Assembly (NCBI GenBank): GCA_037445145.1
Contig: JBBILB010000004.1
Location: 15,555 to 79,554, forward strand
Length of the DNA: 64,000 nt
Direction: 5' to 3'
From: Candidatus Woesearchaeota archaeon
Lineage (GTDB): Archaea > Nanobdellota > Nanobdellia > Woesearchaeales > ARS49
Shown here: positions 1 through 64,000 of the stretch, one piece after another
How positions within the stretch are numbered: the first letter of the stretch is position 1
Layout: each line of letters begins with the position of its first letter
Position numbers and translations under genes: made by a program
The notes under the pieces: generated by a model
The model's database searches: none
Seen by the model: only the letters and a program-made list of their open reading frames with translations
Told to the model about the DNA's origin: nothing

Positions 1-10
1 GCGCGCCTGT

Positions 11-3000
11 TCATTTTTTCACCTTCCGCTCACTGAGCCATTCTGCGAGCTCGCGCTCAAGCTCCTTTTTATGCGTCCTGTAATATGCTGCGGTAATGCG
101 CAATTTTGCGAGGATTTCCTCAAGCTCTGCAGAAGTGAGCCTGCCTGCCTTCAAGACAGCAAGGCGCTCCCTAACAAGCCCCTTTTCTGCCGGAGTGAGC
201 CTTTCAAACAAAATTTTTCTCAAAAGCCTGAATGCCTCTGGCTCCTTCTGAATCGCGGCAAGAATGCCGGGAGCCTCACGTTTTGGAATCCTTCCGCTTA
301 GCAAATCCCTGAGCTTTCCAAACACATCCTCTGCAACAGGCACATTTTCCTTTTTGAGGCGGTCAGCAAGCTCAGCCATTGAAACCCAGTCCCTGTCCGT
401 AATGCCCGGCTCCTCCCTGCGGGCAATCCTGCGCAGCTTATCAATAACAGGAGGCACTGACTTTCTCGCAGGAGCCTTTGGCAAAGGCCTTGCAGGAATT
501 AATGGCGGAACCGCCTCTGCCTGCCTCTCAAGGTAATACTTGTACCCGATATAGCCGCCAATTCCAATCGCACCAAGAACAAGCAGAACAAGGAAAATCC
601 AGAGCAGTATCCTCAGCTTGCTTGGCGGGTGCGATATTGCATCAAGCGGGTTTGTGCCTTTCCCAATCTCAACCTTGTCATCCCAGCCGTCAAAGTCTGT
701 GTCTGGGTTTGTCGGGCTTGTGCCGTGCCTGTATTCCTCAAGGTTGGTGAGCCCGTCATTGTCAGGGTCTGCATCAGGCGCGCCCTCGCCTGTGCACAAT
801 ACGCTTCCAAAGTGCCTGATGCGCCAGCCGTCAGAAATCTCGTCGCCGCAGCTGAACTTCTGCGAGGGCGAGCAGCCGTTCTCGTCAGCAGCCTCATCCT
901 GCGGGGTGTTCGGGCACTTGTCCCTGTCATCAGGCACAAGGTCGCCGTCACGGTCGCGCTCGGGCTGGCACGTGCTTTCAATGCACATCAATCCCGCAGA
1001 ACAATCAAGGGTTGAGTGACAATTCTTGTTCTCGCCGCACTTGACCGGGCAAGATCCGCCACAGTCAACATCACTCTCTGTGCCTGAAAGTATTCCGTCA
1101 GCACACGTGTCTGGATTGCTGCAGAGCCCGAAATTGCAGCTTCCGCTCGCGCAGTCAGCATCACTGATGCATGTCTTGTTCATTCCGCACGGCAGGCACA
1201 CCCCTCCGCCGCAGTCAACATCTGTTTCATTCGCATTTTTCACATTGTCATCGCAGGCAGCAATTACGCATATGCCGTTATGACAGTATCCTGATATGCA
1301 GTCCGTGTTTGTGTTGCAGTTCGCGCCATCAAGGCAGCCGGGGCAGAGCCCACCGCAATCAATATCTGTTTCATCAGCGTCCTTTACTCCATTCTCGCAG
1401 GCTGTCGGCGCCTTCTCAAAGTCTATCGTGACCCCATTGCTTGCCATCGCATTGCCGCGCAGGCCAACAATGTTGACCGGGTAAACCTCAAACCGGTACT
1501 TGTTACCATCTGTCAGGTTAAGCCGGGTCACATAGAACGGCGTCGCATTGAGGTTTGTGCTAAGTGTCCAGTTGAGCACGGTCGTGTTGGCATGATATGT
1601 GAGCAGCCTGTAATAGTACGCACTAATGTTCGTCTCATTATCCACGCCAAGGAAGTTAAGCTGGAGCTGATCAGCAAAATAAGAGAACTCAGGCTCCTCA
1701 GGCAGGTTTGAGCTGTCATCAACAAAAAGCATTTCAGGAGGCGTCGTGTCAACAACCACAGGAATCTCAAGTGTCGCAATCTCATTCCCGGCGCCTGTGC
1801 TGCACTTCACAAACCACTTGTATGCACCAGAGCTTGTGACATTCACAGGCGCCACGTGCGCATAGCCGTACTCTCCCATCAGGACCGGCTCTGCATCAAT
1901 CGCCTCGCCCACATAACAGAATGAGCGCTTGTTTGTCTCAACCCGCAGGGCAAATTCGGTAGTGTTTGAGTAAGGCGGAGTCTGGCTTATTGCTGCAAAA
2001 GGCACGCCAAGGTCAACCCTGAACTTGACGGGCACTGTTGCAGAAGGCATCTCTGCAGTGTTCTTGCACGCAACATAATAAGTGTATTCTGTTGCATCCT
2101 GTGTTACGTTGATTTCAGCAGAATGGGACCTCTTTGGAATTTCATCAAAGCCGGAAAAGAGCCCGTTCATCAGAACAAACGGCACGTTTTCCGTGCTGTA
2201 CTTGCAGAAGCCCTCATCATCTGTCTGCACCTTGAGATAAGTCGTGAAAATGTCCTGTCCCGGCAAGCGACGCTCTATGATTACTTCCGGGTAAGCATAT
2301 GCTGACTTAATTACTGGCGGAGTCGGGTCAATGCGCAGCTCAAATGATTCCATCACAATATTGCCGCCTGCCTTGCAGTAAACGTAGAGCTTGTGGGTCT
2401 TCAGGTCGCCGACCGCAATCTTGTCAAAGTCAGGGATTTTATGCGTCACAGCCGTTTCTTCAGGGAATGCCCAAAGGAATTCATCAAATGCCTCTTCTGA
2501 TGCAGGCGCCGGCAGGTCATAGGAATACTTGCACACTGCCGTGCGCGAGGTCTCAACAACGATGTCAAACACGTACGAGGCGCTGACGCCCCAGCTTGGC
2601 TCCTTGAGCAGCATCATCATAGGCCCAAGGTCAACCCAGAAGCTTGATTTTCCGATTGCAGGATTGCCGGCAAGGTCCTCTGCCTGGACCCTGATGTTTT
2701 TCTTTCCGCCTGAAAGCCCTGCAACAGTTGTGCTGTAAGTCATTCCGTCTTCTGAAGCAGTCAGCATTGGCACAAGGTTCATTGTCACTTTTTTTGCGGC
2801 ATACTTTGATGTCCAAACCTCGTTCTCAAGCGTTGCAGCAAGCAAAGTCAACGGCTCATTGAACTGTATTGATATGTCAACTGAGCCAACATTAATGACT
2901 GTGCCGTCCTCTGGAATGATTGTTATGTCGCCAGGGGTTGTGTCAACTGTAATTGAAACACTGCCCTCTGCATCCATGAAGACGCCGTTTTTGTCCTTGG

Positions 3001-5092
3001 CGTTGAAAGTCAGGGTGTACTCTCCGTCCAATAAGGGCTTAAGCGGGATGAAAGTGTACTCATAATTCGCGCCGCTTGACGGGCTTGCCGTCACAGGCAT
3101 GACCTTGCTGCCAAGCACAAGCGCTGCAGAAGTCAGGATTGCGGGCTCATTGAATGACACAGTGATTACAGGAGTGTCTGCAATTGTGTAATATTTGCCG
3201 TCAACAAGCCTGCCCGGAGTCACAACAACCTCAAGCACTTTCGGACCTTGGCACCTGTCGCAGGCAATAATTTTCATTTCCTTGACAATACCAGGGTTGT
3301 TTGCGCGGTCAACACCATAATACCGCAAAGTATTTTCCCCAATAGACATTGTTGCAAGGACTTCCCTTCCGCCCTGCAAATAAAGGTCATTCACGTTTAG
3401 CATTGAATAATTTGTAGAGGCAAAATCAGACGGGCTCGTGCAGGATGATTCCTCGCCAACAACGCAGACACGCAGGCGGTAGCCCTGCCTGCCTTCCATG
3501 AACGCGCCGTCATCAGTTGCATTGCGCCTGTCAAGCATTTTTACAGCAAGCCAGTCAATCCTGTCAGTCCTGAACACTGACGGCACAAGGGTCACATTTG
3601 GCGGGAGATAGTCAAGCTCGCACTGCCTCCTCTCAGGGGCAGCCACTTTGAGCGCACAGTCAGGGACGCTGTCTGCATCGTGGTTTTTCACACAGCCCGC
3701 GCCTGCAATGTTCTGGCAGACACGTATGTTGCACGGGTCTGTGCTTGGAACCGCGACCGAGTTGTCAGCATTGAGCCTGATTCCGCCAGGAGGAGAGCCG
3801 CACTGCGATTCATTGTAGTCCATACATGCAGCAGCAGAACAAGGGTTGCTTTCCTGCGAGTTCTTGTCATAAACGCACAAAAATCCCGGGACAGTCAGTG
3901 CATTTGACTTTTCAGCAGTGCACTGGTCAAACACCTCATTGTAAGCGTCATTGTTCTCAAGCCCCAAAGTGCCTTTTGCCTTGCACCATGCGCAGTTTGC
4001 AAACCGCGTGTCAACGCAGACACCTATGCCAATGCCAGGAATCACGTCGCGCCACTCGCACACTCCGGCATGGCAATTGTCGCGCTCGCAAGCACCCTTT
4101 GACCGGTAATCCGCGCACACCATTCTCGGGCTGCACGCATAGCATTCATCAATCGAGCTTTTCGAGCGGTCATAAAAGCAGTAATTCTCGCCGTCTTTTT
4201 CACAGCCGGCAAGCGTGGAATACAACCCGAAAATCCCGCCCCTGTCGCACACCGTCTGGCCGATGCACATGACGCCTGCCTCATCAATGACGCACTGCTC
4301 TCCTGCCTGGCAGTTCACAGCAGGCGCCTGCTGGTAAAGCCGGTTTGATTCATCGCACGCCCAGCCGCGGTTGAATTTGTCCTGGAAAGCCGCAATAACT
4401 GCAGAGGGGAAATCAGCATCAAAAGCAGCAGGGGTTATTCCTGCATAGCCGTATGTCTTAAGGTATTGCTCAAAAAGGTCGTAATAATAATCACCAATGC
4501 AGAACTGCTCATAGCCCTTGTGCCAGCATTCAATGTCATTAAGCCTGCCTGACGCGACAGCAGGCTCTGACAAGCCTGAAACCCTGGAAGCCGAAACAAG
4601 CTTGTACGTGTAGTCAGTATTCCATTCCAGTTCTGGCGAAATGTCTGTGTAAAACCCTGTAGGGGCTGCCTCAGTCAGGCGGACAAAATCATCGCAGTCA
4701 TCGCCCTTGCACCGCGAAATCTCAACATAATAAGTCTGCGACGGGCATGGCAGGGAGTACGTGATAAGGAGTTGCTTTTTGCCTTTCACAGGCAGGACTG
4801 CAAGGTTTTGCGGCGCAGGCTTGTACTCAGGAGAGTCGCAGTTGACAGGTGGCGGGATAACGACAGGAGGGGCAAAAATTGCCTCGCAAATATCATCGCA
4901 GGATTCCCCAAGCGCAGGAAGCTGTGATGTGAACTTCCAGTATGATTCATCGCAGAAAACACGGTCTGACACAAGCGAGCCATTAAACACAATCGGGTCG
5001 CAGCAGCACCCCGGCTGAGCAAATGCGGGCTGCGCACATGCCATTGCGTACAACAACGCCGCCAGTGCTACGATCATCAATATTTTTTTCAT
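11..5092 (-). CDS. Giant (1693 aa) cysteine-rich type-I cell-surface protein. Order: signal peptide, Cys-rich N-terminal region, Ig-like beta-sandwich repeats, three 8-Cys modules, TSP3-like Asp-rich motifs, one TM helix, ~170-aa cytoplasmic tail
   Basis: Uninterrupted 1693-aa ORF. N-terminus MKKILMIVALAALLYAMACAQPAFA is a Sec-type signal. Ig/SbsA-like repeats are visible (PVITVSFNEP..DGEYTLTFNAKDKNG; ISIQFNEPL..AEDLAGNP). Asp-rich motifs are DRDGDLVPDDRDKCPN and DPDNDGLTNLEEY..NPDTDFDGWDD. The TM helix is LRILLWIFLVLLVLGAIGIGGYIGY. The start overlaps the upstream stop (TAATG at 5092). Confidence 0.85.
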   Translation of the reverse strand: MKKILMIVALAALLYAMACAQPAFAQPGCCCDPIVFNGSLVSDRVFCDESYWKFTSQLPALGESCDDICEAIFAPPVVIPPPVNCDSPEYKPAPQNLAVLPVKGKKQLLITYSLPCPSQTYYVEISRCKGDDCDDFVRLTEAAPTGFYTDISPELEWNTDYTYKLVSASRVSGLSEPAVASGRLNDIECWHKGYEQFCIGDYYYDLFEQYLKTYGYAGITPAAFDADFPSAVIAAFQDKFNRGWACDESNRLYQQAPAVNCQAGEQCVIDEAGVMCIGQTVCDRGGIFGLYSTLAGCEKDGENYCFYDRSKSSIDECYACSPRMVCADYRSKGACERDNCHAGVCEWRDVIPGIGIGVCVDTRFANCAWCKAKGTLGLENNDAYNEVFDQCTAEKSNALTVPGFLCVYDKNSQESNPCSAAACMDYNESQCGSPPGGIRLNADNSVAVPSTDPCNIRVCQNIAGAGCVKNHDADSVPDCALKVAAPERRQCELDYLPPNVTLVPSVFRTDRIDWLAVKMLDRRNATDDGAFMEGRQGYRLRVCVVGEESSCTSPSDFASTNYSMLNVNDLYLQGGREVLATMSIGENTLRYYGVDRANNPGIVKEMKIIACDRCQGPKVLEVVVTPGRLVDGKYYTIADTPVITVSFNEPAILTSAALVLGSKVMPVTASPSSGANYEYTFIPLKPLLDGEYTLTFNAKDKNGVFMDAEGSVSITVDTTPGDITIIPEDGTVINVGSVDISIQFNEPLTLLAATLENEVWTSKYAAKKVTMNLVPMLTASEDGMTYSTTVAGLSGGKKNIRVQAEDLAGNPAIGKSSFWVDLGPMMMLLKEPSWGVSASYVFDIVVETSRTAVCKYSYDLPAPASEEAFDEFLWAFPEETAVTHKIPDFDKIAVGDLKTHKLYVYCKAGGNIVMESFELRIDPTPPVIKSAYAYPEVIIERRLPGQDIFTTYLKVQTDDEGFCKYSTENVPFVLMNGLFSGFDEIPKRSHSAEINVTQDATEYTYYVACKNTAEMPSATVPVKFRVDLGVPFAAISQTPPYSNTTEFALRVETNKRSFCYVGEAIDAEPVLMGEYGYAHVAPVNVTSSGAYKWFVKCSTGAGNEIATLEIPVVVDTTPPEMLFVDDSSNLPEEPEFSYFADQLQLNFLGVDNETNISAYYYRLLTYHANTTVLNWTLSTNLNATPFYVTRLNLTDGNKYRFEVYPVNIVGLRGNAMASNGVTIDFEKAPTACENGVKDADETDIDCGGLCPGCLDGANCNTNTDCISGYCHNGICVIAACDDNVKNANETDVDCGGGVCLPCGMNKTCISDADCASGSCNFGLCSNPDTCADGILSGTESDVDCGGSCPVKCGENKNCHSTLDCSAGLMCIESTCQPERDRDGDLVPDDRDKCPNTPQDEAADENGCSPSQKFSCGDEISDGWRIRHFGSVLCTGEGAPDADPDNDGLTNLEEYRHGTSPTNPDTDFDGWDDKVEIGKGTNPLDAISHPPSKLRILLWIFLVLLVLGAIGIGGYIGYKYYLERQAEAVPPLIPARPLPKAPARKSVPPVIDKLRRIARREEPGITDRDWVSMAELADRLKKENVPVAEDVFGKLRDLLSGRIPKREAPGILAAIQKEPEAFRLLRKILFERLTPAEKGLVRERLAVLKAGRLTSAELEEILAKLRITAAYYRTHKKELERELAEWLSERKVKK
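968..1399 (-). repeat. Three tandem 46-50 aa 8-cysteine modules inside the giant protein gene (coding repeat)
   Basis: CENGVKDADETDIDCGGLCPGCLDGANCNTNTDCISGYCHNGIC / CDDNVKNANETDVDCGGGVCLPCGMNKTCISDADCASGSCNFGLC / CADGILSGTESDVDCGGSCPVKCGENKNCHSTLDCSAGLMCIESTC. Cys spacing is conserved, and the module boundaries were mapped onto Cys codons at 1399, 1255 and 1105. Confidence 0.9.
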
Positions 5093-6393
5093 TAGTCAGG
5101 GCACCCCGTGGTGCGGAGCTTCAAAACCTGATAGTCTTCTGTCCTGCCGCCATCAGACACATAAACGCGCATTCTGAAAGGCTCGCCTGCAGGGGGCGTG
5201 GTGATTTCTCCCGGTGATGCAGGCTCTGTCCTAAACGTAACAAGGTCCTCGTCAGGGTCAACCGCCCTTAGTTTTGCAGTCCATGTTTCAGGCCATTTTA
5301 TCACAAGCTCATCGCCAGTGAGGAATATTGACGGCTTTCCCTCGCAGGTGCCAAGCGGAATGAACTCATACCTGTCAAGCGCCGTCTGGTTAATCCACAC
5401 CAGCGCAGGATACCTGTTTGCCCTGAGAATCCAGAACTCCAAAGGCTTGCCGCGCAATCTTGACTCTTCATCCCTAACAATGATTATGTCATCAGTTCCC
5501 TGGTCAAAATCATTCCTGAAAACATTCTTGACAATTGTGACAGGGGTTGCTGCAGTGCTCAGGTTGCGGGGATCAAATGTTGCGTCATTTATTTCGCCAA
5601 GCACAATGCTTTGGACAAAAAGGTAGAATTTTGCAAGGTGGACAGGATAGCCAAGCGAGAACTGGTCAAGAGTTGTGTTCCTTTTTGTCGTAAGGTCTGT
5701 AATGTTGACCTGCCAGCGGACAAGCACTGTGAAGAACTGCTCTGTTTGAATCTGGGTGATGTTTTCAGCAATCATCACGCTAACATTAGGCCTGCCTGCG
5801 GCAATTGAAAGCCCCTGCGCCCCAAAAACCGCCCAGTCAGTGCATTTTGGAAGGTTAAAGCTGATGTATGACTCGAGCTGCTCCTGGATTGAGTCCCTCC
5901 CCGGCTTGAACAGCGGCGGGAGCAATGATTTTCCATAATAACCGCCGTAAAATTCCTTCATGACAGATCCTGTTGTCTGGTTGAACACGTAAGGAAATGA
6001 GGGGAAGGGGTACTCGTCCGGCTCTGCATAATAAAGCGTGCCAATATCCTGCACAGGCCTTGTTATCAGGTAGCTGACATTGAGCCCCTCGTATTCAGCA
6101 TACCTCGAGCCCTTTTCCGCGGGCTGGACATCAGGAGTCAGGCCGCCCTGCATCCTGTACAAGACACCCCCCTGCTTGCCAAGAAGCTCAAGCCCTGCCA
6201 TTGTCGTTATGTCAAGGCAGGACTGAACATATTCCCTTACCGGCTGGACAGCAACCTGCCTGAGCCTTTGCTGCCCTGCCTCCGGCTCTGTCTGCATTGT
6301 TGCGGTCTGCGTACCGAGCCATATGACAAGGATTGCCGCGAACAGCAATATGATGCCCATGGTTATCATAAGCGTGAGCTGTGCATTTTTCAT
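5092..6393 (-). CDS. Hypothetical membrane-anchored/secreted protein (433 aa) with a pilin-like or signal-anchor N-terminus
   Basis: ORF 5092..6453 trimmed to ATG 6393, which forms an ATGA overlap with the upstream stop at 6390. N-terminus is MKNAQLTLMITMGIILLFAAILVIWLG (short basic head plus hydrophobic helix). Many N-x-S/T sequons. No family recognised. Confidence 0.7.
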   Translation of the reverse strand: MKNAQLTLMITMGIILLFAAILVIWLGTQTATMQTEPEAGQQRLRQVAVQPVREYVQSCLDITTMAGLELLGKQGGVLYRMQGGLTPDVQPAEKGSRYAEYEGLNVSYLITRPVQDIGTLYYAEPDEYPFPSFPYVFNQTTGSVMKEFYGGYYGKSLLPPLFKPGRDSIQEQLESYISFNLPKCTDWAVFGAQGLSIAAGRPNVSVMIAENITQIQTEQFFTVLVRWQVNITDLTTKRNTTLDQFSLGYPVHLAKFYLFVQSIVLGEINDATFDPRNLSTAATPVTIVKNVFRNDFDQGTDDIIIVRDEESRLRGKPLEFWILRANRYPALVWINQTALDRYEFIPLGTCEGKPSIFLTGDELVIKWPETWTAKLRAVDPDEDLVTFRTEPASPGEITTPPAGEPFRMRVYVSDGGRTEDYQVLKLRTTGCPD

Positions 6394-7565
6394 GGTCTCA
6401 ATTTTCCTGTCAGGGCAGGCCATGCCCTGACAATCGGGCTTGCTTCCAAACAATCATTCTCGTATCCTGGCTCGCACCTGTGCCTTGCAATAATGTTGAA
6501 GCCCGTGCCTGTCTGGTTTTCGCAGAATGCCCTTGTGTCATACACCTTGACAAGGTTAAGGCAAGGGTCTTTGCCAAGGTTGATATTGGAATACCTGACA
6601 CCGATATAGTCTATTGGCACAGGGCTTGACTCTTTGTAAGGCAGGATTGTGTATTCCGGTCTCAGATTTTTTTCAAGGAAGCCAAAAATGGCCTTGTTGC
6701 CGTTCTGCGCGAGATAAATGTGGTTGAACAACCGCGACCTTGGGAAATAAAGGAAGTTCATGCCGGGATTTTCAGGCTTGTGCAATACCTGCATTACGTA
6801 ATAACTCATTGTTGCCATTGGGCCTGTTATTTTTTCCAAAATTCCTGCCGGGGGCAGTGAAAGGCTGCCGTTTGGAAGATAAATGACTGCATTAAGCGAG
6901 GGGCTGTACCAGACATTTGAGCCGCAGGACGCAAAGCCCGTAATTTCAGGATTGACATTCTTGCACAAATCCGCACTCTTGTCCAGCGCAAGCAGGAATG
7001 AGCGCGTTGTGTGGTTTACTGGAACATTAAGCGTTGCTCCCACGGCAATTGCTGCAGGAGTCTTGAGGATGCAGATGCTGTTAATGCAGGGGACTGCCTT
7101 ATTGCCAATGTTGCAGCTGCTGCCAAGATATTCCTCAACAAGGACATTTTTGACCAGATAATCATACTTGTTAAGCACAGCTTCGTACGAGTCGCAGAAC
7201 AAGGTGTGGCGGTCAGGGGAAGTTTCCTGCGCGAGCTGGAGAAGCTGGAGCGCAAGCCTCTTTGTGCGGGTTGTCCAGTTCCCATTCTCGCAGACATAGT
7301 CAAGGATGCTCTGGGAATTGTTGACGCACCTTGGCCATAGCCGTTCATCGCCCAACTCAAACCAACGCAAAATATCCCCGTCATAGCTGTCATTGCCAAG
7401 CGTGTGCAAAAGGCACTGGGTCTCATTCGCGCACGCGCCGCCCATTGACAAGTCCCATGAAAAACTGACTGCCACCCTCTGCCAGTCAGCGCCTATGTCA
7501 GCAAGCACCCCAGGCAAAAAAACTGCTACAAATACCAGCAATGCCGCAAATGTTGTTCTTCTCAT
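6390..7565 (-). CDS. Hypothetical secreted cysteine-containing protein (391 aa)
   Basis: ORF 6390..7691 trimmed to ATG 7565, preceded by a GAGGGTG SD-like site. MRRTTFAALLVFVAVFLPGVLA is a Sec-type signal peptide. It lies 28 nt downstream of the preceding gene. Confidence 0.7.
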   Translation of the reverse strand: MRRTTFAALLVFVAVFLPGVLADIGADWQRVAVSFSWDLSMGGACANETQCLLHTLGNDSYDGDILRWFELGDERLWPRCVNNSQSILDYVCENGNWTTRTKRLALQLLQLAQETSPDRHTLFCDSYEAVLNKYDYLVKNVLVEEYLGSSCNIGNKAVPCINSICILKTPAAIAVGATLNVPVNHTTRSFLLALDKSADLCKNVNPEITGFASCGSNVWYSPSLNAVIYLPNGSLSLPPAGILEKITGPMATMSYYVMQVLHKPENPGMNFLYFPRSRLFNHIYLAQNGNKAIFGFLEKNLRPEYTILPYKESSPVPIDYIGVRYSNINLGKDPCLNLVKVYDTRAFCENQTGTGFNIIARHRCEPGYENDCLEASPIVRAWPALTGKLRP

Positions 7566-7593
7566 CACACCCTCTTTTTTTGAAAATACTCTG

Positions 7594-9363
7594 CTATTCC
7601 TCCCTGGGCATCCTGCAGATAAACCCTTCCTCTCCAATCCTGTAGTATGAATTGAGCTGCTGGCAGGCAGTGCCGTTCCAGCACTGGTCATAAGCGCAGC
7701 AACCTGAAACCGCTATGCCCTTAATTCCTGTAAGTGCAGGAGACCATTTTATGCTCTTGTTAATCATTCCAGCAAGCTCGCTCGTGAAATCCCATTTGCC
7801 GTTCGGCTGGCACACTGCGTGCGGCTTTGTGCTCTCATGAATATTGGCAAGGACTGCGCCGCAGGGGGTGACGCTGTTGTTCACAAGCACGTCATGCGGC
7901 GGCTGCCTGAACACGTCCTTGAGCTGGAGGATTGTGCTTGACTGCGGGATGCGGCAGCCAAAGAACTGGCCCTTGTAATTAATCACGCGGTCAGCGCCAA
8001 CAGGAAGGTAAGGCACAAAGTCCCCTGTCGGGATAAACACCTTGTTCCAGCAGCCGCCAAGCCCATTCGGGTATGCGGGGTCATTGTAGTATTCCTTGAT
8101 GTCATCATCCTCACTGCAGCAATAAGTCCCTGTCCAGCTGTACCCCGCAGAAGTGCAACTCGGCTCATCCTTAGAATCAAGATCTTTAGTCCAGTCGCCG
8201 TCAGAAGCGCAGTAATAAGTGTCCTCAAAAGAAGGGTTTGTCATCCCCATATCAAGACCATTGATTGATGAGAATGGCCCTGATATGCCGCCGCACTCAT
8301 AAACAGTCCTGTCAGAGCAGGAATACTCATGCGAGACCCTGCCAAAATTGACAATCCTGAACCCGCCAAAATCCTTGGTTATGCCTTCAAGCTGGCTTCC
8401 GCAGCTGAAGAATGCAGTGCCGTTTGAAACAACAGAGCCGTCAGGACAATTCATTTCATGAATTTCACCAAGTTCTGCCAAAGGCACCCACTGCCATTCA
8501 TCATTCACGTTCTTGCCGCAAATGGAATCAATTGTGGTGTTTTCAACAACAAGCTGGTATTTCGTGCATTTCTTAAAATAATTCCGCTCAGTGCATTCCT
8601 GCCTTGTGCTATGGGGAATCCTGCCAACAAACTGGCAGCTTGTGAAGTTAACACCGCAGCAATACCCATTGTACCAGTCACCGCCCTTGTCAACACAGTC
8701 CCTATAAGTTCCTTCGTTGACATCGCAAACTTGATTGTTGTTTGTGTCAGCGCAGACAAAAACCTCATCACTAGGGTTCTGTGTCTCATTGCGCACGTAA
8801 TCCCAGTCATCTGTCTCCGTGTTCTCAACCCACGCAAGCACCCCAGGAATGCCTGAATAAACCCTGAAAAGGTTTGATGCAGGAGAAACATTAACCAGTG
8901 AGCTGATTATGCCAAGCGAAAGAGGGTCAGCATCTCTTGAAACACTACCCCAAATCTCATAAGGAACCATCCTTGCTTCAAGGAATGTCATCCCTGTGCT
9001 GTGGCTGCCAATATACCCTGAATAAGTAAAGTTTTCTGCAGGCGTATTTCCAAGATACCGCTCAAAAATAAGGCCGATTCCAGAGCTTGCCTTAAATACC
9101 CAGGACGTGGTGTAAACCTTGGCGCCGCCCTGCCACAATTCAAAAATCATGCTGTTGTGGTTATGGGAATTGTGCGAAATGTGCGGAGAAAAAACAACCT
9201 TGTCAAAAGTCTTGTTCATACCAAAAAAAACATTGCCGGCAGGACAGCACATCCCGCCTGTTGTCCTGTAAACCTCAACAACCTGCACCTCAAAAGGCAT
9301 TGCAAAAACAGCACAGCTAAGCGCTATTAAGAGAATACTTAGTATTACTGCTGTTCGTTGCAT
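7594..9363 (-). CDS. Hypothetical secreted cysteine-rich protein (589 aa)
   Basis: ATG 9363 lies 6 nt after GAGGAGG. Signal peptide is MQRTAVILSILLIALSCAVFA. Recurring W-x-G-x-Y-C-C motifs (GDWYNGYCCG, YSWTGTYCCS) and SGCCAYDQCWNGTAC. First gene of the four-gene operon. Confidence 0.75.
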   Translation of the reverse strand: MQRTAVILSILLIALSCAVFAMPFEVQVVEVYRTTGGMCCPAGNVFFGMNKTFDKVVFSPHISHNSHNHNSMIFELWQGGAKVYTTSWVFKASSGIGLIFERYLGNTPAENFTYSGYIGSHSTGMTFLEARMVPYEIWGSVSRDADPLSLGIISSLVNVSPASNLFRVYSGIPGVLAWVENTETDDWDYVRNETQNPSDEVFVCADTNNNQVCDVNEGTYRDCVDKGGDWYNGYCCGVNFTSCQFVGRIPHSTRQECTERNYFKKCTKYQLVVENTTIDSICGKNVNDEWQWVPLAELGEIHEMNCPDGSVVSNGTAFFSCGSQLEGITKDFGGFRIVNFGRVSHEYSCSDRTVYECGGISGPFSSINGLDMGMTNPSFEDTYYCASDGDWTKDLDSKDEPSCTSAGYSWTGTYCCSEDDDIKEYYNDPAYPNGLGGCWNKVFIPTGDFVPYLPVGADRVINYKGQFFGCRIPQSSTILQLKDVFRQPPHDVLVNNSVTPCGAVLANIHESTKPHAVCQPNGKWDFTSELAGMINKSIKWSPALTGIKGIAVSGCCAYDQCWNGTACQQLNSYYRIGEEGFICRMPREE

Positions 9364-9434
9364 GCACAACCTCCTCTTTTAAATAGATAGGGCGCCCTTG
9401 GTTTAAAAAGCTTATCTCATATTATTACCGAAAG

Positions 9435-9444
9435 ATAAATATAA
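9435..9444 (+). promoter_or_regulatory. TATA-box-like element for the 9466 gene
   Basis: ATAAATATAA lies 22-31 nt upstream of ATG 9466. Confidence 0.4.
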
Positions 9445-9465
9445 TGAGGCTTTTTCGCAGCAGGC

Positions 9466-10035
9466 ATGAAAGAAGTTGCAATAATTCTTGTCATCCTGCT
9501 TGCTATAGCAGGAGGGCTTGCATGGTATTTTCTCCAGCCCGCTGCAATTCCTGACGCGGAAATCCGGTCGTTTGCTGATGCCTGCATTCAGGAAAGCAGC
9601 AGCTTCGCAAGATTTGTCCAGGCAGTACGTTCAAATGACCCTGCACTCTGCGCACAGCAGACGGCAGTCATGATGAAATTATGCATGGCGCGCATCAGCA
9701 AGGACTCCAGGGTCTGCGACGCTGCAGAGCCTGACATAAAGCCCGCGTGCCTGGCGCTTGCTGCTGATGACAAGGCGCAATGCCCTGCAGGCGATTTCCT
9801 GTGCAAGGCGCTGCTTGGCGACATGCAGGCATGCAGGGAAATGGATTTGGTGCGGTTTGCGTGCGAAAAGGCGCTGGCAGGAAATACAGACTATGCCGGC
9901 TCGGAAAGGATGGAAGAGGACTGCAAACAGCTTGCGGTCCACATCATTGCGCTGGAAAGCGGGGACAAGCGCAACTGCAGAAAAATCAGGAATGAAATTC
10001 TCAGGGAAGAATGCATGAGCATCCTCAAAGGCTAA
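9466..10035 (+). CDS. Hypothetical N-terminally anchored protein with Cys-pair helical repeats (189 aa)
   Basis: MKEVAIILVILLAIAGGLAWYF TM helix, then repeated C..(8-15)..C units (ALCAQQTAVMMKLCMARI, NCRKIRNEILREECM). Divergent from the Cys-rich operon. Confidence 0.6.
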   Translation: MKEVAIILVILLAIAGGLAWYFLQPAAIPDAEIRSFADACIQESSSFARFVQAVRSNDPALCAQQTAVMMKLCMARISKDSRVCDAAEPDIKPACLALAADDKAQCPAGDFLCKALLGDMQACREMDLVRFACEKALAGNTDYAGSERMEEDCKQLAVHIIALESGDKRNCRKIRNEILREECMSILKG

Positions 10036-10618
10036 AAGCAGATGCGGCCTCTGCATGATGCATTCCAAGCATTACAAAAAACGAAGCAAGGTCGTGAGGC
10101 GAGCGCATCTTCCAAGGGTCTTTTGCAAAAGAGCCAATGAGCATCCTGACCTTGTATTTTCTGCAAAGCATTATGTTCTGCATCATCCTGCCAATAAGCT
10201 GGGCTCGTTGGCTGCCTCTTGATGCGAGAATGTCTGCAAAGCTGAATCCGATAGCGACCTTGTTTTTCCTTGCAAGCGAGCAAAGCACGTGGTTAAGACC
10301 TGAGCCGCGCTGATGGATATAGTCTTTTGGCTGGGTGCTTTCAGCGCTGAACAAAACATCAGCAGAGCCCTGCTCAAGCACAACCCTGTCCTGGTCAGAA
10401 CATTTGACAAAAACAGTAACGCCTTTGATGCGGAGCTGTTTTGCCTTTTTTGGCTCAGACAGCACCGCAGTCCTGACTTTCAGCCCTGCTGGCGCAATAG
10501 GTGCTTTCTTTGCGACCTCGACAGAGGGATAAACAAGCACAAGCCCTGCATAGCCAAGCTTCTGGGCTGTGCTGAAGAATTCCTGCTCGTTTTTTTCAGG
10601 GAAAACAATGTCAATCAT
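10025..10618 (-). CDS. rnp3: RNase P protein component 3 (Rpp30 family)
   Basis: GLNHVLCSLARKNKVAIGFSFADIL..QRAQLIGRMMQNIMLCRKYKVRMLIGSFAKDPWKMRSPHDLASFFVMLGM aligns with my recollection of Pyrococcus Rpp30 ([42 protein letters not shown]). Confidence 0.75.
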   Translation of the reverse strand: MIDIVFPEKNEQEFFSTAQKLGYAGLVLVYPSVEVAKKAPIAPAGLKVRTAVLSEPKKAKQLRIKGVTVFVKCSDQDRVVLEQGSADVLFSAESTQPKDYIHQRGSGLNHVLCSLARKNKVAIGFSFADILASRGSQRAQLIGRMMQNIMLCRKYKVRMLIGSFAKDPWKMRSPHDLASFFVMLGMHHAEAASAFSL

Positions 10619-10640
10619 GAAGCAAACGACTGAAGATAGT

Positions 10641-10650
10641 TATTTAAAGA
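10641..10650 (+). promoter_or_regulatory. TATA-box-like element
   Basis: TATTTAAAGA lies 21-30 nt upstream of ATG 10671. Confidence 0.45.
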
Positions 10651-10670
10651 TTGTGCCTTAGTTGAATCCC

Positions 10671-11381
10671 ATGCAGGAACGCATACAAAAAATCCTTGCA
10701 AGGGCAGGAATTGCCTCACGGAGAAAATGCGAGGAACTGATAGCTGGAGGAAGAGTGAGCGTGAATGGCAAAACAGTCAGGCTCGGGGACAAAGCAGATG
10801 CTTCTGTTGATGACATACGCGTTGACGGCTCGCGAATTCCAAAACAGGAACCAAAAAAATATTATGCACTGAACAAGCCAAGAGGGATAGTGAGCACTGT
10901 CAGCGACCCAAAAGGCAGGCTCACAGTAATGCACTACGTCCCAGCAGGGATCAGGGTTTATCCTGTGGGAAGGCTTGACCGCGATGCAGAAGGGCTGATA
11001 GTGATGACAAATGACGGCGAACTCGCAAACAGGCTCATGCACCCGCGTTACGAAACAAAAAAAACATACCACGCAACGCTGACTGGCGAGATTGACAGGA
11101 GGGATGTGCGCAGGCTGAAAAAAGGGGTCAGGGTCGGAGGCAGACTTGTGGTGCTTGACAAGGTCGCAGTTCACACGCCTTCGCACGTCGAAATTTCTTT
11201 GCACGAGGGAAGGAAGCACATAGTAAAGCAATTGTTCAGAAAGCTCGGATACACCGTCGCAAGGCTGAAAAGGACGCAGATAGCAAACATTTCTCTGAAA
11301 GGCTTGCCTCCCGGGGCTTGCAGGAAACTAACCAAGGCCGAGCTTGCCGGGCTTCAAAGGATTTTTAGCCAAAGCAAGTAA
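10671..11381 (+). CDS. RsuA/RluB-family pseudouridine synthase with N-terminal S4 domain
   Basis: RIQKILARAGIASRRKCEELIAGGRVSVNGK (S4 domain). YYALNKPRGIVST; GRLDRDAEGLIVMTNDGELANRLMHPRYETKKTY (catalytic Asp motif). The ORF opens at TTG 10662; ATG 10671 fits the TATA spacing better. Confidence 0.9.
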   Translation: MQERIQKILARAGIASRRKCEELIAGGRVSVNGKTVRLGDKADASVDDIRVDGSRIPKQEPKKYYALNKPRGIVSTVSDPKGRLTVMHYVPAGIRVYPVGRLDRDAEGLIVMTNDGELANRLMHPRYETKKTYHATLTGEIDRRDVRRLKKGVRVGGRLVVLDKVAVHTPSHVEISLHEGRKHIVKQLFRKLGYTVARLKRTQIANISLKGLPPGACRKLTKAELAGLQRIFSQSK

Positions 11382-12221
11382 TTCGCACACCTTGCAAAAA
11401 CCCTTGCTTGAGACCTCTCCGCAGTTTTTGCACAAGGAATGGTGCTGTTTTGCTTTTTTATTGCTTTGGTTTTTCAGAAAGGTCTTGACAATATTTTCTT
11501 TGATTACGGGATTTTGTTTTTCCTGCTCGTCAAGAAAACCCCTCACGGCAAACCTGAAGCCGTCAACAGCGCAAGGGCAACGGCAGTACTTGACAGGAAA
11601 GCCCATTATTTTTGAGTAGCTGACAACCTCTTTTTCTCTGACTTCGTACAATGGCTTTACCCTTTGAACAAAAAGAGCTTCATTCAAGGAATTGCTTGCG
11701 GGTCCGAGCCTTGCATTAAGCTCAGGCATGTTCTTCAGCAGGTTCATGACAATTGATTGGGCTTCATCATCAAGAGTGTGTCCAACCGCAAGCTTTTTTG
11801 CATGGATTTCCCTTGCTTTTTTGTTAAGCAAATACCTCCTGAGCACTCCGCAAACAGTGCAGGACCTGCATTTCTTGATTTTGTCACGCAAATAACACAA
11901 TGATGCGCCAAAAACCTTCCTGAAAGATACTTCATGCAGCCTGACATTGAGCTTTTTGCAGGTTGTCCTGAGATTCTCAAGATTTTCCTGGGTGTAGCAG
12001 CCAATATGGGAGTCAATGGTTATTGCCTCAATTTTATAGCCGAGCTTTTTAAGTATGAAAAGAAGCGTTGTGCTGTCCTTTCCGCCACTGGCAGCCACGG
12101 CTATTTTGTCCTGTTTTGAAAAAAGCCGGTATTTCTTTATAGCATCCCTGACTTTTTTTTCGACAAGAGCAAGGAATTTCTCATCTGCTTTCAAGTTTTT
12201 TTCTTTCATTTTCAACATCAT
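11328..12221 (-). CDS. PP-loop ATPase, TtuA/NcsA-like tRNA 2-thiolation family
   Basis: VAASGGKDSTTLLFIL PP-loop; CRSCTVCGVLRR and CRCPC / CKNCG..CKVC cysteine motifs. It lacks the N-terminal zinc finger I recall in TtuA. The 3' end overlaps the convergent pseudouridine synthase gene by 54 nt. Confidence 0.75.
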   Translation of the reverse strand: MMLKMKEKNLKADEKFLALVEKKVRDAIKKYRLFSKQDKIAVAASGGKDSTTLLFILKKLGYKIEAITIDSHIGCYTQENLENLRTTCKKLNVRLHEVSFRKVFGASLCYLRDKIKKCRSCTVCGVLRRYLLNKKAREIHAKKLAVGHTLDDEAQSIVMNLLKNMPELNARLGPASNSLNEALFVQRVKPLYEVREKEVVSYSKIMGFPVKYCRCPCAVDGFRFAVRGFLDEQEKQNPVIKENIVKTFLKNQSNKKAKQHHSLCKNCGEVSSKGFCKVCELLALAKNPLKPGKLGLG

Positions 12222-13017
12222 TTCCGCTCATTCCTGACAATGGCCGCAAAACAACCGCATTTATCGCAATATTTCTTGCTTTTCCAAATGAATCATTAAC
12301 CACAACAGCCCCTGCTTTGTGCTTTTTGCAAATTCCATCAAGCTCCTCAATGGATTTTATGTTCCATATGACAAGCTTGTCGGGTGAAAATTTTTGCAAA
12401 AGGCTTAGGTCTGTCTTGTTAAGCACTGCTGGAATGATTTTGCACCCGCGCTTCATTGCAAGCACTGCAGCAACAACAGATGCGCTATCCTCAATAAGCG
12501 CAACAGCTGCCCCCTGGCAGCCAACAGGCATTCCGCCAGGACCCGCAACACGGTCAGTAAGGATGTAAATCACACCACAGATTATCTCAATACGGATTTC
12601 TATTGATGGGTTTTCCATTTTCACTTTTGCACTTGATGCTTTCCTTAGCATTTCGCCAAGCTTTATGCAGACATCCCTTGAACTCATCGGAAAATCCTTG
12701 TCAAGACGCTGGCAGCTTATCCTGAAAGAATCGGTTTTCAACAATTTAAAATGTGTATTTGCAGCAGAGAACGCATCCTCAATGGCTTTTCCTGCACGTA
12801 TCGCGTGCGAGAATGATGAAATCCCAAACACAGTCTTCAGGCAATTGCAGTCTTCATCTGTCTCGATAAGTATCCTGCCAAATACCCGCTTAACTTTTGA
12901 GAATTTAACATTGCTTGAGCGCAGCTTTGACTCTATGTTTTTCACAAGCGCGTTCTCAAAACACACCCTGTTTTTTCCCTTGATCCCTATCTCATCATAC
13001 CGTACAAGCACAGGCAT
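12181..13017 (-). CDS. ThiI-like THUMP-domain protein with degenerate PP-loop (278 aa)
   Basis: MPVLVRYDEIGIKGKNRVCFENALVKNI is a ThiI N-terminal ferredoxin-like/THUMP signature. After GMPVGCQGAAVAL the expected SGGxDS reads IEDSAS. The protein is shorter than canonical ThiI. Its 3' end overlaps the next gene by 41 nt. Confidence 0.7.
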   Translation of the reverse strand: MPVLVRYDEIGIKGKNRVCFENALVKNIESKLRSSNVKFSKVKRVFGRILIETDEDCNCLKTVFGISSFSHAIRAGKAIEDAFSAANTHFKLLKTDSFRISCQRLDKDFPMSSRDVCIKLGEMLRKASSAKVKMENPSIEIRIEIICGVIYILTDRVAGPGGMPVGCQGAAVALIEDSASVVAAVLAMKRGCKIIPAVLNKTDLSLLQKFSPDKLVIWNIKSIEELDGICKKHKAGAVVVNDSFGKARNIAINAVVLRPLSGMSGNDVENERKKLESR

Positions 13018-13060
13018 AACAATGTTTTTCCTCTGCAGAATTAAATACTATTGCGAAACC

Positions 13061-13070
13061 TTTTTAAATA
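13061..13070 (+). promoter_or_regulatory. TATA-box-like element for L34e
   Basis: TTTTTAAATA lies 21-30 nt upstream of ATG 13091. Confidence 0.5.
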
Positions 13071-13090
13071 CCCCTCTGGAAGGTTTGCGT

Positions 13091-13357
13091 ATGGTTGAAG
13101 GAAAAAGGCGCACACGAAAGCTTAGGAGGATTTACGTAAGGACCCCTGGCGGAAGAACCGTCGTGCATTACAAGGAAATGAGAAAGAGCAGGCAGCACTG
13201 TTCTAGCTGCGGCTCTGTGCTGCACGGCGTAAAGGCAGTGCATCCGCACGTGCTGCGCGCAATGCCAAAGAGCCAGAAAAGGCCTGAAAGGCCGTATGGC
13301 GGCGTGCTTTGTTCTCAATGCATGCGCCGCGAGATAATACAAAAAGCAAGACAATAA
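13091..13357 (+). CDS. rpl34e: 50S ribosomal protein L34e
   Basis: MVEGKRRTRKLRRIYVRTPGGRTVVHYKEMRKSRQHCSSCGSVLHGV..RPYGGVLCSQCMRREI. Only the last 88 codons of the 230-aa ORF 12665..13357 are used. Confidence 0.9.
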   Translation: MVEGKRRTRKLRRIYVRTPGGRTVVHYKEMRKSRQHCSSCGSVLHGVKAVHPHVLRAMPKSQKRPERPYGGVLCSQCMRREIIQKARQ

Positions 13358-13408
13358 AAGCTCTTGGGCCAACGGCGACGTTCCCATTAAGGAGAGCGGA
13401 GGAAGAAA

Positions 13409-13855
13409 ATGATTGATGTCGGAAGAATCTGCGTGAAAACCGCAGGAAGAGACGCAGGAATGAAGTGCGTCGTGGTTGATGTTATTGATGATAATTTTGT
13501 CCTCATAGATGGCGAAACAAGGAGAAGGAAGTGCAACATAATGCACCTTGAGCCGCTTGACAGGACCGTTGAGTTGAAAAAAGGCGCGAGCCACGCAGAA
13601 GTCGCAAAAGCGTTTGAGCAGCTGGGATATGCAGTGCGCGCTACCAAGGCAAAGCCAAGAAAAGCGCGTCCAAGAAAGGCAAGAAAGAGCAAGCTTGCAG
13701 AACAAAAGCCAGCAACAGCACAAAATACTACAAAAGTCAAAACAAAACCTGCATCTGCAAAGGAAGCTGAGCCAAAAGCACCTGCTGCAAAAACCACTCC
13801 TGAAAAGACGGCTATCAGGAAACCCGCGTCTGCTGTACAAAATAAGCCAGTGTGA
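13409..13855 (+). CDS. rpl14e: 50S ribosomal protein L14e with ~70-aa Lys/Ala/Pro-rich C-terminal tail
   Basis: MIDVGRICVKTAGRDAGMKCVVVDVIDDNFVLIDGETRRRKCNIMHLEP (KOW/L14e), preceded by GGAGGAAG SD. The tail is KAKPRKARPRKARKSKLAEQKPATAQNTTKVKTKPASAKEAEPKAPAAK. Confidence 0.9.
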   Translation: MIDVGRICVKTAGRDAGMKCVVVDVIDDNFVLIDGETRRRKCNIMHLEPLDRTVELKKGASHAEVAKAFEQLGYAVRATKAKPRKARPRKARKSKLAEQKPATAQNTTKVKTKPASAKEAEPKAPAAKTTPEKTAIRKPASAVQNKPV

Positions 13856-13908
13856 GAAGGATCAAGCATTATTGATACGGCGCTCACTGCGGTCAGATGG
13901 TCTAAAAA

Positions 13909-15561
13909 CTATGCTTTCTTCAGATGATTGAATAATTCTGTCAGGTTTATCTCTGCTGCTGCAACAGGCATTTCAAGGTTGAAGTTCGTTATTACCTGAG
14001 GATGCATTTCGCCAACAATGGCGATTGCATGGTCGGCTATCTTTACTTGAGCTACGCGGCCTGGCACAAAGCTGGAGTGCTCTGTTTCCTCAAAGGAAGC
14101 ATTAAGCCCAAGAACCCTAAACAAATACTCAATAACTTGCCTCATTTCAGTATAGTCTGCCTTTGGATGGGCTGAAACCATTGCGAGCTTTGTTATTTCG
14201 CCAACCTGGGTGGGTGTCTTTGGGTCATTTGAGAATACTGTGCCGATTGAGAAGAACTTTTGCGGATAATCCTTCATCTTGTTGACCCTCAGGACTTCCA
14301 TCATAGAAGGAAGCATCCATGCCCTTAATGCATTGTAATCAACAGTCAGGGCATTCGCCAGTTCAATGACATCTACCTTGCAATTCATTGCCTTTGCCTG
14401 CACAGCAATATTGGAAATGTGGTAAGTAATTGCTTCAAGCATGCCAAGGCCAACAAGGAAGTTGGCGATTGTTTCCTGGAAATCAGAAAAGTCATCTGCA
14501 GAACCGATTGTCGCAACCTTTGGAATTTCGGGCCTGAACTTTTCATAGCCGTAGGCAATCGCAATGTCCTCTGCAAGGTCAACAAGGTGCATTACGTCAG
14601 CCCTGTAAGCAGGAACAAGCGCATGGCCTGAGGCATAACCGTATCCCATGCGCTTAAGCAGCTTTTTGGCTTCTGCCTCCTTAAGCTCAATGCCGAGAAG
14701 CCTGCTGACTGCATCAATGTCCACCTTCATTTTTCTCGGAGACAGGTCAGGCGTCGTGACTTTTTTCCTGTACATAACATCAACGCTGAATATTTTTCCC
14801 CCCATGTCCGCAAGCGCGGTAACAATGATGTTAAGCAAAACATTCAGGGCACGTAAGTCAAAGCCAGAACACTCAATGAAGACATCCTTTGTCGTGGTCT
14901 CGACCTTTCCGGTCAGTTGGGAGTTTATGATTGGCGGAACGCTGAGCACCTGCTTTTTTGCATCAATAAAGACAGGGAACCTTGGCTGTCCCTTAAGCAA
15001 GTGCGCATACGCCCTGCCAGTCGGGTGCTGGACAAGCAACTGCGCCGCATCCATTTCCCTAGAGCTTTCCAGCGGAATGAACACAATCTCCTGCGGCTTT
15101 TTCGCGGTGTAAGTGATTGGGAACTGAATTTTTTCAAGAGGGTAAATACCAATTGCCGCTTTTTTGCGATTCCTGCAGTAAGTGACGTGCAGTTTTTCCT
15201 GCACCTGTATGATTTCGCGGATTTTTTCATCATCAAGCTTAAGCCCCTTTACAACAGCGCAGGCAGTGAAAGGCCTTACTGCGCTGACTGCCCTGTCAAC
15301 AATTACCTGATACCCGCCCTTTGCAACAGGATATCCCCTGAGCCCTGTCTTAACCCCGAGGAAAGAGCTTAGCGAGCGTGCCAAACCCTGCTCGCTGAGC
15401 CAGTCAGGCCTGTTTGGAGAAATATCAACCTCAAGTTCTGTATCAAGAACAGCATCAACAGGAGCACCCATCATTGAAAGGCGGTCTTCAATCTCCTTGT
15501 CATTGAGCTTTTTGCCTATCAAGCGCAAAAATTCCTTCTTGTTGATTGTTATTGCAGACAT
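13909..15561 (-). CDS. pheT: Phenylalanine--tRNA ligase beta subunit (archaeal type)
   Basis: 550 aa. MSAITINKKEFLRLIGKKL..VDISPNRPDWLSEQGLARSL (B3/4, B5 domains). Abuts pheS (stop/start adjacent at 15561/15562). Confidence 0.93.
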   Translation of the reverse strand: MSAITINKKEFLRLIGKKLNDKEIEDRLSMMGAPVDAVLDTELEVDISPNRPDWLSEQGLARSLSSFLGVKTGLRGYPVAKGGYQVIVDRAVSAVRPFTACAVVKGLKLDDEKIREIIQVQEKLHVTYCRNRKKAAIGIYPLEKIQFPITYTAKKPQEIVFIPLESSREMDAAQLLVQHPTGRAYAHLLKGQPRFPVFIDAKKQVLSVPPIINSQLTGKVETTTKDVFIECSGFDLRALNVLLNIIVTALADMGGKIFSVDVMYRKKVTTPDLSPRKMKVDIDAVSRLLGIELKEAEAKKLLKRMGYGYASGHALVPAYRADVMHLVDLAEDIAIAYGYEKFRPEIPKVATIGSADDFSDFQETIANFLVGLGMLEAITYHISNIAVQAKAMNCKVDVIELANALTVDYNALRAWMLPSMMEVLRVNKMKDYPQKFFSIGTVFSNDPKTPTQVGEITKLAMVSAHPKADYTEMRQVIEYLFRVLGLNASFEETEHSSFVPGRVAQVKIADHAIAIVGEMHPQVITNFNLEMPVAAAEINLTELFNHLKKA

Positions 15562-17094
15562 TTAATCCAACCTCAGCCACGCCTCCCGCAACTGCTGGAC
15601 ATCATTCTTGTAAATGTCGCGGAGGTCTGTTATTTTGTAATAGTCGGTTATGATGCGCTCCATGCCAAGCCCCCATGCAAGCACAGGCACAGGCTTTCCG
15701 AGCAATGGCTGCACAACCTCTGGGCGGAAAATTCCTGCGCCGCCGAGCTCAACCCACTCGTTTTTCAAAGGATGCCAGACATCAACTTCCATTGAAGGCT
15801 CCGTGTACGGAAAGTGGGACGGCCTGAGCCTTATTTTTTCAAAGCCCATCTTCTTGAAAAATTCCTTGAGATACCCCTGCAAATGGCACAAGTTTACATC
15901 GGGATCAACAACAATACCTTCAACGTGATAGAACTCAAAGAGGTGCTTCCAGTCAAGGGTTTCATTCCTGAAAACCTTCACAACGCTGAAGAACTTCGCC
16001 GGCAAGTCTTTTTCCTCAAGCCGGGAGATTGCCTGTGCGCTAAGCACGGTGCTGTGCGTCCTAAGAAGGAGTTCCTTCGCTTTTTCCTCAGACCACGGCT
16101 GCTGCCAGCCAGTGCTTCCTGTCTTTCCGCCATACTCGTGCACTGCCTTTACCTCATTTACAAATGCTTTTGGAAGCAATGCCTTGTTGGGCTTTTTCAG
16201 GTAGAAAGTGTCCTGCATTTCCCTTGCAGGATGGTCCTGGGGAACGTACAATGCATCAAGGTCCCAGAATGCGGACTGCACAATCGTGCCGGTCATCTCA
16301 TTGAATCCCATGTCGCGCCAGATTTTCTTAATCCTGTTTATTGAGTCAGAAACAAAATGCCTTCGTCCTCCTGAAATCCTTGGCACCTGCACCGTGACAT
16401 CATATCGCCTTATTGGCTTCTTTTTCCATTCGCCGGAAAGGATTACTTGAGGAGTTATTGCATCAATGACTTGCTCATCCCTCACCCCCATTTCAATAAG
16501 CTGTTTGCCAAGCGGAAGCAGAACAGCCTTCTTCAGCTTGTGCTGATCAACCCTTACAATTGCTTTTCGGTGGCGCAAAGCTTGCAAAACATCCTTTTCC
16601 TCAGGAGCAAGCTCTGTTGCGCGCACAGGGAAACTCCTGCGCAAAAATGCCTCTTCCGGAAATTCCTTTTTCAGCATAGCCCTTCCCTGCTCTGTGAGCT
16701 TGACCTTGAATCCTTTGTCGTGCGAGATGTGTACAAGTGCCTTTTTCCTCAAAAGACCGAGGCTGATGTTCAGCTCGTCCCTTGAGAGCTTTGCCTTTGC
16801 CTGGATTTTGTCAAGCAAAAGCTCCTTGTCGCCAAGCGCCTGCAAAAACCTTCTTTCCGGCAATCCCTGCTTTATGTAAAGCTCGCCGTTCTTGTCAGGA
16901 AAAACAACGTCGTAGGTTTCTGTCTCAACCTTTACTGCCTTCTTGTTCTCAAGCCACTGGAGCGCCCTGACTACTTCAACATCCTTCAGCCCTGTTGCGC
17001 TACATATTGCAGGAACAGTTGTGTGCTTGTCCAGGACCGGAAGCACCTTCCGTTCCAGTGGATGCAAGCTTTGAGCGAGCTTGTCTATGTTCAT
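15562..17094 (-). CDS. pheS: Phenylalanine--tRNA ligase alpha subunit
   Basis: 510 aa. Class II core FRNETLDWKHLFEFYHVEG, GAGIFRPEV, AWGLGMERI. N-terminal winged-helix repeats. Confidence 0.95.
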   Translation of the reverse strand: MNIDKLAQSLHPLERKVLPVLDKHTTVPAICSATGLKDVEVVRALQWLENKKAVKVETETYDVVFPDKNGELYIKQGLPERRFLQALGDKELLLDKIQAKAKLSRDELNISLGLLRKKALVHISHDKGFKVKLTEQGRAMLKKEFPEEAFLRRSFPVRATELAPEEKDVLQALRHRKAIVRVDQHKLKKAVLLPLGKQLIEMGVRDEQVIDAITPQVILSGEWKKKPIRRYDVTVQVPRISGGRRHFVSDSINRIKKIWRDMGFNEMTGTIVQSAFWDLDALYVPQDHPAREMQDTFYLKKPNKALLPKAFVNEVKAVHEYGGKTGSTGWQQPWSEEKAKELLLRTHSTVLSAQAISRLEEKDLPAKFFSVVKVFRNETLDWKHLFEFYHVEGIVVDPDVNLCHLQGYLKEFFKKMGFEKIRLRPSHFPYTEPSMEVDVWHPLKNEWVELGGAGIFRPEVVQPLLGKPVPVLAWGLGMERIITDYYKITDLRDIYKNDVQQLREAWLRLD

Positions 17095-17137
17095 ATGCGC
17101 CCTGGCAGATTAACAAGGAAAAAAGAAAACACGCTCC

Positions 17138-17941
17138 TTATTTGACAGGCTTCATCCCCTTCCATGCAGTGTCAAACAAGGTCTCCAGCGCGTTGGCAAA
17201 GAACGGCGTGTTGACCCATATTCCAACATCATACGTCGGGTGGACTTCCTTGTCGTCCAGGATCATGAACACCAAACCCTTGCCGTCTACAATGCAGAAC
17301 CTTGCCTTTGAGTCTGTATGCCTGACTTCTGCGACCTCTGAAACATCCTTGAGCGCGTCCCTGGTCTCCTTCGTGATCGGTGCAGCAATGCGTATCTTGA
17401 CGCCTTTCTTCTTGAGCTTTTCAAAAACAGGCTTGAGCCCCTCAACCTTCCTGAGGAAGCCCTGCGGTGTTGTCATTATTGTCACACTTTTCTCGGCATT
17501 CCTTATGGTAAGCTCAAGGTGGGAGTAAAGGTTATGCCTTCCACGCAAAGAACCAGAAAGGTCAGCCGGCTCCACAAGCTCCACGCCCTGCGTGTGAAGC
17601 AAATTGAGCTCGTTAAGCACGTCACTGGACTTGAGTTGCTCAAGGCGCTTGATGCGCTCATCAGCATCTTCCTTCATATTCTTCTTGACGCGCTCAAGCA
17701 CTTCCTGCGGCGGAATCGCGATGTACTTTATCGGCTTGCCGAGCTTCATCACGACAAAACCCTTTCTTTCAAGGCTTTCAAGAACATCATAGCTCCTTGA
17801 CCTAGGAACATTGGCAATGTCAGAAAGCTCCCCTGCTGTCGCAACACCACGAGAGAGCAAGGCAGTCCAAATCTTGACCTCATAGAGGTTCAAGGAGAAA
17901 TACCGACGGAGCTTGCTCAAAAATTCTTCTTTGACAATCAT
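17138..17941 (-). CDS. TrmB-family transcriptional regulator (paralog 1)
   Basis: wHTH segment WTALLSRGVATAGELSDIANVPRSRSYDVLESLERKGFVVMKLGKPIKYIAIPP, a coiled-coil linker, and a C-terminal TrmB-type effector domain. GGGGGGAGGT SD before the ATG. Confidence 0.85.
   Translation of the reverse strand: MIVKEEFLSKLRRYFSLNLYEVKIWTALLSRGVATAGELSDIANVPRSRSYDVLESLERKGFVVMKLGKPIKYIAIPPQEVLERVKKNMKEDADERIKRLEQLKSSDVLNELNLLHTQGVELVEPADLSGSLRGRHNLYSHLELTIRNAEKSVTIMTTPQGFLRKVEGLKPVFEKLKKKGVKIRIAAPITKETRDALKDVSEVAEVRHTDSKARFCIVDGKGLVFMILDDKEVHPTYDVGIWVNTPFFANALETLFDTAWKGMKPVK
17708..17869 (-). repeat. Dispersed coding repeat: the 54-codon wHTH segment is identical at protein level to 39768-39929
   Basis: Both copies encode the same 54 residues. 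The DNA is similar but not identical, with mostly third-position differences in the stretches I compared by eye. Confidence 0.85.
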
Positions 17942-18104
17942 ACATACCTCCCCCCCTTTTGTTGTTATGGGACTGGGGTAAATCAGGGCGAGTATTAAAA
18001 TGTTACGATTTTAACCACCGCACAAGGGGGATATTTACTCCCAAGTAGTGCTTTTTGACTATCTGGTATTTAATTATTGTTGTGTTTGAGAACAAGCTTG
18101 AGCA

Positions 18105-19148
18105 CTAGAACATCTTGTAGCGCAGTATTGCGCCGATTCCGCCCAATCCCTGAAGTCGCTTTCCGCCCTCGTGCTCTGTTGAAATAATCCAGACCTTCCC
18201 TTTTGTTCTGTCAACATTTTTCATCATGCTGTCAAGTTCTGAAAACTTGTTTTCCTCCCTGAGCTTCTGGATTAGCCTGTCTGTAACAAGAAGGTGCTCT
18301 ATCGCGCCTGCCTCTGCTGCCTGCGCTGTTTCTTTCATGCCGTATGATGCAGGACCCTGCTTTGCGATTTTGCCAAACAAGTCCTCAACTACAGCAATTT
18401 CTTTGCTGATTCGCTCCTGCTTCAATGCCTCCTGCATCTCCCTGCGCTTCAGAACTTCTGCGATTGCTGTTTCGTCAACGCCAGAGCACGTTGCCTGGAT
18501 TATTTTTTTCTTCAAGTCCTGACTTTTCAGGACTTTGAAAAGCTCTTCCTTCCAGAAGGACGGGCTTGCAAGGATTATTTTGTCAGGCCCAAACCTTTTG
18601 TCATAATCCTCCAGCTGCTTAACAATTTCCTCGTAGAAAGTATCTTTTATTTTTTCAGGCACTGCTTTTTTCGCGACCTTTCCTTTTATTGTCGTAAGCA
18701 TTTCATACCCGTCCCTTGCGAGTTTTGCAAACAAGGCCTCCTCGCGGTCAAAAATGCAAATAATTATTTTTGGCACTTTTGCTTTCGTTGCTTCCTTAAG
18801 GTAATCGAGCTGGTAGCGCAACCATTCCGGCTTTATGATGGTAATTGTGCTTCCGACCTCTATTGAGAAAGTGTGGTAGCTTCCGCGAGGCACGTCCTCA
18901 GGACCCTCTGTGACCTTGCCGGAAACCCTGAGCTCTGCCGCGGTGAATTCAACTTTTTCAACCTGTATTGCAAGAAAGACCTTTTTTCTCTCAGCAGCTG
19001 CCTCTTCAGTCACCTTCAGCTTGCGAAGAGTTTTTCCCTTAACCAAGTCCCCCTTGTCAATAATGTTGCTGAGGAACCACAAGTCATCAGGATTCTCAAC
19101 CAACACCTTGGCTTCTCCCTGCTTGAGCTTTAACGCGAGCTGTTTCAT
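18105..19148 (-). CDS. pelA: Pelota (Dom34) mRNA surveillance / ribosome rescue factor
   Basis: MKQLALKLKQGEAKVLVENPDDLWFLSNIIDKGDLVKGKTLRK and an eRF1-like three-domain layout. The ORF opens at TTG 19163; the first ATG is at 19148. Confidence 0.9.
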   Translation of the reverse strand: MKQLALKLKQGEAKVLVENPDDLWFLSNIIDKGDLVKGKTLRKLKVTEEAAAERKKVFLAIQVEKVEFTAAELRVSGKVTEGPEDVPRGSYHTFSIEVGSTITIIKPEWLRYQLDYLKEATKAKVPKIIICIFDREEALFAKLARDGYEMLTTIKGKVAKKAVPEKIKDTFYEEIVKQLEDYDKRFGPDKIILASPSFWKEELFKVLKSQDLKKKIIQATCSGVDETAIAEVLKRREMQEALKQERISKEIAVVEDLFGKIAKQGPASYGMKETAQAAEAGAIEHLLVTDRLIQKLREENKFSELDSMMKNVDRTKGKVWIISTEHEGGKRLQGLGGIGAILRYKMF

Positions 19149-19187
19149 GACACGGAAAAACAAACCGGCATTTAAAAAAGTAGAGCA

Positions 19188-19823
19188 TTAATAATCCTCA
19201 ATCCTAACAATTCCATAACCGTACAGCAGGTATGGCGTGCGCCTTGTATCGTACGGCTCATAATATGGCTTGGGTGCGCGGGTGTACTGGAGGTTGAACC
19301 TGGCAATATCCTTGGGAATTGTGTAGAAGTTGTTGTACCTGTATTTTCCGATTTTCTGCACCTCATAAATGTCATCAAAATGGGTGAAGTCAACAACGCG
19401 CCGGTTATCGTACGGGTTTTGGCTTGCGAAAGAATTGTAGTCCCTTAGCGTATAGCAGTTCCAGTCATTGTAATCATCAATGTCATTCTCGTCAAGGGAG
19501 TCATAAGGGTTTTCATTTATGATTTTCAGCTGGTCTTCCCTGCGCAGTTTTTGCAGGTCAGAACGCTTTGCTGTTTTTGCAGTCAGCGGCTCGTAAGAAT
19601 CATAATTGTCTGCGTTCGCAAACCGGTTGTAGTCATCAAGCGAAATACACGCGTATTTGTCAAAATCACCGGCAACATCAGGGTCAACAGCGTCATAAGG
19701 ATTGTGCAGGGCATAATTCACATTATTCCTGTAATCAACCTCGTCAGCATAATACAAAACCCTTGCAGAAGAAAGCTCAAGGCAAATGACTGCAACAAGG
19801 AATAATGCAAAAAGCTTTTTCAT
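19188..19823 (-). CDS. Secreted Tyr/Asp/Asn-rich protein with internal duplication (211 aa)
   Basis: Signal peptide MKKLFALFLVAVICLELSSA. Internal repeat NPYDAVDPDVAGDFDKYACISLDDYNRFA / NPYDSLDENDIDDYNDWNCYTLRDYNSFA. Ends ..YGYGIVRIEDY. Confidence 0.7.
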   Translation of the reverse strand: MKKLFALFLVAVICLELSSARVLYYADEVDYRNNVNYALHNPYDAVDPDVAGDFDKYACISLDDYNRFANADNYDSYEPLTAKTAKRSDLQKLRREDQLKIINENPYDSLDENDIDDYNDWNCYTLRDYNSFASQNPYDNRRVVDFTHFDDIYEVQKIGKYRYNNFYTIPKDIARFNLQYTRAPKPYYEPYDTRRTPYLLYGYGIVRIEDY

Positions 19824-19825
19824 TC

Positions 19826-20338
19826 TCAGTACCCGTATGGAAGATACCTTGACGCGTACGCGCCCACACGCGAGTACCTGTATGGATTGTAATACGGGCT
19901 TGTGAAGCCAAGCTCGTAATCATCACTGTATGGCCTGTAATCATACCCGTAATAAGTACCAACATCGTAATAAGGATAATAATAGTCAAGGTAGCCGTAT
20001 TTGTAATGCCCGGCAGGATGGCCGGAATCATAATTCCTTGTTGAGCTCTCGTATTTAGAACTTCGTGAAAAAGCAAATTCCCTTGACCTGCCATAATCAT
20101 AATGGTCACTGACACGGCTGCTGCGCCAGCCCCCATAATTCTGCGATGAATGCTCGTATTCTGACTCGCGCACACTTACGCTCTCAGAACTGCTCGAGCG
20201 GGAATAATCGCTTGAGTAGCCATCATAATAAGTCCTACCGTGATAATCATAATAATCATCAACGTACACGTGCGCTGAAACGCTGAAAGCTGAAAGAACT
20301 AATGCAACAAACAATGCAGATATATTGGCCGTTTTCAT
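19826..20338 (-). CDS. Secreted tyrosine-rich low-complexity protein (170 aa)
   Basis: ORF trimmed to ATG 20338 (MKTANISALFVALVLSAFSVSAHV signal peptide). The mature part is dominated by Y/D/S/G/R (YVDDYYDYHGRTYYDGYSSDY .. GYLDYYYPYYDVGTYYGYDYRPY .. RYLPYGY). It ends 2 nt before the next gene. Confidence 0.65.
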   Translation of the reverse strand: MKTANISALFVALVLSAFSVSAHVYVDDYYDYHGRTYYDGYSSDYSRSSSSESVSVRESEYEHSSQNYGGWRSSRVSDHYDYGRSREFAFSRSSKYESSTRNYDSGHPAGHYKYGYLDYYYPYYDVGTYYGYDYRPYSDDYELGFTSPYYNPYRYSRVGAYASRYLPYGY

Positions 20339-20430
20339 ACTGCTGCAACCCCCTTCGCTATGGGTATTTTGTAGTGAAGGCTGCTTAAAAAGGTTCGCAA
20401 AAAAAAAGCACAAGCATGAATTCACCCATA

Positions 20431-20443
20431 ATATTTATATATG
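20431..20443 (+). promoter_or_regulatory. TATA-box-like element for the 20471 operon
   Basis: ATATTTATATATG lies about 30-40 nt upstream of the GTG starts at 20471/20480. AAGGTGAT SD at 20468-20475. Confidence 0.45.
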
Positions 20444-20470
20444 TACGAATTCGCTTGGTGACAAAAGAAG

Positions 20471-21649
20471 GTGATTAATGTGAGGAGACGCGGTCAGGCA
20501 TCAGGCAGCGCGGCAGCGACACTCATAGGCCTGATAACGCTTTTGCTGGTGTTCTACATAATTTTCCTTCCGCCAGAGGAGCGAAGGGAGCTCCTGATGG
20601 AGGAAGAAGGAGTCCTGCCTCCAGGAGTGATTGCGCCAGGAGGCGAAGTCATCTTCAAGGCAGCGCCAGGAAGGCTCAATTATGTCGGCCAGACAGAATT
20701 CGAGCACTTTATCCCAAACCTGTTCCTCACTGAGGAGCGCCAGGCAAAAGTCCTTGCAGAGGCAAGCCCGTTCATTATCAAGAAGGGCTGGTTCAGGAAG
20801 CAGTTCAAGAACATCAACTTCTACATCCCTGACCTTGGGACCGTTGACAATGTCATGCTCAGCTTCCAAACACCCATTCACAGAGGCAGGCTGAAAATCT
20901 TCGTCAACGGACAGCAGGTGTTTGAGAACAACATAATAACAAACAACCCTGCGCCAGTGCCAATACCAAAGAGCCTTTTGCGCGAAAACAACGCAGTGGA
21001 ATTCCAGGTATGGGGATTTGGGCTAATATTCTCAAGACAGTACCAGCTCACTGACGTAAAGATAATTGGCGAAATAACAGACGTGAAAAAGCAGGAGGCA
21101 GCAAACTCATTCGGCATTCCAGACATTGAATACCAGAACATTGAGTCAGCATACCTCGGATTCTACCCAATATGCGACAAGGACGACGTGGGAGTGCTTG
21201 ACATAACTCTCAACAACAAAATAATTTATTCGGCAGTGCCTGTCTGCGAGAGCCCAAGCCGCCAAGACCTGTTCAAGGAGGACTTTGTTTCAGGCAAGAA
21301 CACCCTTGGCTTCAGGCTGCGCTCAGGAATGGCCCGCATAGAAAACATAATAATAAAGACATTCGTAAAGCCGACAAAAGGATATTCCGACTTCTTCTTC
21401 CTGGAGCCGGACATATTCACAGCGATTGCAACAGGAAAAGCCCATGCAGTCCTTGAGATAGAATTTGTTGACGACGGCAGACTCAAAGAAGCAGAAACAA
21501 ACATCAACGGAAGGCTGGACTTGCTTTCCCAGCGCGACCCCAAGTATGTCCGCGACATTTCCGCGGTTATCAGGGACGGCAACAATTACATCGGGCTAAT
21601 GCCGATGACTGACCTTAACGTCATCAGCCTGACAGTGCGGGTGGAGTGA
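20471..21649 (+). CDS. Hypothetical surface protein with class III (type IV pilin-like) signal-like N-terminus and three-fold internal repeat
   Basis: GTG start (the alternative GTG at 20480 gives MRRRGQASGS..). RRRGQASGSAAATLIGLITLLLVFYIIF is a basic patch, then G-Q, then a hydrophobic helix. Three repeat units: RLKIFVNGQQVF..NNAVEFQV, VLDITLNNKIIY..GKNTLGFRL, VLEIEFVDDGRL..GNNYIGLMP. Confidence 0.7.
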   Translation: MINVRRRGQASGSAAATLIGLITLLLVFYIIFLPPEERRELLMEEEGVLPPGVIAPGGEVIFKAAPGRLNYVGQTEFEHFIPNLFLTEERQAKVLAEASPFIIKKGWFRKQFKNINFYIPDLGTVDNVMLSFQTPIHRGRLKIFVNGQQVFENNIITNNPAPVPIPKSLLRENNAVEFQVWGFGLIFSRQYQLTDVKIIGEITDVKKQEAANSFGIPDIEYQNIESAYLGFYPICDKDDVGVLDITLNNKIIYSAVPVCESPSRQDLFKEDFVSGKNTLGFRLRSGMARIENIIIKTFVKPTKGYSDFFFLEPDIFTAIATGKAHAVLEIEFVDDGRLKEAETNINGRLDLLSQRDPKYVRDISAVIRDGNNYIGLMPMTDLNVISLTVRVE

Positions 21650-21651
21650 CC

Positions 21652-23130
21652 ATGGCGGAAGCCGCCACTGGCACAGAGAAGCCAAGCGGATGGGGCGTTC
21701 TTATCCTTGCATTTCTACTTATAATATGGCATGTCTTTGACCTTCTCGTAATGAGGCGCCAGGCGCTGGTATCATTCACAATACTGGCAGTAACATTCGG
21801 CGTATACGCGTTTTTGGCACTTATCGCAAAAGGAATAATGAAGGAAAAGGACTGGAAGTTTACCCTATGGTTTTTGGCAATGTGGCTTGTGCCGATAATT
21901 CTCGGGCTTGTTGCAAAAATCGTGAAGGACTTGCTAGTGCTTGAGGCAGTAACAATGGCAGCGGTTTATTTCCCGCTGTTCATATTTTATTTCCTCACGA
22001 GGGGAGCTGGCTCAAAAACAATCACGATATACTTCATAATCTGGGCATTCGGGCTTGTTTTCTGGGCAGTCACTTACGGCGACCTCGTCAGTTATGCAAG
22101 AGAGCAAAAGATTGAGCTTGGCTTCAACCCACTGCTGTCTTACGAGGCAATCATCAGCTGGACAAAAAGAGCAATAATAAACATGTACACCAGAGGTGTG
22201 GAAACAGGAAAGATGCTTGGAACTGAGATTAATATAGCAATAAGGGCTGCAAAGGGAGACTATTACACAGGACAGGTTGACACTGCAGCAAAAAAACGGC
22301 TTGGGGTATACATAGAAAACTTCAGGCCAACAGAGCCGTTCTTTTACGAAAACTCACCAGTAACTGCTTTCGCAACCCTCAAGGCAGAAACCCTTGACAA
22401 GCCTCTTGACATTCACATTACCTGCGATGCAGACGGAACAACCGCTGCAAACATAATAAGGCCAAAGGATACTTTCAACATCATCACTGCAGAACAGCAC
22501 GAGATTGACTGCATCTGGAACAAGGGAGCGCTTAAAAAGGGAATTCACAACCTCAAACTCAAGGCAGAATTTGAGTTCACAACAAGAGCATACATAAAGG
22601 CATACATAATGGATAGGGATAGGCTCAGAGAATACAGAAGGCAGAACATTGACCCGCTCGCAAACGTGCCTGACAGAACCCCTGTAGCAATATACACTTC
22701 AGGACCTGTGCGCATAGGAATGAGCCTTGGACAACAACCAATTGCGCTCGGCAGAAGCGGTGAGGCATTGCAAAGCTGGGGCATCACTGTTGAAAATATC
22801 TGGGACGGGCAGCTTGAGCAGCTCTCAATGCTATACTTCTTTGTGCCAAAAGGAATCAAGATTGCCCATGTAGAAGGAATTAACATCCAGCAAACATCCT
22901 GTGCGGCAATCCCTGAAGAGGAGCAGCAGGCATGCGATGACGGCCTGGTAAATGTTTATTCCCTAAACCCTGGAGCTGCAAGGAATTTCAGAATCCCTCT
23001 TGAAGTCACCAACCCTGAGCAAGTGCTTGGCAATGCACCAATAGCAGTGCAGAACTTTAAGGTCAGCGCACAATACAGGTATCTGCTTGAGCGCAAGTCA
23101 GTAACAGATGTCAAAGGAGCAACAGCATGA
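21652..23130 (+). CDS. Hypothetical polytopic membrane protein (about 5 TM helices) with a C-terminal domain paralogous to the three downstream lipobox proteins
   Basis: ATG 21652 lies 5 nt after GGTGGAG SD (the ORF opens at GTG 21646, overlapping the upstream stop). N-terminal hydrophobic helices (VLILAFLLIIWHVF, FTILAVTFGVYAFLALIA, LWFLAMWLVPIILGLVA, AAVYFPLFIFYFL, IYFIIWAFGLVFWAV). The C-terminal domain shares GVYIENF, SGPVRIGM, VENIWDGQL and AQYRY landmarks with the paralogs. Confidence 0.75.
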   Translation: MAEAATGTEKPSGWGVLILAFLLIIWHVFDLLVMRRQALVSFTILAVTFGVYAFLALIAKGIMKEKDWKFTLWFLAMWLVPIILGLVAKIVKDLLVLEAVTMAAVYFPLFIFYFLTRGAGSKTITIYFIIWAFGLVFWAVTYGDLVSYAREQKIELGFNPLLSYEAIISWTKRAIINMYTRGVETGKMLGTEINIAIRAAKGDYYTGQVDTAAKKRLGVYIENFRPTEPFFYENSPVTAFATLKAETLDKPLDIHITCDADGTTAANIIRPKDTFNIITAEQHEIDCIWNKGALKKGIHNLKLKAEFEFTTRAYIKAYIMDRDRLREYRRQNIDPLANVPDRTPVAIYTSGPVRIGMSLGQQPIALGRSGEALQSWGITVENIWDGQLEQLSMLYFFVPKGIKIAHVEGINIQQTSCAAIPEEEQQACDDGLVNVYSLNPGAARNFRIPLEVTNPEQVLGNAPIAVQNFKVSAQYRYLLERKSVTDVKGATA

Positions 23131-24050
23131 AAAAACAATTCTTGGTTATCGCAATAATGGCGCTGGTCCTGTCAGGATGCCAGTACGGACTTTTCCAGCG
23201 CAAGGACACAATGCACCTGCCAGAAGTCAATATAGGCACGCAGGGTGTTGAGCTCTTTTTTGCACAAGGCACCCCGCCACGGGAAGTATACGAGAGAAGC
23301 CAATTCTCACTGCTAGTAACGCTCTCCAATCTCGGCACAACAGACGTTGAAGACGGCATTTACGCTCTAAGCTATGAACCGCAATACCTTTACCTGCCAA
23401 GGCAGCAAAACCAAGGAAGGTTCAATGTCCGCGGAAAGTCAATATTCAACCCGCAGGGAGAGGAACGCCTGCTGCAATTCAATTTTGACACAAAACCCCT
23501 CGGGCCGCAGCTTCAGGGCTATCCTGCAACAATAACACTCACCGCATGCTATCCATACAGGACAAATGCACCAATAACAGTCTGCATTGACACAGACCTC
23601 ACAGGCAAGGCAGGAGGAAAAGTGTGCACTCCTGCACTGCAGGCATTCGGCCAGGGACAGGGAGCGCCTGTCGCAGTAACAACAGTTGAAACAAGGATGC
23701 TGCCCCACGAGCATGAAAACAGGGTCAGGCCTGAGTTCGTGCTCACAATCAAAAACCTTGGAATGGGAGAGGTTGTTGCGCAGGAGCTCTACCGCGACGC
23801 ATGCTCAGGAAGAGCGTTGGGACCAGAAGGGTGGGGTGTTGTTTCTGTTGAGGCAGCACTTTCTGAAAAACAACTCACGTGCGCGCCAACACCAGTAAAA
23901 ATAAAGCAACAGGGAGAAACGCGGATTGTCTGCACGCTGCCTGAAGGGATTGATTCAAGGATTGGCAGCTACACAGCGCCGCTCACCATAACACTTGGAT
24001 ACGGCTACGTTACAAGCATTAACACTCAGACAAGGATTATGAAGCCATGA
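23127..24050 (+). CDS. Hypothetical lipobox protein, paralog 1 of the double beta-sandwich family (307 aa)
   Basis: ATGA overlap with the upstream gene; AAAGGAG SD. MKKQFLVIAIMALVLSGC lipobox. Landmarks LVTLSNLG, ACYPYRTNAPITVCID, GQGQGAPVAVTTVE, IKNLGMGEV, LGYGY. Confidence 0.75.
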   Translation: MKKQFLVIAIMALVLSGCQYGLFQRKDTMHLPEVNIGTQGVELFFAQGTPPREVYERSQFSLLVTLSNLGTTDVEDGIYALSYEPQYLYLPRQQNQGRFNVRGKSIFNPQGEERLLQFNFDTKPLGPQLQGYPATITLTACYPYRTNAPITVCIDTDLTGKAGGKVCTPALQAFGQGQGAPVAVTTVETRMLPHEHENRVRPEFVLTIKNLGMGEVVAQELYRDACSGRALGPEGWGVVSVEAALSEKQLTCAPTPVKIKQQGETRIVCTLPEGIDSRIGSYTAPLTITLGYGYVTSINTQTRIMKP

Positions 24051-24060
24051 CGACCAAACA

Positions 24061-24069
24061 TTTATATAA
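24061..24069 (+). promoter_or_regulatory. TATA-box-like element (internal promoter) ahead of paralog 2
   Basis: TTTATATAA lies 23-31 nt upstream of ATG 24092, just after the stop of the preceding gene. Confidence 0.4.
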
Positions 24070-24091
24070 CTCAAAACCGTGGTGCAGAAGC

Positions 24092-25015
24092 ATGCGGAAA
24101 GCGCTTTTGCTTTGCACAGTCCTGATTCTGCTTTTTTCCGGCTGCAGGGCTGCCGCCCCCCAAGAAAGACCCACTTTTGTTGAGGAATTCAGAAGGGGAA
24201 CAGAAGGGCTTTACATGAGATTTGCGCAGAACCTGCCGCCAACAAGGCTGTTCTCCGGTGAAGAACTGGCAGTTGTCCTTGAGCTTGAGAACCGCGGAAC
24301 ATACACTATCGGCGGACCGGGCGACAGGATATACCTTTCAGGCTTTGATCCTGCAATAGTAAGCGGCATATCGCCCGCAGGAGAGCAGATTCCTTTGCTT
24401 GAGGGCAGAAGCCAGTTCGTAAGCCAGGGCGGGGTTGACACCGTCACGTTCAGGGCAATGACAAAAGTGCTTCAGGACAGGTATCCCTTGAGATTACTGG
24501 CAACTGCGTGCTATAATTATGAGACAGTCGCTTCTGCAAACATGTGCATAGACCCTGACCCTTACGCACCAGGAATAAGGCCTCGGGTGTGCGTGCCGCA
24601 GAACGTCGGGCTTGGCGAAGGGCAGGGCGCGCCTGTCGCAGTCACCCTTGTTGAGGTTGACGCAAGCCCTGGCAAGACAAGGTTCAAGATACACGTTCAG
24701 AATGTCGGCGGCGGGGAAGTATTCAGGTCAGGAGGCCAGACATTAAACAAGTGCGCGCCAGGCTCCAGGCTAGACTTTGACGAGATCGACTATGTTGAGC
24801 TTGCTGACGTGATTGTCAGCGGAGTTTCAATCAAAGGAAGCTGCAGACCGCTGGACAAGGGACACATAAGGCTGACAAACAATCAAGGGCTTGTGTACTG
24901 CGAGTTTGACAGGCCACGCGGAGAAGCAGCATACGTGAGCCCAATGACAATTGTGCTAAGATACGGCTACAGGACTTCAGTGTTCCACCAGATGGAAATT
25001 CTGCCAATAACATAA
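24092..25015 (+). CDS. Hypothetical lipobox protein, paralog 2 (307 aa from ATG 24092)
   Basis: The ORF opens at 24047 (ATGA overlap), but ATG 24092 gives a canonical MRKALLLCTVLILLFSGC lipobox signal. Landmarks VLELENRG, ACYNYETVASANMCID, GEGQGAPVAVTLVE, VQNVGGGEV, LRYGY. Confidence 0.75.
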   Translation: MRKALLLCTVLILLFSGCRAAAPQERPTFVEEFRRGTEGLYMRFAQNLPPTRLFSGEELAVVLELENRGTYTIGGPGDRIYLSGFDPAIVSGISPAGEQIPLLEGRSQFVSQGGVDTVTFRAMTKVLQDRYPLRLLATACYNYETVASANMCIDPDPYAPGIRPRVCVPQNVGLGEGQGAPVAVTLVEVDASPGKTRFKIHVQNVGGGEVFRSGGQTLNKCAPGSRLDFDEIDYVELADVIVSGVSIKGSCRPLDKGHIRLTNNQGLVYCEFDRPRGEAAYVSPMTIVLRYGYRTSVFHQMEILPIT

Positions 25016-25065
25016 AGCAGTCAGCAAATGTTGCAAGTTTTTACAGCGCTCGCCTGAATTTTATG

Positions 25066-25105
25066 CGCTGGACGCTATACGCTAATAATTGTTATGCGTC
25101 CAGCG
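25066..25105 (+). other. GC-rich 10-bp-stem hairpin in the spacer between paralogs 2 and 3
   Basis: CGCTGGACGC (25066-25075) and GCGTCCAGCG (25096-25105) are perfect complements separated by a 20-nt AT-rich loop. Located 50 nt after the stop at 25015. Confidence 0.5.
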
Positions 25106-25167
25106 TCCCGCGCAACGAAACCGCGGCGCTGAAAGCGCGTTTTCTACCAAATCAATTCAACGAAAGG

Positions 25168-25176
25168 TTTATATAA
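25168..25176 (+). promoter_or_regulatory. TATA-box-like element ahead of paralog 3
   Basis: TTTATATAA lies 23-31 nt upstream of ATG 25199. Confidence 0.45.
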
Positions 25177-25198
25177 CAATTATTCTCGGTAAAGGAAC

Positions 25199-26140
25199 AT
25201 GCGAAGGATAATTGCGGTTATCATTCTGCTCACACTCGTCACTGCATGCGGTCCAGGCAAGAAGGCAGAAAAGATTGAGCTCACTGCGCCTTTTGTTGGC
25301 GGCAAAGCAGGGCTTGAGGCAGAATTCATTGACTTCCGAAAAGAGGTTTTTGACGGCGGGAGGGACCCATTTGACGTTGTAGTAAAGCTTGAGAACAAAG
25401 GCGAGGCAACAGTTGTTCCTGAGCGCGTGCGAGTAAAGCTGTCAGGCATAAATCCTGCAGAGTTCGGCAAGCTTGAGGAAGACCTTGTCAAGAGCCCCAC
25501 AGATGAGCTTTATGCAGTGCGAAAGGACCCGCAAGGCAATGTAATCCCCGGCGGGCAGGCAACTGTTGAGTTCACAGACCTCAACCACTTCTCGCCGATT
25601 GCAGGCGCGCAGGTCGCGTTCCCATTGCGCGCAGACATCTGCTACACTTATACAACAGAAGCGGTAAGCAAGCTTTGCGTACGCGAAAACCTGCTTGCGC
25701 CAGAGCCCGGCGGAATATGCGAAATAACCGAGGACAAGCCAATATTCAACTCAGGCGCACCCGTACAAATCGGTTCTGTAAAAGAAACTGCGCGGGGCAA
25801 GGACAAGATAAGCTTCAGCTTTGAAATCTCAAACTCAGGGACAGGCAATGTTTACGACCGCGGCTCATTCTGCGACAAAAGCGCAAGAGCAAAGGAAAAC
25901 AGGGTTTATGTGATTGTTGACACAAGAATGCCCGGACTGCAGTGCACAGGACTCACGACAACAGGAACAAAGGCAGAAGGATCAATAACACTTTATGACG
26001 GTAAAAAGATAGTCACGTGCACGCAGACAATAACCACAAGGTCTGACTTTGAGCAACAGATAAGCATTGAAGCAGTTTATGACTACGAAGAATACAAGCA
26101 GACAGAAATAACAGTCAAGAGCTCAGGGGAAGAGGAATAA
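25199..26140 (+). CDS. Hypothetical lipobox protein, paralog 3 (313 aa)
   Basis: MRRIIAVIILLTLVTAC lipobox. Landmarks VVKLENKG, ICYTYTTEAVSKLCVR, NSGAPVQIGSVKE, ISNSGTGNV, AVYDY. Confidence 0.75.
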   Translation: MRRIIAVIILLTLVTACGPGKKAEKIELTAPFVGGKAGLEAEFIDFRKEVFDGGRDPFDVVVKLENKGEATVVPERVRVKLSGINPAEFGKLEEDLVKSPTDELYAVRKDPQGNVIPGGQATVEFTDLNHFSPIAGAQVAFPLRADICYTYTTEAVSKLCVRENLLAPEPGGICEITEDKPIFNSGAPVQIGSVKETARGKDKISFSFEISNSGTGNVYDRGSFCDKSARAKENRVYVIVDTRMPGLQCTGLTTTGTKAEGSITLYDGKKIVTCTQTITTRSDFEQQISIEAVYDYEEYKQTEITVKSSGEEE

Positions 26141-26147
26141 AATAACT

Positions 26148-27110
26148 TTATTTGTTTATCGCGCTGACGTGCGCCAGCAGGGCTTCCAACTGTATGAACT
26201 CGTCAGCGCCTTCCACCATCCTGAATTCTATCTCTCCACACTTGTCAATGAGCCTAACTTTTTCGCGGTTATCAATGCCGAGGTTCCAAACCTCCTTCTG
26301 AATCTGGCGTACGACATCAAGCCCTGACAAGCCGTACTTCAGCATCGTGTCAAGCAAAAAATTCCTTGCCTTGACGAAATCACCTTCCAATGCTGTTTTG
26401 AGGAGCATTGCAATCTCCTTCGGCTGCGCCATTGAAGCCATCGAGAACACCAGCTCAGGGGTTATTGCATCCTGCATTGCAGCACAACTCTGAAGGATGT
26501 TTTCAAGGCGCCGGCAGTCGCCCTCTGAGATATCATATAATGCACTTTTTGCTTCAGGGTCTAGCTTAAGTCCCTCCTGTTTTGCAATCAAGTCAATTAT
26601 TCCAAAAACATCCTCCTTGGGCAATGGCTTGAAGCGGAAGACAGCACACCTGCTCTGGATCGGGTCAATGATTTTGCTCGAGTAATTTGCCGCAAGAATA
26701 AAGCGGCAGGTGCTTGTATAATTCTCCATCGTCCTTCTGAGCGCCTGCTGGGCTTCCTTTGTCAGAGCATCACACTCGTCAAGGAAGATAATCTTGAAAG
26801 GCACATTGCCAATTGCCTTTGTCCTTGCAAAATCCTTGACCTTGACCCTTATGACATCAATGCCGCGCTCATCAGAGGCATTAAGCTCAAGAAAGTTCTG
26901 GCGCCAGTTTTCGCCGAACAATTCGCGCGCAGCAACAAGCGCAAGAGTGCTCTTGCCAACGCCGGGCGGACCAGCAAACAACAAGTGGGGCAGGTTCTTC
27001 TGGCTGACAAAGGACTTTATCTTGCCAACGACAGCATCCTGGCCCTTGACCTCTGCAAACGACTTTGGGCGGTATTTCTCAGTCCAGATCACAGAACATT
27101 CCTCAGCCAT
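26148..27110 (-). CDS. rfcS: Replication factor C small subunit
   Basis: GPPGVGKST (Walker A), FLDECDALT (Walker B), [10 protein letters not shown] (SRC motif). 320 aa, no intein. Confidence 0.95.
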
Positions 27111-27162
27111 AAATCCCCCTGAATAGCACGAACAGGCACCAGTTTAAAAAGATTTAGGGAAA

Positions 27163-27429
27163 TCAGACAATATCTTCTTCCGAAACAACCATGAAGTCGC
27201 CCATCGCGATAACCGCACTGAACGGAATGAGCAAGTTTCCTGCCTTGTCCTTTTCCAACTCGAGCTTCTCAGTGTAGGCGGTCGGGTTCTTGAGGACAAG
27301 GTGGATAAGCTCCCCTGACTTTGTCTCGAAAACAATGTCGCCAACCTCGCCAAACCGCTTGCCAGACTTGCTGACAACAGTCTTGCCCATCAGTTGCTTT
27401 GAGAATTTCTTTTCGTCTGCAGTTGCCAT
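27163..27429 (-). CDS. PRC-barrel domain protein (88 aa)
   Basis: ORF trimmed to ATG 27429. LMGKTVVSKSGKRFGEVGDIVFETKSGELIHLVL..LIPFSAVIAMGDFMVV is a typical PRC-barrel pattern. Confidence 0.65.
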   Translation of the reverse strand: MATADEKKFSKQLMGKTVVSKSGKRFGEVGDIVFETKSGELIHLVLKNPTAYTEKLELEKDKAGNLLIPFSAVIAMGDFMVVSEEDIV

Positions 27430-27504
27430 CAGTTCACCCTTATTTACTCCTCCCGAATGAGTGTAGGTTGTATTTAAATGTTTTCTTTTACTATTGCAAG
27501 AAAG

Positions 27505-27516
27505 ATTTAAATAAAG
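27505..27516 (+). promoter_or_regulatory. TATA-box-like element for tyrS
   Basis: ATTTAAATAAAG lies 21-32 nt upstream of ATG 27537. Confidence 0.45.
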
Positions 27517-27536
27517 ACGGAAAAATGAGGCAGGGC

Positions 27537-28613
27537 ATGAATGTTGAAGAACGGCTAGCACTCATAAAACAGGTGGGTGAGGAAATTATAACAGAGAAGG
27601 AACTAAGGGAGCTTCTTGCCAAAAAGAAAACCCCAGTTGCGTATGACGGATTTGAGCCGTCAGGAAGGATTCACATCGCCCAGGGGCTCTTAAGGACAAT
27701 CAACGTCAACAAGATGCTCAAGGCAGGGTGCGAATTCATAATGTGGGTTGCTGACTGGCACGCCTGGGCAAACAACAAGTTCAGCGGAGACCTGGACAAA
27801 ATCCAGACAGCAGGAAAATACTTTGTCGAAGTCTGGAAAGCCTGCGGAATGGACGTGGACAAGGTAAAGTTCGTCTGGTGCTCTGACTTTGCAGACAAAA
27901 GCGAATACTGGAAAAAAGTAATGCAGATAGCAAGGAACACCACAGTAAACAGGATAGTAAGGTGCTCGCAAATAATGGGCAGGTCAGAAGCAGAGTCTTT
28001 GAGCACTGCACAAATTTTCTACCCGGTAATGCAGGCAGCTGACATATTCCAGCTCAACATAGACATATGCCAGCTCGGAATGGACCAGAGGAAAGTCAAT
28101 ATGCTTGCGCGCGAAATAGCACCAAAGCTCGGGCAAAAAGTGCCTATCGCAGTCCACCACCACATGCTCAGGGGGCTCCAGCAGCCGCCTGTAACAGCAG
28201 AAAAAGATGCAATTGAGCGCGCAATCGCAATGAAAATGAGCAAAAGCAACCCCGAGTCTGCTGTTTTCATGGATGACACAACAAAAGACGTTGAAAGAAA
28301 AATAGCAAACGCATACTGCCCTGCCAAACAGCTCGCGGAAAACCCAATAATTGAGTACTGCAAATACATAATCTTTGAGAAGCAAAAAGAGCTCGTGATA
28401 GAGCGGCCTGAAAAGTTTGGGGGAAAGCTTGTCCTGAAAGGGTTTGAAGAGCTTTCCAAGGTGTATTCAGAAGGAAAACTGCACCCGCAGGACCTTAAAA
28501 AGGCAGTTGCCACTGCGATTGACAGTTATCTGGAGCCTGTCCGGAAGCATTTCAGCAAGGGAAAGCCAAAAGAACTGCTTGAACAGGTCAAAAGCTTTGA
28601 AGTAACCCGCTGA
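27537..28613 (+). CDS. tyrS: Tyrosine--tRNA ligase (archaeal type)
   Basis: MNVEERLALIKQVGEEIITEKEL..AYDGFEPSGRIHIAQG (HIGH-like) and AMKMSKSNPESAVFM (KMSKS). The ORF opens further upstream at 27399; the alternative ATG is 27525. Confidence 0.92.
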   Translation: MNVEERLALIKQVGEEIITEKELRELLAKKKTPVAYDGFEPSGRIHIAQGLLRTINVNKMLKAGCEFIMWVADWHAWANNKFSGDLDKIQTAGKYFVEVWKACGMDVDKVKFVWCSDFADKSEYWKKVMQIARNTTVNRIVRCSQIMGRSEAESLSTAQIFYPVMQAADIFQLNIDICQLGMDQRKVNMLAREIAPKLGQKVPIAVHHHMLRGLQQPPVTAEKDAIERAIAMKMSKSNPESAVFMDDTTKDVERKIANAYCPAKQLAENPIIEYCKYIIFEKQKELVIERPEKFGGKLVLKGFEELSKVYSEGKLHPQDLKKAVATAIDSYLEPVRKHFSKGKPKELLEQVKSFEVTR

Positions 28614-28640
28614 TTGCGCTATTAAAAAGGTTGCCCACAA

Positions 28641-28650
28641 AATTTATAAA
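28641..28650 (+). promoter_or_regulatory. TATA-box-like element for pan
   Basis: AATTTATAAA lies 25-34 nt upstream of ATG 28675. Confidence 0.45.
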
Positions 28651-28674
28651 CAATCTTTGAGTAGGAGAACTTCA

Positions 28675-29814
28675 ATGACGATACGCAACACGGAAAAGGT
28701 TGAGGACGTCAGCTATTCTTACGCAACAAACGTGAGCGGGCTTGAGGAGGAAAACAGGTTTCTCAGGGAGAGTGTTGACAACCTTGAGCGTGAGCTTGAA
28801 AAATTCCGCAAGGCGCCCCTGATTGCGTGCGAGATACGCGACATACTTGAGGACAAGGCACTGGTCAGGCTGCCGAACGGAAACGAATTCCTTGTTGAGA
28901 TAGCGGCAGACTGCGGCAAGCTCGTTCCAGGAGACAGCGTGCTGGCAGAGCAAAAAAACCTGACAATACTCAAGAAAATGCCTGCAAGCAAGAAGTTTGA
29001 CGTTGAAAAATTCGTGATACTCGAAAAGCCTGACATAAAATGGGCAGACATCGGCGGGCTTTCAGAGCAAGTGCAGGAAATAAAGGAAGTGATTGAGCTG
29101 CCCCTGAAAAAGCCGGAATTGTTCAGGCAGGTTGGAATCCAGCCGCCAAAAGGAATCCTGCTATTTGGACCGCCGGGAACAGGAAAAACCTTGTTGGCAA
29201 AGGCGGTTGCTGCGAGCACAAACAGCACATTCATACAAGTAGTGGGTTCTGAGCTCGTTCAGAAGTTCATTGGCGAAGGAGCAAAACTTGTCAAGGAAAT
29301 TTTTCAGCTTGCCCGCGAGAAGGCGCCAAGCATAATATTCATTGACGAGCTGGATGCAATTGCGGCAACAAGGATTGACATAGGAACGTCAGGAGAAAGA
29401 GAGGTGCAAAGGACATTCATGCAGCTGCTTGCCGAGATTGATGGCTTCAAGCCATTGGACAACGTGAAAATCATTGGCTGCACAAACAGGCGAGACATAC
29501 TTGATGCCGCAATAATCAGGCCGGGAAGGCTTGACCGGCGCATTTACGTGCCACTGCCTGACTTTGACAGCAGAAAAGAAGTATTCAGGATACATACAAA
29601 AGAAGTCAACCTTGCAAGAATAAACACAAACGAAATCATAAAAGCAATGGATGGATTCTCAGGGGCAGAAATAAAGGCAGTCGTCACAGAAGCAGGATAC
29701 TTTGCAATACGCGATGGAAGGACAAGGGTTGAGGAAGCAGACTTTTTGCAGGCAATTGAGAAAGTCAGGAGCGGCGAGCCAGCAGACGATGACTATGTGA
29801 AGATGTTCGGCTAG
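28675..29814 (+). CDS. pan: Proteasome-activating nucleotidase (PAN, AAA+ ATPase)
   Basis: N-terminal coiled coil (LEEENRFLRESVDNLERELEKFRK), an OB segment, GPPGTGKTLLAKAVA, IIFIDELDA, PGRLDRRIYVPLPD. The stop shares the CTAG tetranucleotide with the convergent trm5 stop. Confidence 0.92.
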   Translation: MTIRNTEKVEDVSYSYATNVSGLEEENRFLRESVDNLERELEKFRKAPLIACEIRDILEDKALVRLPNGNEFLVEIAADCGKLVPGDSVLAEQKNLTILKKMPASKKFDVEKFVILEKPDIKWADIGGLSEQVQEIKEVIELPLKKPELFRQVGIQPPKGILLFGPPGTGKTLLAKAVAASTNSTFIQVVGSELVQKFIGEGAKLVKEIFQLAREKAPSIIFIDELDAIAATRIDIGTSGEREVQRTFMQLLAEIDGFKPLDNVKIIGCTNRRDILDAAIIRPGRLDRRIYVPLPDFDSRKEVFRIHTKEVNLARINTNEIIKAMDGFSGAEIKAVVTEAGYFAIRDGRTRVEEADFLQAIEKVRSGEPADDDYVKMFG

Positions 29815-30629
29815 TTCTGCACAGCAAAATCCACGCAAACCCTGTTCTGCCTGACACCAACCTGTCCGCACTCAACCACATTCAGGATTTTGCACTTCTT
29901 TTTTGCCTTCTTGCAGGCGGATTTGACTATTTCTGCTGCCTTTTCCCATTCGCCTTCTGGCTGGAAGTCGTAGAAATGAATGACTGTACCCTTCTGCGAT
30001 GCCTTTAGTGCAACGTCAAGGAATTCATCCGCCTTTTGCGGCCAAGGCATCACAATCCTGTCAAACTTCATCTTCGGAATGGATTTTCTTGCATCACCCT
30101 TTATTAGGATTATCTTGTGACCGAGCTTGTTTCTTTTCACGTTCTCAACAGCATACTTGTGCGCTTCAGGATTTGCCTCAATGCCATAAACCCTGTAAGC
30201 CTGCGAAAGCTTTGCTATGACAATAGGATAAGGAGCAATGCCTGAAAACATTACAAGCACAATCTCTCCCGGCTTCACCTGCCTTGCAATGCGTTCTCTC
30301 TCATTCGCAAGCCTTGGGGAAAAATAACAAGTCTCAACATTCAAAGCCATCTCAGCGCCAAATTCCTTGTGCACTGTTGTCTTTCTTTTCTCGCCGGCAA
30401 TAATTTCAACAGGCTGCATCCTGTACTTGCCCCTGTGCCCGCCTTTCTTTTTCACAGCAACCTTGATGTAAGGCAAAAGTTTAAGCAGTGTTTGCGCAAT
30501 GATCTTTTTCTTTTTTTCAAGCTTGGAAGAAATTTCAAGCAGTGCAATGTCGCCAACAACATCAAAACCCCTAAGCAACGAAAGCTCTTTTTCCGAGAGT
30601 TTTCCCTTCAATGCATCCTTCAGCCTCAT
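29811..30629 (-). CDS. trm5: tRNA (guanine37-N1)-methyltransferase Trm5 family (Met-10+ like)
   Basis: FDVVGDIALLEI, YFSPRLANERERIA, VMFSGIAPYPIVIA, FDRIVMPWPQKADEFL. 272 aa. Confidence 0.85.
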   Translation of the reverse strand: MRLKDALKGKLSEKELSLLRGFDVVGDIALLEISSKLEKKKKIIAQTLLKLLPYIKVAVKKKGGHRGKYRMQPVEIIAGEKRKTTVHKEFGAEMALNVETCYFSPRLANERERIARQVKPGEIVLVMFSGIAPYPIVIAKLSQAYRVYGIEANPEAHKYAVENVKRNKLGHKIILIKGDARKSIPKMKFDRIVMPWPQKADEFLDVALKASQKGTVIHFYDFQPEGEWEKAAEIVKSACKKAKKKCKILNVVECGQVGVRQNRVCVDFAVQN

Positions 30630-31657
30630 TAAAAATCACCAAGGCCTTTTTGCTGCATCTTCCTGTGCTGCTTTTCCAGCTCATCAAGAGTCTTTTTGAC
30701 TCGCTCAGCGCTAAAATCGTGCCCGCCAACAAGGAATTTTTTAATACCTTCCTTGTCGGGTGCCCTGAAAACAATCTTGTAATCCTTTGTGACAGGCATT
30801 TCCTTGAACAAATTGAATATCTCCTGCCAGGAAATGTCACAGAACTCATCCCATTTTGCAGCAGCAAATATTTTTTCAGGGGTTTTTTGTTCTTTCACAA
30901 GCGCAAGGGCTTTTTTCGGGCCTATTCCCTTCACGCCGCCGGGGCAATAGTCTGTTCCGACAAGTATTGCAAGATAAATAAGCTGGTCGTGCGTAATTTC
31001 AAGCTCTTTAAGCACGTCCTTTAAGACAATAAGCTCTGGCTTTACAACCACTGTTGCAAGGGCTTTTGTCTTTTTCCTCCTGCCTGCGATTGACAGGTTC
31101 TGTATGAGCCTGTCTGCGCCGTGCAGCAAGGCATCATAGTCCTGGCTCACAACAGCCCAGGCATCACCGTTCTTGACAAGGAATGCTGCCTGGGCATCTC
31201 CCTCGCTCGGCGCCTGAATGACAGGAATGCCCATCAGAATAAGAAGTTTTTTCGCGTCCTCAACCATTTCCTTGGTGAGCCGGGCAGTTCTTGCAGCATA
31301 CTTCTGCATTGCCTCAACATCCTCTTCAGCAACAGCTTTCTCGTACTGCTTTTGTGCCATTGCCTTTGCCTCTGCGCGCTTCTCAATCTCCCTGTGCTTC
31401 AGCACAGGGACTTCGCCGTCAAAAACAAAAACAGGCTTTAGGCCCTGCTTCAGGAAGCTTGAAGTCCTTGAGAACAGGCCAATCAAGTGGGAAGTAACCC
31501 TGCCCTTGCTGTCAGTCAGCGGTCTTCCGTCAGGAGTGCGGATTGTTGTCAAAAACTGGTACAGGATGTTGTAAGCGTCAATGGCAAGGACTTTGCCTTT
31601 CAGCGCCTCAAAAGCAATTTCCCTTTTTGAAACAATGTCCCTTAAATTTACACCCAT
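30629..31657 (-). CDS. fen: Flap endonuclease 1
   Basis: MGVNLRDIVSKREIAFEALKGKVLAIDAYNILYQFL, VFVFDG, SEGDAQAA, H3TH GTDYCPGGVKGIGPKKA, and a C-terminal PIP-like QKGLGDF. The ORF opens at GTG 31669; ATG 31657 is preferred. TAATG overlap with trm5. Confidence 0.95.
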   Translation of the reverse strand: MGVNLRDIVSKREIAFEALKGKVLAIDAYNILYQFLTTIRTPDGRPLTDSKGRVTSHLIGLFSRTSSFLKQGLKPVFVFDGEVPVLKHREIEKRAEAKAMAQKQYEKAVAEEDVEAMQKYAARTARLTKEMVEDAKKLLILMGIPVIQAPSEGDAQAAFLVKNGDAWAVVSQDYDALLHGADRLIQNLSIAGRRKKTKALATVVVKPELIVLKDVLKELEITHDQLIYLAILVGTDYCPGGVKGIGPKKALALVKEQKTPEKIFAAAKWDEFCDISWQEIFNLFKEMPVTKDYKIVFRAPDKEGIKKFLVGGHDFSAERVKKTLDELEKQHRKMQQKGLGDF

Positions 31658-31665
31658 TTTTTTGA

Positions 31666-32679
31666 TCACACCTGTTTTACAGCCAATCCCTTCAGCTCCT
31701 TCAGAAGTTCGCTTGCAGGCTTTGTCAGCGTTCCAGGAGAAAGGAAAAGCACAGGAAGCTTTTTCAGCTGGCCCTGAACATAAGCGTGGCTCAGGTCTGC
31801 CTCGCCGATTTTTGCCTTGTTCTTCGCCTTACAGTAATAATGCAGTTGTCCGACAGGCGAGGCAATTGAGAGGACAAAATCATACTCGTTCTTTTTCTTC
31901 AACGCGACCTGTTCAATCACGGTGATGTTGTTTGATGCAAAGAATGCCATAAGCCTTTGCAGGAAGGGGTCGTCGCCTGCCAATGCTTGCTGTGCTGCCT
32001 CTGCAGGGGCAATTGGCTTTTGTTCTTCGACGGCTTTTGCCTCAGGTACGGTTATTGTCGGCTTTTGGGCAGCACGAGATTCAGCAGGCGCAGCACTTGC
32101 AGGAGCCTGCGGGGCAATTGTTGTTTGCTGCGGCTCAACAGCAACCTTCTGTTTTTTTGCACTTTGCCTCCTTTGTTTTTGCGGTTTTTGAGCTTCTGCC
32201 GGCTGCGACTCTGGCATTGGTGCTTGCTTCTGCAGTAACTGCCTTATTGCATCAGCAGCTTGCTCATCGGTAAGCAAATAAAACTTCCAGAACAATTCCT
32301 TGACGCCGTCAATTACAACATCGAGGGGCTTTGCAAAGTCCTTTATGTTTCTCAATGAAACCCTTGTGAGTGGGTCAAGTGCAGTGTCGCGCATCACGCT
32401 CTTTTCCTTCAACGCGGCAACAGTCTTCCTGTCCTTCTCGTTCAGGTGCTGGACATAGTCAAGCAAGTGCTCAGGATGGTCGGGATGATAGTACAATGGC
32501 GAGCTCCCCACCTTCAGGTGCGAAACCTTGAGCAGTCCTTTTTCACTCATTTCAGAAAGCATTGCGCTTGAGAGCATTGAGTTTGTTGACAGCTCTTTTG
32601 CGACAACAATTGGCTGGACTGGCTTTTGCTCAACCATTGCAAGAATCCTGTCACGATAGTCCAGAGCTCCCATAAGCAA
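31666..32679 (-). CDS. Hypothetical winged-helix protein with Ala/Gln/Pro-rich linker and small C-terminal alpha/beta domain
   Basis: N-terminus ILAMVEQKPVQPIVVAKELSTNSMLSSAMLSEMSEKGLLKVSHLKVGSSPLYY is wHTH-like. ~90-aa low-complexity linker (PAEAQKPQKQRRQSAKKQK..APASAAPAESRAAQKP). C-terminus YDFVLSIASPVGQLHYYCKAKNK. First gene of an operon with fen and trm5. Confidence 0.55.
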   Translation of the reverse strand: MLMGALDYRDRILAMVEQKPVQPIVVAKELSTNSMLSSAMLSEMSEKGLLKVSHLKVGSSPLYYHPDHPEHLLDYVQHLNEKDRKTVAALKEKSVMRDTALDPLTRVSLRNIKDFAKPLDVVIDGVKELFWKFYLLTDEQAADAIRQLLQKQAPMPESQPAEAQKPQKQRRQSAKKQKVAVEPQQTTIAPQAPASAAPAESRAAQKPTITVPEAKAVEEQKPIAPAEAAQQALAGDDPFLQRLMAFFASNNITVIEQVALKKKNEYDFVLSIASPVGQLHYYCKAKNKAKIGEADLSHAYVQGQLKKLPVLFLSPGTLTKPASELLKELKGLAVKQV

Positions 32680-32717
32680 GAGCTGATTTGACCGTGGTAT
32701 AAATAGGTTATGCAGGT

Positions 32718-33248
32718 TTAAGGCTTGAGCCAGCGCACTTCCCAGTAGCTCACGTCGCCCTCATCATCAACGATTCCAACCAGCAAATTCTTTTTTGTAC
32801 TGTGAGCAACCCTATTCCTTGCCGCAAACTCCTGCCACGTCAGTCGCTCGTGCTCGCTTGTAGGATAAACAATCCATTTCGCATGGTCCTCACCGGGCTT
32901 TACGCCGCGCTCGTAAACGCGGAAGTCAGCGCCAAACTTCAAGGCAGTTTTTACAATATACCCCCTGTCCCTCAAGTCCTTGAACACGGAATACCTCGGC
33001 CAGAAATTCCTGTCCTTTTTTCTCACCTTTGAAATAAGCTTTTCAACACTGATAACCTTTCCTTTTCCATCCAGCACATTTATGCGCTTCTTGGCAGCAA
33101 GATAAACAGCCTCTATCGGAGAGAGCTGGACCCTGCCATCATCAAGAAGCCCCCCAAAAAGGCCCTTCCTGAAAAGCTCGCGCGATTCATCAGAGTTCTC
33201 TGTCCTTACAACACTGCCCTCAAGCAGTGCCTTAACGATTGCAGCCAT
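32718..33248 (-). CDS. endA: tRNA-splicing endonuclease (homotetramer-type subunit)
   Basis: 176 aa. YSVFKDLRDRGYIVKTALKFGADFRVYERG..HAKWIVY catalytic-domain pattern. Confidence 0.85.
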   Translation of the reverse strand: MAAIVKALLEGSVVRTENSDESRELFRKGLFGGLLDDGRVQLSPIEAVYLAAKKRINVLDGKGKVISVEKLISKVRKKDRNFWPRYSVFKDLRDRGYIVKTALKFGADFRVYERGVKPGEDHAKWIVYPTSEHERLTWQEFAARNRVAHSTKKNLLVGIVDDEGDVSYWEVRWLKP

Positions 33249-33270
33249 AACATGAAACTGAATGCAGAAG

Positions 33271-33280
33271 GTTTAAATAC
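33271..33280 (+). promoter_or_regulatory. TATA-box-like element for rnz
   Basis: GTTTAAATAC lies 23-32 nt upstream of ATG 33303. Confidence 0.5.
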
Positions 33281-33302
33281 CTTCCGTCTCAAAACAGGCA
33301 TT

Positions 33303-34193
33303 ATGGAAATAACAATACTTGGCACTGCAGGAAGCATGCCGACAAAGGAGAGAAATGTTTTATCAGTGTTCCTGAAATACAAGGCAGAAGGGCTGCTGTT
33401 TGACTGTGGCGAAGGAACGCAAAGGCAGATGAAAACCGCAGGAATTCCATTGTCAAAAGTCACGCGCATATTCATAACCCACTGGCACGGAGACCACGTA
33501 ATCGGGCTTGCGGGCCTGCTGCAAAGCAAGGGGCTTTCTGACAATCCGGGAAGCATTGAGATTTACGGTCCTGCAGGCACAAAAGAAAGGCTTGGCCACA
33601 TGTTCAACGCATTTGAGTTTGCCCGCAATGTTGATATCAGGGTGCACGAGGCAAAGTCAGGAGTCATCCTCAAGACAGATGACTTCATTGTAGAATGCGC
33701 GCCATTGAAGCACAGCGTTCCAACAATAGGGTACGCGTTTGTTGAGAATGACAAGCGCAAAATGGACGTAAAGCTCCTCAAAAAGCACGGAGTGCCTATC
33801 GGACCGCTTGTTGGCAAGCTTCAGGAAGGAAATGTCGTGACAGTAAACGGCAAAAAAATAACCCCTGACATGGTAAGTGAGGTTATTCCCGGCAAGAAAG
33901 TAGCTTACATAACAGACAGCGTTGTGTGCTCTGGGGCGCAAAAGCTCGCAGAGAATGCAGACCTGGTAATCTGCGAGGCAACATACACAAGCGAGCGCAC
34001 AGAAGAAGCACACAAGTATGCGCACATGACAGCAAAAGAAGCAGCACAGCTTGCATCACAAGCAAACGCGGAAAAACTGGTTTTGATACACTTTTCTGCA
34101 AGGTACAAGAATGTTTCAGAGCTTGAGGAAGACGCAAGAAACATCTTTTACAACACACAAGCAGCAAGGGACTTGATGAGGATAAAGCTGTGA
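33303..34193 (+). CDS. rnz: Ribonuclease Z (tRNA 3' endonuclease, metallo-beta-lactamase)
   Basis: MEITILGTAGSMPTKERN, LFDCGEGTQRQ, ITHWHGDHVIGLAGLL, KHSVPTIGY, HFSARY. Confidence 0.92.
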   Translation: MEITILGTAGSMPTKERNVLSVFLKYKAEGLLFDCGEGTQRQMKTAGIPLSKVTRIFITHWHGDHVIGLAGLLQSKGLSDNPGSIEIYGPAGTKERLGHMFNAFEFARNVDIRVHEAKSGVILKTDDFIVECAPLKHSVPTIGYAFVENDKRKMDVKLLKKHGVPIGPLVGKLQEGNVVTVNGKKITPDMVSEVIPGKKVAYITDSVVCSGAQKLAENADLVICEATYTSERTEEAHKYAHMTAKEAAQLASQANAEKLVLIHFSARYKNVSELEEDARNIFYNTQAARDLMRIKL

Positions 34194-34342
34194 AACCGAA
34201 AAGCATAAGAAGAACATGCTATTTCTTGAAGGATATGAGCTGCGTCCAATAGTCTCATTGGCTCTTTTGGCTAGTTTTCTTTTTGTCTTTTCCTCCCAGT
34301 TAATACTGCTGGGAGTGGCAAAAAAACAAGAGGCAAGACGCA

Positions 34343-35320
34343 ATGAACAACATAATCCACGTAAAAGACCTGAAAAAGCAGTTCAAGACAATCAAGCGGG
34401 GCCACGGCTTCATAGCTGCATTCAAGAGCTTCCTCAAGCCAGAAGTAGAGTACAAGCAGGCACTGAAGGGGATAAGCTTTGACATAAAGGAAGGGGAAAT
34501 AGTCGGGATCATAGGACCAAACGGAGCCGGCAAGAGCACTGCGCTCAAGGTGCTCTGCGGCTTGCTGTGGCCTGACAGCGGCGAGGCAGTGGTAATGGGA
34601 ATGGTGCCGTGGAAAAACAGGGTAAAATATGTGAAGAACATCGGCGCAGTATTCGGGCAGAAAACAGGCCTGTACTGGGACTTGCCGCCTGTTGACACAT
34701 TTTATTTGCACCGCGACCTGTACGAAATCCCCCAAAAAGAGTTTGAGGCAAGAATGAACCGCCTCATCAGGCTCCTTGATGCAGAACAAATAGCCAGGAC
34801 GCCCGTAAGGGACCTGAGCCTTGGAGAAAGAATGAGATGCGAAGTAATACAGGCACTGCTCCACAACCCACGCCTTGTGTTCCTTGACGAACCATCAATC
34901 GGGCTTGACATCATTGCAAAGGAAAAGCTCAGGGACTTCATAATAGACCTGAACAGGAAAAACAAGACCACATTCATAGTCACAACCCATGACATGCAGG
35001 ACATAGAAAGGCTCTGCGACAGGGTCATAATAATCAACTATGGAAAAATCATTTATGACGGACCGCTCGAGGAAATCAGGAAGAAATACATCACTGACAA
35101 GCACGTGGAGGTAAAGCTTGCAGAGAAGGCAAAACCATTTGTGTTCAAGGGCTGTAAGGTAATTGCCAAGCGTGATTACGAGCTTGAGCTTGAGCTTGAC
35201 ATGCGCAAGGCCAAGATACAAGACCTTATCAATTATTTGCTGAAGAATTTTGACGTTGCAGACATAGTTGTGGCAGACCCGCCAATCGAGGAAATCATAA
35301 CCAAGATTTACCAGGCATGA
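34343..35320 (+). CDS. ABC transporter ATP-binding protein (COG4586-like)
   Basis: GPNGAGKST (Walker A), LSLGERMRCE (signature-like), LVFLDEPSIGLD (Walker B), TTHDM (H-loop). Confidence 0.9.
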   Translation: MNNIIHVKDLKKQFKTIKRGHGFIAAFKSFLKPEVEYKQALKGISFDIKEGEIVGIIGPNGAGKSTALKVLCGLLWPDSGEAVVMGMVPWKNRVKYVKNIGAVFGQKTGLYWDLPPVDTFYLHRDLYEIPQKEFEARMNRLIRLLDAEQIARTPVRDLSLGERMRCEVIQALLHNPRLVFLDEPSIGLDIIAKEKLRDFIIDLNRKNKTTFIVTTHDMQDIERLCDRVIIINYGKIIYDGPLEEIRKKYITDKHVEVKLAEKAKPFVFKGCKVIAKRDYELELELDMRKAKIQDLINYLLKNFDVADIVVADPPIEEIITKIYQA

Positions 35321-36108
35321 ACATAAACCACCATATCGGACTGGCGAATATCGGCATCAAGATAGCAACAAAATACAGGTGGGAAGCTGTTGCAAGCGTG
35401 CTGACAACACCCATAACCCTTGTCATTTATTATTTCCTCTGGAAGTCTGTGTTCGCATACACCGGCGCCCCTTTGATTCGCGGATTTACTTTCCCAGAGA
35501 TGGTAAACTATTACGTTATTTCAATGATAGTCGGGTTTTTCACTTGGTCAAAGGTTGACAAGTGGATTGAGAACGACCTCATTCAAGGCTGGATGGTCAG
35601 GGGAATGCTCCTACCCATCGGAATCATTCCCTGGTATCTGAGCTTTGAAATTGGCATAAATGTTTACAACATCATAAGCAAGATGATTCCTGTCTTTTTG
35701 ATAGGCATCATCTTCTTCGGTCTGCCGCTCGCGCCAATTATCAGCCTGGCAGGTTTTGCAGTGTCGCTTTTGCTCGCCTTCCTGATCTACTTCGGCTTGT
35801 CATACCTGCTTGGGCTTGGCGCATTCTGGATGAGGCGCATCACAGGGCTGAGGCGCGTCAGGAGGACCCTTGTTGCCTTCCTCGGCGGGAGCTTTATCCC
35901 GCTCGCATTCTTCCCAGCATGGATACAGTCAGCATCACATTTCCTGCCTTTCGAATACGCAAGGTCAGTGCCAATCCTGATATACTTGCAAAAAGCGCCC
36001 GTTCTGGAATCATTGCTTGCACAGCTTGCATGGGTTGCTGTGCTTTACACAATAATTCACTTTGTTGCCAAGCGCGCAGTAAGGCGCTTTGTGAGCGTGG
36101 GACTATGA
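35317..36108 (+). CDS. ABC-2-type permease subunit (COG4587-like)
   Basis: ATGA overlap with the ATPase gene. Six hydrophobic helices; 263 aa. Confidence 0.75.
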   Translation: MNINHHIGLANIGIKIATKYRWEAVASVLTTPITLVIYYFLWKSVFAYTGAPLIRGFTFPEMVNYYVISMIVGFFTWSKVDKWIENDLIQGWMVRGMLLPIGIIPWYLSFEIGINVYNIISKMIPVFLIGIIFFGLPLAPIISLAGFAVSLLLAFLIYFGLSYLLGLGAFWMRRITGLRRVRRTLVAFLGGSFIPLAFFPAWIQSASHFLPFEYARSVPILIYLQKAPVLESLLAQLAWVAVLYTIIHFVAKRAVRRFVSVGL

Positions 36109-36890
36109 AATACATCACGCTTGCTGCAAAAACAGCGCGGATATACCTTAACAAGGAGCTCGCTTACAAGGCAAACCTCATCATTGCAATGCTTGCAATG
36201 GTGCTGGGCGACCTTGTCGGACCAATGCTCGCCCTCATCATTTACAACACAACAGTCGGCATTCCGGGCTGGACATTCCACCAGTTCCTGCTCTTCCAGG
36301 GAACACTAATCACAGTTTACGGAATTGGAAGGGCTCTAACAGGCGAATTCTTCTGGAAGGTGTTTGAAGCAGTCCAACGTGGAGAATTTGACAAGTATTT
36401 GCTAAAGCCATACAACTCCTGGCTCTACCTGATGTCAACAAGCATTGACTGGAACGGCATTTTTGAAACAGTCCTTGGGATAATTATAGTCACTTACACC
36501 ATTACAAAACTGCAAATAAGCTTTCTGAGCCAGGGATTTGCCATGTACTTACTGCTTGTTTGCGCAGGAATACTCTTCCAGTTCGCAGTAATAACACTGA
36601 TTACAGCAGGAAGCTTCATAGCAGTAAAGAACGAGGCGCTTGTATTGCTCTATATGAAGCTCGCTGACTTTGCGCGCTATCCGCTGACTGTTTACGGCGC
36701 GGGGCTACAGTTTTTCCTCACCTTCTTGTTCCCAGTGGCAGTAAGCTCATTCTATCCAGTAGAAGCGCTATTGCGCGGAATGACCTTGTCTGGCATGACA
36801 ATTATTGTAATGCCTGTTTTTGCGTTCTTTGTTTTGGCACTCTGGGCATGGCACAGCACAATAAAGAAATACACAAGCGCAGGCGGATAA
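36105..36890 (+). CDS. ABC-2-type permease subunit (COG3694-like)
   Basis: ORF 35919..36890 trimmed to ATG 36105 (ATGA overlap with the upstream stop). MKYITLAAKTARIYLNKELAYKANLIIAML; multi-TM. Confidence 0.75.
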   Translation: MKYITLAAKTARIYLNKELAYKANLIIAMLAMVLGDLVGPMLALIIYNTTVGIPGWTFHQFLLFQGTLITVYGIGRALTGEFFWKVFEAVQRGEFDKYLLKPYNSWLYLMSTSIDWNGIFETVLGIIIVTYTITKLQISFLSQGFAMYLLLVCAGILFQFAVITLITAGSFIAVKNEALVLLYMKLADFARYPLTVYGAGLQFFLTFLFPVAVSSFYPVEALLRGMTLSGMTIIVMPVFAFFVLALWAWHSTIKKYTSAGG

Positions 36891-37034
36891 TTGCAACTTA
36901 TATAAAACTTTTAAATAGCCAGAATGCCTGTATTGTCGCTGAATGCGCATCTCCCTGAGAAAGCCAAAAGAAGAACTTGGACCCCAGCCACCCCTTTCTG
37001 AAGACCATGACTTTGAGCAGGAACAGAATGTTGC

Positions 37035-37256
37035 CTAACCCGGCTTAGCCGCCAATTTCACATCAGATGCCTTTACTGTCTTTCTTCCTGCGTGCATTGC
37101 GAGCTTGACAGCGCTCTGGGCAATTTTCTCAGCATATTCTTCCAGGACTTCCTTTAATGCCGCCTTTGCCTTGTCAGAAACGCGCTCTGCGCCCGCTGTC
37201 TTGATTATTTTCTCCATTGCAGCCAGAGGAATTAGCCTTTTTGATATTTGAGCCAT
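37035..37256 (-). CDS. Archaeal histone (HMf family)
   Basis: ORF trimmed to ATG 37256, after GGGGTGAT SD. LIPLAAMEKIIKTAGAERVSDKAKAALKEVLEEYAEKIAQSAVKLAMHAGRKTVKASDVKLA closely resembles HMfB. Confidence 0.92.
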   Translation of the reverse strand: MAQISKRLIPLAAMEKIIKTAGAERVSDKAKAALKEVLEEYAEKIAQSAVKLAMHAGRKTVKASDVKLAAKPG

Positions 37257-37288
37257 AAAATCACCCCGGATTTGCAAATGAAGGGAAA

Positions 37289-37300
37289 TTATATATAAAC
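37289..37300. promoter_or_regulatory. Near-palindromic TATA element shared by the divergent histone and hjc genes
   Basis: TTATATATAAAC lies 23-34 nt upstream of hjc ATG 37323 and 33-44 nt upstream of histone ATG 37256. The intergenic region is only 66 nt. Confidence 0.45.
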
Positions 37301-37322
37301 ATTGCGCCAAACAAGAATAAAA

Positions 37323-37724
37323 ATGGGTGCAAAGACAAAAGGAACAGGCGCAGAAAGGGAATTGGTCCACTTATTCTGGGAAAAGGGCTGGGCAGCAGCA
37401 CGAGTGGCCGGCTCAGGAAGCATAAAATACCCAGTCCCGGACATTCTTGCAGGAAAAAACAAACAAGTGCTTGCTATAGAGTGCAAGACAACAAAAAACG
37501 AGTGCCAATACCTAACAAAAGAGGAAGTTGCTGATTTGAAGGAATTCGCAAAAATCACCGGCGCAGAGCCGTACATTGCAGTACGCTTTGCTAGAGAGGA
37601 ATGGGCATTCTTGCATCCCAACGAGCTTGACGTTACTGTTTCACAATTTGTGGTAAGCAAAAAACTTGCGTTGGAAATAGGAAAAAAAATTGATGAAGTA
37701 ATCAGCACAGCGAAAGGTATATAA
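37323..37724 (+). CDS. hjc: Holliday junction resolvase Hjc
   Basis: KGTGAERELVHLFWEKGWAAARVAGSG, PDILAGKNKQVLAIECKTTK (PD..ExK), EPYIAVRF. Confidence 0.9.
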   Translation: MGAKTKGTGAERELVHLFWEKGWAAARVAGSGSIKYPVPDILAGKNKQVLAIECKTTKNECQYLTKEEVADLKEFAKITGAEPYIAVRFAREEWAFLHPNELDVTVSQFVVSKKLALEIGKKIDEVISTAKGI

Positions 37725-37726
37725 AC
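37716..37726 (+). promoter_or_regulatory. TATA-box-like element for tfe (overlaps the hjc stop)
   Basis: GGTATATAAAC lies 26-36 nt upstream of ATG 37752. Confidence 0.4.
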
Positions 37727-37751
37727 AACACCAAAACGTTTTTTCTTGAAA

Positions 37752-38318
37752 ATGTTAAAAATGAATAAAAAAACGAAGCCCAAAAAACCAAAAAAAACCG
37801 CGCCAAAACCAACAGCAAAGGAAGACTTTCTTTCAGAAGTAATAAAGGAAGTTGTTGGTGAAGACGTGTTGCCATTAGTAAGGGTGTTGAAAAACAAAAA
37901 GAACTTTTCAGAATTCAAGCTCGCTGAAACAATAAAGAAGGAAATCAACATCGTAAGAAACATGCTTTACAGGCTTTACGACCACAACCTTGTCACGTTT
38001 ATGCGCAAAAAAGACAAGAAAAAAGGCTGGTACATTTATTACTGGACATTCAACCCAAAAAGGGTCAAGGAACTTGTCAGGAACCTGAAAAAAACAAAGG
38101 TTGAGAAGCTGAAGGAGCGCATTGAGCGCGAAAAATCAACAAATTTCTTCACGTGCGCAAACAAGTGCATACGCCTTGACTTTGACCAGGCAACAGAATT
38201 CGAGTACAAGTGCCCAGAATGCGGCGAAATCCTGCAACAGGAAGACAACACGAAAAGAATAGCAGAACTTGAAAAGGAGCTGCAAATGCTAGAAAAGGAG
38301 CTCAGGGCAAAGAAGTAA
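37752..38318 (+). CDS. tfe: Transcription factor E (TFE alpha, TFIIE-alpha homolog)
   Basis: Lys-rich N-terminus, a wH region (VRNMLYRLYDHNLVTFMRKKDKKKGWYIYYWTFN) and a zinc ribbon (CANKC..CPECG). The ORF opens at TTG 37746. Confidence 0.85.
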   Translation: MLKMNKKTKPKKPKKTAPKPTAKEDFLSEVIKEVVGEDVLPLVRVLKNKKNFSEFKLAETIKKEINIVRNMLYRLYDHNLVTFMRKKDKKKGWYIYYWTFNPKRVKELVRNLKKTKVEKLKERIEREKSTNFFTCANKCIRLDFDQATEFEYKCPECGEILQQEDNTKRIAELEKELQMLEKELRAKK

Positions 38319-38925
38319 TCCACGGGCAGGACTTCCTTGTATTATTCAAAAACACATTGAATGCGTGCACGCCGTGCTCTGAAACAACAGCAGAAATATT
38401 CTCAGACGGAACACACTCCACATTTCCATCCCGCTGCATTGAAGAAACAACATGCCATGATGTTGCCATTGCAAAAACAGGAATGTCGTGCGCGTTTGCG
38501 AGGCGACAAAGCATGCGCGCACCACGCCCGACAAAAACACCCCTCCTGCTTATTGCAACAGGCTCAAGGAGCACGCAGTCAGCATTTTTTATTGCTGCAC
38601 GCGCATCATTCATGCCTGCCCTGTGCACAACAACTGTCTTTTTACGAAACATCCTTGATGCAACGCCTGAAAGCTGGGTGGTGCATGAATAAAGCAGGTG
38701 CTTTGCCCTGTGAATTCTTGACAGAAGCTCCTCACCCGGATTTTTGCTGTTGACGTGCCTTGCAACATAGCGCAACGCATTCTTGCTTATCACATCAAGT
38801 TTTTTGTTTTTTATTGCTGATGAAAATTTTGCAACCGCCTTATCAGCAGGGTATTTGCGCAATAACTCTGCAAAGTCGTTCAGACAGGAGTGTGCAATGC
38901 CCGAAACAGGGTGACGGGCGGACAT
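38302..38925 (-). CDS. eIF-2B alpha/beta/delta-like protein, apparently truncated (207 aa)
   Basis: IKNADCVLLEPVAISRRGVFVGRGARMLCRLANAHDIPVFAMATSWHV resembles the C-terminal GAD..NG.V.NK.GT..A..A....VP.YV segment of the IF-2B family. The central Rossmann part was not recognised. Confidence 0.45.
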   Translation of the reverse strand: MSARHPVSGIAHSCLNDFAELLRKYPADKAVAKFSSAIKNKKLDVISKNALRYVARHVNSKNPGEELLSRIHRAKHLLYSCTTQLSGVASRMFRKKTVVVHRAGMNDARAAIKNADCVLLEPVAISRRGVFVGRGARMLCRLANAHDIPVFAMATSWHVVSSMQRDGNVECVPSENISAVVSEHGVHAFNVFLNNTRKSCPWITSLP

Positions 38926-38930
38926 GACAA

Positions 38931-39128
38931 TCAGCGCTTTTTGCGCATGACCCTTTCAATCAACTGCTCTTCAGCAAGGATCTTGTGGGCGATGCTGTCA
39001 ATGTGCTCCTCAATCCGTGCAACGCGGCGCTCCATCAGGATAAGCACACGTATACAATACACTATTGCCGCGAGCGTTCCGACAATAACAGCAAGCGTAA
39101 TCCTCAAGACCATATCATCAACAGCCAT
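38931..39128 (-). CDS. Small single-TM protein with C-terminal amphipathic/coiled helix (65 aa)
   Basis: ATG 39128 follows AGGTGGAGGA SD. MAVDDMVLRITLAVIVGTLAAIVYCIRVLILMERRVARIEEHIDSIAHKILAEEQLIERV. It ends 5 nt before the next gene. Confidence 0.5.
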   Translation of the reverse strand: MAVDDMVLRITLAVIVGTLAAIVYCIRVLILMERRVARIEEHIDSIAHKILAEEQLIERVMRKKR

Positions 39129-39194
39129 AATCCTCCACCTCATTTAACTTCTTAATAGATAAAATTGATTTAAAAGAGTATAAAAAGGTTTGGG

Positions 39195-39998
39195 TTACTT
39201 GACTGCCTTGCCAGAATCCCAGATTGTATTAAAGATATTTTCAAAGGATTTTGCGAATGATTCTGTGCTGACCCAGACGCCAAAGTCATAATTCGGGTGG
39301 GCGTTTGCATCATCCAAAACCATAAATGTGACGTTCTTGCCATCAACAACAACAAACCGGGCCTTTGCGTCATCAACATGCCTGACCTGTGCGTGCGCTG
39401 ATAACGCCTTTGCTGCAGCACGGGATTCCTTTGTTATCGGGGCTGCTATCCTAATCCTTACGCCTCGCTCCTTTGCCTTAGAAATCACACCACCCAAAGC
39501 ATCAAGCTTCCTCACCAATCCTTGATCTGTTGTCAGAATTGACACGCTTTTTTGAGCACCCTTAATAATCGAAGCAAGGTGGTTGTGAAGGTTTGTGCGA
39601 CCCTTTACGGCGCCGGTAAGGTCTGCGGGCTCAACAAGGTCAACACCCTGCTTGTGAAGCATGTTAAGGTCTGCGAGGACATCACTTCCCTTAAGGCTTT
39701 CAAGAAGCTGCACCCGCTTTCCTGCATCCTCTGAAATATTTTTCTTGACCCTCTCAAGCACTTCTGCAGGAGGTATTGCGATGTACTTTATGGGCTTGCC
39801 AAGCTTCATTACAACAAAACCTTTTCTTTCAAGACTTTCAAGAACATCATAAGAACGTGATCTTGGAACGTTTGCAATGTCAGAAAGCTCTCCCGCAGTT
39901 GCAACACCACGTGAGAGTAATGCTGTCCACAATTTTGCTTCATAACTGTTGAGGCCGAAATCCTTAAGTTTGTTCAAAAAATCCTTTTGCACAATCAT
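39195..39998 (-). CDS. TrmB-family transcriptional regulator (paralog 2), adjacent to the putative origin
   Basis: ORF trimmed to ATG 39998 (MIVQKDFLNKLKDF.., parallel to MIVKEEFLSKLRRYF.. of paralog 1). Same 54-aa wHTH; divergent C-terminal domain. Confidence 0.85.
   Translation of the reverse strand: MIVQKDFLNKLKDFGLNSYEAKLWTALLSRGVATAGELSDIANVPRSRSYDVLESLERKGFVVMKLGKPIKYIAIPPAEVLERVKKNISEDAGKRVQLLESLKGSDVLADLNMLHKQGVDLVEPADLTGAVKGRTNLHNHLASIIKGAQKSVSILTTDQGLVRKLDALGGVISKAKERGVRIRIAAPITKESRAAAKALSAHAQVRHVDDAKARFVVVDGKNVTFMVLDDANAHPNYDFGVWVSTESFAKSFENIFNTIWDSGKAVK
39768..39929 (-). repeat. Second copy of the 54-codon TrmB wHTH coding repeat (see 17708-17869)
   Basis: Encodes WTALLSRGVATAGELSDIANVPRSRSYDVLESLERKGFVVMKLGKPIKYIAIPP, identical to paralog 1. 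Confidence 0.85.
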
Positions 39999-40127
39999 TT
40001 TTACAAAGCCCCCTTCATTATTTAGCAATCTTGATATTCATTCAAATAATATCCTTGTAGAGGTACACTATATTTAAAGCTTTTGACTTTTTAGTATTGA
40101 GGAGTAGCAACATTTTTTGTTTTTATT

Positions 40128-40153
40128 CCTACCCCTCTATTTCTTCTGGAAAA
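40128..40153 (-). promoter_or_regulatory. ORB-like origin recognition box (left, inverted)
   Basis: The reverse complement reads TTTTCCAGAAGAAATAGAGGGGTAGG, i.e. TCCAGAAGAAA plus a G-string, matching the right-hand box at 16 of 19 core positions. Confidence 0.6.
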
Positions 40154-40376
40154 TGAGTTTTATATAATTAAATTGGTTTTTGTGTTATCTATATCATATA
40201 TATTTTTAAATAAAGATATTCACATATATATTTTTAAATTAATTTTCATTTTTATTTATTTTCTATATATAAATAAATTAATAAGTATATAAAACTTCAC
40301 TTTTTTATTCTCTATAATTAAATATATATTATTAAATACACAAAACACACTAATACAACATTTCTTTAATTCCATT
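40154..40376. other. AT-rich duplex-unwinding-element candidate of oriC
   Basis: About 220 nt of almost pure A/T (ATATAT runs, TTTTTAAAT) flanked by inverted ORB-like boxes. The only long non-coding, strongly AT-rich tract in the window, directly upstream of cdc6. Confidence 0.6.
40195..40239 (+). repeat. Perfect 17-nt direct repeat inside the AT-rich tract
   Basis: CATATATATTTTTAAAT occurs at 40195-40211 and 40223-40239 (28-nt period). Confidence 0.85.
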
Positions 40377-40400
40377 CCTCCAAAAGAAACAAAGGGGAGG
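40377..40400 (+). promoter_or_regulatory. ORB-like origin recognition box (right)
   Basis: CCTCCAAAAGAAACAAAGGGGAGG, i.e. TCCAAAAGAAAC plus a G-string, in opposite orientation to the box at 40128-40153. Confidence 0.6.
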
Positions 40401-40424
40401 CGCACAACCTCAAATAAAGAAAAG

Positions 40425-40433
40425 CATAAATAC
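40425..40433 (+). promoter_or_regulatory. TATA-box-like element for cdc6
   Basis: CATAAATAC lies 24-32 nt upstream of ATG 40457. Confidence 0.4.
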
Positions 40434-40456
40434 CAGTGTTTCAACTGGAAAGAAAA

Positions 40457-41686
40457 ATGCAGGAAAAGGGGTTGGTAAGACTTTTTGAAAAATACTTAGA
40501 CCGTAAATCAATTTTCAAAAACAAATCAGTACTTCAAGCAAACTTCAATCCATCAAACATTCCACACAGAGATGAGCAAATAAACAACATTGCCAAAATT
40601 CTGGCACCGTGCCTGCGAGCAGAAAAGCCATCAAACATTTTCATTTACGGAAAAACAGGCACTGGAAAGACGTTGGTTGTACAATACACACTAAATCAAC
40701 TTTCTTTAGTTGCAACAGGTCGCGCAGTGCCAATCATACCTGTTTACCTTAACTGCAAGATGAAAAAAGTTGCGGACACGCAATACAGGCTCATTGCCCA
40801 CATAGTACGAGAAAAATTCAATGAAAACCTTCCAGTAACAGGCCTGCCGACAGAGGAAATTTATGCAGCATTCCTCAGAGCAGTTGACACCAAGAAGCAA
40901 TTAATCATACTTGTACTTGACGAAATAGATCATTTAATGGACAGGGAAGGCGACGAGCTCCTCTACAACCTCACAAGGATAAACACAGAACTGAAAAACG
41001 CTCAAATTTCCATCATCGGAATTTCAAACAACGCAAACTTCATCAACAGGCTTGATCCGAGAGTAAAGAGCTCATTATCCCAGGAAGAATTATTCTTCCC
41101 ACCATATAATGCGCTGCAACTGCAGGACATACTAAAACAACGCGCTAATGAAGCGCTTGTAAATGGTGCAATACTCCCCGGCGTTATTGAAAAATGCGCG
41201 GCGTATGCTGCAAGAGACCACGGCGACGCGAGGAGGGCAATAGAGTTGCTGCGGGTGGCTGCAGAGCTTGCAGAACGCTCGGGCGCTGAAAAAATCACCA
41301 CAGACCACATTGATCAGGCAGAGCAAAAGATAGAGACAGACAGGATTTTTGAGATAATAAGGACGCAGCCCACACAATATCAGGCCACACTTTTTGCCAT
41401 TTACACAATCTGCTCAAAAAAGAAAGAGCAGGTATTCACAGGAGAGGTGTACGACCTATACCAGTCAATCTGCAACAGGGTTGGCCTAAGGCCACTTACC
41501 CAACGCAGAATATCAGACATAGTAGGCGAACTTGACATGCTGGGAATCATCAACGCAAAGGTGATTTCAAAAGGGCGCTACGGCAGGACAAGGGAAATTT
41601 CAATATCAACAACCAAAGAAACGACGCCACGCATCCTGCAGACCCTTGCAAAAGAGTTTGCCCTTACACCTCCCAATGAATCCTGA
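40457..41686 (+). CDS. cdc6: Orc1/Cdc6 replication initiator
   Basis: IPHRDEQINNIAKILAP, IYGKTGTGKT (Walker A), LVLDEIDHL (Walker B), GDARRAIELLRVA (sensor 2), C-terminal wH (GRYGRTREISI). The ORF opens at GTG 40436; ATG 40457 is preferred. Confidence 0.93.
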   Translation: MQEKGLVRLFEKYLDRKSIFKNKSVLQANFNPSNIPHRDEQINNIAKILAPCLRAEKPSNIFIYGKTGTGKTLVVQYTLNQLSLVATGRAVPIIPVYLNCKMKKVADTQYRLIAHIVREKFNENLPVTGLPTEEIYAAFLRAVDTKKQLIILVLDEIDHLMDREGDELLYNLTRINTELKNAQISIIGISNNANFINRLDPRVKSSLSQEELFFPPYNALQLQDILKQRANEALVNGAILPGVIEKCAAYAARDHGDARRAIELLRVAAELAERSGAEKITTDHIDQAEQKIETDRIFEIIRTQPTQYQATLFAIYTICSKKKEQVFTGEVYDLYQSICNRVGLRPLTQRRISDIVGELDMLGIINAKVISKGRYGRTREISISTTKETTPRILQTLAKEFALTPPNES

Positions 41687-43166
41687 CACAGAATCAAAGA
41701 AAAAGGAAATAGTAAAATACCTTCTGAGTCAGCAAGTACTGGTCAAGCCAGAATTCCTGGCAGCATTCTCCAAACCGGAAAAGGTCGACTACTTCTACCA
41801 ACAGGTTTTGCAAAACGTTCCGGCAAGCCAAATTCTTTCACTCGCTGCGAAACAAGGTTTAACAGAAAACCCGCCCCAAACAACCACAAACGCACCAGTT
41901 TGCACACCCAAAGTAAAGGTAGTATTCCAGTACCACGACAAACCCAAAAAAATAACCCCGCAAGACTTCGTGAATTATTTCAATGCGCGCTACAGGGCAA
42001 TTGAGAAAATGCTCCATCACAGGCAGGAACTCCAGAACCTAACATCAATAGGCAGGCTGAACAACAAGAGGGACCGCGAAACAGTGTCAATAATCGGCAT
42101 GGTTAGTGACAAGCAAACGACAAAGAACGATAAAATAGTACTCACCATTGAAGACCCCAGCGGAAGAATAAAAGTAATGATAAGCAAGTCAAAGCCAGAA
42201 GTGCACGAAGCAGCAAAAGACATCGTTCCAGATGAAGTAATAGGCATTACCGGCACAACCGGCAACAACATTGTGTTTGCAAACACAATTGTCCTTCCAG
42301 AAATACCCCTCACGGGCGAGCTGAAGAAATCGCCTGACGAAGCATATGTTGCTGTGCTTTCCTGCGTGCACGTCGGGTCCAAGCTGTTCATGAAGGATGC
42401 CTTTGAGAGATTCATACGGTGGCTGTGCGGCGAAACCGGCAGCGAGGAACAGAGGGCGATTGCAAAAAAGGTCCGGTACGTAATAATTGCCGGCGACCTG
42501 ATTGACGGCGTGGGTGTTTACCCAAACCAGGAAAAAGAGCTTGAAATACTTGACGTTTACGAGCAGTACAACGAGGCAGCACGGCTGCTTGGACAAATAC
42601 CAAAAAACATTGCAATAATAATCTGCCCGGGAAACCACGATGCAGGCAGAATCTCAGAGCCCCAACCGCCCCTATCACGGACATATGCAAAGGCGCTTTA
42701 TGAATTACCAAACGCGTTTCTGATCGGAAACCCCTGCATGATAAACATCCACAGCTCGGAAACATTCCCCGGTTTTGACGTGCTTGTTTATCACGGATTC
42801 AGCTTTGATGACTATGGCGAGATTGTTTCAAGCATAAAGAACTCGGGAAAAACAATCTCTGACAGGGCTCCACTGATAATAAAATTTTTGCTGCAAAGAA
42901 GGCACCTTGCGCCCACACACACGTCCACACTCTATATGCCCGACCCTGAGAAGGACCCGTTGGTGCTCGAAAAAGTCCCTGACATTTTCATAGGGGGGCA
43001 CATCCACAAGAGCAACGTGGCAAGCTACAGGGGAGTAAGCATAGTCCTTGGAAGCTGCTTCCAGGCAAAGACCCCCTTTCAGGAAAAAATGGGTCATGAG
43101 CCAGACCCGGGCAGGGTGCCTGTCATAAACCTTCACACACGTGCGGTCAAAATACTGAGGTTCTGA
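41676..43166 (+). CDS. dp1: DNA polymerase II (PolD) small subunit DP1
   Basis: OB segment plus calcineurin-like phosphoesterase motifs (VLSCVHVGS, IIAGDLIDGVGVY, ICPGNHD, GGHIH). ATG 41676 overlaps the cdc6 3' end by 11 nt. Confidence 0.92.
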   Translation: MNPDTESKKKEIVKYLLSQQVLVKPEFLAAFSKPEKVDYFYQQVLQNVPASQILSLAAKQGLTENPPQTTTNAPVCTPKVKVVFQYHDKPKKITPQDFVNYFNARYRAIEKMLHHRQELQNLTSIGRLNNKRDRETVSIIGMVSDKQTTKNDKIVLTIEDPSGRIKVMISKSKPEVHEAAKDIVPDEVIGITGTTGNNIVFANTIVLPEIPLTGELKKSPDEAYVAVLSCVHVGSKLFMKDAFERFIRWLCGETGSEEQRAIAKKVRYVIIAGDLIDGVGVYPNQEKELEILDVYEQYNEAARLLGQIPKNIAIIICPGNHDAGRISEPQPPLSRTYAKALYELPNAFLIGNPCMINIHSSETFPGFDVLVYHGFSFDDYGEIVSSIKNSGKTISDRAPLIIKFLLQRRHLAPTHTSTLYMPDPEKDPLVLEKVPDIFIGGHIHKSNVASYRGVSIVLGSCFQAKTPFQEKMGHEPDPGRVPVINLHTRAVKILRF

Positions 43167-43167
43167 A

Positions 43168-46100
43168 ATGCTGAAGACAAAAATCACGGCAAACCCGCAA
43201 ATGCAGGAATACTTTGAGTCCATACAGCAACGGGTTGATGAAGTGCACAAAATTGCCAGCGAAGCGAGAGCAAAGGGCTATGACCCAGACACCGCAGTTG
43301 AGGTCAAGCTCGCGGCAAATATGGCAGAGCGCGTTGTCGGCCTCATAAGCGTAGTTGCGCCCCAACTCGCCGACGCGGGAGTTGTTGAACGAATTATGGA
43401 GCTTGAAAAGCAGTATGGCGCGCTTGACTGGCGGGTTGGGCTTGCAATCGCCGGCGAGATTGCACAGCAGAAATTCTGCAAGTTCAGGGACCAAGAAGAG
43501 GCAATCAGCATAGGGGTCAGGACAGGATTTGCATACGTTACCATGGGAGTCGTTTCATCACCACTTGACGGACTGGTAAGCATTGAAATAAAGAAAAGAA
43601 TGGACAACCGCGGGGAATACTTCTGCGTTAACCTCGCAGGACCGATAAGAAACGCAGGAGGCACAGCGGCAGCAGTTTGTTTGCTTATTGCAGACTACGT
43701 CAGGACCCTGTTCAAGTATGATGTTTATGACGCGCAGGATCTTGAAATCAAGAGAGCATACACAGAAATGACCGACTACAGGGAAAAAGTTGCGCCAAGA
43801 CAGTATTTTCCGACATTTGAGGAAATAGAATTTGTCATGAAGCACCTTCCAATTGAGGTTGGCGGCGAACCCTCTGAAAAATTTGAAGTTTCAAACTACA
43901 AAGATCTGCCAAGAATACCGACAAACTTCGTCAGGAGCGGATTTTGCCTTGTAATGACAGAATGCATACCGCTAAAGGCACCCAAACTCTGGGGAAAGCT
44001 CAGTGTTTGGGGAAAAGATTTCGGAATGGAGCACTGGAATTTTCTTGAAGAATACCTTAAAATCCAAAAAGCCGCAAAAGCAAGGGGGGAAATCAAGAAA
44101 GAAAGCTCGATAAAACTTACCCCCGACTTCAGCTACATAGCAGACCTTGTAGCAGGCCGTCCCGTATTCGCGCACCCCCTGCGCGTCGGCGGGTTCAGGC
44201 TAAGGTATGGCAGAAGCAGGACGACCGGGCTTTCAACAGACGGCATACACCCAGCCACGATGCTCGTCACGACAAACTACCTTGCCACAGGAACCCAGCT
44301 CAAGACAGAGCGTCCCAAAAAAGGAAGCGCAATAACCGCCTGCGACACAATCGACGGGCCAATAGTAAAGCTTGATGACGGTTCTGTAGCGCAATTGCAA
44401 AGCATTGCAGCATACAAGGCAGTGCAGGGCAAAATTGCGGAAATACTCTTCCTTGGCGACATGCTCGTCAATTACGGCGACTTTGCCAACCGCGCCCATC
44501 CACTAGTGCCTGCAGGATACTGCCCTGAATGGTGGGTGCAGGAGCTGGAAAAGGCAGCAACAGCAATGCACGGGGAAGTTTCACCAGAAAAAATAGCCGC
44601 GGCTTCAAAAACCCCTGTTGAGCTCATACGGGCAGTGATTGAAAACCCCCTGCGCACTACCCCGCAAGCCAACGATGCTCTCAAACTCAGCACAGCATTC
44701 GGCATTCCGCTACATCCCGCATACACATATTACTGGAGCACAATAAACAGGGAACAGCTCAAGCAGTTAGTGCAGTGGATGGACAAGAAAACCGTGCACA
44801 TGCGGCAGGACGGAAAAATGGTCAGCAAGGTTGTTATTCCAAGAGAGGAAGCGCCAAAACGCGCCCTTGAGCTTGTTGGACTGCCCCACATTGTTGTTGT
44901 TCAGGAAAACGTTGTTGTTGAGTCAGACCACGCGCAGGCATTGCTGGCAACACTGGGCTGGCCTGCAAAAAACACAGAAACACTCCTTGACATAATAGAA
45001 AGGCATCCCGAAAAGGGCGCCCTTGAGCTCATCAACCTGTTCGCGCCGGTGCCAATAAGGGACAAGGCAGGAACATTCATCGGCGCACGCATGGGAAGAC
45101 CAGAAAAAGCAAAGATGCGCAAGCTCACAGGCTCGCCACACTGCCTCTTCCCTGTAGGGGATGAAGGAGGAAAATTCAGGAGCTTCCAAAGTGCAATGGA
45201 AAAAGGCACAATAACAGCAGAATTCCCGCGGTACGTATGCAGAAAATGCAACCGCACAACAGTCCTTTCTGTCTGTGAAACATGCAACACGCCGACAGAA
45301 AGAACATGGCACTGCAAAAGCTGCAATGCATGGATAAAAGAGCCTGTTTGTCCAAAGCACGGCGAAACCCAGCCTTGCCACGAAACAACAATAGATGCAA
45401 AGCACTACTTCAGCGCGGCTGCTGAAAAAGTCGGGATGCGCTCACAGCCTGAACTAATAAAGGGCGTGAGAGGAACCAGCAACCGCGAACATATCCCAGA
45501 ACACATTGCAAAGGGGCTGCTGAGGGCAAAGCACGAGATAGCAGTCAACAAAGATGGAACAACAAGGTACGACATGACCCAGCTGCCCATAACACACTTC
45601 AAACCCAAGGAAATAAGCACAAGCATTGAAAGGCTCAAGCAGCTCGGCTACGACAAGGACATACTTGGAAAACCACTTGAGAACGCCGAACAGGTTTTGG
45701 AGTTGAAGCCCCAAGATGTAATACTCCCTGACTGTGATGCCTCACCCGATGAAAAAATAACATCCGTGCTTATGCGCATCGCAAACTTCATCGATGACGA
45801 ACTCACAAATATTTACGGCCTAAAACCTTTTTACTCAATCCAAAAGCCAGACGACCTTACCGGACACCTTATCGTGGCTCTTGCACCGCACACATCAGCA
45901 GGAATAGTCTGCAGGATAATTGGATTCAGCAAGACGCAAGGCTTTTTTGCGCACCCCTACATACATTCAGCAACAAGGAGGGATTGTGACGGAGACGAGG
46001 CGTGCGCCATCCTGCTAATGGATGCGTTCCTCAACTTCTCAAAGAAATACCTGCCGAACACAAGGGGCTCAACCATGGACGCACCGCTAGTCCTCACATC

Positions 46101-46734
46101 CGTGCTGACTCCTGCCGAAGTGGACGACATGGTGTTTGACCTTGACATCGTATGGCGGTACCCCTTAGAGCTCTACGAGGCAGCACTGCAGTTCAAGATG
46201 CCCTGGGAGATAAAGATCAAGCAGGTCAAGTCAGTGCTTAACAAGCCAGATCAATACGAGGGTTTTGGCTTCACACACGACGTCAGCGATATGAACGAAA
46301 CCATCAGGTGTTCCGCGTATAAAACCCTACCATCAATGGAGGACAAGCTCAAGGGGCAGATGGAACTGGCTGAGAAATTGCGGGCGGTTGACATGTCGGA
46401 TGTTGCCCGGCTCGTGATTGAAAAGCACTTCCTGAAGGATACGAAAGGGAACCTGAGAAAGTTCGGAATGCAGGAGTTCAGGTGCGTGAACTGCAATGAA
46501 AAATTCAGGCGTCCGCCGCTCGTTGGAAAATGCACTGCCTGCGGCGGAAAAATACTATTCACAATATCCGAAGGATCTGTAGTGAAGTATTTGGAGCCCA
46601 CAATATCACTCGCAAAAAAATACAATGTTTCAGGATATTTGCAGCAGGCAATAGAACTTTTGCAGGTCAGGATAGAGGGCGTGTTCGGCAAGGAAAAAGA
46701 AAAGCAGACAGGGCTCGGAGCGTGGTTTGGGTAA
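43168..46734 (+). CDS. dp2: DNA polymerase II (PolD) large subunit DP2, no intein
   Basis: 1188 aa. MQEYFESIQQRVDEVHKIASEARAKGYDP, multiple Zn-cluster motifs (CRKCNRTTVLSVCETCN, CKSCNAWIKEPVCPKHG, CVNCNEKFRRPPLVGKCTACGG), double-psi-barrel segment RRDCDGDE, C-terminal PIP-like QTGLGAWFG. Starts 1 nt after the dp1 stop. Confidence 0.95.
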   Translation: MLKTKITANPQMQEYFESIQQRVDEVHKIASEARAKGYDPDTAVEVKLAANMAERVVGLISVVAPQLADAGVVERIMELEKQYGALDWRVGLAIAGEIAQQKFCKFRDQEEAISIGVRTGFAYVTMGVVSSPLDGLVSIEIKKRMDNRGEYFCVNLAGPIRNAGGTAAAVCLLIADYVRTLFKYDVYDAQDLEIKRAYTEMTDYREKVAPRQYFPTFEEIEFVMKHLPIEVGGEPSEKFEVSNYKDLPRIPTNFVRSGFCLVMTECIPLKAPKLWGKLSVWGKDFGMEHWNFLEEYLKIQKAAKARGEIKKESSIKLTPDFSYIADLVAGRPVFAHPLRVGGFRLRYGRSRTTGLSTDGIHPATMLVTTNYLATGTQLKTERPKKGSAITACDTIDGPIVKLDDGSVAQLQSIAAYKAVQGKIAEILFLGDMLVNYGDFANRAHPLVPAGYCPEWWVQELEKAATAMHGEVSPEKIAAASKTPVELIRAVIENPLRTTPQANDALKLSTAFGIPLHPAYTYYWSTINREQLKQLVQWMDKKTVHMRQDGKMVSKVVIPREEAPKRALELVGLPHIVVVQENVVVESDHAQALLATLGWPAKNTETLLDIIERHPEKGALELINLFAPVPIRDKAGTFIGARMGRPEKAKMRKLTGSPHCLFPVGDEGGKFRSFQSAMEKGTITAEFPRYVCRKCNRTTVLSVCETCNTPTERTWHCKSCNAWIKEPVCPKHGETQPCHETTIDAKHYFSAAAEKVGMRSQPELIKGVRGTSNREHIPEHIAKGLLRAKHEIAVNKDGTTRYDMTQLPITHFKPKEISTSIERLKQLGYDKDILGKPLENAEQVLELKPQDVILPDCDASPDEKITSVLMRIANFIDDELTNIYGLKPFYSIQKPDDLTGHLIVALAPHTSAGIVCRIIGFSKTQGFFAHPYIHSATRRDCDGDEACAILLMDAFLNFSKKYLPNTRGSTMDAPLVLTSVLTPAEVDDMVFDLDIVWRYPLELYEAALQFKMPWEIKIKQVKSVLNKPDQYEGFGFTHDVSDMNETIRCSAYKTLPSMEDKLKGQMELAEKLRAVDMSDVARLVIEKHFLKDTKGNLRKFGMQEFRCVNCNEKFRRPPLVGKCTACGGKILFTISEGSVVKYLEPTISLAKKYNVSGYLQQAIELLQVRIEGVFGKEKEKQTGLGAWFG

Positions 46735-46737
46735 GAA

Positions 46738-47034
46738 TTATTCGTGCATTATTACTGCCTGAGCGTGGGGGATTCCGGCTATTGTTATTATGTGGTCCTG
46801 CGTTATGACTTCCTCCTGCAGGCCCAGCTTTACAGCATTGGGACCGACAAGGTTTATTATGTCCGCGTTCCTTATGAGATCGCCAACTTCCTTGTCATCG
46901 CGCTCCTCACCCCTGTAAAAATCACTTGTGAGGTCAAGCTGGCGCTCTCCCTCCTTGAACTTCCTCTCAATTAGGTCTGAGTCGCACACCGCAACAATAG
47001 TCCTGTTCTCGCGCTTGTGTATTTTGACGATCAT
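46738..47034 (-). CDS. DUF424-family protein
   Basis: MIVKIHKRENRTIVAVCDSDLIERKFKEGERQLDLTSDFYRGEE..INLVGPNAV..IAGIPHAQ matches the pattern I recall for archaeal DUF424. Confidence 0.65.
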   Translation of the reverse strand: MIVKIHKRENRTIVAVCDSDLIERKFKEGERQLDLTSDFYRGEERDDKEVGDLIRNADIINLVGPNAVKLGLQEEVITQDHIITIAGIPHAQAVIMHE

Positions 47035-47043
47035 CGTGAAAAA

Positions 47044-47454
47044 TTAAATCTTTGACTTGACAGGCTGCTTGTGGCCGCAAGCATTGCACTTAAGGTATGT
47101 GAAGTCACCCTCTTTGATAAGGTCTGTGTCGGGCTTTCCGTCCTTCGGGCACAGCACGAACTCATATGCATACTCTTTTATCTTGTCATTTATTCGCGAT
47201 GCAGGAATTTTTGTGCCAAGCACCAAAAGCCCTGCCTTGTTGATTTCGCCGGGTGTTGCCAGCTCCTTGAGAATGAACTTAAGCAAATGCTCAATAGGCC
47301 TGCGAAGTGTTGAGGCTATCTGGGCAAAATTGCTGATAACTGTCTTGTTGCCTTCAATATGCCCCTTAACTTTTGGAATTTCAAAGCGCTCGCGCTCCAC
47401 AACAGCCTGCGGAAGCAACTGGCGCGCGCGCTCAAGCAATTGCTCGTATTCCAT
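47044..47454 (-). CDS. eif2b: Translation initiation factor 2 subunit beta (aIF2-beta)
   Basis: ORF trimmed to ATG 47454. YEQLLERARQLLP..RFEIPKVKGHIEGNKTVISNFAQIASTLRRPIEHLLKFILKELATPG..YAYEFVLCPKDGKPDT..YLKCNACG. Confidence 0.9.
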   Translation of the reverse strand: MEYEQLLERARQLLPQAVVERERFEIPKVKGHIEGNKTVISNFAQIASTLRRPIEHLLKFILKELATPGEINKAGLLVLGTKIPASRINDKIKEYAYEFVLCPKDGKPDTDLIKEGDFTYLKCNACGHKQPVKSKI

Positions 47455-47510
47455 AGGATGAATAATCCAATTACTGTTTATAAAACTGATTGTTTTTTCC
47501 AGAACAAAAG

Positions 47511-47520
47511 GTATATAAAC
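47511..47520 (+). promoter_or_regulatory. TATA-box-like element
   Basis: GTATATAAAC lies 23-32 nt upstream of ATG 47543. Confidence 0.45.
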
Positions 47521-47542
47521 CCAAACGCTGAATTCAGCACGC

Positions 47543-48391
47543 ATGGTCTTGGAGTCATTGCTTAATCCCTTCCGCGCCGAGAGGCAGCCATGGGTTCTTG
47601 TGTTGCTTGGCTTCCTTTATGCATCACTTGGGCTGTTTTTAAGCCTCTGGATTTTTGAGGAACAGGCAAGCATAGTTATGGTCTTCCTCACGGTAATGGC
47701 GGCCCTGCCATTGATGTACCAGGCAATACGCCTTGAGGAAGAAAAGGATATACTACTATCCCACGAACGCACCATTCTCAAGGAACACGGCAAGGCAATC
47801 AAATTTTTCCTCACACTTTTTATTGGTTTCGTTATAGCATATTCACTCTGGTATGTCGTCCTTCCCGATGTTCTTTCACAGAAACTGTTCATCACCCAAA
47901 CCCACACGATATCAAACCTGAACCAGCAGGTCACAGGCGCACTTGCTCAGTTCGGGCTGATGAACAAGATATTCCTGAACAACGTGAAAGTGTTGATTTT
48001 CTGCATACTGTTCTCGTTCCTGTACTGCTCTGGCGCAATATTCATCCTTAGCTGGAATGCAAGCGTCATCGGAGCCGCAGTCGGCAACTTCATACGCACG
48101 CACTTGGCGCAGGCAGCAGAATCCACAGGACTTGCGCGGTATGCGAACTACCTGCACATAAGCTCGCTGAGCCTGCTCAGGTATGCTGTTCACGGAATTC
48201 CTGAAATACTCGCCTACTTCATTGCAGGGCTTGCAGGAGGCATACTTTCAGTGGCAATAATACGGCACGACTTTGGCACAACAAACCTTGAAAAAGTGCT
48301 GCTGGACACATCCGACCTCATACTGATTGCTATATTCATCCTGTTCATTGCAGCATTAATTGAGGTCTTCGTAACTCCTGCATTCTTCTGA
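47543..48391 (+). CDS. SpoIIM/DUF95-family integral membrane protein
   Basis: Multi-TM. FLNNVKVLIFCILFSFLYCSGAIFILSWNASVIGAAVG and GIPEILAYFIAGLAGG are typical of the stage II sporulation protein M-like family. Confidence 0.6.
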   Translation: MVLESLLNPFRAERQPWVLVLLGFLYASLGLFLSLWIFEEQASIVMVFLTVMAALPLMYQAIRLEEEKDILLSHERTILKEHGKAIKFFLTLFIGFVIAYSLWYVVLPDVLSQKLFITQTHTISNLNQQVTGALAQFGLMNKIFLNNVKVLIFCILFSFLYCSGAIFILSWNASVIGAAVGNFIRTHLAQAAESTGLARYANYLHISSLSLLRYAVHGIPEILAYFIAGLAGGILSVAIIRHDFGTTNLEKVLLDTSDLILIAIFILFIAALIEVFVTPAFF

Positions 48392-49021
48392 TTATTCGAG
48401 GACCTTGAGCCTTCCAGGGCTTATCTCAAAAATGTCGCCGTTCTGAAGAAGCAACCTGATGACCTTTTCTGCATCCGCAGAACCCACCTTGGCAATAACA
48501 GCATCAATCTCTGCACCATTGCCTTCATCAAGCGAGCGTATGGCATTAATAACCACCTCGCCAACAGACTCCTCAACCGCTTCCTCAGTGAAATTTTCCT
48601 CTCGCGCTTCAGGTGCAGGGACGCTTTGAATAGGCGCAAGCTCAGCCTTCCTGACTTCAATCCATCCAAGATCCGACAGCTTCCGCACAATCTCAGGCAG
48701 TATGTACATTTCCGCAGCAAACTGCCTAGGCCGCCCAATAACAACGACAACATCACCAACCTTCACTGAACTCATCCTCTCATTCGGCTCAAATGCGCGC
48801 ACGCTTATCCTACCCGAACCGTCATCAATCGAGATTATCGGCAGACCCTCCTCGCTTGAGAATACCACAACTCCGATGACATTTACCCTGGCTGCAACAG
48901 AATTGTCCCTCAGCACAATGTGATTCGGCTTGAATCCATCCTCCTTCACGTATCTGCCTGCAAGAATGTCCTTTATCCACAATTTGCGCGCTACCTGCCG
49001 CTTTTGTTGTTCTTCAGCCAT
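48392..49021 (-). CDS. RPA32-like single OB-fold protein with C-terminal winged helix
   Basis: ARVNVIGVVVFSSEEGLPIISIDDGSGRISVRAFE..VGDVVVVIGRPRQF (OB fold), an acidic linker, and C-terminus VINAIRSLDEGNGAEIDAVIAKVG..EKVIRLLLQNGDIFEISPGRLKVL (wH). Confidence 0.55.
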   Translation of the reverse strand: MAEEQQKRQVARKLWIKDILAGRYVKEDGFKPNHIVLRDNSVAARVNVIGVVVFSSEEGLPIISIDDGSGRISVRAFEPNERMSSVKVGDVVVVIGRPRQFAAEMYILPEIVRKLSDLGWIEVRKAELAPIQSVPAPEAREENFTEEAVEESVGEVVINAIRSLDEGNGAEIDAVIAKVGSADAEKVIRLLLQNGDIFEISPGRLKVLE

Positions 49022-49074
49022 ATCCCCCTGACAAACACAACTTTTGGTGTTTTAAATAGTTTTGTATCCTGTTA

Positions 49075-49140
49075 AGTGCACTTGCTAAGTATACAATTCA
49101 CAGGTATGAAACCGTTAGTCATTATACTAGCAAGTGTACT
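49075..49140. repeat. Imperfect 18-19-nt inverted repeat (hairpin or operator) in the divergent intergenic region
   Basis: AGTGCACTTGCTAAGTATA (49075-49093) against TATACTAGCAAGTGTACT (49123-49140): one mismatch and one bulge, 29-nt spacer. Confidence 0.6.
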
Positions 49141-49273
49141 CGTCGATCCTGTTTAGCCATACCGGGAATTTCCTGAGCAATTCGATAAATTCATAAGCGA
49201 CGTTCTGGATGATGTGTTCGACCTTGCCCTTTTCCTGCAGGTAGTACAGATAGGCAATTTCTCAAAGAAAAAG

Positions 49274-49285
49274 AAGTGTACACTT
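49274..49285. promoter_or_regulatory. Perfect 12-nt palindrome AAGTGTACACTT related to the upstream AAGTGCACTT motif
   Basis: It is its own reverse complement. It lies 26 nt upstream of the TATA-like box at 49311. The related palindrome AAGTGCACTT is at 49074-49083. Confidence 0.5.
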
Positions 49286-49310
49286 AAGAGCTTTACTTAA
49301 CATATCCTCA

Positions 49311-49322
49311 AAGTTTATATAG
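49311..49322 (+). promoter_or_regulatory. TATA-box-like element
   Basis: AAGTTTATATAG lies 29-40 nt upstream of ATG 49351. It is too close to the ORF-track start at GTG 49327. Confidence 0.45.
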
Positions 49323-49350
49323 TCTCGTGCTCAAGACACTCAGGAAAAAG

Positions 49351-50448
49351 ATGGTGGACAAAAGCATCAACGACTACGTGCGCACCCAATTGAGGCGCGG
49401 ATACGCCCCTGAGGCAATACGCGCTTCATTGCTCACCGCTGGCTACAACCCGCAGGACATTGACTTCGCCCTGCGAATTGCATCAAAGCCGGCTGAAAGA
49501 CGCATTGTGATAACAGGCAAGACCATCTTGATTACAGTCGGCAGCCTGCTCGCAATAGCAATCCTCGCGTTTGCCGGATTTCTCCTGTTCAAGCCGGCAG
49601 CAAAGGAAATCAGCATTTCAATGCAAGTGGAACAGCCGCAAATCATGCCGGGCGGAACACTGTCAGTAATGACAATCTTGTCATCAGAACAGAAGCGCAC
49701 AGTGCCTGTAATGCTTGATTATGCAATAGTTGACCCAGTATTGCGGAAGATTATCACGACAAGGGTTGGCAGGACGGAAGTAGGGCTGAGCGCAATTGAC
49801 ACGCAAAGCATCCAGCTGCCTGAAAACATACCCCCTGGAGAGTACGAGGTGCGGCTTGTTGCCGGCTATGCGCGTCTGACCAGAGTGCAATACGCAAAAT
49901 TCACGGTAGTTGCCGCTGAAAAACCAGAAGCTGCTGCTGTTGTTCCAGAAGAGGCAGAGCTTGTTCCTGAAGAGCTTGCCTGCCCTGAAACCTGCGATGA
50001 CCTCAACCCGGCAACAATGGACTTTTGCGAGCGCGGAATTTGCATACACACAATAATCAAGGGTGTTTGCGGCAATGGGCTGTGCGAACCCAGCGAGAAT
50101 AGGATGAACTGCCCAGAGGACTGCGGACCCGCGCAGGACACTGCTGCGGTAATTGAGCAGGCGCTGAAGGTTGTGCAGTCAGACCCTGAAAAGGCAGCAA
50201 CAATATGCAACAGCCTCGTCATTCCTGAATCAGCAGACCCCTGCTTTGCAGCAATAGCAAATGCAAGCCGAAAAAGCGCATTATGCATGAACATACAAGA
50301 CTTGAGGGCAAGGGATAACTGCCTGATGGAATTCGCACTTACAAACGACTTTTCAGTGTGCCTGCAATTGTCAAACAGGTATTTGATGACAAGCTGCCAG
50401 AGCCTTGCGCGATTATCAACAACGCAGCAGCCAGTGCTTGAAGAATGA
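49351..50448 (+). CDS. Hypothetical bitopic membrane protein: small cytoplasmic N-domain, TM helix, beta-rich and Cys-rich ectodomain
   Basis: MVDKSINDYVRTQLRRGYAPEAIRASLLTAGYNPQDIDFAL; TM ILITVGSLLAIAILAFAGFLLF; CGNGLCEPSENRMNCPEDCG motif; C-terminal Cys-pair helical repeats (LCMNIQDLRARDNCLMEFA, VCLQLSNRYLMTSC) like those in 9466-10035. Confidence 0.65.
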   Translation: MVDKSINDYVRTQLRRGYAPEAIRASLLTAGYNPQDIDFALRIASKPAERRIVITGKTILITVGSLLAIAILAFAGFLLFKPAAKEISISMQVEQPQIMPGGTLSVMTILSSEQKRTVPVMLDYAIVDPVLRKIITTRVGRTEVGLSAIDTQSIQLPENIPPGEYEVRLVAGYARLTRVQYAKFTVVAAEKPEAAAVVPEEAELVPEELACPETCDDLNPATMDFCERGICIHTIIKGVCGNGLCEPSENRMNCPEDCGPAQDTAAVIEQALKVVQSDPEKAATICNSLVIPESADPCFAAIANASRKSALCMNIQDLRARDNCLMEFALTNDFSVCLQLSNRYLMTSCQSLARLSTTQQPVLEE

Positions 50449-50603
50449 AACAAAAGAAAAACGCAAGAATCTGGAAAATCATTGGAATCATGTGCTTCGC
50501 GCTTGGAGTCATCGGGCTTTTTCTGCTGGGAATCCAGGGCATACTGCTTATGCTGGTTGGGCTTTCCCTGCTTGGTTACATACACTTCAGGAAGAAGTGC
50601 TGA
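50445..50603 (+). CDS. Small two-helix membrane protein (52 aa), absent from the ORF track
   Basis: ATGA overlap with the stop of the upstream gene. MKQKKNARIWKIIGIMCFALGVIGLFLLGIQGILLMLVGLSLLGYIHFRKKC has basic ends and two hydrophobic helices. Confidence 0.5.
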   Translation: MKQKKNARIWKIIGIMCFALGVIGLFLLGIQGILLMLVGLSLLGYIHFRKKC

Positions 50604-50646
50604 ACAAGACGCGGCATTGCAGCCCAATAAGGATATTTTGTTCCTT

Positions 50647-52725
50647 TTAGATGCGGCTGATGAAGCCGTGCTTGGGCTCAAAGATGTCCCCTGACTTCTT
50701 GAGCCTTTGGATGATGTCTTCAATCTCTGCCTCGCTCAAGCCCTTTTCAGAAGCGGATTTGACAACGTCATCAAGGGGCACAATCTTGCCAACCTTGTTC
50801 TCGAGCTCGGCAATAATCTCCTTAACTGTTATTATCTTGTTCCTTTGCGAAGCAGGCATTGCAGTTGCAATCCTGTCAATATCAATCTGCCCTGTCTCCT
50901 CATCCATCGCGACCTGCCTGAGGCAGTAATCAAGAAGCTCAATAGCCTTCTTTGCATCCTTTTTCAGTACCTTGTCGCGCAAGTGCAACCTCGCAGAGGC
51001 TTCACTCAGCCTGACAAGCCCTTCAAGCTGCCTTGCAGAAACAGGAACAGCCTTTGCGCTTGCCCCTGAACCTGCAGAAGCACGCATCTTGATGAAGTAC
51101 TCCTTCAACTCATCAATTGCGCCGTCAGTGAGCTTCGGGAAAACGTTCTTGCGCGCATAGGCAACATACTTGCGCAACAAGTCCGTGGAAACAGGCGGCG
51201 CCTCAACATTGTTTTGGTGCAGTTCAAGCATGAAAGCGGCAAGCTTCTCGTCGGTCTTCTGATTAGGAATGTCCTTTATTGGAAAAATCAGGTCAAAGCG
51301 GTTAATGAGCGTTGGCGGCAGGTCAATCTGGTTGGCAACAGTGTCGTAAGGGTCAAACCTGCCAAATTTCGGGTTTGCAGCAGCAAGCACTGTAGTCTCG
51401 CACCGCAATGTTGCCTGGATGTTTGCCTTGCTTATAGTAACTGTCTGCTGCTCAAGGGCCTCGTGCATTGCCCAGCTGTCATCCTTGTTCATCTTGTCAA
51501 GTTCGTCAATCATTGCCATACCCTTGTTTGCCAGGACAAGGGCTCCTGCCTCAAGGCTCCAGCCCTGCAAAAACTCGTCCTTGACAACAGTTGCGGAAAG
51601 CCCGGCACCACTCGCACCTTTCCCAGTCACATACCTCCCTTTTGGCGCGATTACCGCCATGCGCTTGAGCATTTGGGACTTTGCCGCGCCAGGATCCCCA
51701 ACCAGCAGGATATGAATGTCACCCCTGCGGATAACACCATCATCATGCTTTTTCCTCACACCTCCAAACATCTGCAGCAAAAGCGCCTCCTTTACACGTT
51801 CGTGTCCGTAAATGCTTGGCGCGACAGAAGACACCATTTTCCTAATAAGGGCAGGATCCTCGGCAAGCTCCCTGATTTTCTGCTCCTCCTCGGCTGAAAT
51901 CCTGAGGTCTGTGAATTCCTCCTGGACTCCAACAACAGAATTTGCCTCAAGCAGAAGGTCAAAGCGGGTGCTCTGGACACCTGACCTGGTAATGATTGGC
52001 ACTTCCTTTATCACGCCAACAAGGATTATCCGCGAACCAGGGTTTGTCTTTTTCTCGCTCAACGGGCTGACAAGATCGTTCTTCAGGAAGACATTTATGC
52101 GCTTTGGCTGCTCTCCGCCCTCAAGCTGTTCAGGAACCTCCTCAAGCACCAATCCCTGAGCATCAACAAGAACTTTGCTCAAAAGCCTGAACTTTCCCTT
52201 CCTTCCACAACTGCATCTGCTTGGCTCCTTGAATTTGTTGTCCAATTGCAGCATTGCAATCATGTTCCCGCAACTAGGACACTCAAACCTTGCCTCTGTA
52301 ACCTGCGGCCGCACGTCTGACTTCTGCCTCACAATACCTTCAACAAAAATGAGCTTGTTCAGGTGCACTGAGCGAATATTTCTTATCATAATCCTGCTCG
52401 ACTCAGGCAGGTTAAAGAAGCGCACTGCAAAGCCCTTTACGTCACCGGGCACATCAAACTCTTCAATCGCCAATTCAGCAGCCTTAAGGAACTCCTCAGG
52501 AAGCTCAAGAAGGGCATCAGCAATGTCAGGGTCAAACTTTGAGAGTGCCGGAAAGTCCACATTCAACCACTTCTGACCCTTTCTTGCCTGCTCCACCAGT
52601 TCTGCATAACAGTGCTGCTGGAAGAAGTCATGAAGTTTCTGTATCAGCTCTCTGGCATCCAACTGCTTGGCAACTGCTTGTTCTGCCATCCCAAAACGCG
52701 AATGAGAGAGCATTCCCTCATTCAT
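50647..52725 (-). CDS. mcm: MCM replicative helicase, no intein
   Basis: Zn motif CPSCG..CSCG; LLVGDPGAAKSQ (Walker A); AMIDELDKM (Walker B); SRFDLIF (Arg finger); C-terminal wH. The start is uncertain among M1, M5 and M13. Confidence 0.95.
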   Translation of the reverse strand: MNEGMLSHSRFGMAEQAVAKQLDARELIQKLHDFFQQHCYAELVEQARKGQKWLNVDFPALSKFDPDIADALLELPEEFLKAAELAIEEFDVPGDVKGFAVRFFNLPESSRIMIRNIRSVHLNKLIFVEGIVRQKSDVRPQVTEARFECPSCGNMIAMLQLDNKFKEPSRCSCGRKGKFRLLSKVLVDAQGLVLEEVPEQLEGGEQPKRINVFLKNDLVSPLSEKKTNPGSRIILVGVIKEVPIITRSGVQSTRFDLLLEANSVVGVQEEFTDLRISAEEEQKIRELAEDPALIRKMVSSVAPSIYGHERVKEALLLQMFGGVRKKHDDGVIRRGDIHILLVGDPGAAKSQMLKRMAVIAPKGRYVTGKGASGAGLSATVVKDEFLQGWSLEAGALVLANKGMAMIDELDKMNKDDSWAMHEALEQQTVTISKANIQATLRCETTVLAAANPKFGRFDPYDTVANQIDLPPTLINRFDLIFPIKDIPNQKTDEKLAAFMLELHQNNVEAPPVSTDLLRKYVAYARKNVFPKLTDGAIDELKEYFIKMRASAGSGASAKAVPVSARQLEGLVRLSEASARLHLRDKVLKKDAKKAIELLDYCLRQVAMDEETGQIDIDRIATAMPASQRNKIITVKEIIAELENKVGKIVPLDDVVKSASEKGLSEAEIEDIIQRLKKSGDIFEPKHGFISRI

Positions 52726-52780
52726 CTACCCCCATCTTTTTATATCCTGCGCGAGTGCATGACCAGTGGCTAGTGCCCTT

Positions 52781-53380
52781 TTATTTGGCCTTTACCTTTT
52801 TCAGGTTCTCTATGAGCTTGTCCAGAGCCTTGTTGACCTCTTCCTCACTCTTTGTGCCTGTGCAGACAACCTTCCCATTGCTGAACAGCAGAAAGGTTGC
52901 CTTCTGGTCAGGTAGTTTGTACACAAGCCCTGGAAACTGCTCTGGCTCGTACTCTGTGTTCTCAAGCTTCATTGCGAGCACGTTCAGGTTAAGGTCCATT
53001 CCAACACTGCCTGCTGCGACAATATTCTGGATGTTCACCTGCGGCTCAACCTTAATCTTGACATTGATTTTTTCAAGACTCTTTATGATTTTCCTTATGG
53101 ACTCGTGCACCTTGTCCATGCTCCTCGCGCCAGTGCACACAATCTTTCCTGACGAGAATATGAGAGCAGACGTCTTTGGCTCCTTTATCCTGATGACCAG
53201 CCCCGGGAACTGCTCAGGATTATATTCTGTGTTGCTCAGTGTTGCAGCCATTTTTTCAAGCGGAATATCATGCCCTAGGTTCGCGCTCACAACAATGTTC
53301 ACAACCTTGATTTCGCGCTGTTCTGTTTTTGGTGCAGCCTTTTTTGCCTTCTTGGCGGCTTTTTTTGCCATAATGTTCAC
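52781..53380 (-). CDS. tbp: TATA-box binding protein with Lys/Ala-rich N-terminal extension
   Basis: Two direct repeats: VNIVVSANLGHDIPLEKMA..EYNPEQFPGLVIRIKEPKTSALIFSSGKIVCTGARS and IQNIVAAGSVGMDLNLNVLA..EYEPEQFPGLVYKLPDQKATFLLFSNGKVVCTGTKS. The N-terminus is MNIMAKKAAKKAKKAAPK. Confidence 0.95.
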   Translation of the reverse strand: MNIMAKKAAKKAKKAAPKTEQREIKVVNIVVSANLGHDIPLEKMAATLSNTEYNPEQFPGLVIRIKEPKTSALIFSSGKIVCTGARSMDKVHESIRKIIKSLEKINVKIKVEPQVNIQNIVAAGSVGMDLNLNVLAMKLENTEYEPEQFPGLVYKLPDQKATFLLFSNGKVVCTGTKSEEEVNKALDKLIENLKKVKAK

Positions 53381-53422
53381 ACCCCCATTTCAGGTGAACT
53401 ATTTTTAAAGCTTAAAAGGAGA

Positions 53423-53438
53423 AGTATTTAAATACTTT
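53423..53438. promoter_or_regulatory. Perfect 16-nt palindromic TATA-like element upstream of tbp
   Basis: AAGTATTTAAATACTT is its own reverse complement. GTATTTAAA recurs at 53441-53449 and TATTTTTAAA at 53401-53410. It lies 43-58 nt upstream of tbp ATG 53380. Confidence 0.45.
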
Positions 53439-53551
53439 TGTATTTAAAAATGGAAATTACCGAGAATACACCTCCATCATTTCCTGTGGAACTCTGGCTG
53501 CTATTTCTTCTCCCCTAAAAAGCCCATTTGGAGCAGATTTTGCCTTTCTGG

Positions 53552-54322
53552 TTAATAAACCTTCATCCACTTTCTGAGCAATGAGCTGAATATGATTGAG
53601 AATATTATATAGCTCCATATCCAGCTGAGCGAGAACGAACCAAGCTTGATGACCTTTACTTTTTCATGAAGTGTTTCTATCTGCCTTACAGTACCATCCC
53701 TGACTGGCTTTATGGGATTGATATATTCGCGCTTGGTTGTTATCTTTACGTCCTTGTGGTATTCCTTGCCGTTGACACTAAACACTATTCCCGGCGCAGA
53801 ATAATTGCCGGCATCTCCTTTGAAAGTGAAAATTACAATTCCGTCACTTATTTTCTTGCTCGCATCACCTGTCAGGGTGATTCCTTCAGGGGCTGTAGCA
53901 CTGATAACGCCAGCAACGCCCTTATCCAGTTGTACCTTGACCGAGAACTCCTGACCCGGCAGTATCGGCTCATATGCGAGGTGCGCTGAAATCCAGCCAA
54001 AAATAATGATTATTGGAATGAAAGTGAAAATCATTGGTCTGAAACTCTGAGTCATGTACTTCATTGAGCTTTGCATGTGCTTTTTCTGCACTTCCATCAA
54101 TTTTTCAGGCTGGTCCTTTAATTCCCTCATCTGCTTCTGCAAATCCTTTGACTCCTCCTTCAAATGCTTCATCAGGTCCTGGTCTGTGGTGTACTTTGTT
54201 ATGATAATTACAATCAATGACATTATGAATGAAAGAATAAGTATCGCCCAGAAAGGCGGCAAGAGCAATAGCCAACCAAAAAGAAAATCAAAAACAGGGT
54301 TTAGGAAATCAAGGAAGCCCAT
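53552..54322 (-). CDS. DUF106 / archaeal YidC-Oxa1-like membrane insertase (Mj0480 family) with an inserted ~110-aa beta-rich domain
   Basis: ORF trimmed to ATG 54322. MGFLDFLNPVFDFLFGWLLLLPPFWAILILSFIMSLIVIIITKYTTDQDLMKHLKEESKDLQKQMRELKD..FRPMIFTFIPIIIIFGWI parallels my recollection of Mj0480. Extra segment EFSVKVQLDKGVAGVISATAPEGITLTGD.. before the last TM helix. Confidence 0.8.
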   Translation of the reverse strand: MGFLDFLNPVFDFLFGWLLLLPPFWAILILSFIMSLIVIIITKYTTDQDLMKHLKEESKDLQKQMRELKDQPEKLMEVQKKHMQSSMKYMTQSFRPMIFTFIPIIIIFGWISAHLAYEPILPGQEFSVKVQLDKGVAGVISATAPEGITLTGDASKKISDGIVIFTFKGDAGNYSAPGIVFSVNGKEYHKDVKITTKREYINPIKPVRDGTVRQIETLHEKVKVIKLGSFSLSWIWSYIIFSIIFSSLLRKWMKVY

Positions 54323-54323
54323 T

Positions 54324-54361
54324 TTTATCCACCAATGAACTTTCTCATCATAGGATTCATG
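54324..54361 (-). repeat. 38-nt perfect direct repeat, copy A (duplicate of the secY 3' end including its stop)
   Basis: TTTATCCACCAATGAACTTTCTCATCATAGGATTCATG is identical to 54456-54493. It lies immediately upstream of the DUF106 start codon. Confidence 0.95.
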
Positions 54362-54366
54362 CCGCA

Positions 54367-54389
54367 TCGAGCTTTTGCGAAAAGCTCGA
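54367..54389. other. Perfect 10-bp-stem, 3-nt-loop hairpin between the two repeat copies
   Basis: TCGAGCTTTT GCG AAAAGCTCGA. Confidence 0.8.
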
Positions 54390-54455
54390 CCAAAAGCATT
54401 AGTGCGGGATTTCCGTTGCACTCCAATCCCGCCCCATAAACTACTTTGCCTTGCA

Positions 54456-54493
54456 TTTATCCACCAATGAACTTTCTCATCATAGGATTCATG
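54456..54493 (-). repeat. 38-nt perfect direct repeat, copy B (authentic secY 3' end: ..MNPMMRKFIGG stop)
   Basis: Identical to 54324-54361. Confidence 0.95.
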
Positions 54494-55848
54494 TCCATCA
54501 AGTGCTGTTTTGCAATGTCCTCGTAAAGCCTGTAAATAATCATGACAGTAAGCAAAAGCCCTGTGCCATTTGTCAAAGCGCCTGAAATGTCAGCAAGACC
54601 CGCAAGAATGCCAACTGCAATAGCGCCCATAACAGTCAAAGGGATAATGTAGCGATCAAGCAAACGCTCAAGCACTCGCTCATCCTTCCTAAAGCCAGGA
54701 ATCTGCAAACCAGACCTCATAATCTGCCTTGCCTGGCTTTTTGCGTCCATCCCTGAAGTCTGCACCCAGAACCACGAAAACACAACAGCACCGCCAATAA
54801 GGAAAATCAGGTAAACAAGGGCATGCCAGATGTCCGAAATGGTCAATGAGCCCCTGATAAGCTTTCCAACAATGTCAGGCGAATAAATCCACGCAACAAA
54901 ACCAGTGGCTGGCGTGTTTCCGACAAAAGTGCCAAGCCAAGGATGACCCCACCTCTGCATCAGGTGCGCCCAAAGCTGAATGTTGGCAATGAGCGCTGAA
55001 ATAAGGATGACTGGAATGTTTGAGGTATAAACAAAGCTCAAAGGCCACCTTATGCCGTGGCCGCGAATCCTGCCAAAAGAAAGAGGAATCTCAACCTTCA
55101 TGCTCTGCGCATAAACAGCAATCACGAAAATGACAATTGTGGAAAGCACTGTTGAAAGCATAAGTATTGCAGTCTGCGGGTCTCCGCGCGCAAGGCTCTG
55201 GAACAAAGCAGGAATTGCACCAGTCATGATTTCAGGATTGTTCGGCGACGGCAATGGTGACAAAGCCCTAATGAAAATACTTTGCGAGACCCCTGCCGCG
55301 ATAAACAATGATATTCCAGAACCAAACCCCCACTTGCTAACGACCTCGTCCATGAACATAATCATTATTCCGCCAAGGAACAACTGGAAAACAAGCAAAA
55401 GCTGCAGGATAAAATAAGAGGCAGTGCCCGCGAGAGTTTCTGGAGGAGCAAGCCCGCCCATAAACACGTAAATCCCGCCTTCAAACAGGATGAAGAATAT
55501 GCTGAGCAATTTCTGGACACCCTGAAAATTCCTTTTTCCATCATGCGTGGTAAGGTCAAACTTTACCAAACCTGAGCCGTTAAGCAACTGAAGCACTATG
55601 CTTGCAGTAACTATGGGTCCAATTCCAAGGCTTATGATTGAGCCAAAGGAGGCTCCAAGTATTATTGAAAGAATCTCAAACTGCTGCAAGGCATTCTGCC
55701 CAAGCCCAAACAATGGAATAAGCCCAAGAATAAAAAAAAGCACAAGCACTATCAGCGTCCACTTCATCTTTTCCTTGAACCCGAGCTTGCGCTGGGTCGG
55801 AGGGGCGACCTCAGGAAGGTTATAAAGTATTTCCTTGTACCAAGACAT
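54457..55848 (-). CDS. secY: Preprotein translocase subunit SecY
   Basis: 463 aa, 10 TM. MSWYKEILYNLPEVAPPTQRKLGFKEKMKWT, GIGPIVTASIVLQLL, GTGLLLTVMIIYRLYE. Follows uL15 as in all archaeal spc clusters. Confidence 0.97.
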   Translation of the reverse strand: MSWYKEILYNLPEVAPPTQRKLGFKEKMKWTLIVLVLFFILGLIPLFGLGQNALQQFEILSIILGASFGSIISLGIGPIVTASIVLQLLNGSGLVKFDLTTHDGKRNFQGVQKLLSIFFILFEGGIYVFMGGLAPPETLAGTASYFILQLLLVFQLFLGGIMIMFMDEVVSKWGFGSGISLFIAAGVSQSIFIRALSPLPSPNNPEIMTGAIPALFQSLARGDPQTAILMLSTVLSTIVIFVIAVYAQSMKVEIPLSFGRIRGHGIRWPLSFVYTSNIPVILISALIANIQLWAHLMQRWGHPWLGTFVGNTPATGFVAWIYSPDIVGKLIRGSLTISDIWHALVYLIFLIGGAVVFSWFWVQTSGMDAKSQARQIMRSGLQIPGFRKDERVLERLLDRYIIPLTVMGAIAVGILAGLADISGALTNGTGLLLTVMIIYRLYEDIAKQHLMDMNPMMRKFIGG

Positions 55849-55850
55849 TT

Positions 55851-56300
55851 TTATTCAGCCCTTGCAGCAAGCAGTTCTCCGCCAGCTGCCTTGACCTTCT
55901 CAATTGCATCAGGCGTGGCTTTTTGCGCTGTTATTTTCCACCTTCTCTTCACTTTACCAGAGCCTAAAACCTTTATGCATCCAATCTTTGAAACGTCAAT
56001 CATGATTGTGCCTGCTGATTCTGTCGCTACCTTCTGGGACAGAAGCAACGGAAGTCTGTCCTCAAGGTCGCGCAGGTTAATCACAACATCCTCAACCTTC
56101 GGACCCTTGTGGATAAAACCGTGCTTGCCCATCAACTGCTTTGCCCAAAGACCCTGCCTCGGCACCTTTGAGGCTGCCTTTTTGCCTGAGCCTGCATTTC
56201 CTGCCCCACCCTTCTGGCCAGATCCGCGGTGCACAAGACCCCACCCGCACGTCCTTGAGCCACGCTGCTTTGTTATTTTCTTGCGCCTTTTGACTGTCAT
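55851..56300 (-). CDS. rpl15: 50S ribosomal protein uL15
   Basis: RGSRTCGWGLVHRGSGQKGGAGNAGSGKK; position in the cluster. Confidence 0.95.
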   Translation of the reverse strand: MTVKRRKKITKQRGSRTCGWGLVHRGSGQKGGAGNAGSGKKAASKVPRQGLWAKQLMGKHGFIHKGPKVEDVVINLRDLEDRLPLLLSQKVATESAGTIMIDVSKIGCIKVLGSGKVKRRWKITAQKATPDAIEKVKAAGGELLAARAE

Positions 56301-56654
56301 TTAAACCATCCTCATGAGCAAGTCGTTTATTTTTTCGCCACGGTTGCCCAGCGCGCCGCCCTTGGCAAAAGGCATCTTTACACCCTTTCTGCCGTATCCC
56401 TTGCGCGGAGGCTGGAGCGCAAACCATTTGCCATTGCCCCTTGCCCTTGCAGCAAGTTTTTTTGCAACCTCGTCACTTACAGGACCCCACGTTGCATAAG
56501 ACTGCACCTTCCTGAGCTGGCCGAGGACTGCAGGGCTTTCCTCAACGATTGTTGCGTGATGGCGCTTGCACAGGTTCAACTGCTCAAAAGCACGGGCTAT
56601 GCTTCTATTCATCCTTACCTGTCCGCGAACCCTGACTATTGCAAGCTTTGCCAT
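56301..56654 (-). CDS. rpl30: 50S ribosomal protein uL30
   Basis: MAKLAIVRVRGQVRMNRSIARAFEQLNLCKRHHATIV. 117 aa, shorter than many archaeal L30. Confidence 0.9.
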   Translation of the reverse strand: MAKLAIVRVRGQVRMNRSIARAFEQLNLCKRHHATIVEESPAVLGQLRKVQSYATWGPVSDEVAKKLAARARGNGKWFALQPPRKGYGRKGVKMPFAKGGALGNRGEKINDLLMRMV

Positions 56655-56656
56655 AC

Positions 56657-57514
56657 TTATTCCTCTGTAATCACTTTTCCAGCAACCTTTGCAACGCGCT
56701 CGGCGTGATCCGGCCTCATCTTGGTTGCATTAAGCTTTTTGAGCGCGTCAACAACTGCCGCAATAAGGTTTGTGGTGGCTCGCAGGTTGCCGTTTGTCTT
56801 GCTCCACACGTCCTTTATTCCCGCAAGCTTGAGTATTTTTGCAGTTTCCTGCTCCATGCACAGCCCCTTTCCCTTTGGCGCAGGCATCAGCCGTATGCGA
56901 ACGCTGCCACACTTTCCGTCCACAGCAAGAGGTATGCTGTGCGGGGTTTTGCAGTTGCATTGCCAGGAACCGCACCCGCGGGCAATCTTGAAGATGTTCA
57001 GCTTTGCCTTGCGAATTGCCTTTTCGCGCGCAGGCACTGTGTCCTTTGACTTTCCATATCCGACGCCTATATAACCGTTGCAGTTGCCGACAACCGCCAC
57101 GCAGGAAAAGCTTGGCTTGTTTCCTTCAGGCGTCTTCTTCTGGGTCTGCCTGAACACCCTTCTCTGCCCTCCACCGAATTTTCCCTTTGCCTGACCAACC
57201 ATAAGGAGGTCGTTCTGCAGGTTCGGCAAAAGCACATCAACCACTGTCGGCTCCAGTATCTTAAGCCCTTTGTCAAGTATCTGGTCAATGTCAGTTATCT
57301 CACCTGACTTCACTTTTTTGCCAATGCTTGTTTTGGGCTGCCATGCTGCAATGTCAACACCTGCCTTCGGGACCTCAATTGCCTCTTCCTCAGGAATTTC
57401 TGTAATAACATCCTTTTCCACTTCCAGCTTTTCCTCTTCAACAACAGAAAGCACTTCCTTTTCAGACTCTTTCTGCTCCTCCTTCTTTTCCTCAACTGTT
57501 TTTTTGGGACTCAT
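56657..57514 (-). CDS. rps5: 30S ribosomal protein uS5 with ~60-aa Glu/Lys-rich N-terminal extension
   Basis: GQRRVFRQTQKKTPEGNKPSFSCVAVVGNCNGYIGVGYGKSKDTVPAREKAIRKAK. The N-terminus is MSPKKTVEEKKEEQKESEKEVLSVVEEEKLEVEKD. Confidence 0.95.
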   Translation of the reverse strand: MSPKKTVEEKKEEQKESEKEVLSVVEEEKLEVEKDVITEIPEEEAIEVPKAGVDIAAWQPKTSIGKKVKSGEITDIDQILDKGLKILEPTVVDVLLPNLQNDLLMVGQAKGKFGGGQRRVFRQTQKKTPEGNKPSFSCVAVVGNCNGYIGVGYGKSKDTVPAREKAIRKAKLNIFKIARGCGSWQCNCKTPHSIPLAVDGKCGSVRIRLMPAPKGKGLCMEQETAKILKLAGIKDVWSKTNGNLRATTNLIAAVVDALKKLNATKMRPDHAERVAKVAGKVITEE

Positions 57515-58089
57515 GTTTGCATTTTCCTCTTGATTTCCTCAAAATGTGCAGGCAGGTTTTCGGGTAGCAGGCCTGCCTTTATGTATTTGCTGAACATTCG
57601 GTTGTATTTCTCAGGCTGTTCCTTGAGCTTTCTTGCCCATTCTGCTATATGCTCGCCTTTTACGCGCTTTTCATCAGGCAGTATTTCCTTTGCGTGAGGA
57701 ACGCTTATTCCTGCATCAAGCACCCCCTTGAGGGCGGCGTACCACACCGCGCCCTTTACCGAAACACTAAGACCAATGTCAAGCACGAGGTTCTTGACAT
57801 TTTTTGCCTTCGCCTTCTTGCCAAGCAGCAAGCCGCACAGGTATGCTGCTGGAAGATTGTTAAGTGACCCCTTCCAGCCAAGCTTGCGGATTTCGTGCGA
57901 ATGTGCAGAGACAATAACCCTGTCGCCTTCCGGACTGAATTCAATTATCTGGAGCCAGATGTTCCTGAGAGAACGCCTGATGACAAGGCGCCTTTCACCG
58001 CTCTTGAGCAGCTTGATGCGTGTCTTGTAGTCTGTTTTGCCCTTCCGCTTCCTGCGGTATTGAACCGAATATGTTGGTGACGCTTTCAT
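57511..58089 (-). CDS. rpl18: 50S ribosomal protein uL18
   Basis: YRRKRKGKTDYKTRIKLLKSGERRLVIRRSLRNIWLQII; 4-nt overlap with rps5. Confidence 0.95.
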   Translation of the reverse strand: MKASPTYSVQYRRKRKGKTDYKTRIKLLKSGERRLVIRRSLRNIWLQIIEFSPEGDRVIVSAHSHEIRKLGWKGSLNNLPAAYLCGLLLGKKAKAKNVKNLVLDIGLSVSVKGAVWYAALKGVLDAGISVPHAKEILPDEKRVKGEHIAEWARKLKEQPEKYNRMFSKYIKAGLLPENLPAHFEEIKRKMQT

Positions 58090-58093
58090 GGTT

Positions 58094-58540
58094 TTACTTC
58101 TTGATAAATAATTCCTGCTCCTTCAGGAACAGTTTTATGTGGTGCGTGCTTCTGAAAAAGCCACCCTTTGCCTTTGCATACATCATATTGAATGTTTCCT
58201 GCGTTATAAGCTTGTGGTCCCTCAGGCGCTTCAACAGGTCGCGCTGTGCCCTTATAAGGCGCATCCACTGCAACTTGCTGTTAGCGCGAGCATTTGCCGA
58301 GCCCTTTCTTGAGCCAGGACCCACCCTGCGGCTGCGACGCGCCTGCGCCTTTGCCACTCTTGCGCGGAACTTGGATATTCCCTGAACAGGCACCCTTCTG
58401 ATGATCCCCCTGTCAATTAGCCTGCGCACGTCAAACTTAGTGATTGCTTCCTTTATCTCGCCAAGCTTTTCTGGATCAAAAACAATCCTACCTGGCGAGC
58501 AGTTCAGTATTTGCGCCGCAAGTCTTTTCTGAAGTTTCAT
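58094..58540 (-). CDS. rpl19e: 50S ribosomal protein L19e
   Basis: MKLQKRLAAQILNCSPGRIVFDPEKL..GPGSRKGSANAR. Confidence 0.95.
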   Translation of the reverse strand: MKLQKRLAAQILNCSPGRIVFDPEKLGEIKEAITKFDVRRLIDRGIIRRVPVQGISKFRARVAKAQARRSRRVGPGSRKGSANARANSKLQWMRLIRAQRDLLKRLRDHKLITQETFNMMYAKAKGGFFRSTHHIKLFLKEQELFIKK

Positions 58541-59112
58541 ACCTGTCTAGCAGTAAGGACCTTGTCCTTCTCCTCCTTTGCTTTTTTCTTCTGCTCCTCC
58601 TCACTCAGGACCTTTTCAGCAAGCTCCGGCTTCTTTGCCTTTTCCTTTGTCTTGGCTTCCTTTTCCTTTGCCGCCTTTATCTTGGCTTCTTTGCGTGCCG
58701 CAATGCTATCCTGGATTTTCTTGAGTTCTGCGTCAATATCCTTAACGTTCAGGACCTTGACTCCAAGCTCCTTTGCCTTTGCAAGCAGGGCTATTCGCTT
58801 TGGCAGCCCCAGTGTGCTTCCAAGCACTGCACCCTGGTTCTTGACATCAAGCCTTGAAAGCTCATTAATGGTATGAACAAGCACCGGCTCGTAGCCTGAC
58901 GGGTGGAGACCATAAACCCTCCTCGGGCTACCGTATCCCGGGTCGACGAGCGCGCGATGGCCCGCAAACCTGTGCCGCATCTTGCTGTGCAATCCCCTTG
59001 GCCTGCGCCATGGCAACGGAATGCATGCACGCTTCTGATAATCCTCCCTGATGAAATCAGGCTTCCTTGCCTTTAACTGCTTCCTAAGCTTGAGCATTTT
59101 TTCCTTGGTCAT
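58537..59112 (-). CDS. rpl32e: 50S ribosomal protein L32e with ~60-aa Lys/Glu-rich C-terminal extension
   Basis: WRRPRGLHSKMRHRFAGHRALVDPGYGSPRRVYGLHPSGYEPVLV. The tail is AARKEAKIKAAKEKEAKTKEKAKKPELAEKVLSEEEQKKKAKEEKDK. Confidence 0.93.
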   Translation of the reverse strand: MTKEKMLKLRKQLKARKPDFIREDYQKRACIPLPWRRPRGLHSKMRHRFAGHRALVDPGYGSPRRVYGLHPSGYEPVLVHTINELSRLDVKNQGAVLGSTLGLPKRIALLAKAKELGVKVLNVKDIDAELKKIQDSIAARKEAKIKAAKEKEAKTKEKAKKPELAEKVLSEEEQKKKAKEEKDKVLTARQV

Positions 59113-59657
59113 TGTTCTATTTCCTTCCCCGGCTTTTCGGTAATGTAAATGCCGTCCTGGAATATCCTCTGATCCTTTTTAGGCTTGAACGTAAGTAGCT
59201 CGAGCAGCCCTGCAGTCTGGCCTGCAAGCTCGCGGTCAACTGCAGTGACTGTTATTTCCTGTCCCGCAATCTTCACGTCAACACCCTTCGGGATTGCGCA
59301 CTCCCTCGGGGTTTTCTCACCGAGGAAATTCTTGAGCACGAACTTGTTTGCGACAATTGCAGCAGTCATTGGGAAGTGCCCTGCGCACAGCTTGAGCCTG
59401 TACACCCACGGCTGCTGGACCCCCCTCACCATATTCTTGAGGTGAGCCAAGAAAGTGTAAAGCATCCGCTTCTCGCGCTTTGTAGCCTTCTTTGCCTTGA
59501 AAACAACCCTCTGACCCTCTACAGTAACGGAAACTCCAGGCGCATACATTCTTCTAGCTAATTCACCCTTCGGACCCTTCACAAGGACATTGCCGTGGTC
59601 AACTGCTACAGTAACGCCCTGCGGCACCTCAAACACTGCCTCATAGTCTATTTTCAT
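59109..59657 (-). CDS. rpl6: 50S ribosomal protein uL6
   Basis: VPQGVTVAVDHGNVLVKGPKGEL..YRLKLCAGHFPM. Confidence 0.95.
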   Translation of the reverse strand: MKIDYEAVFEVPQGVTVAVDHGNVLVKGPKGELARRMYAPGVSVTVEGQRVVFKAKKATKREKRMLYTFLAHLKNMVRGVQQPWVYRLKLCAGHFPMTAAIVANKFVLKNFLGEKTPRECAIPKGVDVKIAGQEITVTAVDRELAGQTAGLLELLTFKPKKDQRIFQDGIYITEKPGKEIEQ

Positions 59658-59659
59658 AG

Positions 59660-60049
59660 TCAGTAACAGTAGGCGATAAGCCTTCCCCCAAGGTTCTGGG
59701 CTTTTGCCTCCTCATGAGTCATCAGCCCCTTGATTGTTGATATTATGAGCACGCCAACGCCTTTTGCGGGCAAAAAGCGCTTCTCAAACTTCTCATACTC
59801 GTCCATTGTGACAGCAAACCTTGGCTTGATAACACCACACTTGTTTATGTTGCCGAGCAAATTCACCTTGACAACGCCGCCACGGGCAGTTGTCACGATT
59901 TCTGTTGTGCCAATGTATCCCTGCGCGTTGAGTATTTCAAGGACTTTCATGGTCATTTTTGAGGCGGGGTGCACCAAGTACTGCTTCTTGCCTGCCAAAT
60001 CATAATTCAGTATTCCGGACAAATTGTTTGCCAATGTGTCATTGAGCAT
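59660..60049 (-). CDS. rps8: 30S ribosomal protein uS8
   Basis: MLNDTLANNLSGILNYDLAGKK..VLEILNAQGYIG..GGRLIAYCY. Confidence 0.95.
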   Translation of the reverse strand: MLNDTLANNLSGILNYDLAGKKQYLVHPASKMTMKVLEILNAQGYIGTTEIVTTARGGVVKVNLLGNINKCGVIKPRFAVTMDEYEKFEKRFLPAKGVGVLIISTIKGLMTHEEAKAQNLGGRLIAYCY

Positions 60050-60058
60050 TTTTTTCCC

Positions 60059-60292
60059 TCAGGTGTATTTCTTGAATCCTATTTTTACGGCAATCTCGCG
60101 GAAGCACTGCCTGCACATGTGCAGGCCATACTTGCTGATATGACCGCCGAAGCGGCCGCAGTTCTCGCAGCGAGCCGTAACAGTCATTCCTGTGCTGCGC
60201 TTCTTGGGCGCGTTGTGCTTCATGTACTTCTTCATCTTGGCAGGCTTTGCCTTTAGCTGGACAAATGCCTTGCGCCAGTCTTTAATAGTCAT
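60059..60292 (-). CDS. rps14: 30S ribosomal protein uS14 (zinc type) with N-terminal extension
   Basis: [40 protein letters not shown] overlap with rpl5 supports the long start (77 aa). Confidence 0.9.
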
Positions 60293-60807
60293 TCAGCCTC
60301 ACCCACCCTGACATTGAAGTTCTTCTGCATGAATTCCATTGCCTCCTCGCGGGTAACCATATGCCTGCGTGGTATTCTTCTCTTCATCAGGCGCCGGCGC
60401 TTGATGCGGTAGCCCGGGCGCTCAAGGGTCACGCAAACCTCAAGCCCCATTATCCCTATTTTGGGATCGTACGCAACACCCGGAATGTCTATGTATTCCT
60501 GTATTCCAAATGAGACATTGCCGCTGTTATCAAACTGTTCGGGCTTGAGCCTGAAATCCTTTGCGTGCAAAAGACGCTTGAGCAACTCGATTGCAGGCTG
60601 CTTTCTGAGGGTCAGCTTGCATCCTATTGGAAGCCCCGGGCGCAAGCCCCAGTTCGGAATCCTTTTCTGGGTGACAGTCTTGACAGGCTCAATCCCTGTT
60701 ATCGCCTTTATGAGAGAAATGCCTTTCTCAAGCTTCTGCATGTCCTTCCCTGCACCTATGTTCAGGGTGACTTTCTCTATCTTCAGCTGTCTCATTAGGT
60801 TTGTCAT
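60289..60807 (-). CDS. rpl5: 50S ribosomal protein uL5
   Basis: [44 protein letters not shown]. Confidence 0.95.
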
Positions 60808-61496
60808 TCTCCCTTAAAAAGCGTTATTGCCGGCTTGTCCTTGCCGACAACAAGCGCGTATTTTTTTGCGGTAACAATTGATTTGCCGTCTGTTGTGAAT
60901 GTTATTTCGTCATTCTCAATCTTCTCAAGCACGCCAACAGTGCCGATGTGCTTTCCGCCAATCAGGTAAATAAGCGCGCCCTTTTCAAGCGCCATGTGTT
61001 GCTGTATTTTCTGGCCAGGCACCTGGATTAGCAGCGAGTCGCCTGTCTTTGTAGAGTCCTTGTCAGCAAGGATGTTGCGGCCGTCGTTTAAGTTGAACTG
61101 CGTCCTGCCTCCTGGAACAACAGTCTTGCCCTCAACCTTGCAGAGCTTGATCCCTGCCTCTGCTTTCGGGATGGGCACCATTTGGAGCCTTCCTTTTTTG
61201 TCAAAAACAACCCTGTAATACTCGTTTGTGCTTGGCAATGCAAAACTATCAAGCAGCCCAACCTGTGACTTCAAATCCCTGACCCTCTTTCCGTCAACAA
61301 GCACTTGGTGGGTGTTCAGGATTTTTTTGGCTTCTGCAGCAGTTGTTGCATACCCAAGCTGCCTAAGCACAAGGGATACCGGCATGCTTTCAGAAAGCTT
61401 GTGCGCACCAGGCATTGGCTTTGCCACGTACTTTGTTGTCCTCCTGCAGATTATCCAGCTTTTCGGCGAATTAATGCGTTTCAGGTGCCTGCTCAT
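60804..61496 (-). CDS. rps4e: 30S ribosomal protein S4e
   Basis: MSRHLKRINSPKSWIICRRTTKYVAKPMPGAHKLSESMP..VLVDGKRVRD. Confidence 0.95.
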   Translation of the reverse strand: MSRHLKRINSPKSWIICRRTTKYVAKPMPGAHKLSESMPVSLVLRQLGYATTAAEAKKILNTHQVLVDGKRVRDLKSQVGLLDSFALPSTNEYYRVVFDKKGRLQMVPIPKAEAGIKLCKVEGKTVVPGGRTQFNLNDGRNILADKDSTKTGDSLLIQVPGQKIQQHMALEKGALIYLIGGKHIGTVGVLEKIENDEITFTTDGKSIVTAKKYALVVGKDKPAITLFKGE

Positions 61497-61867
61497 GCTT
61501 TTGCACCTCCAAGCCGCTTCTTGTCAGAAGTGTCAACTTCCTGAATGATTATTTTTGAAGGATGGATTGGACACATTGCCTTGCTTCCATCCCGCTTAGT
61601 GAACTCAATACCAGTAATGTATACCTTTTGCTCCTTCACGTTGATGCGGTCCACCTTTCCGGTCTTGTTTCTGAATGCGCCACGGACCACCTTTACTTTG
61701 TCGCCAGGCCTGAGCCTGAGCGAGCGACAACCGTACCTCTGCCTCATGTCCTTCTGAAGGTGCGCAGCCACGAAGTCACCCCTTACGTGAAGGGGCGCAT
61801 TGCGCACATACGCACGCTGCTTCCGTACCTGCGCACTTCCTTTCCATGATTTGTTCCAGCTTTTCAT
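61493..61867 (-). CDS. rpl24: 50S ribosomal protein uL24
   Basis: RSLRLRPGDKVKVVRGAFRNKTGKVDRINVKEQKVYITGIE (KOW). Confidence 0.95.
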   Translation of the reverse strand: MKSWNKSWKGSAQVRKQRAYVRNAPLHVRGDFVAAHLQKDMRQRYGCRSLRLRPGDKVKVVRGAFRNKTGKVDRINVKEQKVYITGIEFTKRDGSKAMCPIHPSKIIIQEVDTSDKKRLGGAKA

Positions 61868-61871
61868 GTTT

Positions 61872-62273
61872 TCACACTATTATGCTTGCAATCTTTGCCA
61901 CTGCAGGCCATCTCTCGGCCACTTCCTTAGCTACAGGACCCTTTATCATCGTGCCCTTGGGGTTGCCGAACTCGTCCTTGAGCACAGCAGCGGCATTGTC
62001 AGCGAACTTGACTCTTGTCCCGTCAGGCCTCCTGAATTCCTTTTTCTGCCTGACAATTACTGCCTGCACAACCTGCTTGCGCATTTCAGGCTTGCCTTCA
62101 ACCACAGACGCAATGATGACATCGCCTATTCCGGCTGCCTCGTACCTGCCTGTGCGCGTCTTGTGGCCCTTAACTGTTATTATCTTGAGTGTTTTTGCCC
62201 CGGAGTTGTCGCACGTTGGTATGCGCGCGTTATGCGGCAACGGCCGCCCTATATGTGCCTTTATGTCCTTCAT
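61872..62273 (-). CDS. rpl14: 50S ribosomal protein uL14
   Basis: CDNSGAKTLKIITVKG..AGIGDVIIASVVEGKPEMRKQVVQAVIVRQKKEFRRPDG. Confidence 0.95.
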   Translation of the reverse strand: MKDIKAHIGRPLPHNARIPTCDNSGAKTLKIITVKGHKTRTGRYEAAGIGDVIIASVVEGKPEMRKQVVQAVIVRQKKEFRRPDGTRVKFADNAAAVLKDEFGNPKGTMIKGPVAKEVAERWPAVAKIASIIV

Positions 62274-62662
62274 CTCTTTGCCTCCGCCTCTTCATCAGCT
62301 TCCTTTTTCCTCACTTTTGCTTCTTCAAGGAGGGCGGCGCGTTCCTCAAAGAGGCGCTCTGCACCCAGCTTTTCGGTAATTACGAAGTGCTTTGTCTTGC
62401 TGATAGGCCTGCATTCCGATATGCGGACAATATCCCCTGGCTTGGCATTGATGCATTCTGGGTTGTGGACGTTTATTTTTGTGCGGCGGCGCTCGTAACG
62501 CTCGTACTTTGGCACATAATAACTCCTCTCCCACTCAACTATTGCCGTGTTTTGGGCGCGCGCAGAGAGCACTGTAGCAACGAATGTTCTTCCACGAGTC
62601 CTTATGCTCCCGTGCATCGGACAATGTGCATCATTGCAGGTTTCTGCCATTTTTTGCCTCAC
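62270..62662 (-). CDS. rps17: 30S ribosomal protein uS17 with acidic/basic C-terminal tail
   Basis: CNDAHCPMHGSIRTRGRTFVATVLSARAQNTAIVEWERSYYVPKYERYERRRTKINVHNP..GDIVRISECRPISKTKHFVI. Confidence 0.95.
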   Translation of the reverse strand: MRQKMAETCNDAHCPMHGSIRTRGRTFVATVLSARAQNTAIVEWERSYYVPKYERYERRRTKINVHNPECINAKPGDIVRISECRPISKTKHFVITEKLGAERLFEERAALLEEAKVRKKEADEEAEAKR

Positions 62663-62988
62663 TTTATAACGATTGCTTCAGGGGCGAACCCCATTTCCAC
62701 AAGGAGGTCCCGGACCTTGTTCTTGTGGTCGCGCTCGGCTGCGGGGGTGTCCCCGCCTCCGCCCTGGAGCTCTATGCGCCCTTCCTTGACCGTTCCGCCG
62801 CAGGCAAGTTTTGCCTTCAGCTTCTTGGCGAGCTGGTTAAGATCAATGTCGCTGATTCCTGTGATAATCGTATATTTCTTGCCGAACTTCTTCTGCTCGA
62901 TTGCGACGGTGACCTTCTGGGTCTCCTTCGCAATGCTCTCGCATACGCAAAGTTCTTGCGGCAAGCCACACCGCACACATACAGTCAT
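62659..62988 (-). CDS. sui1: Translation initiation factor aIF1 (SUI1)
   Basis: CVRCGLPQELCVCESIAKETQKVTVAIEQKKFGKKYTIITGI..LAKKLKAKLACGGTVKEGRIELQG..DHKNKVRDLLVEMGF. Confidence 0.9.
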   Translation of the reverse strand: MTVCVRCGLPQELCVCESIAKETQKVTVAIEQKKFGKKYTIITGISDIDLNQLAKKLKAKLACGGTVKEGRIELQGGGGDTPAAERDHKNKVRDLLVEMGFAPEAIVIK

Positions 62989-63191
62989 GCTTTTTTAGTC
63001 CCCTCCTGTTTGCCTGCAAGAACCGTTTCGATTCTTGCAATTGTTTTTTTCGCAAGCCTAAGCTTGCGCGGATTTTTTGGAACAGTGCCTATTGCGACCT
63101 GTGCGTTCTCTTTCATAAGGTCCTTCTTGAGTTCAAGCATCTTGCTTTTCAGCTCTGCAGGCGGCAATGCCTTGAGTTCCTTGAATTTCAT
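62985..63191 (-). CDS. rpl29: 50S ribosomal protein uL29
   Basis: MKFKELKALPPAELKSKMLELKKDLMKENAQVAIG. Confidence 0.93.
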   Translation of the reverse strand: MKFKELKALPPAELKSKMLELKKDLMKENAQVAIGTVPKNPRKLRLAKKTIARIETVLAGKQEGTKKA

Positions 63192-63895
63192 TGTGCAACC
63201 CCCTCTTTCCCGAGCTCAGTTGCCGGCTTTGGAGCTCTTTTTTTCCTTGCCCTTGGCTTTTTCTGTGGCTCTTCTTTTGCCGGCTCTGTGACAGGGAGCT
63301 CCTTTTTTACTTCTATGTCGTCAACAAGCTTAACCCCTGGAGGCATGATTGCGACCTTTATGCCGATTGTCCCTGCGCGCAGTGTTGCGAATGTTGTTGC
63401 GCGCCTTATCTGGGTCAGAGCGACATTTCCGCATTTCTTCAGGTAGCCTGAATAGAACCGCCATGACTTTGCGCGGGCGCTCGGAACCTTGCCCGATATC
63501 CTTATTTCAATGCCGAGCGCGCCTGCATTCATGACATCTTGCATTGTCTTGTGGCCTATCGCCTTGAACTTCTGGATGCCAAAACGCTCAATCGTTGAGG
63601 CAATCCTTTCAGCAACTATTTGCGCGTCAAGGTTGGGGTTTTCCACTTCTGCAATCTCTACCTGCGGGTTCTCAAGGTTGAAGCGCCTCTTGAGCGTGTT
63701 TGTGAGCTTCTTAATGTTCTCGCCCTTCTTTCCAACCACAAGCCCCGGTCTGGACGCCGAGATTATTATTTTCTCTCCGAGCGGGGTCCTAACAAGCTTT
63801 GTCACGCTGTGCCCAACATTCTTCAGGGTTTGCTCTATATACTGCTGTATCTGGAATTCCTTTACCCTTTCCGCAACAAATTTGCGCTCAATCAT
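63188..63895 (-). CDS. rps3: 30S ribosomal protein uS3 with Lys/Pro-rich C-terminal tail
   Basis: KH domain IIISASRPGLVVGKKGENIKKL; GALGIEIRISGK. The tail is EPAKEEPQKKPRARKKRAPKPATE. Confidence 0.95.
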   Translation of the reverse strand: MIERKFVAERVKEFQIQQYIEQTLKNVGHSVTKLVRTPLGEKIIISASRPGLVVGKKGENIKKLTNTLKRRFNLENPQVEIAEVENPNLDAQIVAERIASTIERFGIQKFKAIGHKTMQDVMNAGALGIEIRISGKVPSARAKSWRFYSGYLKKCGNVALTQIRRATTFATLRAGTIGIKVAIMPPGVKLVDDIEVKKELPVTEPAKEEPQKKPRARKKRAPKPATELGKEGVAQ

Positions 63896-64000
63896 TTCTT
63901 TGCAACCTCTTTGCCTTCTGCTTTTTGCTCCTTGACCTCTGCAACTATCACTTCAACATGCGCGCGCTTTGCCTGCCTCCTCCTGTGCCTTCCATAGCGG
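63892..64000 (-). CDS. rpl22: 50S ribosomal protein uL22, C-terminal fragment (gene continues beyond the window edge)
   Basis: The minus strand reads ..RYGRHRRRQAKRAHVEVIVAEVKEQKAEGKEVAKK-stop. ATGA overlap with the rps3 start. The position upstream of uS3 is canonical. Confidence 0.8.
   Translation of the reverse strand, partial: RYGRHRRRQAKRAHVEVIVAEVKEQKAEGKEVAKK

Follow-up and report, generated by a model that had tools for sequence, protein, structure and literature searches.

Which function could hold together five adjacent genes without annotation in Woesearchaeota, which are tiny, probably symbiotic archaea? We addressed this question in a 64-kb stretch of woesearchaeal DNA (the window), in which an ORF check located five genes (O1–O5), all on the forward strand, between positions 20471 and 26140. 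The original prediction, made from the letters alone, had proposed a membrane-tethered surface system of a family that it did not recognize. The last point agrees with our searches, as none of O1–O5 gave a family match in Pfam, NCBIfam, PHROGs or PDB sequence searches. Elsewhere in the window, the region 11-9369 encodes much larger secreted repeat proteins.

Organization and conservation of the operon

O1 (20471..21649; 392 aa) is followed by O2 (21652..23130; 492 aa), O3 (23127..24050; 307 aa), O4 (24092..25015; 307 aa) and O5 (25199..26140; 313 aa). The conservation of this order in relatives, which the original prediction had named as a check, is clear: of 80 related Woesearchaeota/Nanoarchaeia loci, 55 have the full order O1-O2-O3-O4-O5 and the others a partial one, mostly on short or end-clipped contigs. 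An O1 ortholog is present in 63/80 loci, the genes for Pelota and RFC-S flank the operon in almost all relatives, and the gene order is kept across lineages down to about 25–35% identity. The operon is genuine, comprising five genes conserved across Woesearchaeota. Every complete locus holds one O3, one O4 and one O5, indicating that the triplication is older than the sampled radiation. Conservation is highest in O4 and O5 (median 48–52% identity among orthologs); this level is above that usual for host-specific adhesins, and a structural role fits at least as well.

The translational coupling that had been proposed for the first three genes is borne out at both junctions. O1 and O2 are linked either by a GTGA overlap, if O2 begins at an alternative GTG at 21646 that overlaps the O1 stop, or by a GGTGGAG motif 5 nt before the ATG at 21652; O2 and O3 share an ATGA stop/start overlap together with an SD-like AAAGGAG motif. 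The TATA-like boxes noted earlier upstream of O4 and O5 are likewise present on the forward strand (TTTATATA, 24061..24068 and 25168..25175, each beginning 31 nt upstream of the ATG), and a third copy, at 20434..20441, begins 37 nt ahead of the start codon of O1. In total, the window contains 11 copies, against an expectation of 0.36. Among orthologs, such boxes precede O1 in 11/47, O4 in 20/72 and O5 in 26/68 cases, compared to 1% at random positions, and are near-absent before O2 (1/65) and O3 (0/62). We infer that the box at 20434..20441 is a putative promoter of an O1-O2-O3 unit; the other two would represent a putative internal promoter (O4) and a putative promoter of O5. The O4-O5 spacer contains, at 25063..25145 on the forward strand, a hairpin (GCGCTGGACGC...GCGTCCAGCG) and a G+C stem with a T-run behind it (z=-2.1), including a terminator-like site at 25126-25138. 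An Rfam search gave no match for this region, which may act as a terminator-like element dividing the O4 and O5 units. Three putative transcription units thus emerge, a translationally coupled O1-O2-O3 unit, O4 and O5.

Lipobox paralogs and the O2 ectodomain

O3, O4 and O5 are ancient full-length paralogs, with pairwise BLASTP E-values of 1e-26, 1e-12 and 4e-5 and hhalign probabilities of 99.8–100%, upholding the earlier claim that they share one domain end to end. Their lipobox-like signals also stood up to comparison: LSGC in O3 (Cys18, nt 23178-23180), FSGC in O4 (Cys18, nt 24143-24145) and VTAC in O5 (Cys17, nt 25247-25249) conform to a pattern [LIV]-x-[GAS]-C conserved in 67/73, 78/81 and 75/75 orthologs, respectively, and the lipobox cysteine is nearly invariant across about 230 O3–O5 orthologs. 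An AF2 model of O4 (pLDDT 90.8) comprises a signal helix and two β-sandwiches, each closing with a strand of about 24 residues, so that the predicted β-sandwich architecture was correct. Each of O3–O5 consists of a conserved Sec-type signal up to the lipobox cysteine and a tandem Ig-like β-sandwich. Invariant residues are structural-looking (Gly, Pro, Cys, aromatic) and cysteine-rich, with no obvious catalytic constellation, and conserved cysteine pairs in the operon proteins are consistent with an extracellular location.

In archaea, lipobox proteins are processed by AliA/AliB-dependent archaeol thioether lipidation; such proteins are predicted to be common among DPANN, where the lipidation enzyme AliA occurs (PMC12462473). 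The signals of O3–O5 likewise close with [LIV]-x-[GAS]-C, but while lipidation has been demonstrated in Haloferax only (PMC12462473), that of O3–O5 is predicted. O3–O5 would accordingly be exported, archaeol-lipidated at the lipobox cysteine and hence located on the outer membrane face. No AliA-like gene was found within the 64-kb window.

O2 was confirmed as a protein of about five TM helices (aa 13–151), of which TM1 carries an invariant acidic residue (D30), followed by a long helix (aa 160–200) and a soluble domain (aa about 215–490) that forms a tandem β-sandwich in a confident structure model. Among orthologs, the TM region is poorly conserved, with a helix number between about 5 and about 10. 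The original prediction regarded the soluble domain as a fourth copy of the O3–O5 module, a claim that was sustained in part. A BLASTP-level comparison revealed no pairwise match to O3–O5. However, profile-profile comparison gave P=0.0026 (local) and 0.00075 (global), with controls at 0.4–0.9, and the alignment is collinear end to end, with the previously listed landmarks lining up. Among sub-threshold HMM matches of the O2 profile, 75 of 84 non-O2 ones at E<10 belong to the O3/O4/O5 families, which make up 8.8% of the database searched, O5 being the paralog with the most matches to the ectodomain. The order of secondary structure elements is congruent (z=3.2; 0/300 permutations), and the Foldseek neighbor lists of O4 and the O2 ectodomain overlap. 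As modeled, the ectodomain thus agrees with the O3–O5 module in fold class and in the order of its elements, and it is probably, given the weak sequence signal (P about 1e-3), a fourth copy.

The best Foldseek neighbors of O4 and the O2 ectodomain are generic tandem Ig-like "leg" modules with two consecutive β-sandwiches, including integrin α thigh/calf domains, complement MG domains, transglutaminase C-terminal barrels, RbmA and CEP192 SPD-2 (E about 1e-5 to 1e-6). With TM-scores of about 0.2 and 6–13% identity, the resemblance reflects a generic fold class and conveys neither family membership nor function.

The single-pass protein O1

The N-terminus of O1 is basic and is followed by a single TM helix (about aa 14–33), a conserved FYILFLPPxER motif and an extracellular region. 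Self-comparison revealed two internal repeats (about aa 110–200 and 207–300; E=2e-8) but did not detect the third that had been proposed. O1 crosses the membrane once and carries two repeated beta-rich domains. Sub-threshold matches to galactose-binding-domain-like CBMs in 12/52 orthologs hint that these domains may be CBM-like.

The assignment of O1 as a pilin-type subunit was not supported by ortholog comparison. Of 56 orthologs, 38, among them the window protein (RRRGQ), have a [KR][GA][QE] motif ahead of the hydrophobic helix, and several lack it; a variable stretch of 1 to 12 residues separates the putative cleavage site from the helix, and only 3/56 orthologs fit the strict class III (FlaFind-type) pattern. 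O1 is therefore not convincing as a class III prepilin. It rather resembles an N-in signal-anchor protein that is not cleaved and carries CBM-like jelly-roll repeats.

Hydrolase-bearing O2 forms and the probable role of the assembly

In a divergent clade with the same operon, O2 orthologs end in interchangeable peptidoglycan hydrolases. A muralytic module is present in 61/62 long O2 forms and stems from at least four different families: SLT/GH23 in 47/62 by local HMM search (44 with E-S and GxMQ motifs), GH73 glucosaminidase (63.6 bits), phage tail lysozyme (72.6 bits) and NlpC/P60. These variants lie in the same context, Pelota|O1|O2|O3|O4|O5, and are orthologous to the window O2 via the membrane domain and the β-sandwich ectodomain. 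The window O2 is an enzyme-less short form, and no muralytic domain was detectable anywhere in the 64 kb, so that the muralytic link is by orthology only.

Large extracellular lytic transglycosylases of Woesearchaeota/Pacearchaeota have independently been proposed to act in bacterial attachment or attack (PMC8204110, PMC9723730), including the GH23 proteins of Vigneron et al. 2022 (PMC9723730). The long O2 forms, which like the former are large, membrane-anchored, extracellular, SLT-bearing and lineage-restricted (PMC8204110), are plausibly these proteins, and may be identical with fam00969; the window O2 differs in having no enzyme module. The available portions of the two reports mention neither an operon, three lipoprotein paralogs or O1, nor variants in which GH73, tail lysozyme or NlpC/P60 takes the place of SLT. 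Thus, the system is undescribed with respect to the five-gene operon, the lipoprotein paralogs and the enzyme-less O2, no description of which was found in the literature searched, while the long O2 has plausibly been reported before. What is new is that O2 orthologs in the same operon carry interchangeable hydrolases. VirB1- and FlgJ-type transglycosylases and phage tail lysozymes similarly place a muralytic module on a larger envelope-spanning or contact apparatus, and one O2 variant carries an actual phage tail lysozyme domain. However, their carriers are not homologous to O2, and they open the producer's own wall or that of a phage host, whereas the producer here lacks murein, and the target must therefore be another organism.

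Because O2 in sister lineages ends in enzymes that cut bacterial walls, the operon is probably a platform for engaging other cells. The idea of a multi-subunit, membrane-tethered assembly, in which an integral-membrane subunit is joined by the three lipobox paralogs and a single-pass subunit, is supported by the conservation of gene order, signals and cysteines and by translational coupling. We give about an even chance to a lineage-specific, membrane-tethered surface complex of Woesearchaeales-type DPANN that acts as a platform contacting another cell's envelope, a reading for which the O2-hydrolase fusions provide Rosetta-stone evidence.

Possible, though we entertain it only tentatively, is a constitutive proteinaceous wall formed or anchored by O1–O5, as an S-layer-like lattice or its membrane-proximal anchor, with O4 and O5 as abundant lattice subunits and O2 as merely a convenient display anchor for secreted enzymes in some lineages. 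The core-genome-like position between Pelota and RFC-S would suit such a layer, as would the conservation of O4 and O5, each with its own TATA box, the invariant residues described above, and the Ig-like β-sandwiches and lipid anchors, which are typical of archaeal S-layer proteins such as Haloferax csg and Nitrosopumilus SLP. However, none of O1–O5 matches any S-layer family, the mature subunits are small (about 31 kDa), codon adaptation gives no sign of exceptional expression (a weak test), the repeat proteins encoded at 11-9369 are alternative S-layer or adhesin candidates, and the independent recruitment of four muralytic modules onto O2 points to a function aimed at another cell. That five independent surface proteins with unrelated functions are simply co-inherited appears quite improbable; O4 and O5 apparently have their own promoters and the association of O1–O5 is deduced from sequence, but the order is strictly conserved at low identity, the O1/O2/O3 stops and starts overlap, and each complete locus retains every paralog.

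We regard as unlikely a Sus-like complex for glycan capture and uptake in a scavenging metabolism, in which the lipoproteins and a CBM-like O1 would bind cell-wall glycans, the O2 enzyme, where present, would cleave them, and the O2 membrane domain would take part in import. The CBM-like matches of O1 and the glycoside hydrolases on O2 would fit, as would the tandem β-sandwich lipoproteins, whose architecture we take to resemble, by analogy, that of SusE/F-type surface glycan-binding proteins. Sus-like and Gram-positive WxL/Csc operons also encode several lipid- or TM-anchored β-sandwich surface proteins, sometimes with a glycoside hydrolase, and WxLIP is among the weak Foldseek matches of O4; yet these systems share no sequence homology with O1–O5, have SusC/SusD or WxL domains that are lacking here and belong to another domain of life, so that the comparison is an analogy only. 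Scavenging of cell-wall material has been suggested for DPANN archaea (PMC11537232), but O2 lacks a transporter family signature, its TM region is poorly conserved and variable, its short form has no enzyme, and the locus has no linked ATPase or known permease. A bindosome-like, type IV pilin-like assembly, with O1 processed by a PibD/FlaK-type peptidase and the filament machinery encoded elsewhere, is highly improbable. The motif before the O1 helix would be in keeping with it, and non-pilus archaeal surface proteins also use class III signals (bioRxiv 10.64898/2026.04.22.720090). However, beside the irregular cleavage pattern, O1 is most conserved at the C-terminal end of its helix and in PPxER, unlike pilins, and the locus, its conserved flanks and the window proteins scanned revealed neither an ATPase nor a platform protein or prepilin peptidase, in agreement with the original view that a standard type IV pilus is not encoded here.

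In the contact platform that we favor, on sequence-based grounds, O3–O5 and the O2 ectodomain would assemble into a hetero-oligomer, their four related modules surrounding the O2 membrane domain. The conserved TM/PPxER segment of O1, possibly paired with the acidic residue in O2 TM1, would link this protein to the complex, to which O1 would add glycan-binding-like modules. With two Ig-like domains each, the ectodomains are short and may not reach beyond an S-layer, if any. Through this assembly, small, probably episymbiotic cells would contact another cell's envelope; with a bacterial partner, the muralytic "warhead" of O2 would open the peptidoglycan at the contact site. In the window organism, with its enzyme-less version, the complex may serve as a scaffold or adhesin, or the enzyme may be encoded elsewhere in the genome.

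Organization and conservation of the O1–O5 locus

An ORF check of the window recovered the five co-directional, plus-strand ORFs exactly where they had been called: O1 (20471-21649), O2 (21652-23130, with an alternative GTG start at 21646), O3 (23127-24050), O4 (24092-25015) and O5 (25199-26140). The junction sequences likewise bore out the coupling proposed for the first genes, with stop-start overlaps at O1/O2 and O2/O3 and the SD-like sequences GGTGGAG and AAAGGAG. An upstream ATG at 24047 was discarded as the start of O4, 24092 being favoured by the orthologs and the database entry. The operon lies among archaeal housekeeping genes (PheRS, a TrmB-type regulator, Pelota, the RFC small subunit, TyrRS and PAN) in a metagenome-assembled genome of the Woesearchaeota (DPANN, class Nanoarchaeia).

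Scanning one genome per GTDB species yielded 133 loci, 80 of which were analyzed. The full O1-O2-O3-O4-O5 order was present in 55 of these 80, the remainder showing partial orders, mostly on short or end-clipped contigs. The flanks are conserved as well, with Pelota upstream on the opposite strand and, downstream, RFC-S on the opposite strand followed by TyrRS. Median identity to the window proteins is 52% for O5, 48% for O4, 42% for O1, 35% for O3 and 31% for O2. With a cutoff of E≤1e-3, an exhaustive profile search with O3/O4/O5 retrieved 2,968 clusters (50% identity), 1,321 of them at E≤1e-30, and nearly all of the top 150 were full-length at about 300-330 aa. Record titles are almost all Woesearchaeota or Nanoarchaeia. 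Loci L002, L006, L008, L012 and many others, all of Woesearchaeota-type content, carry the TPA MAG title 'uncultured Methanosarcinales archaeon', and L048 and L042 come from one 'Candidatus Binatia bacterium' MAG and one 'Aenigmatarchaeota' MAG; these records are probably mislabelled or mis-binned.

A search of the window revealed no additional copies of any O1-O5 module. PHROGs, Pfam and NCBIfam scans of the five proteins returned no significant match, family profiles of O1, O2 and O4 searched against PDB sequences gave nothing below E=0.2, and no curated CARDB or other Ig-like Pfam model matched O2-O5 at E<1 beyond noise. A metatranscriptome paper (PMC11606122) contains nothing on the O1-O5 genes.

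Two adjacent minus-strand ORFs with signal-peptide-like N-termini and an extreme amino-acid composition, Y1 (19188-19823; 12.8% Asp, 12.3% Tyr) and Y2 (19826-20425; 18.1% Tyr, 17.6% Ser), are inserted between Pelota and O1, divergent from O1, and have no family match. Homologs at the same position occur in some relatives only, mostly the closest (loci L001-L007, L014, L023, L025 and L029); the distance from Pelota to O1 is about 92 nt in most of the others. Y1 and Y2 are possibly secreted matrix or adhesive proteins tied to the operon in this sub-lineage.

The element TTTATATA occurs 11 times in the window versus 0.36 expected, an excess of about 30-fold. Three plus-strand copies lie 37, 31 and 31 nt upstream of the start codons of O1, O4 and O5, and over the whole window the spacing was 29-37 nt in the cases inspected. 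The element looks like the TATA-box consensus of this genome, with mRNAs that would be mostly leaderless or short-leader. Among orthologous loci, the interval 20-45 nt upstream of the gene contained a TATA-like box for O1 (11/47), O4 (20/72) and O5 (26/68) and essentially none for O2 (1/65) and O3 (0/62), compared to 1% at random positions. The 183-nt O4-O5 spacer (25016-25198, plus strand) contains an imperfect long hairpin, GCGCTGGACGC...GCGTCCAGCG, with a GC stem and a T-run; it folds with an MFE of -51.3 kcal/mol (z=-2.1), an Rfam scan of the region gave no match, and it probably separates the O4 and O5 units as a terminator or processing element. Taken together, the TATA-like boxes and the hairpin with its T-run suggest, at the level of motifs, that the genes are likely organized in three transcription units, O1-O2-O3, O4 and O5, with short or absent leaders. 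Codon adaptation, a weak test of expression, ranged from 0.60 to 0.73.

Beta-sandwich paralogs and the O1 protein

O3, O4 and O5 are full-length paralogs, as originally predicted (BLASTP E of 1e-26, 1e-12 and 4e-5; hhalign probability of the family profiles 99.8-100%). Each complete locus contains one of each in constant order; the triplication is therefore older than the sampled radiation, and the paralogs are not redundant. The proposed lipobox signals LSGC, FSGC and VTAC of window O3, O4 and O5 are conserved in 67/73, 78/81 and 75/75 orthologs, respectively, in agreement with the rule for lipobox signals, whose n- and h-regions end in [LVI][ASTVI][GAS]C. In the O4 alignment, Cys18 is invariant and six more cysteines are conserved. 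Many DPANN proteins are predicted to carry a lipobox, and AliA, the enzyme of lipidation in archaea, is reported from the same group (PMC12462473), which makes it biologically plausible to read O3-O5 as lipoproteins.

No AliA-like gene was recognized in the window. The window does encode a SpoIIM-family membrane protein (47543-48391, plus strand; PF01944, 54.5 bits), and the SpoIIM family (arCOG01994) has been reported to be genomically associated with AliA (PMC12462473). The polytopic membrane proteins of the window that were scanned are SpoIIM, EMC3/YidC-like proteins and ABC-2 permeases, with no prepilin peptidase among them. A role of the O2 membrane domain as lipoprotein transferase of the AliA/Lgt kind was also considered and rejected, given that the domain has no family match, is poorly conserved and varies in helix number.

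An AF2 model of O4 (pLDDT 90.8, pTM 0.81) agrees with the proposed fold, comprising a signal helix followed by two beta-sandwiches; the last strand of each is unusually long, at about 24 residues. Foldseek searches of the PDB with this model returned only generic tandem Ig-like modules at TM-scores of about 0.2 (integrin alpha legs, complement MG domains, transglutaminase barrels, RbmA, CEP192 SPD-2), and searches of viral models only generic beta-sandwich matches. Bacteroidetes type V pilins, which are two-beta-sandwich lipoprotein pilins, and chaperone-usher components were discarded as relatives, lacking a specific structural match to O4 in Foldseek. Ten members of the O3/O4/O5 family that are unusually long were scanned against Pfam, and no informative fusion came to light.

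The C-terminal ectodomain of O2, which follows the TM helices, had been proposed as a fourth copy of the same domain; its fold class and aligned landmarks agree with this proposal, while the sequence signal is weak. BLASTP of the ectodomain against O3/O4/O5 gave no match, and hhalign probabilities were 1-12%. With a clean domain alignment, hhalign yielded P=0.0026 (local) and 0.00075 (global), versus P of 0.4-0.9 for negative controls in the same test (the O1 family; a reversed O3/O4/O5 profile). Run over the complete set of 2,555 ORFs from the 80 loci, an HMM of the ectodomain retrieved 84 non-O2 matches at E<10, 75 of them orthologs of O3/O4/O5, families that make up 8.8% of the database; three of the nine others are probable divergent O2 genes. 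A low-stringency alignment of O2 with O3/O4/O5 is collinear end to end and brings into register the landmarks originally noted as well as the residues that are invariant in the two families (G-P, N-x-x-x-G, Y-x-Y). In the AF2 model of O2, the ectodomain (pLDDT about 90) has its elements in the same order and with the same lengths as O4, including the two long strands; aligning the secondary-structure strings of the two proteins gave z=3.2 versus block permutations, with 0/300 reaching the observed score, and their Foldseek neighbour lists overlap strongly in tandem Ig-like modules. We take the shared fold class as established as far as predicted models go, and a common origin as probable.

O1 begins with a basic patch, a variable polar spacer and a highly conserved hydrophobic helix, followed by an FYILFLPPxER motif; Y29, P34 and R38 are invariant. 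The suggestion that O1 is a class III, prepilin-like protein did not survive comparison with its orthologs, as the strict FlaFind pattern ([KRDE][GA][ALIFQMVED][ILMVTAS]x3 directly before the hydrophobic helix) is found in only 3/56, the window protein not among them. A looser [KR][GA][QE] motif occurs in 38/56 orthologs, with 1-12 residues between motif and helix, and some lack a motif altogether. An uncleaved N-in signal anchor would fit these N-termini better than a prepilin signal. Instead of the three-fold internal repeat originally seen in O1, profile self-comparison detected two repeats (about aa 110-200 and 207-300; E=2e-8). Sub-threshold Pfam matches in 12/52 orthologs (best E=0.0016) were all to galactose-binding-domain-like CBMs (PL4 CBM-like in four, Sialidase_N in three, CBM_35 in two, GH2_N in two, Bac_rhamnosid_N in one), and the PDB profile search pointed to the CBM of a GH26 mannanase (E=0.65). 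A resemblance of the O1 repeats to carbohydrate-binding modules is suggestive only.

Peptidoglycan hydrolase modules on long O2 orthologs

The length of O2 ranges between about 490 and about 1,220 aa. Long forms occur in the most divergent loci (L071, L073, L075, L078, L079 and L080), where O2 consists of a charged cytoplasmic N-terminus, about nine TM helices, the beta-sandwich ectodomain with a Cys-rich insert and, at the C-terminus, a lysozyme-like SLT domain. The SLT domain shows E-S, G-x-M-Q-I-N and A-Y-N-G-W-G motifs, and fn3 follows it in some cases; the L071 protein has an NlpC/P60 match as well. In L073, L075, L078, L079 and L080, the Cys-rich insert, with many CxxC/CxxxC-like spacings, lies at about aa 650-760 within the second half of the ectodomain; it is missing in the short forms, to which window O2 belongs.

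A homolog search with the O2 of L079 yielded 62 relatives of 716-1,247 aa. Precomputed Pfam annotations or source names assign SLT to 17, GH73 glucosaminidase to six and phage tail lysozyme to one; the C-terminal glucosaminidase scored 63.6 bits (cutoff 30.2) and the C-terminal Phage_lysozyme2 72.6 bits (cutoff 28.2). The SLT module attached to O2 was recognized by a local HMM in 47/62, with both E-[SGT] and GxMQ motifs in 44 of the 47, and 61 of the 62 carry a muralytic module of some kind. The O2 ectodomain profile matches the long forms at E of about 1e-65, and the long forms sit between O1 and O3 in the same operon, beside Pelota. The GH73 and tail-lysozyme variants share the same Pelota|O1|O2|O3|O4|O5 context (HMM E-values 1e-143 for O1, 5e-65 for O2, 9e-82 for O3, 2e-90 for O4 and 1e-92 for O5). 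Window O2 and the long forms thus share the orthologous carrier, membrane domain plus ectodomain, and the genomic context.

The recruitment of four peptidoglycan-cleaving families to the same position on the same carrier argues that display of muralytic activity by the complex has been under selection in the long-form clade. As archaea are not known to have murein, the target of these modules would be bacterial. Window O2 contains no muralytic domain and stops right after the beta-sandwich module, and a domain search found no stand-alone SLT, GH73, lysozyme or NlpC/P60 anywhere in the 64-kb window. In locus L082, whose O2 carries the phage tail lysozyme domain, genes on the opposite strand downstream of O5 (15427-16638 and 13421-15427, both minus strand) include one with a faint match to Peptidase_M15 (D-Ala-D-Ala carboxypeptidase-type), possibly another peptidoglycan-related activity beside the operon.

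Passages in earlier reports propose that large lytic transglycosylases serve attachment to or attack on bacteria (PMC8204110, PMC9723730, PMC11537232). The long O2 forms are plausibly these DPANN proteins. On that reading they belong to a previously noticed protein class that already has a hypothesis; new here are the four partner subunits of this DPANN surface muralytic/contact protein and its enzyme-less form. In the literature searched, we came across no account of the five genes as one operon, of the three lipoproteins as a set or of enzyme swapping on O2.

A candidate contact platform and its alternatives

The core of the original prediction, a multi-subunit, membrane-tethered envelope assembly, stands; its pilin-type subunit does not. 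For O1-O5 we infer complex formation, lipidation, glycan binding and a contact role. We consider the chances about even that the operon encodes a cell-surface contact platform, in which O2 would be the integral stalk, O3-O5 its lipid-anchored paralogous partners and O1 a glycan-binding-like subunit. Lineages engaging bacteria would carry an exchangeable muralytic warhead on O2, and the window lineage would have an enzyme-less scaffold version.

A constitutive structural layer or S-layer anchor would accord with the core-genome placement of the operon and the high conservation of O4/O5; we regard this explanation as rather unlikely. Family scans of O1-O5 gave no match to a known S-layer domain family. 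The organism has other candidates for S-layer or adhesin proteins in four large minus-strand ORFs with hydrophobic N-termini (11-9369; 1693, 453, 433 and 591 aa), the largest of which contains thrombospondin type 3-like repeats and a Big_13 Ig-like domain and has a TM segment at its C-terminus; the other three have no family match. The CBM-like matches of O1 bring to mind a Sus-like complex for glycan capture and uptake, for which we see only a small likelihood, and it is improbable that the five are unrelated genes sharing a location without forming a complex. A filament-dependent assembly of the class III/type IV kind is very improbable: the locus and the conserved flanks of the 80 loci contain neither an ATPase nor a peptidase nor a platform protein as a linked partner, and nothing PilB/PilC-like was found, in line with the original view that this is not a type IV pilus.

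The contact-platform reading can be extended, tentatively and as less likely than not, to a universal, modular and so far undescribed host-contact organelle of the Woesearchaeales, whose O2 warhead would predict host type. Such an organelle would be a hetero-oligomeric stalk of four related tandem-Ig modules, one integral and three lipid-anchored, with a glycan-binding subunit. O2 would carry an exchangeable wall-breaching warhead of the GH23, GH73, tail lysozyme or NlpC/P60 kind; whether a warhead is present, and of which type, would mirror the envelope of the partner, be it bacterial murein or a murein-less archaeal host.

Woesearchaeota are among the most widespread uncultivated archaea, and annotation is missing for most of the proteins specific to their lineage. 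The present analysis links five dark-matter families, O3/O4/O5 alone accounting for about 3,000 clusters at 50% identity, into one conserved operon and ties it to the large lytic transglycosylases, to our knowledge the only surface proteins of the group with a prior functional hypothesis. O3-O5, well conserved and predicted to be lipoproteins, also enlarge the evidence for lipobox lipoproteins in DPANN, which is still small. If the operon does encode a contact apparatus, its products would offer concrete targets, both in proteomics and cryo-ET labelling and for identifying hosts with antibodies or FISH, the membrane anchoring of the muralytic proteins would be explained, and the O2 C-terminal module would become a testable genomic predictor of which lineages engage bacteria. 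Should the organelle reading hold, the operon would represent a genetically defined cell-cell interface machine of a major uncultivated archaeal lineage and provide a sequence marker for predicting host type.

Follow-up and report, generated by a model that had tools for sequence, protein, structure and literature searches.

The 458-nt intergenic gap between a TrmBL2-like gene on the minus strand and the orc1/cdc6-DP1-DP2 genes on the plus strand of a Woesearchaeal (DPANN) archaeon is very probably an Orc1/Cdc6-dependent chromosomal replication origin of the oriC1 type. This reading, already put forward in the original prediction, is supported at the sequence level by canonical inverted ORBs, an AT tract, an adjacent gene of the Orc1-1 type and conservation throughout the order; firing is what we infer from them.

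The ORB pair, the AT-rich tract and the neighbouring genes

Positions in the following list refer to the window, that is, the whole 64-kb stretch of DNA that was analysed.

39195..39998, minus strand: TrmBL2-like gene (267 aa), divergent from the putative origin; Pfam TrmB and Regulator_TrmB domains
40009..40013, minus strand: Shine-Dalgarno-like GGGGG; the TrmBL2-like ATG follows after about 10 nt
40071..40086, minus strand: predicted promoter of the TrmBL2-like gene, TCAAAAGC (BRE-like) then TTTAAATA (TATA box)
40088..40112, no strand: operator-like element TTTTTAGTATTGAGGAGTAGCAACA, flanked by the TrmBL2-like promoter and ORB-L
40128..40152, minus strand: ORB-L, TTTCCAGAAGAAATAGAGGGGTAGG, exact regex match; G-string distal and TCCA end proximal to the unwinding region
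40153..40376, no strand: candidate duplex unwinding element between the ORBs, 224 nt, about 87% A+T
40195..40239, plus strand: direct repeat pair CATATATATTTTTAAAT, with TTTTTAAAT cores conserved in relatives
40259..40274, no strand: central palindrome TTTTCTATATATAAAT, matching the order-wide TTTTCWATATAGAAAA at 14/16 positions
40377..40401, plus strand: ORB-R, CCTCCAAAAGAAACAAAGGGGAGGC, exact regex match; TCCA end proximal and G-string distal to the unwinding region
40416..40434, plus strand: predicted cdc6 promoter, AAAGAAAAG (BRE-like) then CATAAATACC (TATA box); identity 0.89
40439..40450, minus strand: mini-ORB TTCCAGTTGAAA, without G-string, downstream of the cdc6 TATA box and ahead of the start codon; convergent with ORB-R
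40457..41686, plus strand: orc1/cdc6 initiator gene (409 aa); Pfam Cdc6_C, Cdc6_lid and AAA
41676..43166, plus strand: PolD small subunit DP1; its start overlaps cdc6 by 11 nt, as annotated also in relatives
43168..46734, plus strand: PolD large subunit DP2, from a domain search

The non-coding region begins at 39999 and not, as had been proposed, at 40029, with the TrmB-like ATG at 39998 giving a protein of 267 aa as in all homologues. The presence of a TrmB paralogue on this flank was borne out, and its Pfam domains and alignment to 5BPD identify it more exactly as TrmBL2-like: the protein aligned full length with this Pyrococcus TrmBL2 structure (E 7e-23), and the NCBIfam TrmBL2 model was its top match, with a score under the model's cutoff. 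The gene was the divergent neighbour of cdc6 in 36 of the 55 loci with at least 1500 nt of upstream sequence. A 65-70-aa ORF beside it, considered as a small DNA-binding protein, looks instead like a membrane-anchored coiled-coil and had no NCBIfam match. On the other flank, cdc6 starts at 40457, 56 nt from ORB-R, and its stop codon ends at 41686, past the DP1 ATG at 41676, in agreement with the 11-nt overlap first described. The cdc6 product scored above the cutoff of the NCBIfam ORC1 equivalog NF001625, and its best solved relatives were S. solfataricus Orc1-1 (2QBY_A, 1.7e-104) and A. pernix ORC1 (2V1U_A, 6e-98); by homology, the initiator gene adjoining the ORB pair is of the Orc1-1 type. 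A tblastn search revealed no second orc1/cdc6 in the window, and 206 of 208 complete Nanobdellota genomes have ORC1 as a single-copy orthogroup (2026 preprint). The MCM gene lies 10 kb from the origin candidate and encodes a product with an archaeal winged-helix tail. At related loci the right-flank genes are all on the plus strand, and they are the same syntenic genes each time.

We next searched the window for ORB motifs. The pattern TCCA-N3-GAAA-N4-GGGG matched exactly at ORB-L and ORB-R only within the 64 kb. TCCANNNGAAANNNNGGGG gave 2 exact matches in 64 kb, both at the locus, and 3 matches when one mismatch was allowed, compared to 0.39 expected; with this expectation, an ORB-like singleton at 53468-53492 is compatible with chance. 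Frequent occurrence of the motif at random positions, which the original prediction had named as an outcome that would refute it, was not what the search returned. Position-weight-matrix scores ranked ORB-L first in the window (32.3) and ORB-R second (27.3), with the next site at 18.7. The left box was present as predicted (reverse complement TTCCAGAAGAAATAGAGGGGTAGG), but it spans 40128-40151 and not 40128-40153, and the right box (CTCCAAAAGAAACAAAGGGGAGG) was also present, but spans 40378-40400 and not 40377-40400. Their inverted orientation and agreement at 16/19 positions held: the 19-nt arms (40132-40150 and 40379-40397) are 84% complementary and lie 228 nt apart. We found no match to an ORB or mini-ORB in dp1, and neither the window nor 600 kb of related flanks contained a further ORB pair.

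The tract between the boxes (40152-40377) is 86.7% A+T compared to 51.8% for the whole window, so that its strong AT richness stands while the earlier wording of nearly pure A/T was slightly generous. It is outstanding in the window, as claimed, and holds both the richest 200-nt stretch (88.5% A+T; next best 68.5%) and the least stable 100-bp duplex (dG -91.8 vs a mean of -140.5 +/- 7.2, z 6.8; next z 3.5). The 17-nt direct repeat CATATATATTTTTAAAT was recovered as exact copies at 40195-40211 and 40223-40239. The distances from the central palindrome to ORB-L and ORB-R are 108 and 116 nt, respectively, and across loci the palindrome is usually found near the middle of the spacer. The 8-mers ATATAGAA and TATAGAAA occurred in 29 of 47 spacers compared to about 3 expected (z about 16), and the exact 16-mer palindrome was present as a single copy in each of 13 loci, in every case 180-385 nt upstream of cdc6, with no further copy in the loci examined; identity among close relatives was 0.80. 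A practical warning comes from the assemblies, which tend to break at the AT tract of this putative origin: 24 of 80 related contigs break inside it, and these breaks complicate read-depth analysis.

Conservation and candidate regulatory elements in Woesearchaeal relatives

We then compared the window with 88 related loci. Across these loci and the window, 77 of 78 matches to the ORB regex fell within 700 nt upstream of cdc6, a total of 49.6 kb, and one in the other 600 kb. An inverted ORB pair around an AT-rich spacer was present in 47 of 61 usable loci, a count for which the position weight matrix had been derived from these very loci; the clustering by position, obtained with a position-blind regex, is independent of it. 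Spacers from ORB to ORB averaged 82% A+T in relatives compared to 61% for their loci, and spacer length was 217-224 nt in every close-clade locus. Among 10 relatives (Cdc6 identity 76-100%), identities were 0.72-0.90 for the ORBs, the promoters, the mini-ORB and the central palindrome vs 0.34-0.41 for linkers; the ORB-L pattern ACCC...T.C...TGG.A was unvarying across these 10 relatives and ORB-R was conserved. Positions left free in the regex were conserved as well, the fourth G in 50/50 sites and the next T in 44/50, and the Woesearchaeal ORB consensus reads tTTCCAyAnGAAAYnAnGGGGT. As judged from these predicted elements, this arrangement is found upstream of the initiator gene throughout the order, and the element is of an ordinary kind.

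The gap also contains predicted promoters for both of its flanking genes. The TrmBL2-like promoter element is conserved order-wide, with a mean pairwise identity of 0.87 vs 0.34-0.41 in the adjoining linkers, and in several distant loci its TATA box and the TrmBL2-like ATG are about 25 nt apart, which points to a leaderless mRNA and to the direction of the promoter; the element at 40071..40086 probably functions as a promoter. For the Shine-Dalgarno-like GGGGG, GCCCCCTTCAT was kept in 9 of 10 close relatives, and the GGGGG at 40009..40013 is presumably a ribosome-binding site. No block of the intergenic region is more conserved than the operator-like element (identity 0.90), which has a single copy in the window and is recognisable in distant loci, its order-wide form being the palindrome TTTTTGTTAYT-N4-5-AGTARCAAC; as a guess, the TrmBL2-like protein might regulate its own gene through this element. 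An Rfam scan of 39000-41000 at a permissive E-value returned no RNA family, and the conserved block 40070-40113 is therefore not a known RNA; it resolves into the promoter and the operator-like palindrome.

On the cdc6 side, a TATA box was present at the cdc6-promoter offset in most of 71 loci, and the distance of about 25 nt from TATA box to ATG suggests that this mRNA, too, is leaderless. In 50 of the 71 loci the TATA box is followed after 5-8 nt by the motif TTCnnnTGGA, which shifts with the TATA box in leadered variants; the mini-ORB had an identity of 0.83. The placement of the mini-ORB between the cdc6 TATA box and start codon suggests autoregulation, with Orc1 probably repressing cdc6 through this site.

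Comparison with characterised and predicted origins

Aeropyrum pernix oriC1 has four ORBs. The 22-bp TCTCCACAGGAAACGGAGGGGT of its ORC1-ORB4 complex (PDB 2V1U) is in the same register as the boxes of the window, and A. pernix ORC1 aligned full length with the Woesearchaeal initiator (E 6e-98), the GRYGKTRE wing region included. Just before GAAA, the classical dyad (TCCA..GGAAA) has a G, whereas the Woesearchaeal consensus has a variable base there. The boxes fit the published pan-archaeal and Methanomassiliicoccales ORB consensus, and the S. islandicus oriC1 ORBs including their spacing.

Sulfolobus (Saccharolobus) oriC1, organised as ORB3-DUE-ORB2 upstream of orc1-1, shares with the Woesearchaeal locus the arrangement TCCA-N3-GAAx-N4-GGGG-T (TCTCCAATGGAACCGAAGGGGT in S. 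islandicus), an inverted pair with the TCCA ends toward the AT-rich tract and an adjacent initiator gene, and the initiator here has Sso Orc1-1 as its closest solved relative. ORB polarity relative to the unwinding element was taken from the mutagenesis oligos in the supplement of PMC12141716 (S. islandicus oriC1); both ORBs of the inverted pair are required in vivo at this origin. The two differ in the spacer, which is about 224 nt here compared to roughly 100 nt in S. islandicus, in the third full ORB, which is missing here whereas a mini-ORB lies inside the cdc6 promoter, and in the TrmBL2-like left neighbour. Furthermore, origin function has been demonstrated in Sulfolobus, whereas that of the Woesearchaeal locus is predicted from sequence. 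The Sulfolobales ucm lies midway between ORB2 and ORB3, and here, too, a motif lies midway between the inverted ORBs, with the palindrome near the spacer midpoint in most loci. However, the central palindrome TTTTCWATATAGAAAA has no sequence similarity to the ucm region AGATAACCATTTATACAAAAG (M6/M7), so the resemblance is positional and functional at most and does not amount to membership.

The original prediction had also likened the layout to that of Pyrococcus, whose origin has been experimentally mapped, and the order oriC-cdc6-dp1-dp2 is indeed the same. The Pyrococcus/Thermococcales oriC likewise has two inverted long ORBs, AT-rich DNA and a TTCC...GAA core, but the distance from GAAA to the G-string is 9 nt in Pyrococcus ORBs (TTCCAGTGGAAATGAAACTCTGGGGGG) and 4 nt here, and in Pyrococcus 13-bp mini-ORBs are numerous and a second cluster of ORBs lies within dp1, whereas we found a single mini-ORB and none in dp1. 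The locus is thus not an oriC of the Thermococcales type, which has >4 13-bp mini-ORBs and a dp1 ORB cluster; its one mini-ORB is intergenic and its dp1 is without a match. Predicted ORB pairs of Methanomassiliicoccales have the same 4-nt register (GTTCCAGTGGAAATGG-AGGGGTA) and are inverted beside orc1/cdc6.1, one of them with a spacing of 256 nt. These are predictions too and come from a different phylum, and neither a central palindrome nor a TrmBL2-like neighbour is described there.

Proposed mechanism, rival explanations and meaning

We infer Orc1 binding, MCM loading, autoregulation and firing at the locus. One Orc1 monomer would occupy each of the two inverted ORBs, with its winged-helix domain on the TCCA...GAAA part facing the AT-rich tract and its AAA+ domain on the distal G-string. 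The two ATP-bound Orc1 proteins would recruit MCM onto the 224-nt AT-rich element between the ORBs, and duplex melting in this element would lead to bidirectional replication. At the third Orc1 site, which is without a G-string and lies between the cdc6 TATA box and start codon, Orc1 would repress its own promoter, and the conserved mid-tract palindrome is probably bound by an accessory factor.

The locus could instead be a genuine Orc1-binding site that is dormant, dispensable or only occasionally used, with ORBs that mainly control transcription of cdc6-polD and the TrmBL2-like gene while replication starts elsewhere or by recombination. Consistent with this, one Orc1 site is within the cdc6 core promoter and ORB-R is just upstream. 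There is also no skew inflection: cumulative GC skew falls across the whole 64-kb window without an extremum at 40.2 kb and follows the coding strand, and with the two strands averaged C is slightly more frequent on the plus strand to the right of the locus than on its left, whereas origins usually show the reverse; this comparison is confined to 64 kb with compositionally special genes, and skew over the window is uninformative and lends the origin no support. Nucleotide skew is known to fail in some archaea, e.g. Thermococcales. Highly expressed neighbours at 50-62 kb (genes for MCM, TBP, SecY and ribosomal proteins) are encoded on the minus strand and thus head-on to a fork leaving the locus rightwards. 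Precedents exist in Thermococcus kodakarensis, where oriC and Cdc6 are dispensable, and in Haloferax mediterranei, which has dormant origins, and with such dispensable or dormant canonical oriCs in some archaea a perfect origin sequence is no proof of use. However, promoter control needs neither a second inverted ORB 250 nt off nor a spacer of 217-224 nt with >80% A+T and a conserved midpoint element, ORC1 is single-copy and near-universal in the phylum, and DPANN genomes are small, with no alternative initiator evident in the window. We therefore regard a dormant or dispensable locus as unlikely.

That the locus is one among several chromosomal origins appears quite improbable. Multiple origins are common in Sulfolobales and haloarchaea, and our view here covers 64 kb of the genome; yet extra origins are usually accompanied by extra orc1/cdc6 or whiP genes, whereas ORC1 occurs as a single copy in nearly all of the complete Nanobdellota genomes (206/208), and a second ORB pair is absent from the window and the 600 kb of related flanks. 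The reading as an ordinary divergent promoter region, AT-rich and with ORB-like boxes by chance, is effectively refuted, even though two promoters do sit in the region and AT-rich low-complexity DNA yields many weak repeats (59 inverted pairs were found): the motif is all but missing from the rest of the window, with 0.39 matches expected by chance and both exact matches at the locus, 77/78 of the relatives' matches are at the orthologous place, and the boxes are conserved while the flanking linkers are not.

Returning to the oriC1-type origin, we tentatively suggest, as a possibility well short of probable, that the Woesearchaeal version has two lineage-specific control elements beyond ORB-DUE-ORB: the midpoint palindrome TTTTCWATATAGAAAA, which might be bound by a dimeric factor in a UBP/ucm-like role (with a different motif and probably a different protein), and, directly adjoining ORB-L, an operator on which the co-inherited TrmBL2-like chromatin protein would act. 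If true, origin licensing in DPANN archaea would be coupled to chromatin state through these two elements.

The DPANN are uncultivated archaea with tiny genomes and presumably depend on hosts. We know of no experimental work on how their replication starts, and in the literature searched we found no description of ORBs in DPANN or Woesearchaeota; a study of 208 complete Nanobdellota genomes merely rotated the genomes to ORC1 (2026 preprint). The predicted origin anatomy is thus newly described for the Woesearchaeal lineage and comprises an order-wide model in which two inverted ORBs of a common consensus flank a spacer of about 220 nt, together with the promoter-embedded mini-ORB, the central palindrome and the TrmBL2-like neighbour with its operator as candidate regulatory add-ons. 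It offers a sequence-based anchor and orientation for Woesearchaeal genomes and a basis for designing growth-rate (peak-to-trough) analysis. Moreover, the predicted boxes show that the ORB register and polarity of Sulfolobus and Aeropyrum reach into DPANN, which supports the oriC1/Orc1-1 pair being ancestral.

Genes around the cdc6-upstream gap

Pfam and NCBIfam searches assigned the TrmB-family gene, on the flank opposite cdc6, as well as the initiator and both PolD subunits, within the following gene set.

Genes of the locus and its surroundings
Within 37035-37370, minus strand: histone
37302-37724: Hjc
37746-38318: TFE-alpha
39195-39998, minus strand: TrmB-family gene
40457-41686, plus strand: Orc1/Cdc6, above the cutoff of the ORC1 equivalog NF001625
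41676-43166, plus strand: PolD DP1
43168-46734, plus strand: PolD DP2
47044-47544: aIF2-beta-like
50647-52725, minus strand: MCM
52781-53380, minus strand: TBP
54457-55848, minus strand: SecY
55.8-61.9 kb, minus strand: run of small genes, probably a ribosomal-protein cluster

The cdc6 ATG at 40457 and the 11-nt overlap of cdc6 by DP1 (ATG at 41676) are as originally predicted. The predicted AT-rich non-coding gap also exists, but its left edge is 39999 and not 40029, because the TrmB-like ATG lies at 39998, matching 267-aa homologues. The MAGs carrying close Cdc6 homologues are labelled Woesearchaeota, Nanoarchaeia or Nanoarchaeota, which assigns the window to a DPANN archaeon; the histone, Hjc, TFE-alpha, MCM, TBP and SecY genes and the putative ribosomal-protein run indicate that it is chromosomal DNA. 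No second cdc6 was found in the 64-kb window, and the putative origin is located amid information-processing genes (36.9-62 kb). The closest solved relatives of the initiator are Sso Orc1-1 (2QBY_A, 1.7e-104) and Ape ORC1 (2V1U_A, 6e-98), both solved as complexes with origin DNA. The initiator retains the wing segment GRYG(K/R)T(K/R)E.

Origin recognition boxes and the AT-rich spacer

Two origin recognition boxes (ORBs), read from 39700-40700, flank the AT-rich tract.

Elements of the gap
Within 40070-40113, minus strand: putative leftward TrmB-like promoter, TCAAAAGC-TTTAAATA
40088-40112: operator-like palindrome, between the TrmBL2-like promoter and ORB-L
40128-40151, minus strand: left box (ORB-L), reverse complement TTCCAGAAGAAATAGAGGGGTAGG
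40195 and 40223: copies of an exact 17-nt direct repeat, CATATATATTTTTAAAT
40259-40274: central palindrome
40378-40400, plus strand: right box (ORB-R), CTCCAAAAGAAACAAAGGGGAGG
40426-40432, plus strand: cdc6 TATA box
40439-40450, minus strand: mini-ORB TTCCAGTTGAAA, with no G-string, between the cdc6 TATA box and ATG

Both facing boxes of the original prediction are present, with end coordinates that had been 1 or 2 bases off, and its 17-nt repeat is exact. The agreement of the boxes at 16 of 19 positions was recovered independently by a repeat finder, which gave inverted arms at 40132-40150 and 40379-40397, 228 nt apart. A+T content reaches 86.7% in 40152-40377, compared to 51.8% in the overall window, and both the most AT-rich 200-mer of the window (88.5%, the next being 68.5%) and the 100-bp duplex of lowest stability (z 6.8, the next being 3.5) fall in this interval. 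Across the 64 kb, TCCA-N3-GAAA-N4-GGGG is matched exactly only at the two boxes of the cdc6-upstream gap; with one mismatch allowed the count is three, compared to 0.39 expected.

The window boxes share their register with the A. pernix ORB oligo TCTCCACAGGAAACGGAGGGGT, the Methanomassiliicoccales ORB consensus GTTCCAGTGGAAATGG-AGGGGTA, the pan-archaeal consensus of the same table (CTTCCAGTGGAAACGAAAGGGGT) and the S. islandicus oriC1 box TCTCCAATGGAACCGAAGGGGT (PMC12141716). Pyrococcus ORBs have the TTCC...GAA core in common but, unlike the window boxes, carry the G-string 9 nt away. The 2025 mutagenesis oligos for S. islandicus oriC1 run ACCCCTTCGGTTCCATTGGAGA, AT-rich DNA, AGAAATCTCCAAATGAAATAC (PMC12141716), and thus place the TCCA ends inward to the unwinding element and the G-strings outward, which is exactly the polarity of the window pair; each of both ORBs is individually needed for firing of that origin. 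In the sequence, register and polarity of its boxes, its adjacent Orc1-1-type gene and its AT-rich spacer, the locus is closest to Sulfolobus and Aeropyrum oriC1, and these features predict an oriC1-type origin. By gene order, the Pyrococcus oriC-cdc6-dp1-dp2 arrangement is closest. A Thermococcales-type origin in detail was ruled out, as neither mini-ORB clusters nor an ORB cluster in dp1 were found in the window and the G-string spacing is different.

For comparison we used 80 Woesearchaeal loci from species-representative genomes and 10 of closer relatives, with a close clade at 76-100% and an order-wide set at 56-63% Cdc6 identity. The gene order TrmB-like, gap, cdc6, DP1, DP2 is invariant in the close clade, where the gap alignment shows conserved islands against a diverged background: mean pairwise identity was 0.87 for the TrmB-side TATA/BRE, 0.90 for the operator-like block, 0.72 for the ORB-L core, 0.80 for the central palindrome, 0.76 for the ORB-R core, 0.89 for the cdc6 BRE/TATA and 0.83 for the mini-ORB, compared to 0.34-0.41 for linkers and 0.51-0.56 for the rest of the AT tract. 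Spacer length stays at 217-224 nt throughout this clade despite sequence drift. The original prediction had named frequent occurrence of the ORB-like motif at random positions as evidence against an origin; instead, a position-blind ORB regex applied order-wide gave 77 matches in the 700-nt regions preceding cdc6 (together 49.6 kb) and a single match, at -811, in the other 600 kb of the loci. Relative to cdc6, median positions were -81 for plus-strand and -326 for minus-strand copies. Conservation extends to positions left unfixed by the regex (the fourth G in 50/50, the next T in 44/50, and the A at +6 and +14), giving the lineage consensus tTTCCAyAnGAAAYnAnGGGGT. Among the 61 loci with at least 650 nt upstream, a position weight matrix found the inverted pair in 47, and mean A+T of the order-wide ORB-to-ORB spacers is 82%, compared to 61% for the locus.

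Central palindrome, mini-ORB and the TrmBL2-like flank

Two 8-mers, ATATAGAA and TATAGAAA, recur in the ORB-to-ORB spacers (29 of 47, compared to ~3 expected from composition; z ~16), and both are parts of a 16-bp palindrome, TTTTCWATATAGAAAA, that usually lies near the spacer midpoint in most Woesearchaeal loci (L020:3754-3769, L028:2775-2790 and L006:3679-3694, for example, numbered within each locus). Its left/right ORB distances are, in examples, 112/110, 113/110, 110/107, 160/159 and 47/51, and 108/116 in the window, whose copy is unique there and matches at 14/16 positions. An exact copy of the 16-mer is present in 13 loci, one per locus and invariably 180-385 nt upstream of cdc6, with no copy elsewhere in the loci compared. 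Sulfolobus ucm, which is essential and bound by UBP, is similarly placed, midway between ORB2 and ORB3, whereas the sequences are unrelated.

ORB-R and the mini-ORB flank the cdc6 BRE/TATA on both sides. In 50 of 71 loci the TATA box is followed 5-8 nt downstream by the motif TTCnnnTGGA, and in loci with a leadered mRNA this motif keeps its place relative to the TATA box and not to the ATG, which suggests Orc1 autorepression as the simplest reading.

Elsewhere in the window, a single ORB-like site, GTTCCACAGGAAATGATGGAGGTGT (53468-53492, minus strand; GGAG for GGGG, position-weight-matrix score 18.7), lies in the 180 nt of intergenic DNA that precede the TBP-MCM gene pair; it may be a site of regulation by Orc1 or a chance match.

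On the other side of the gap, the best-conserved part, 40070-40113, matches no Rfam family and resolves into the promoter and the operator-like palindrome. A TATA box ~25 nt from the TrmB-like ATG in several distant loci fixes the promoter's direction as leftward. The palindrome, order-wide TTTTTGTTAYT-N4-5-AGTARCAAC, is unique in the window and lies 15-18 nt from the ORB-L G-string. The TrmB paralog that had been proposed for this flank proved TrmBL2-like, aligning full-length with Pyrococcus TrmBL2 (5BPD, E 7e-23). In Thermococcales, TrmBL2 acts as a repressor associated with chromatin. Of the 55 loci with enough upstream sequence, 36 have the TrmBL2-like gene as the divergent neighbour of cdc6. 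Its conservation equals that of Cdc6. Directly downstream of it, in all close relatives, is a small conserved ORF (38931-39143, minus strand; 65 aa in relatives) whose product has a hydrophobic segment at the N-terminus, then a charged helix, and matches no NCBIfam family.

Probable origin use and assembly breaks

Cumulative GC skew tracks the coding strand and falls across the whole 64-kb window without turning at 40.2 kb. Strand-averaged plus-strand skew, over 64 kb and unusual genes only, changes from about -0.01 left of the locus to about -0.08 right of it, which is not the usual origin signature; skew is known to fail in some archaea. Furthermore, the MCM, TBP, SecY and putative ribosomal-protein genes (50-62 kb) point toward the site, head-on to a rightward fork, and a canonical oriC is reported to be dispensable or dormant in some other archaea. 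Because of the skew, the head-on genes and these precedents, we consider it likely rather than certain that the locus would act as a working chromosomal origin, and leave a small chance that it is a bona fide Orc1 locus but not the main start site.

Contig ends fall ≤400 nt upstream of cdc6 in 24 of 80 related contigs, compared to 3.1 expected if uniform (Poisson P ~4e-14), with breaks 5-385 nt upstream of cdc6 in the related loci L009, L012, L015, L019, L021, L023 and 18 others. Short-read assemblies break in the AT tract of the putative origin, an assembly-break hotspot, which matters for the read-depth test suggested with the original prediction.

In the literature searched, we found no account of ORBs or of origin structure for DPANN, Woesearchaeota or Nanoarchaeota, and a 2026 Nanobdellota preprint only rotated genomes to ORC1, reported as single-copy. 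Modestly novel candidate additions to a known origin type would be the palindrome in the middle of the spacer, the mini-ORB within the cdc6 promoter, and the TrmBL2-like gene next to the gap together with the operator-like element.
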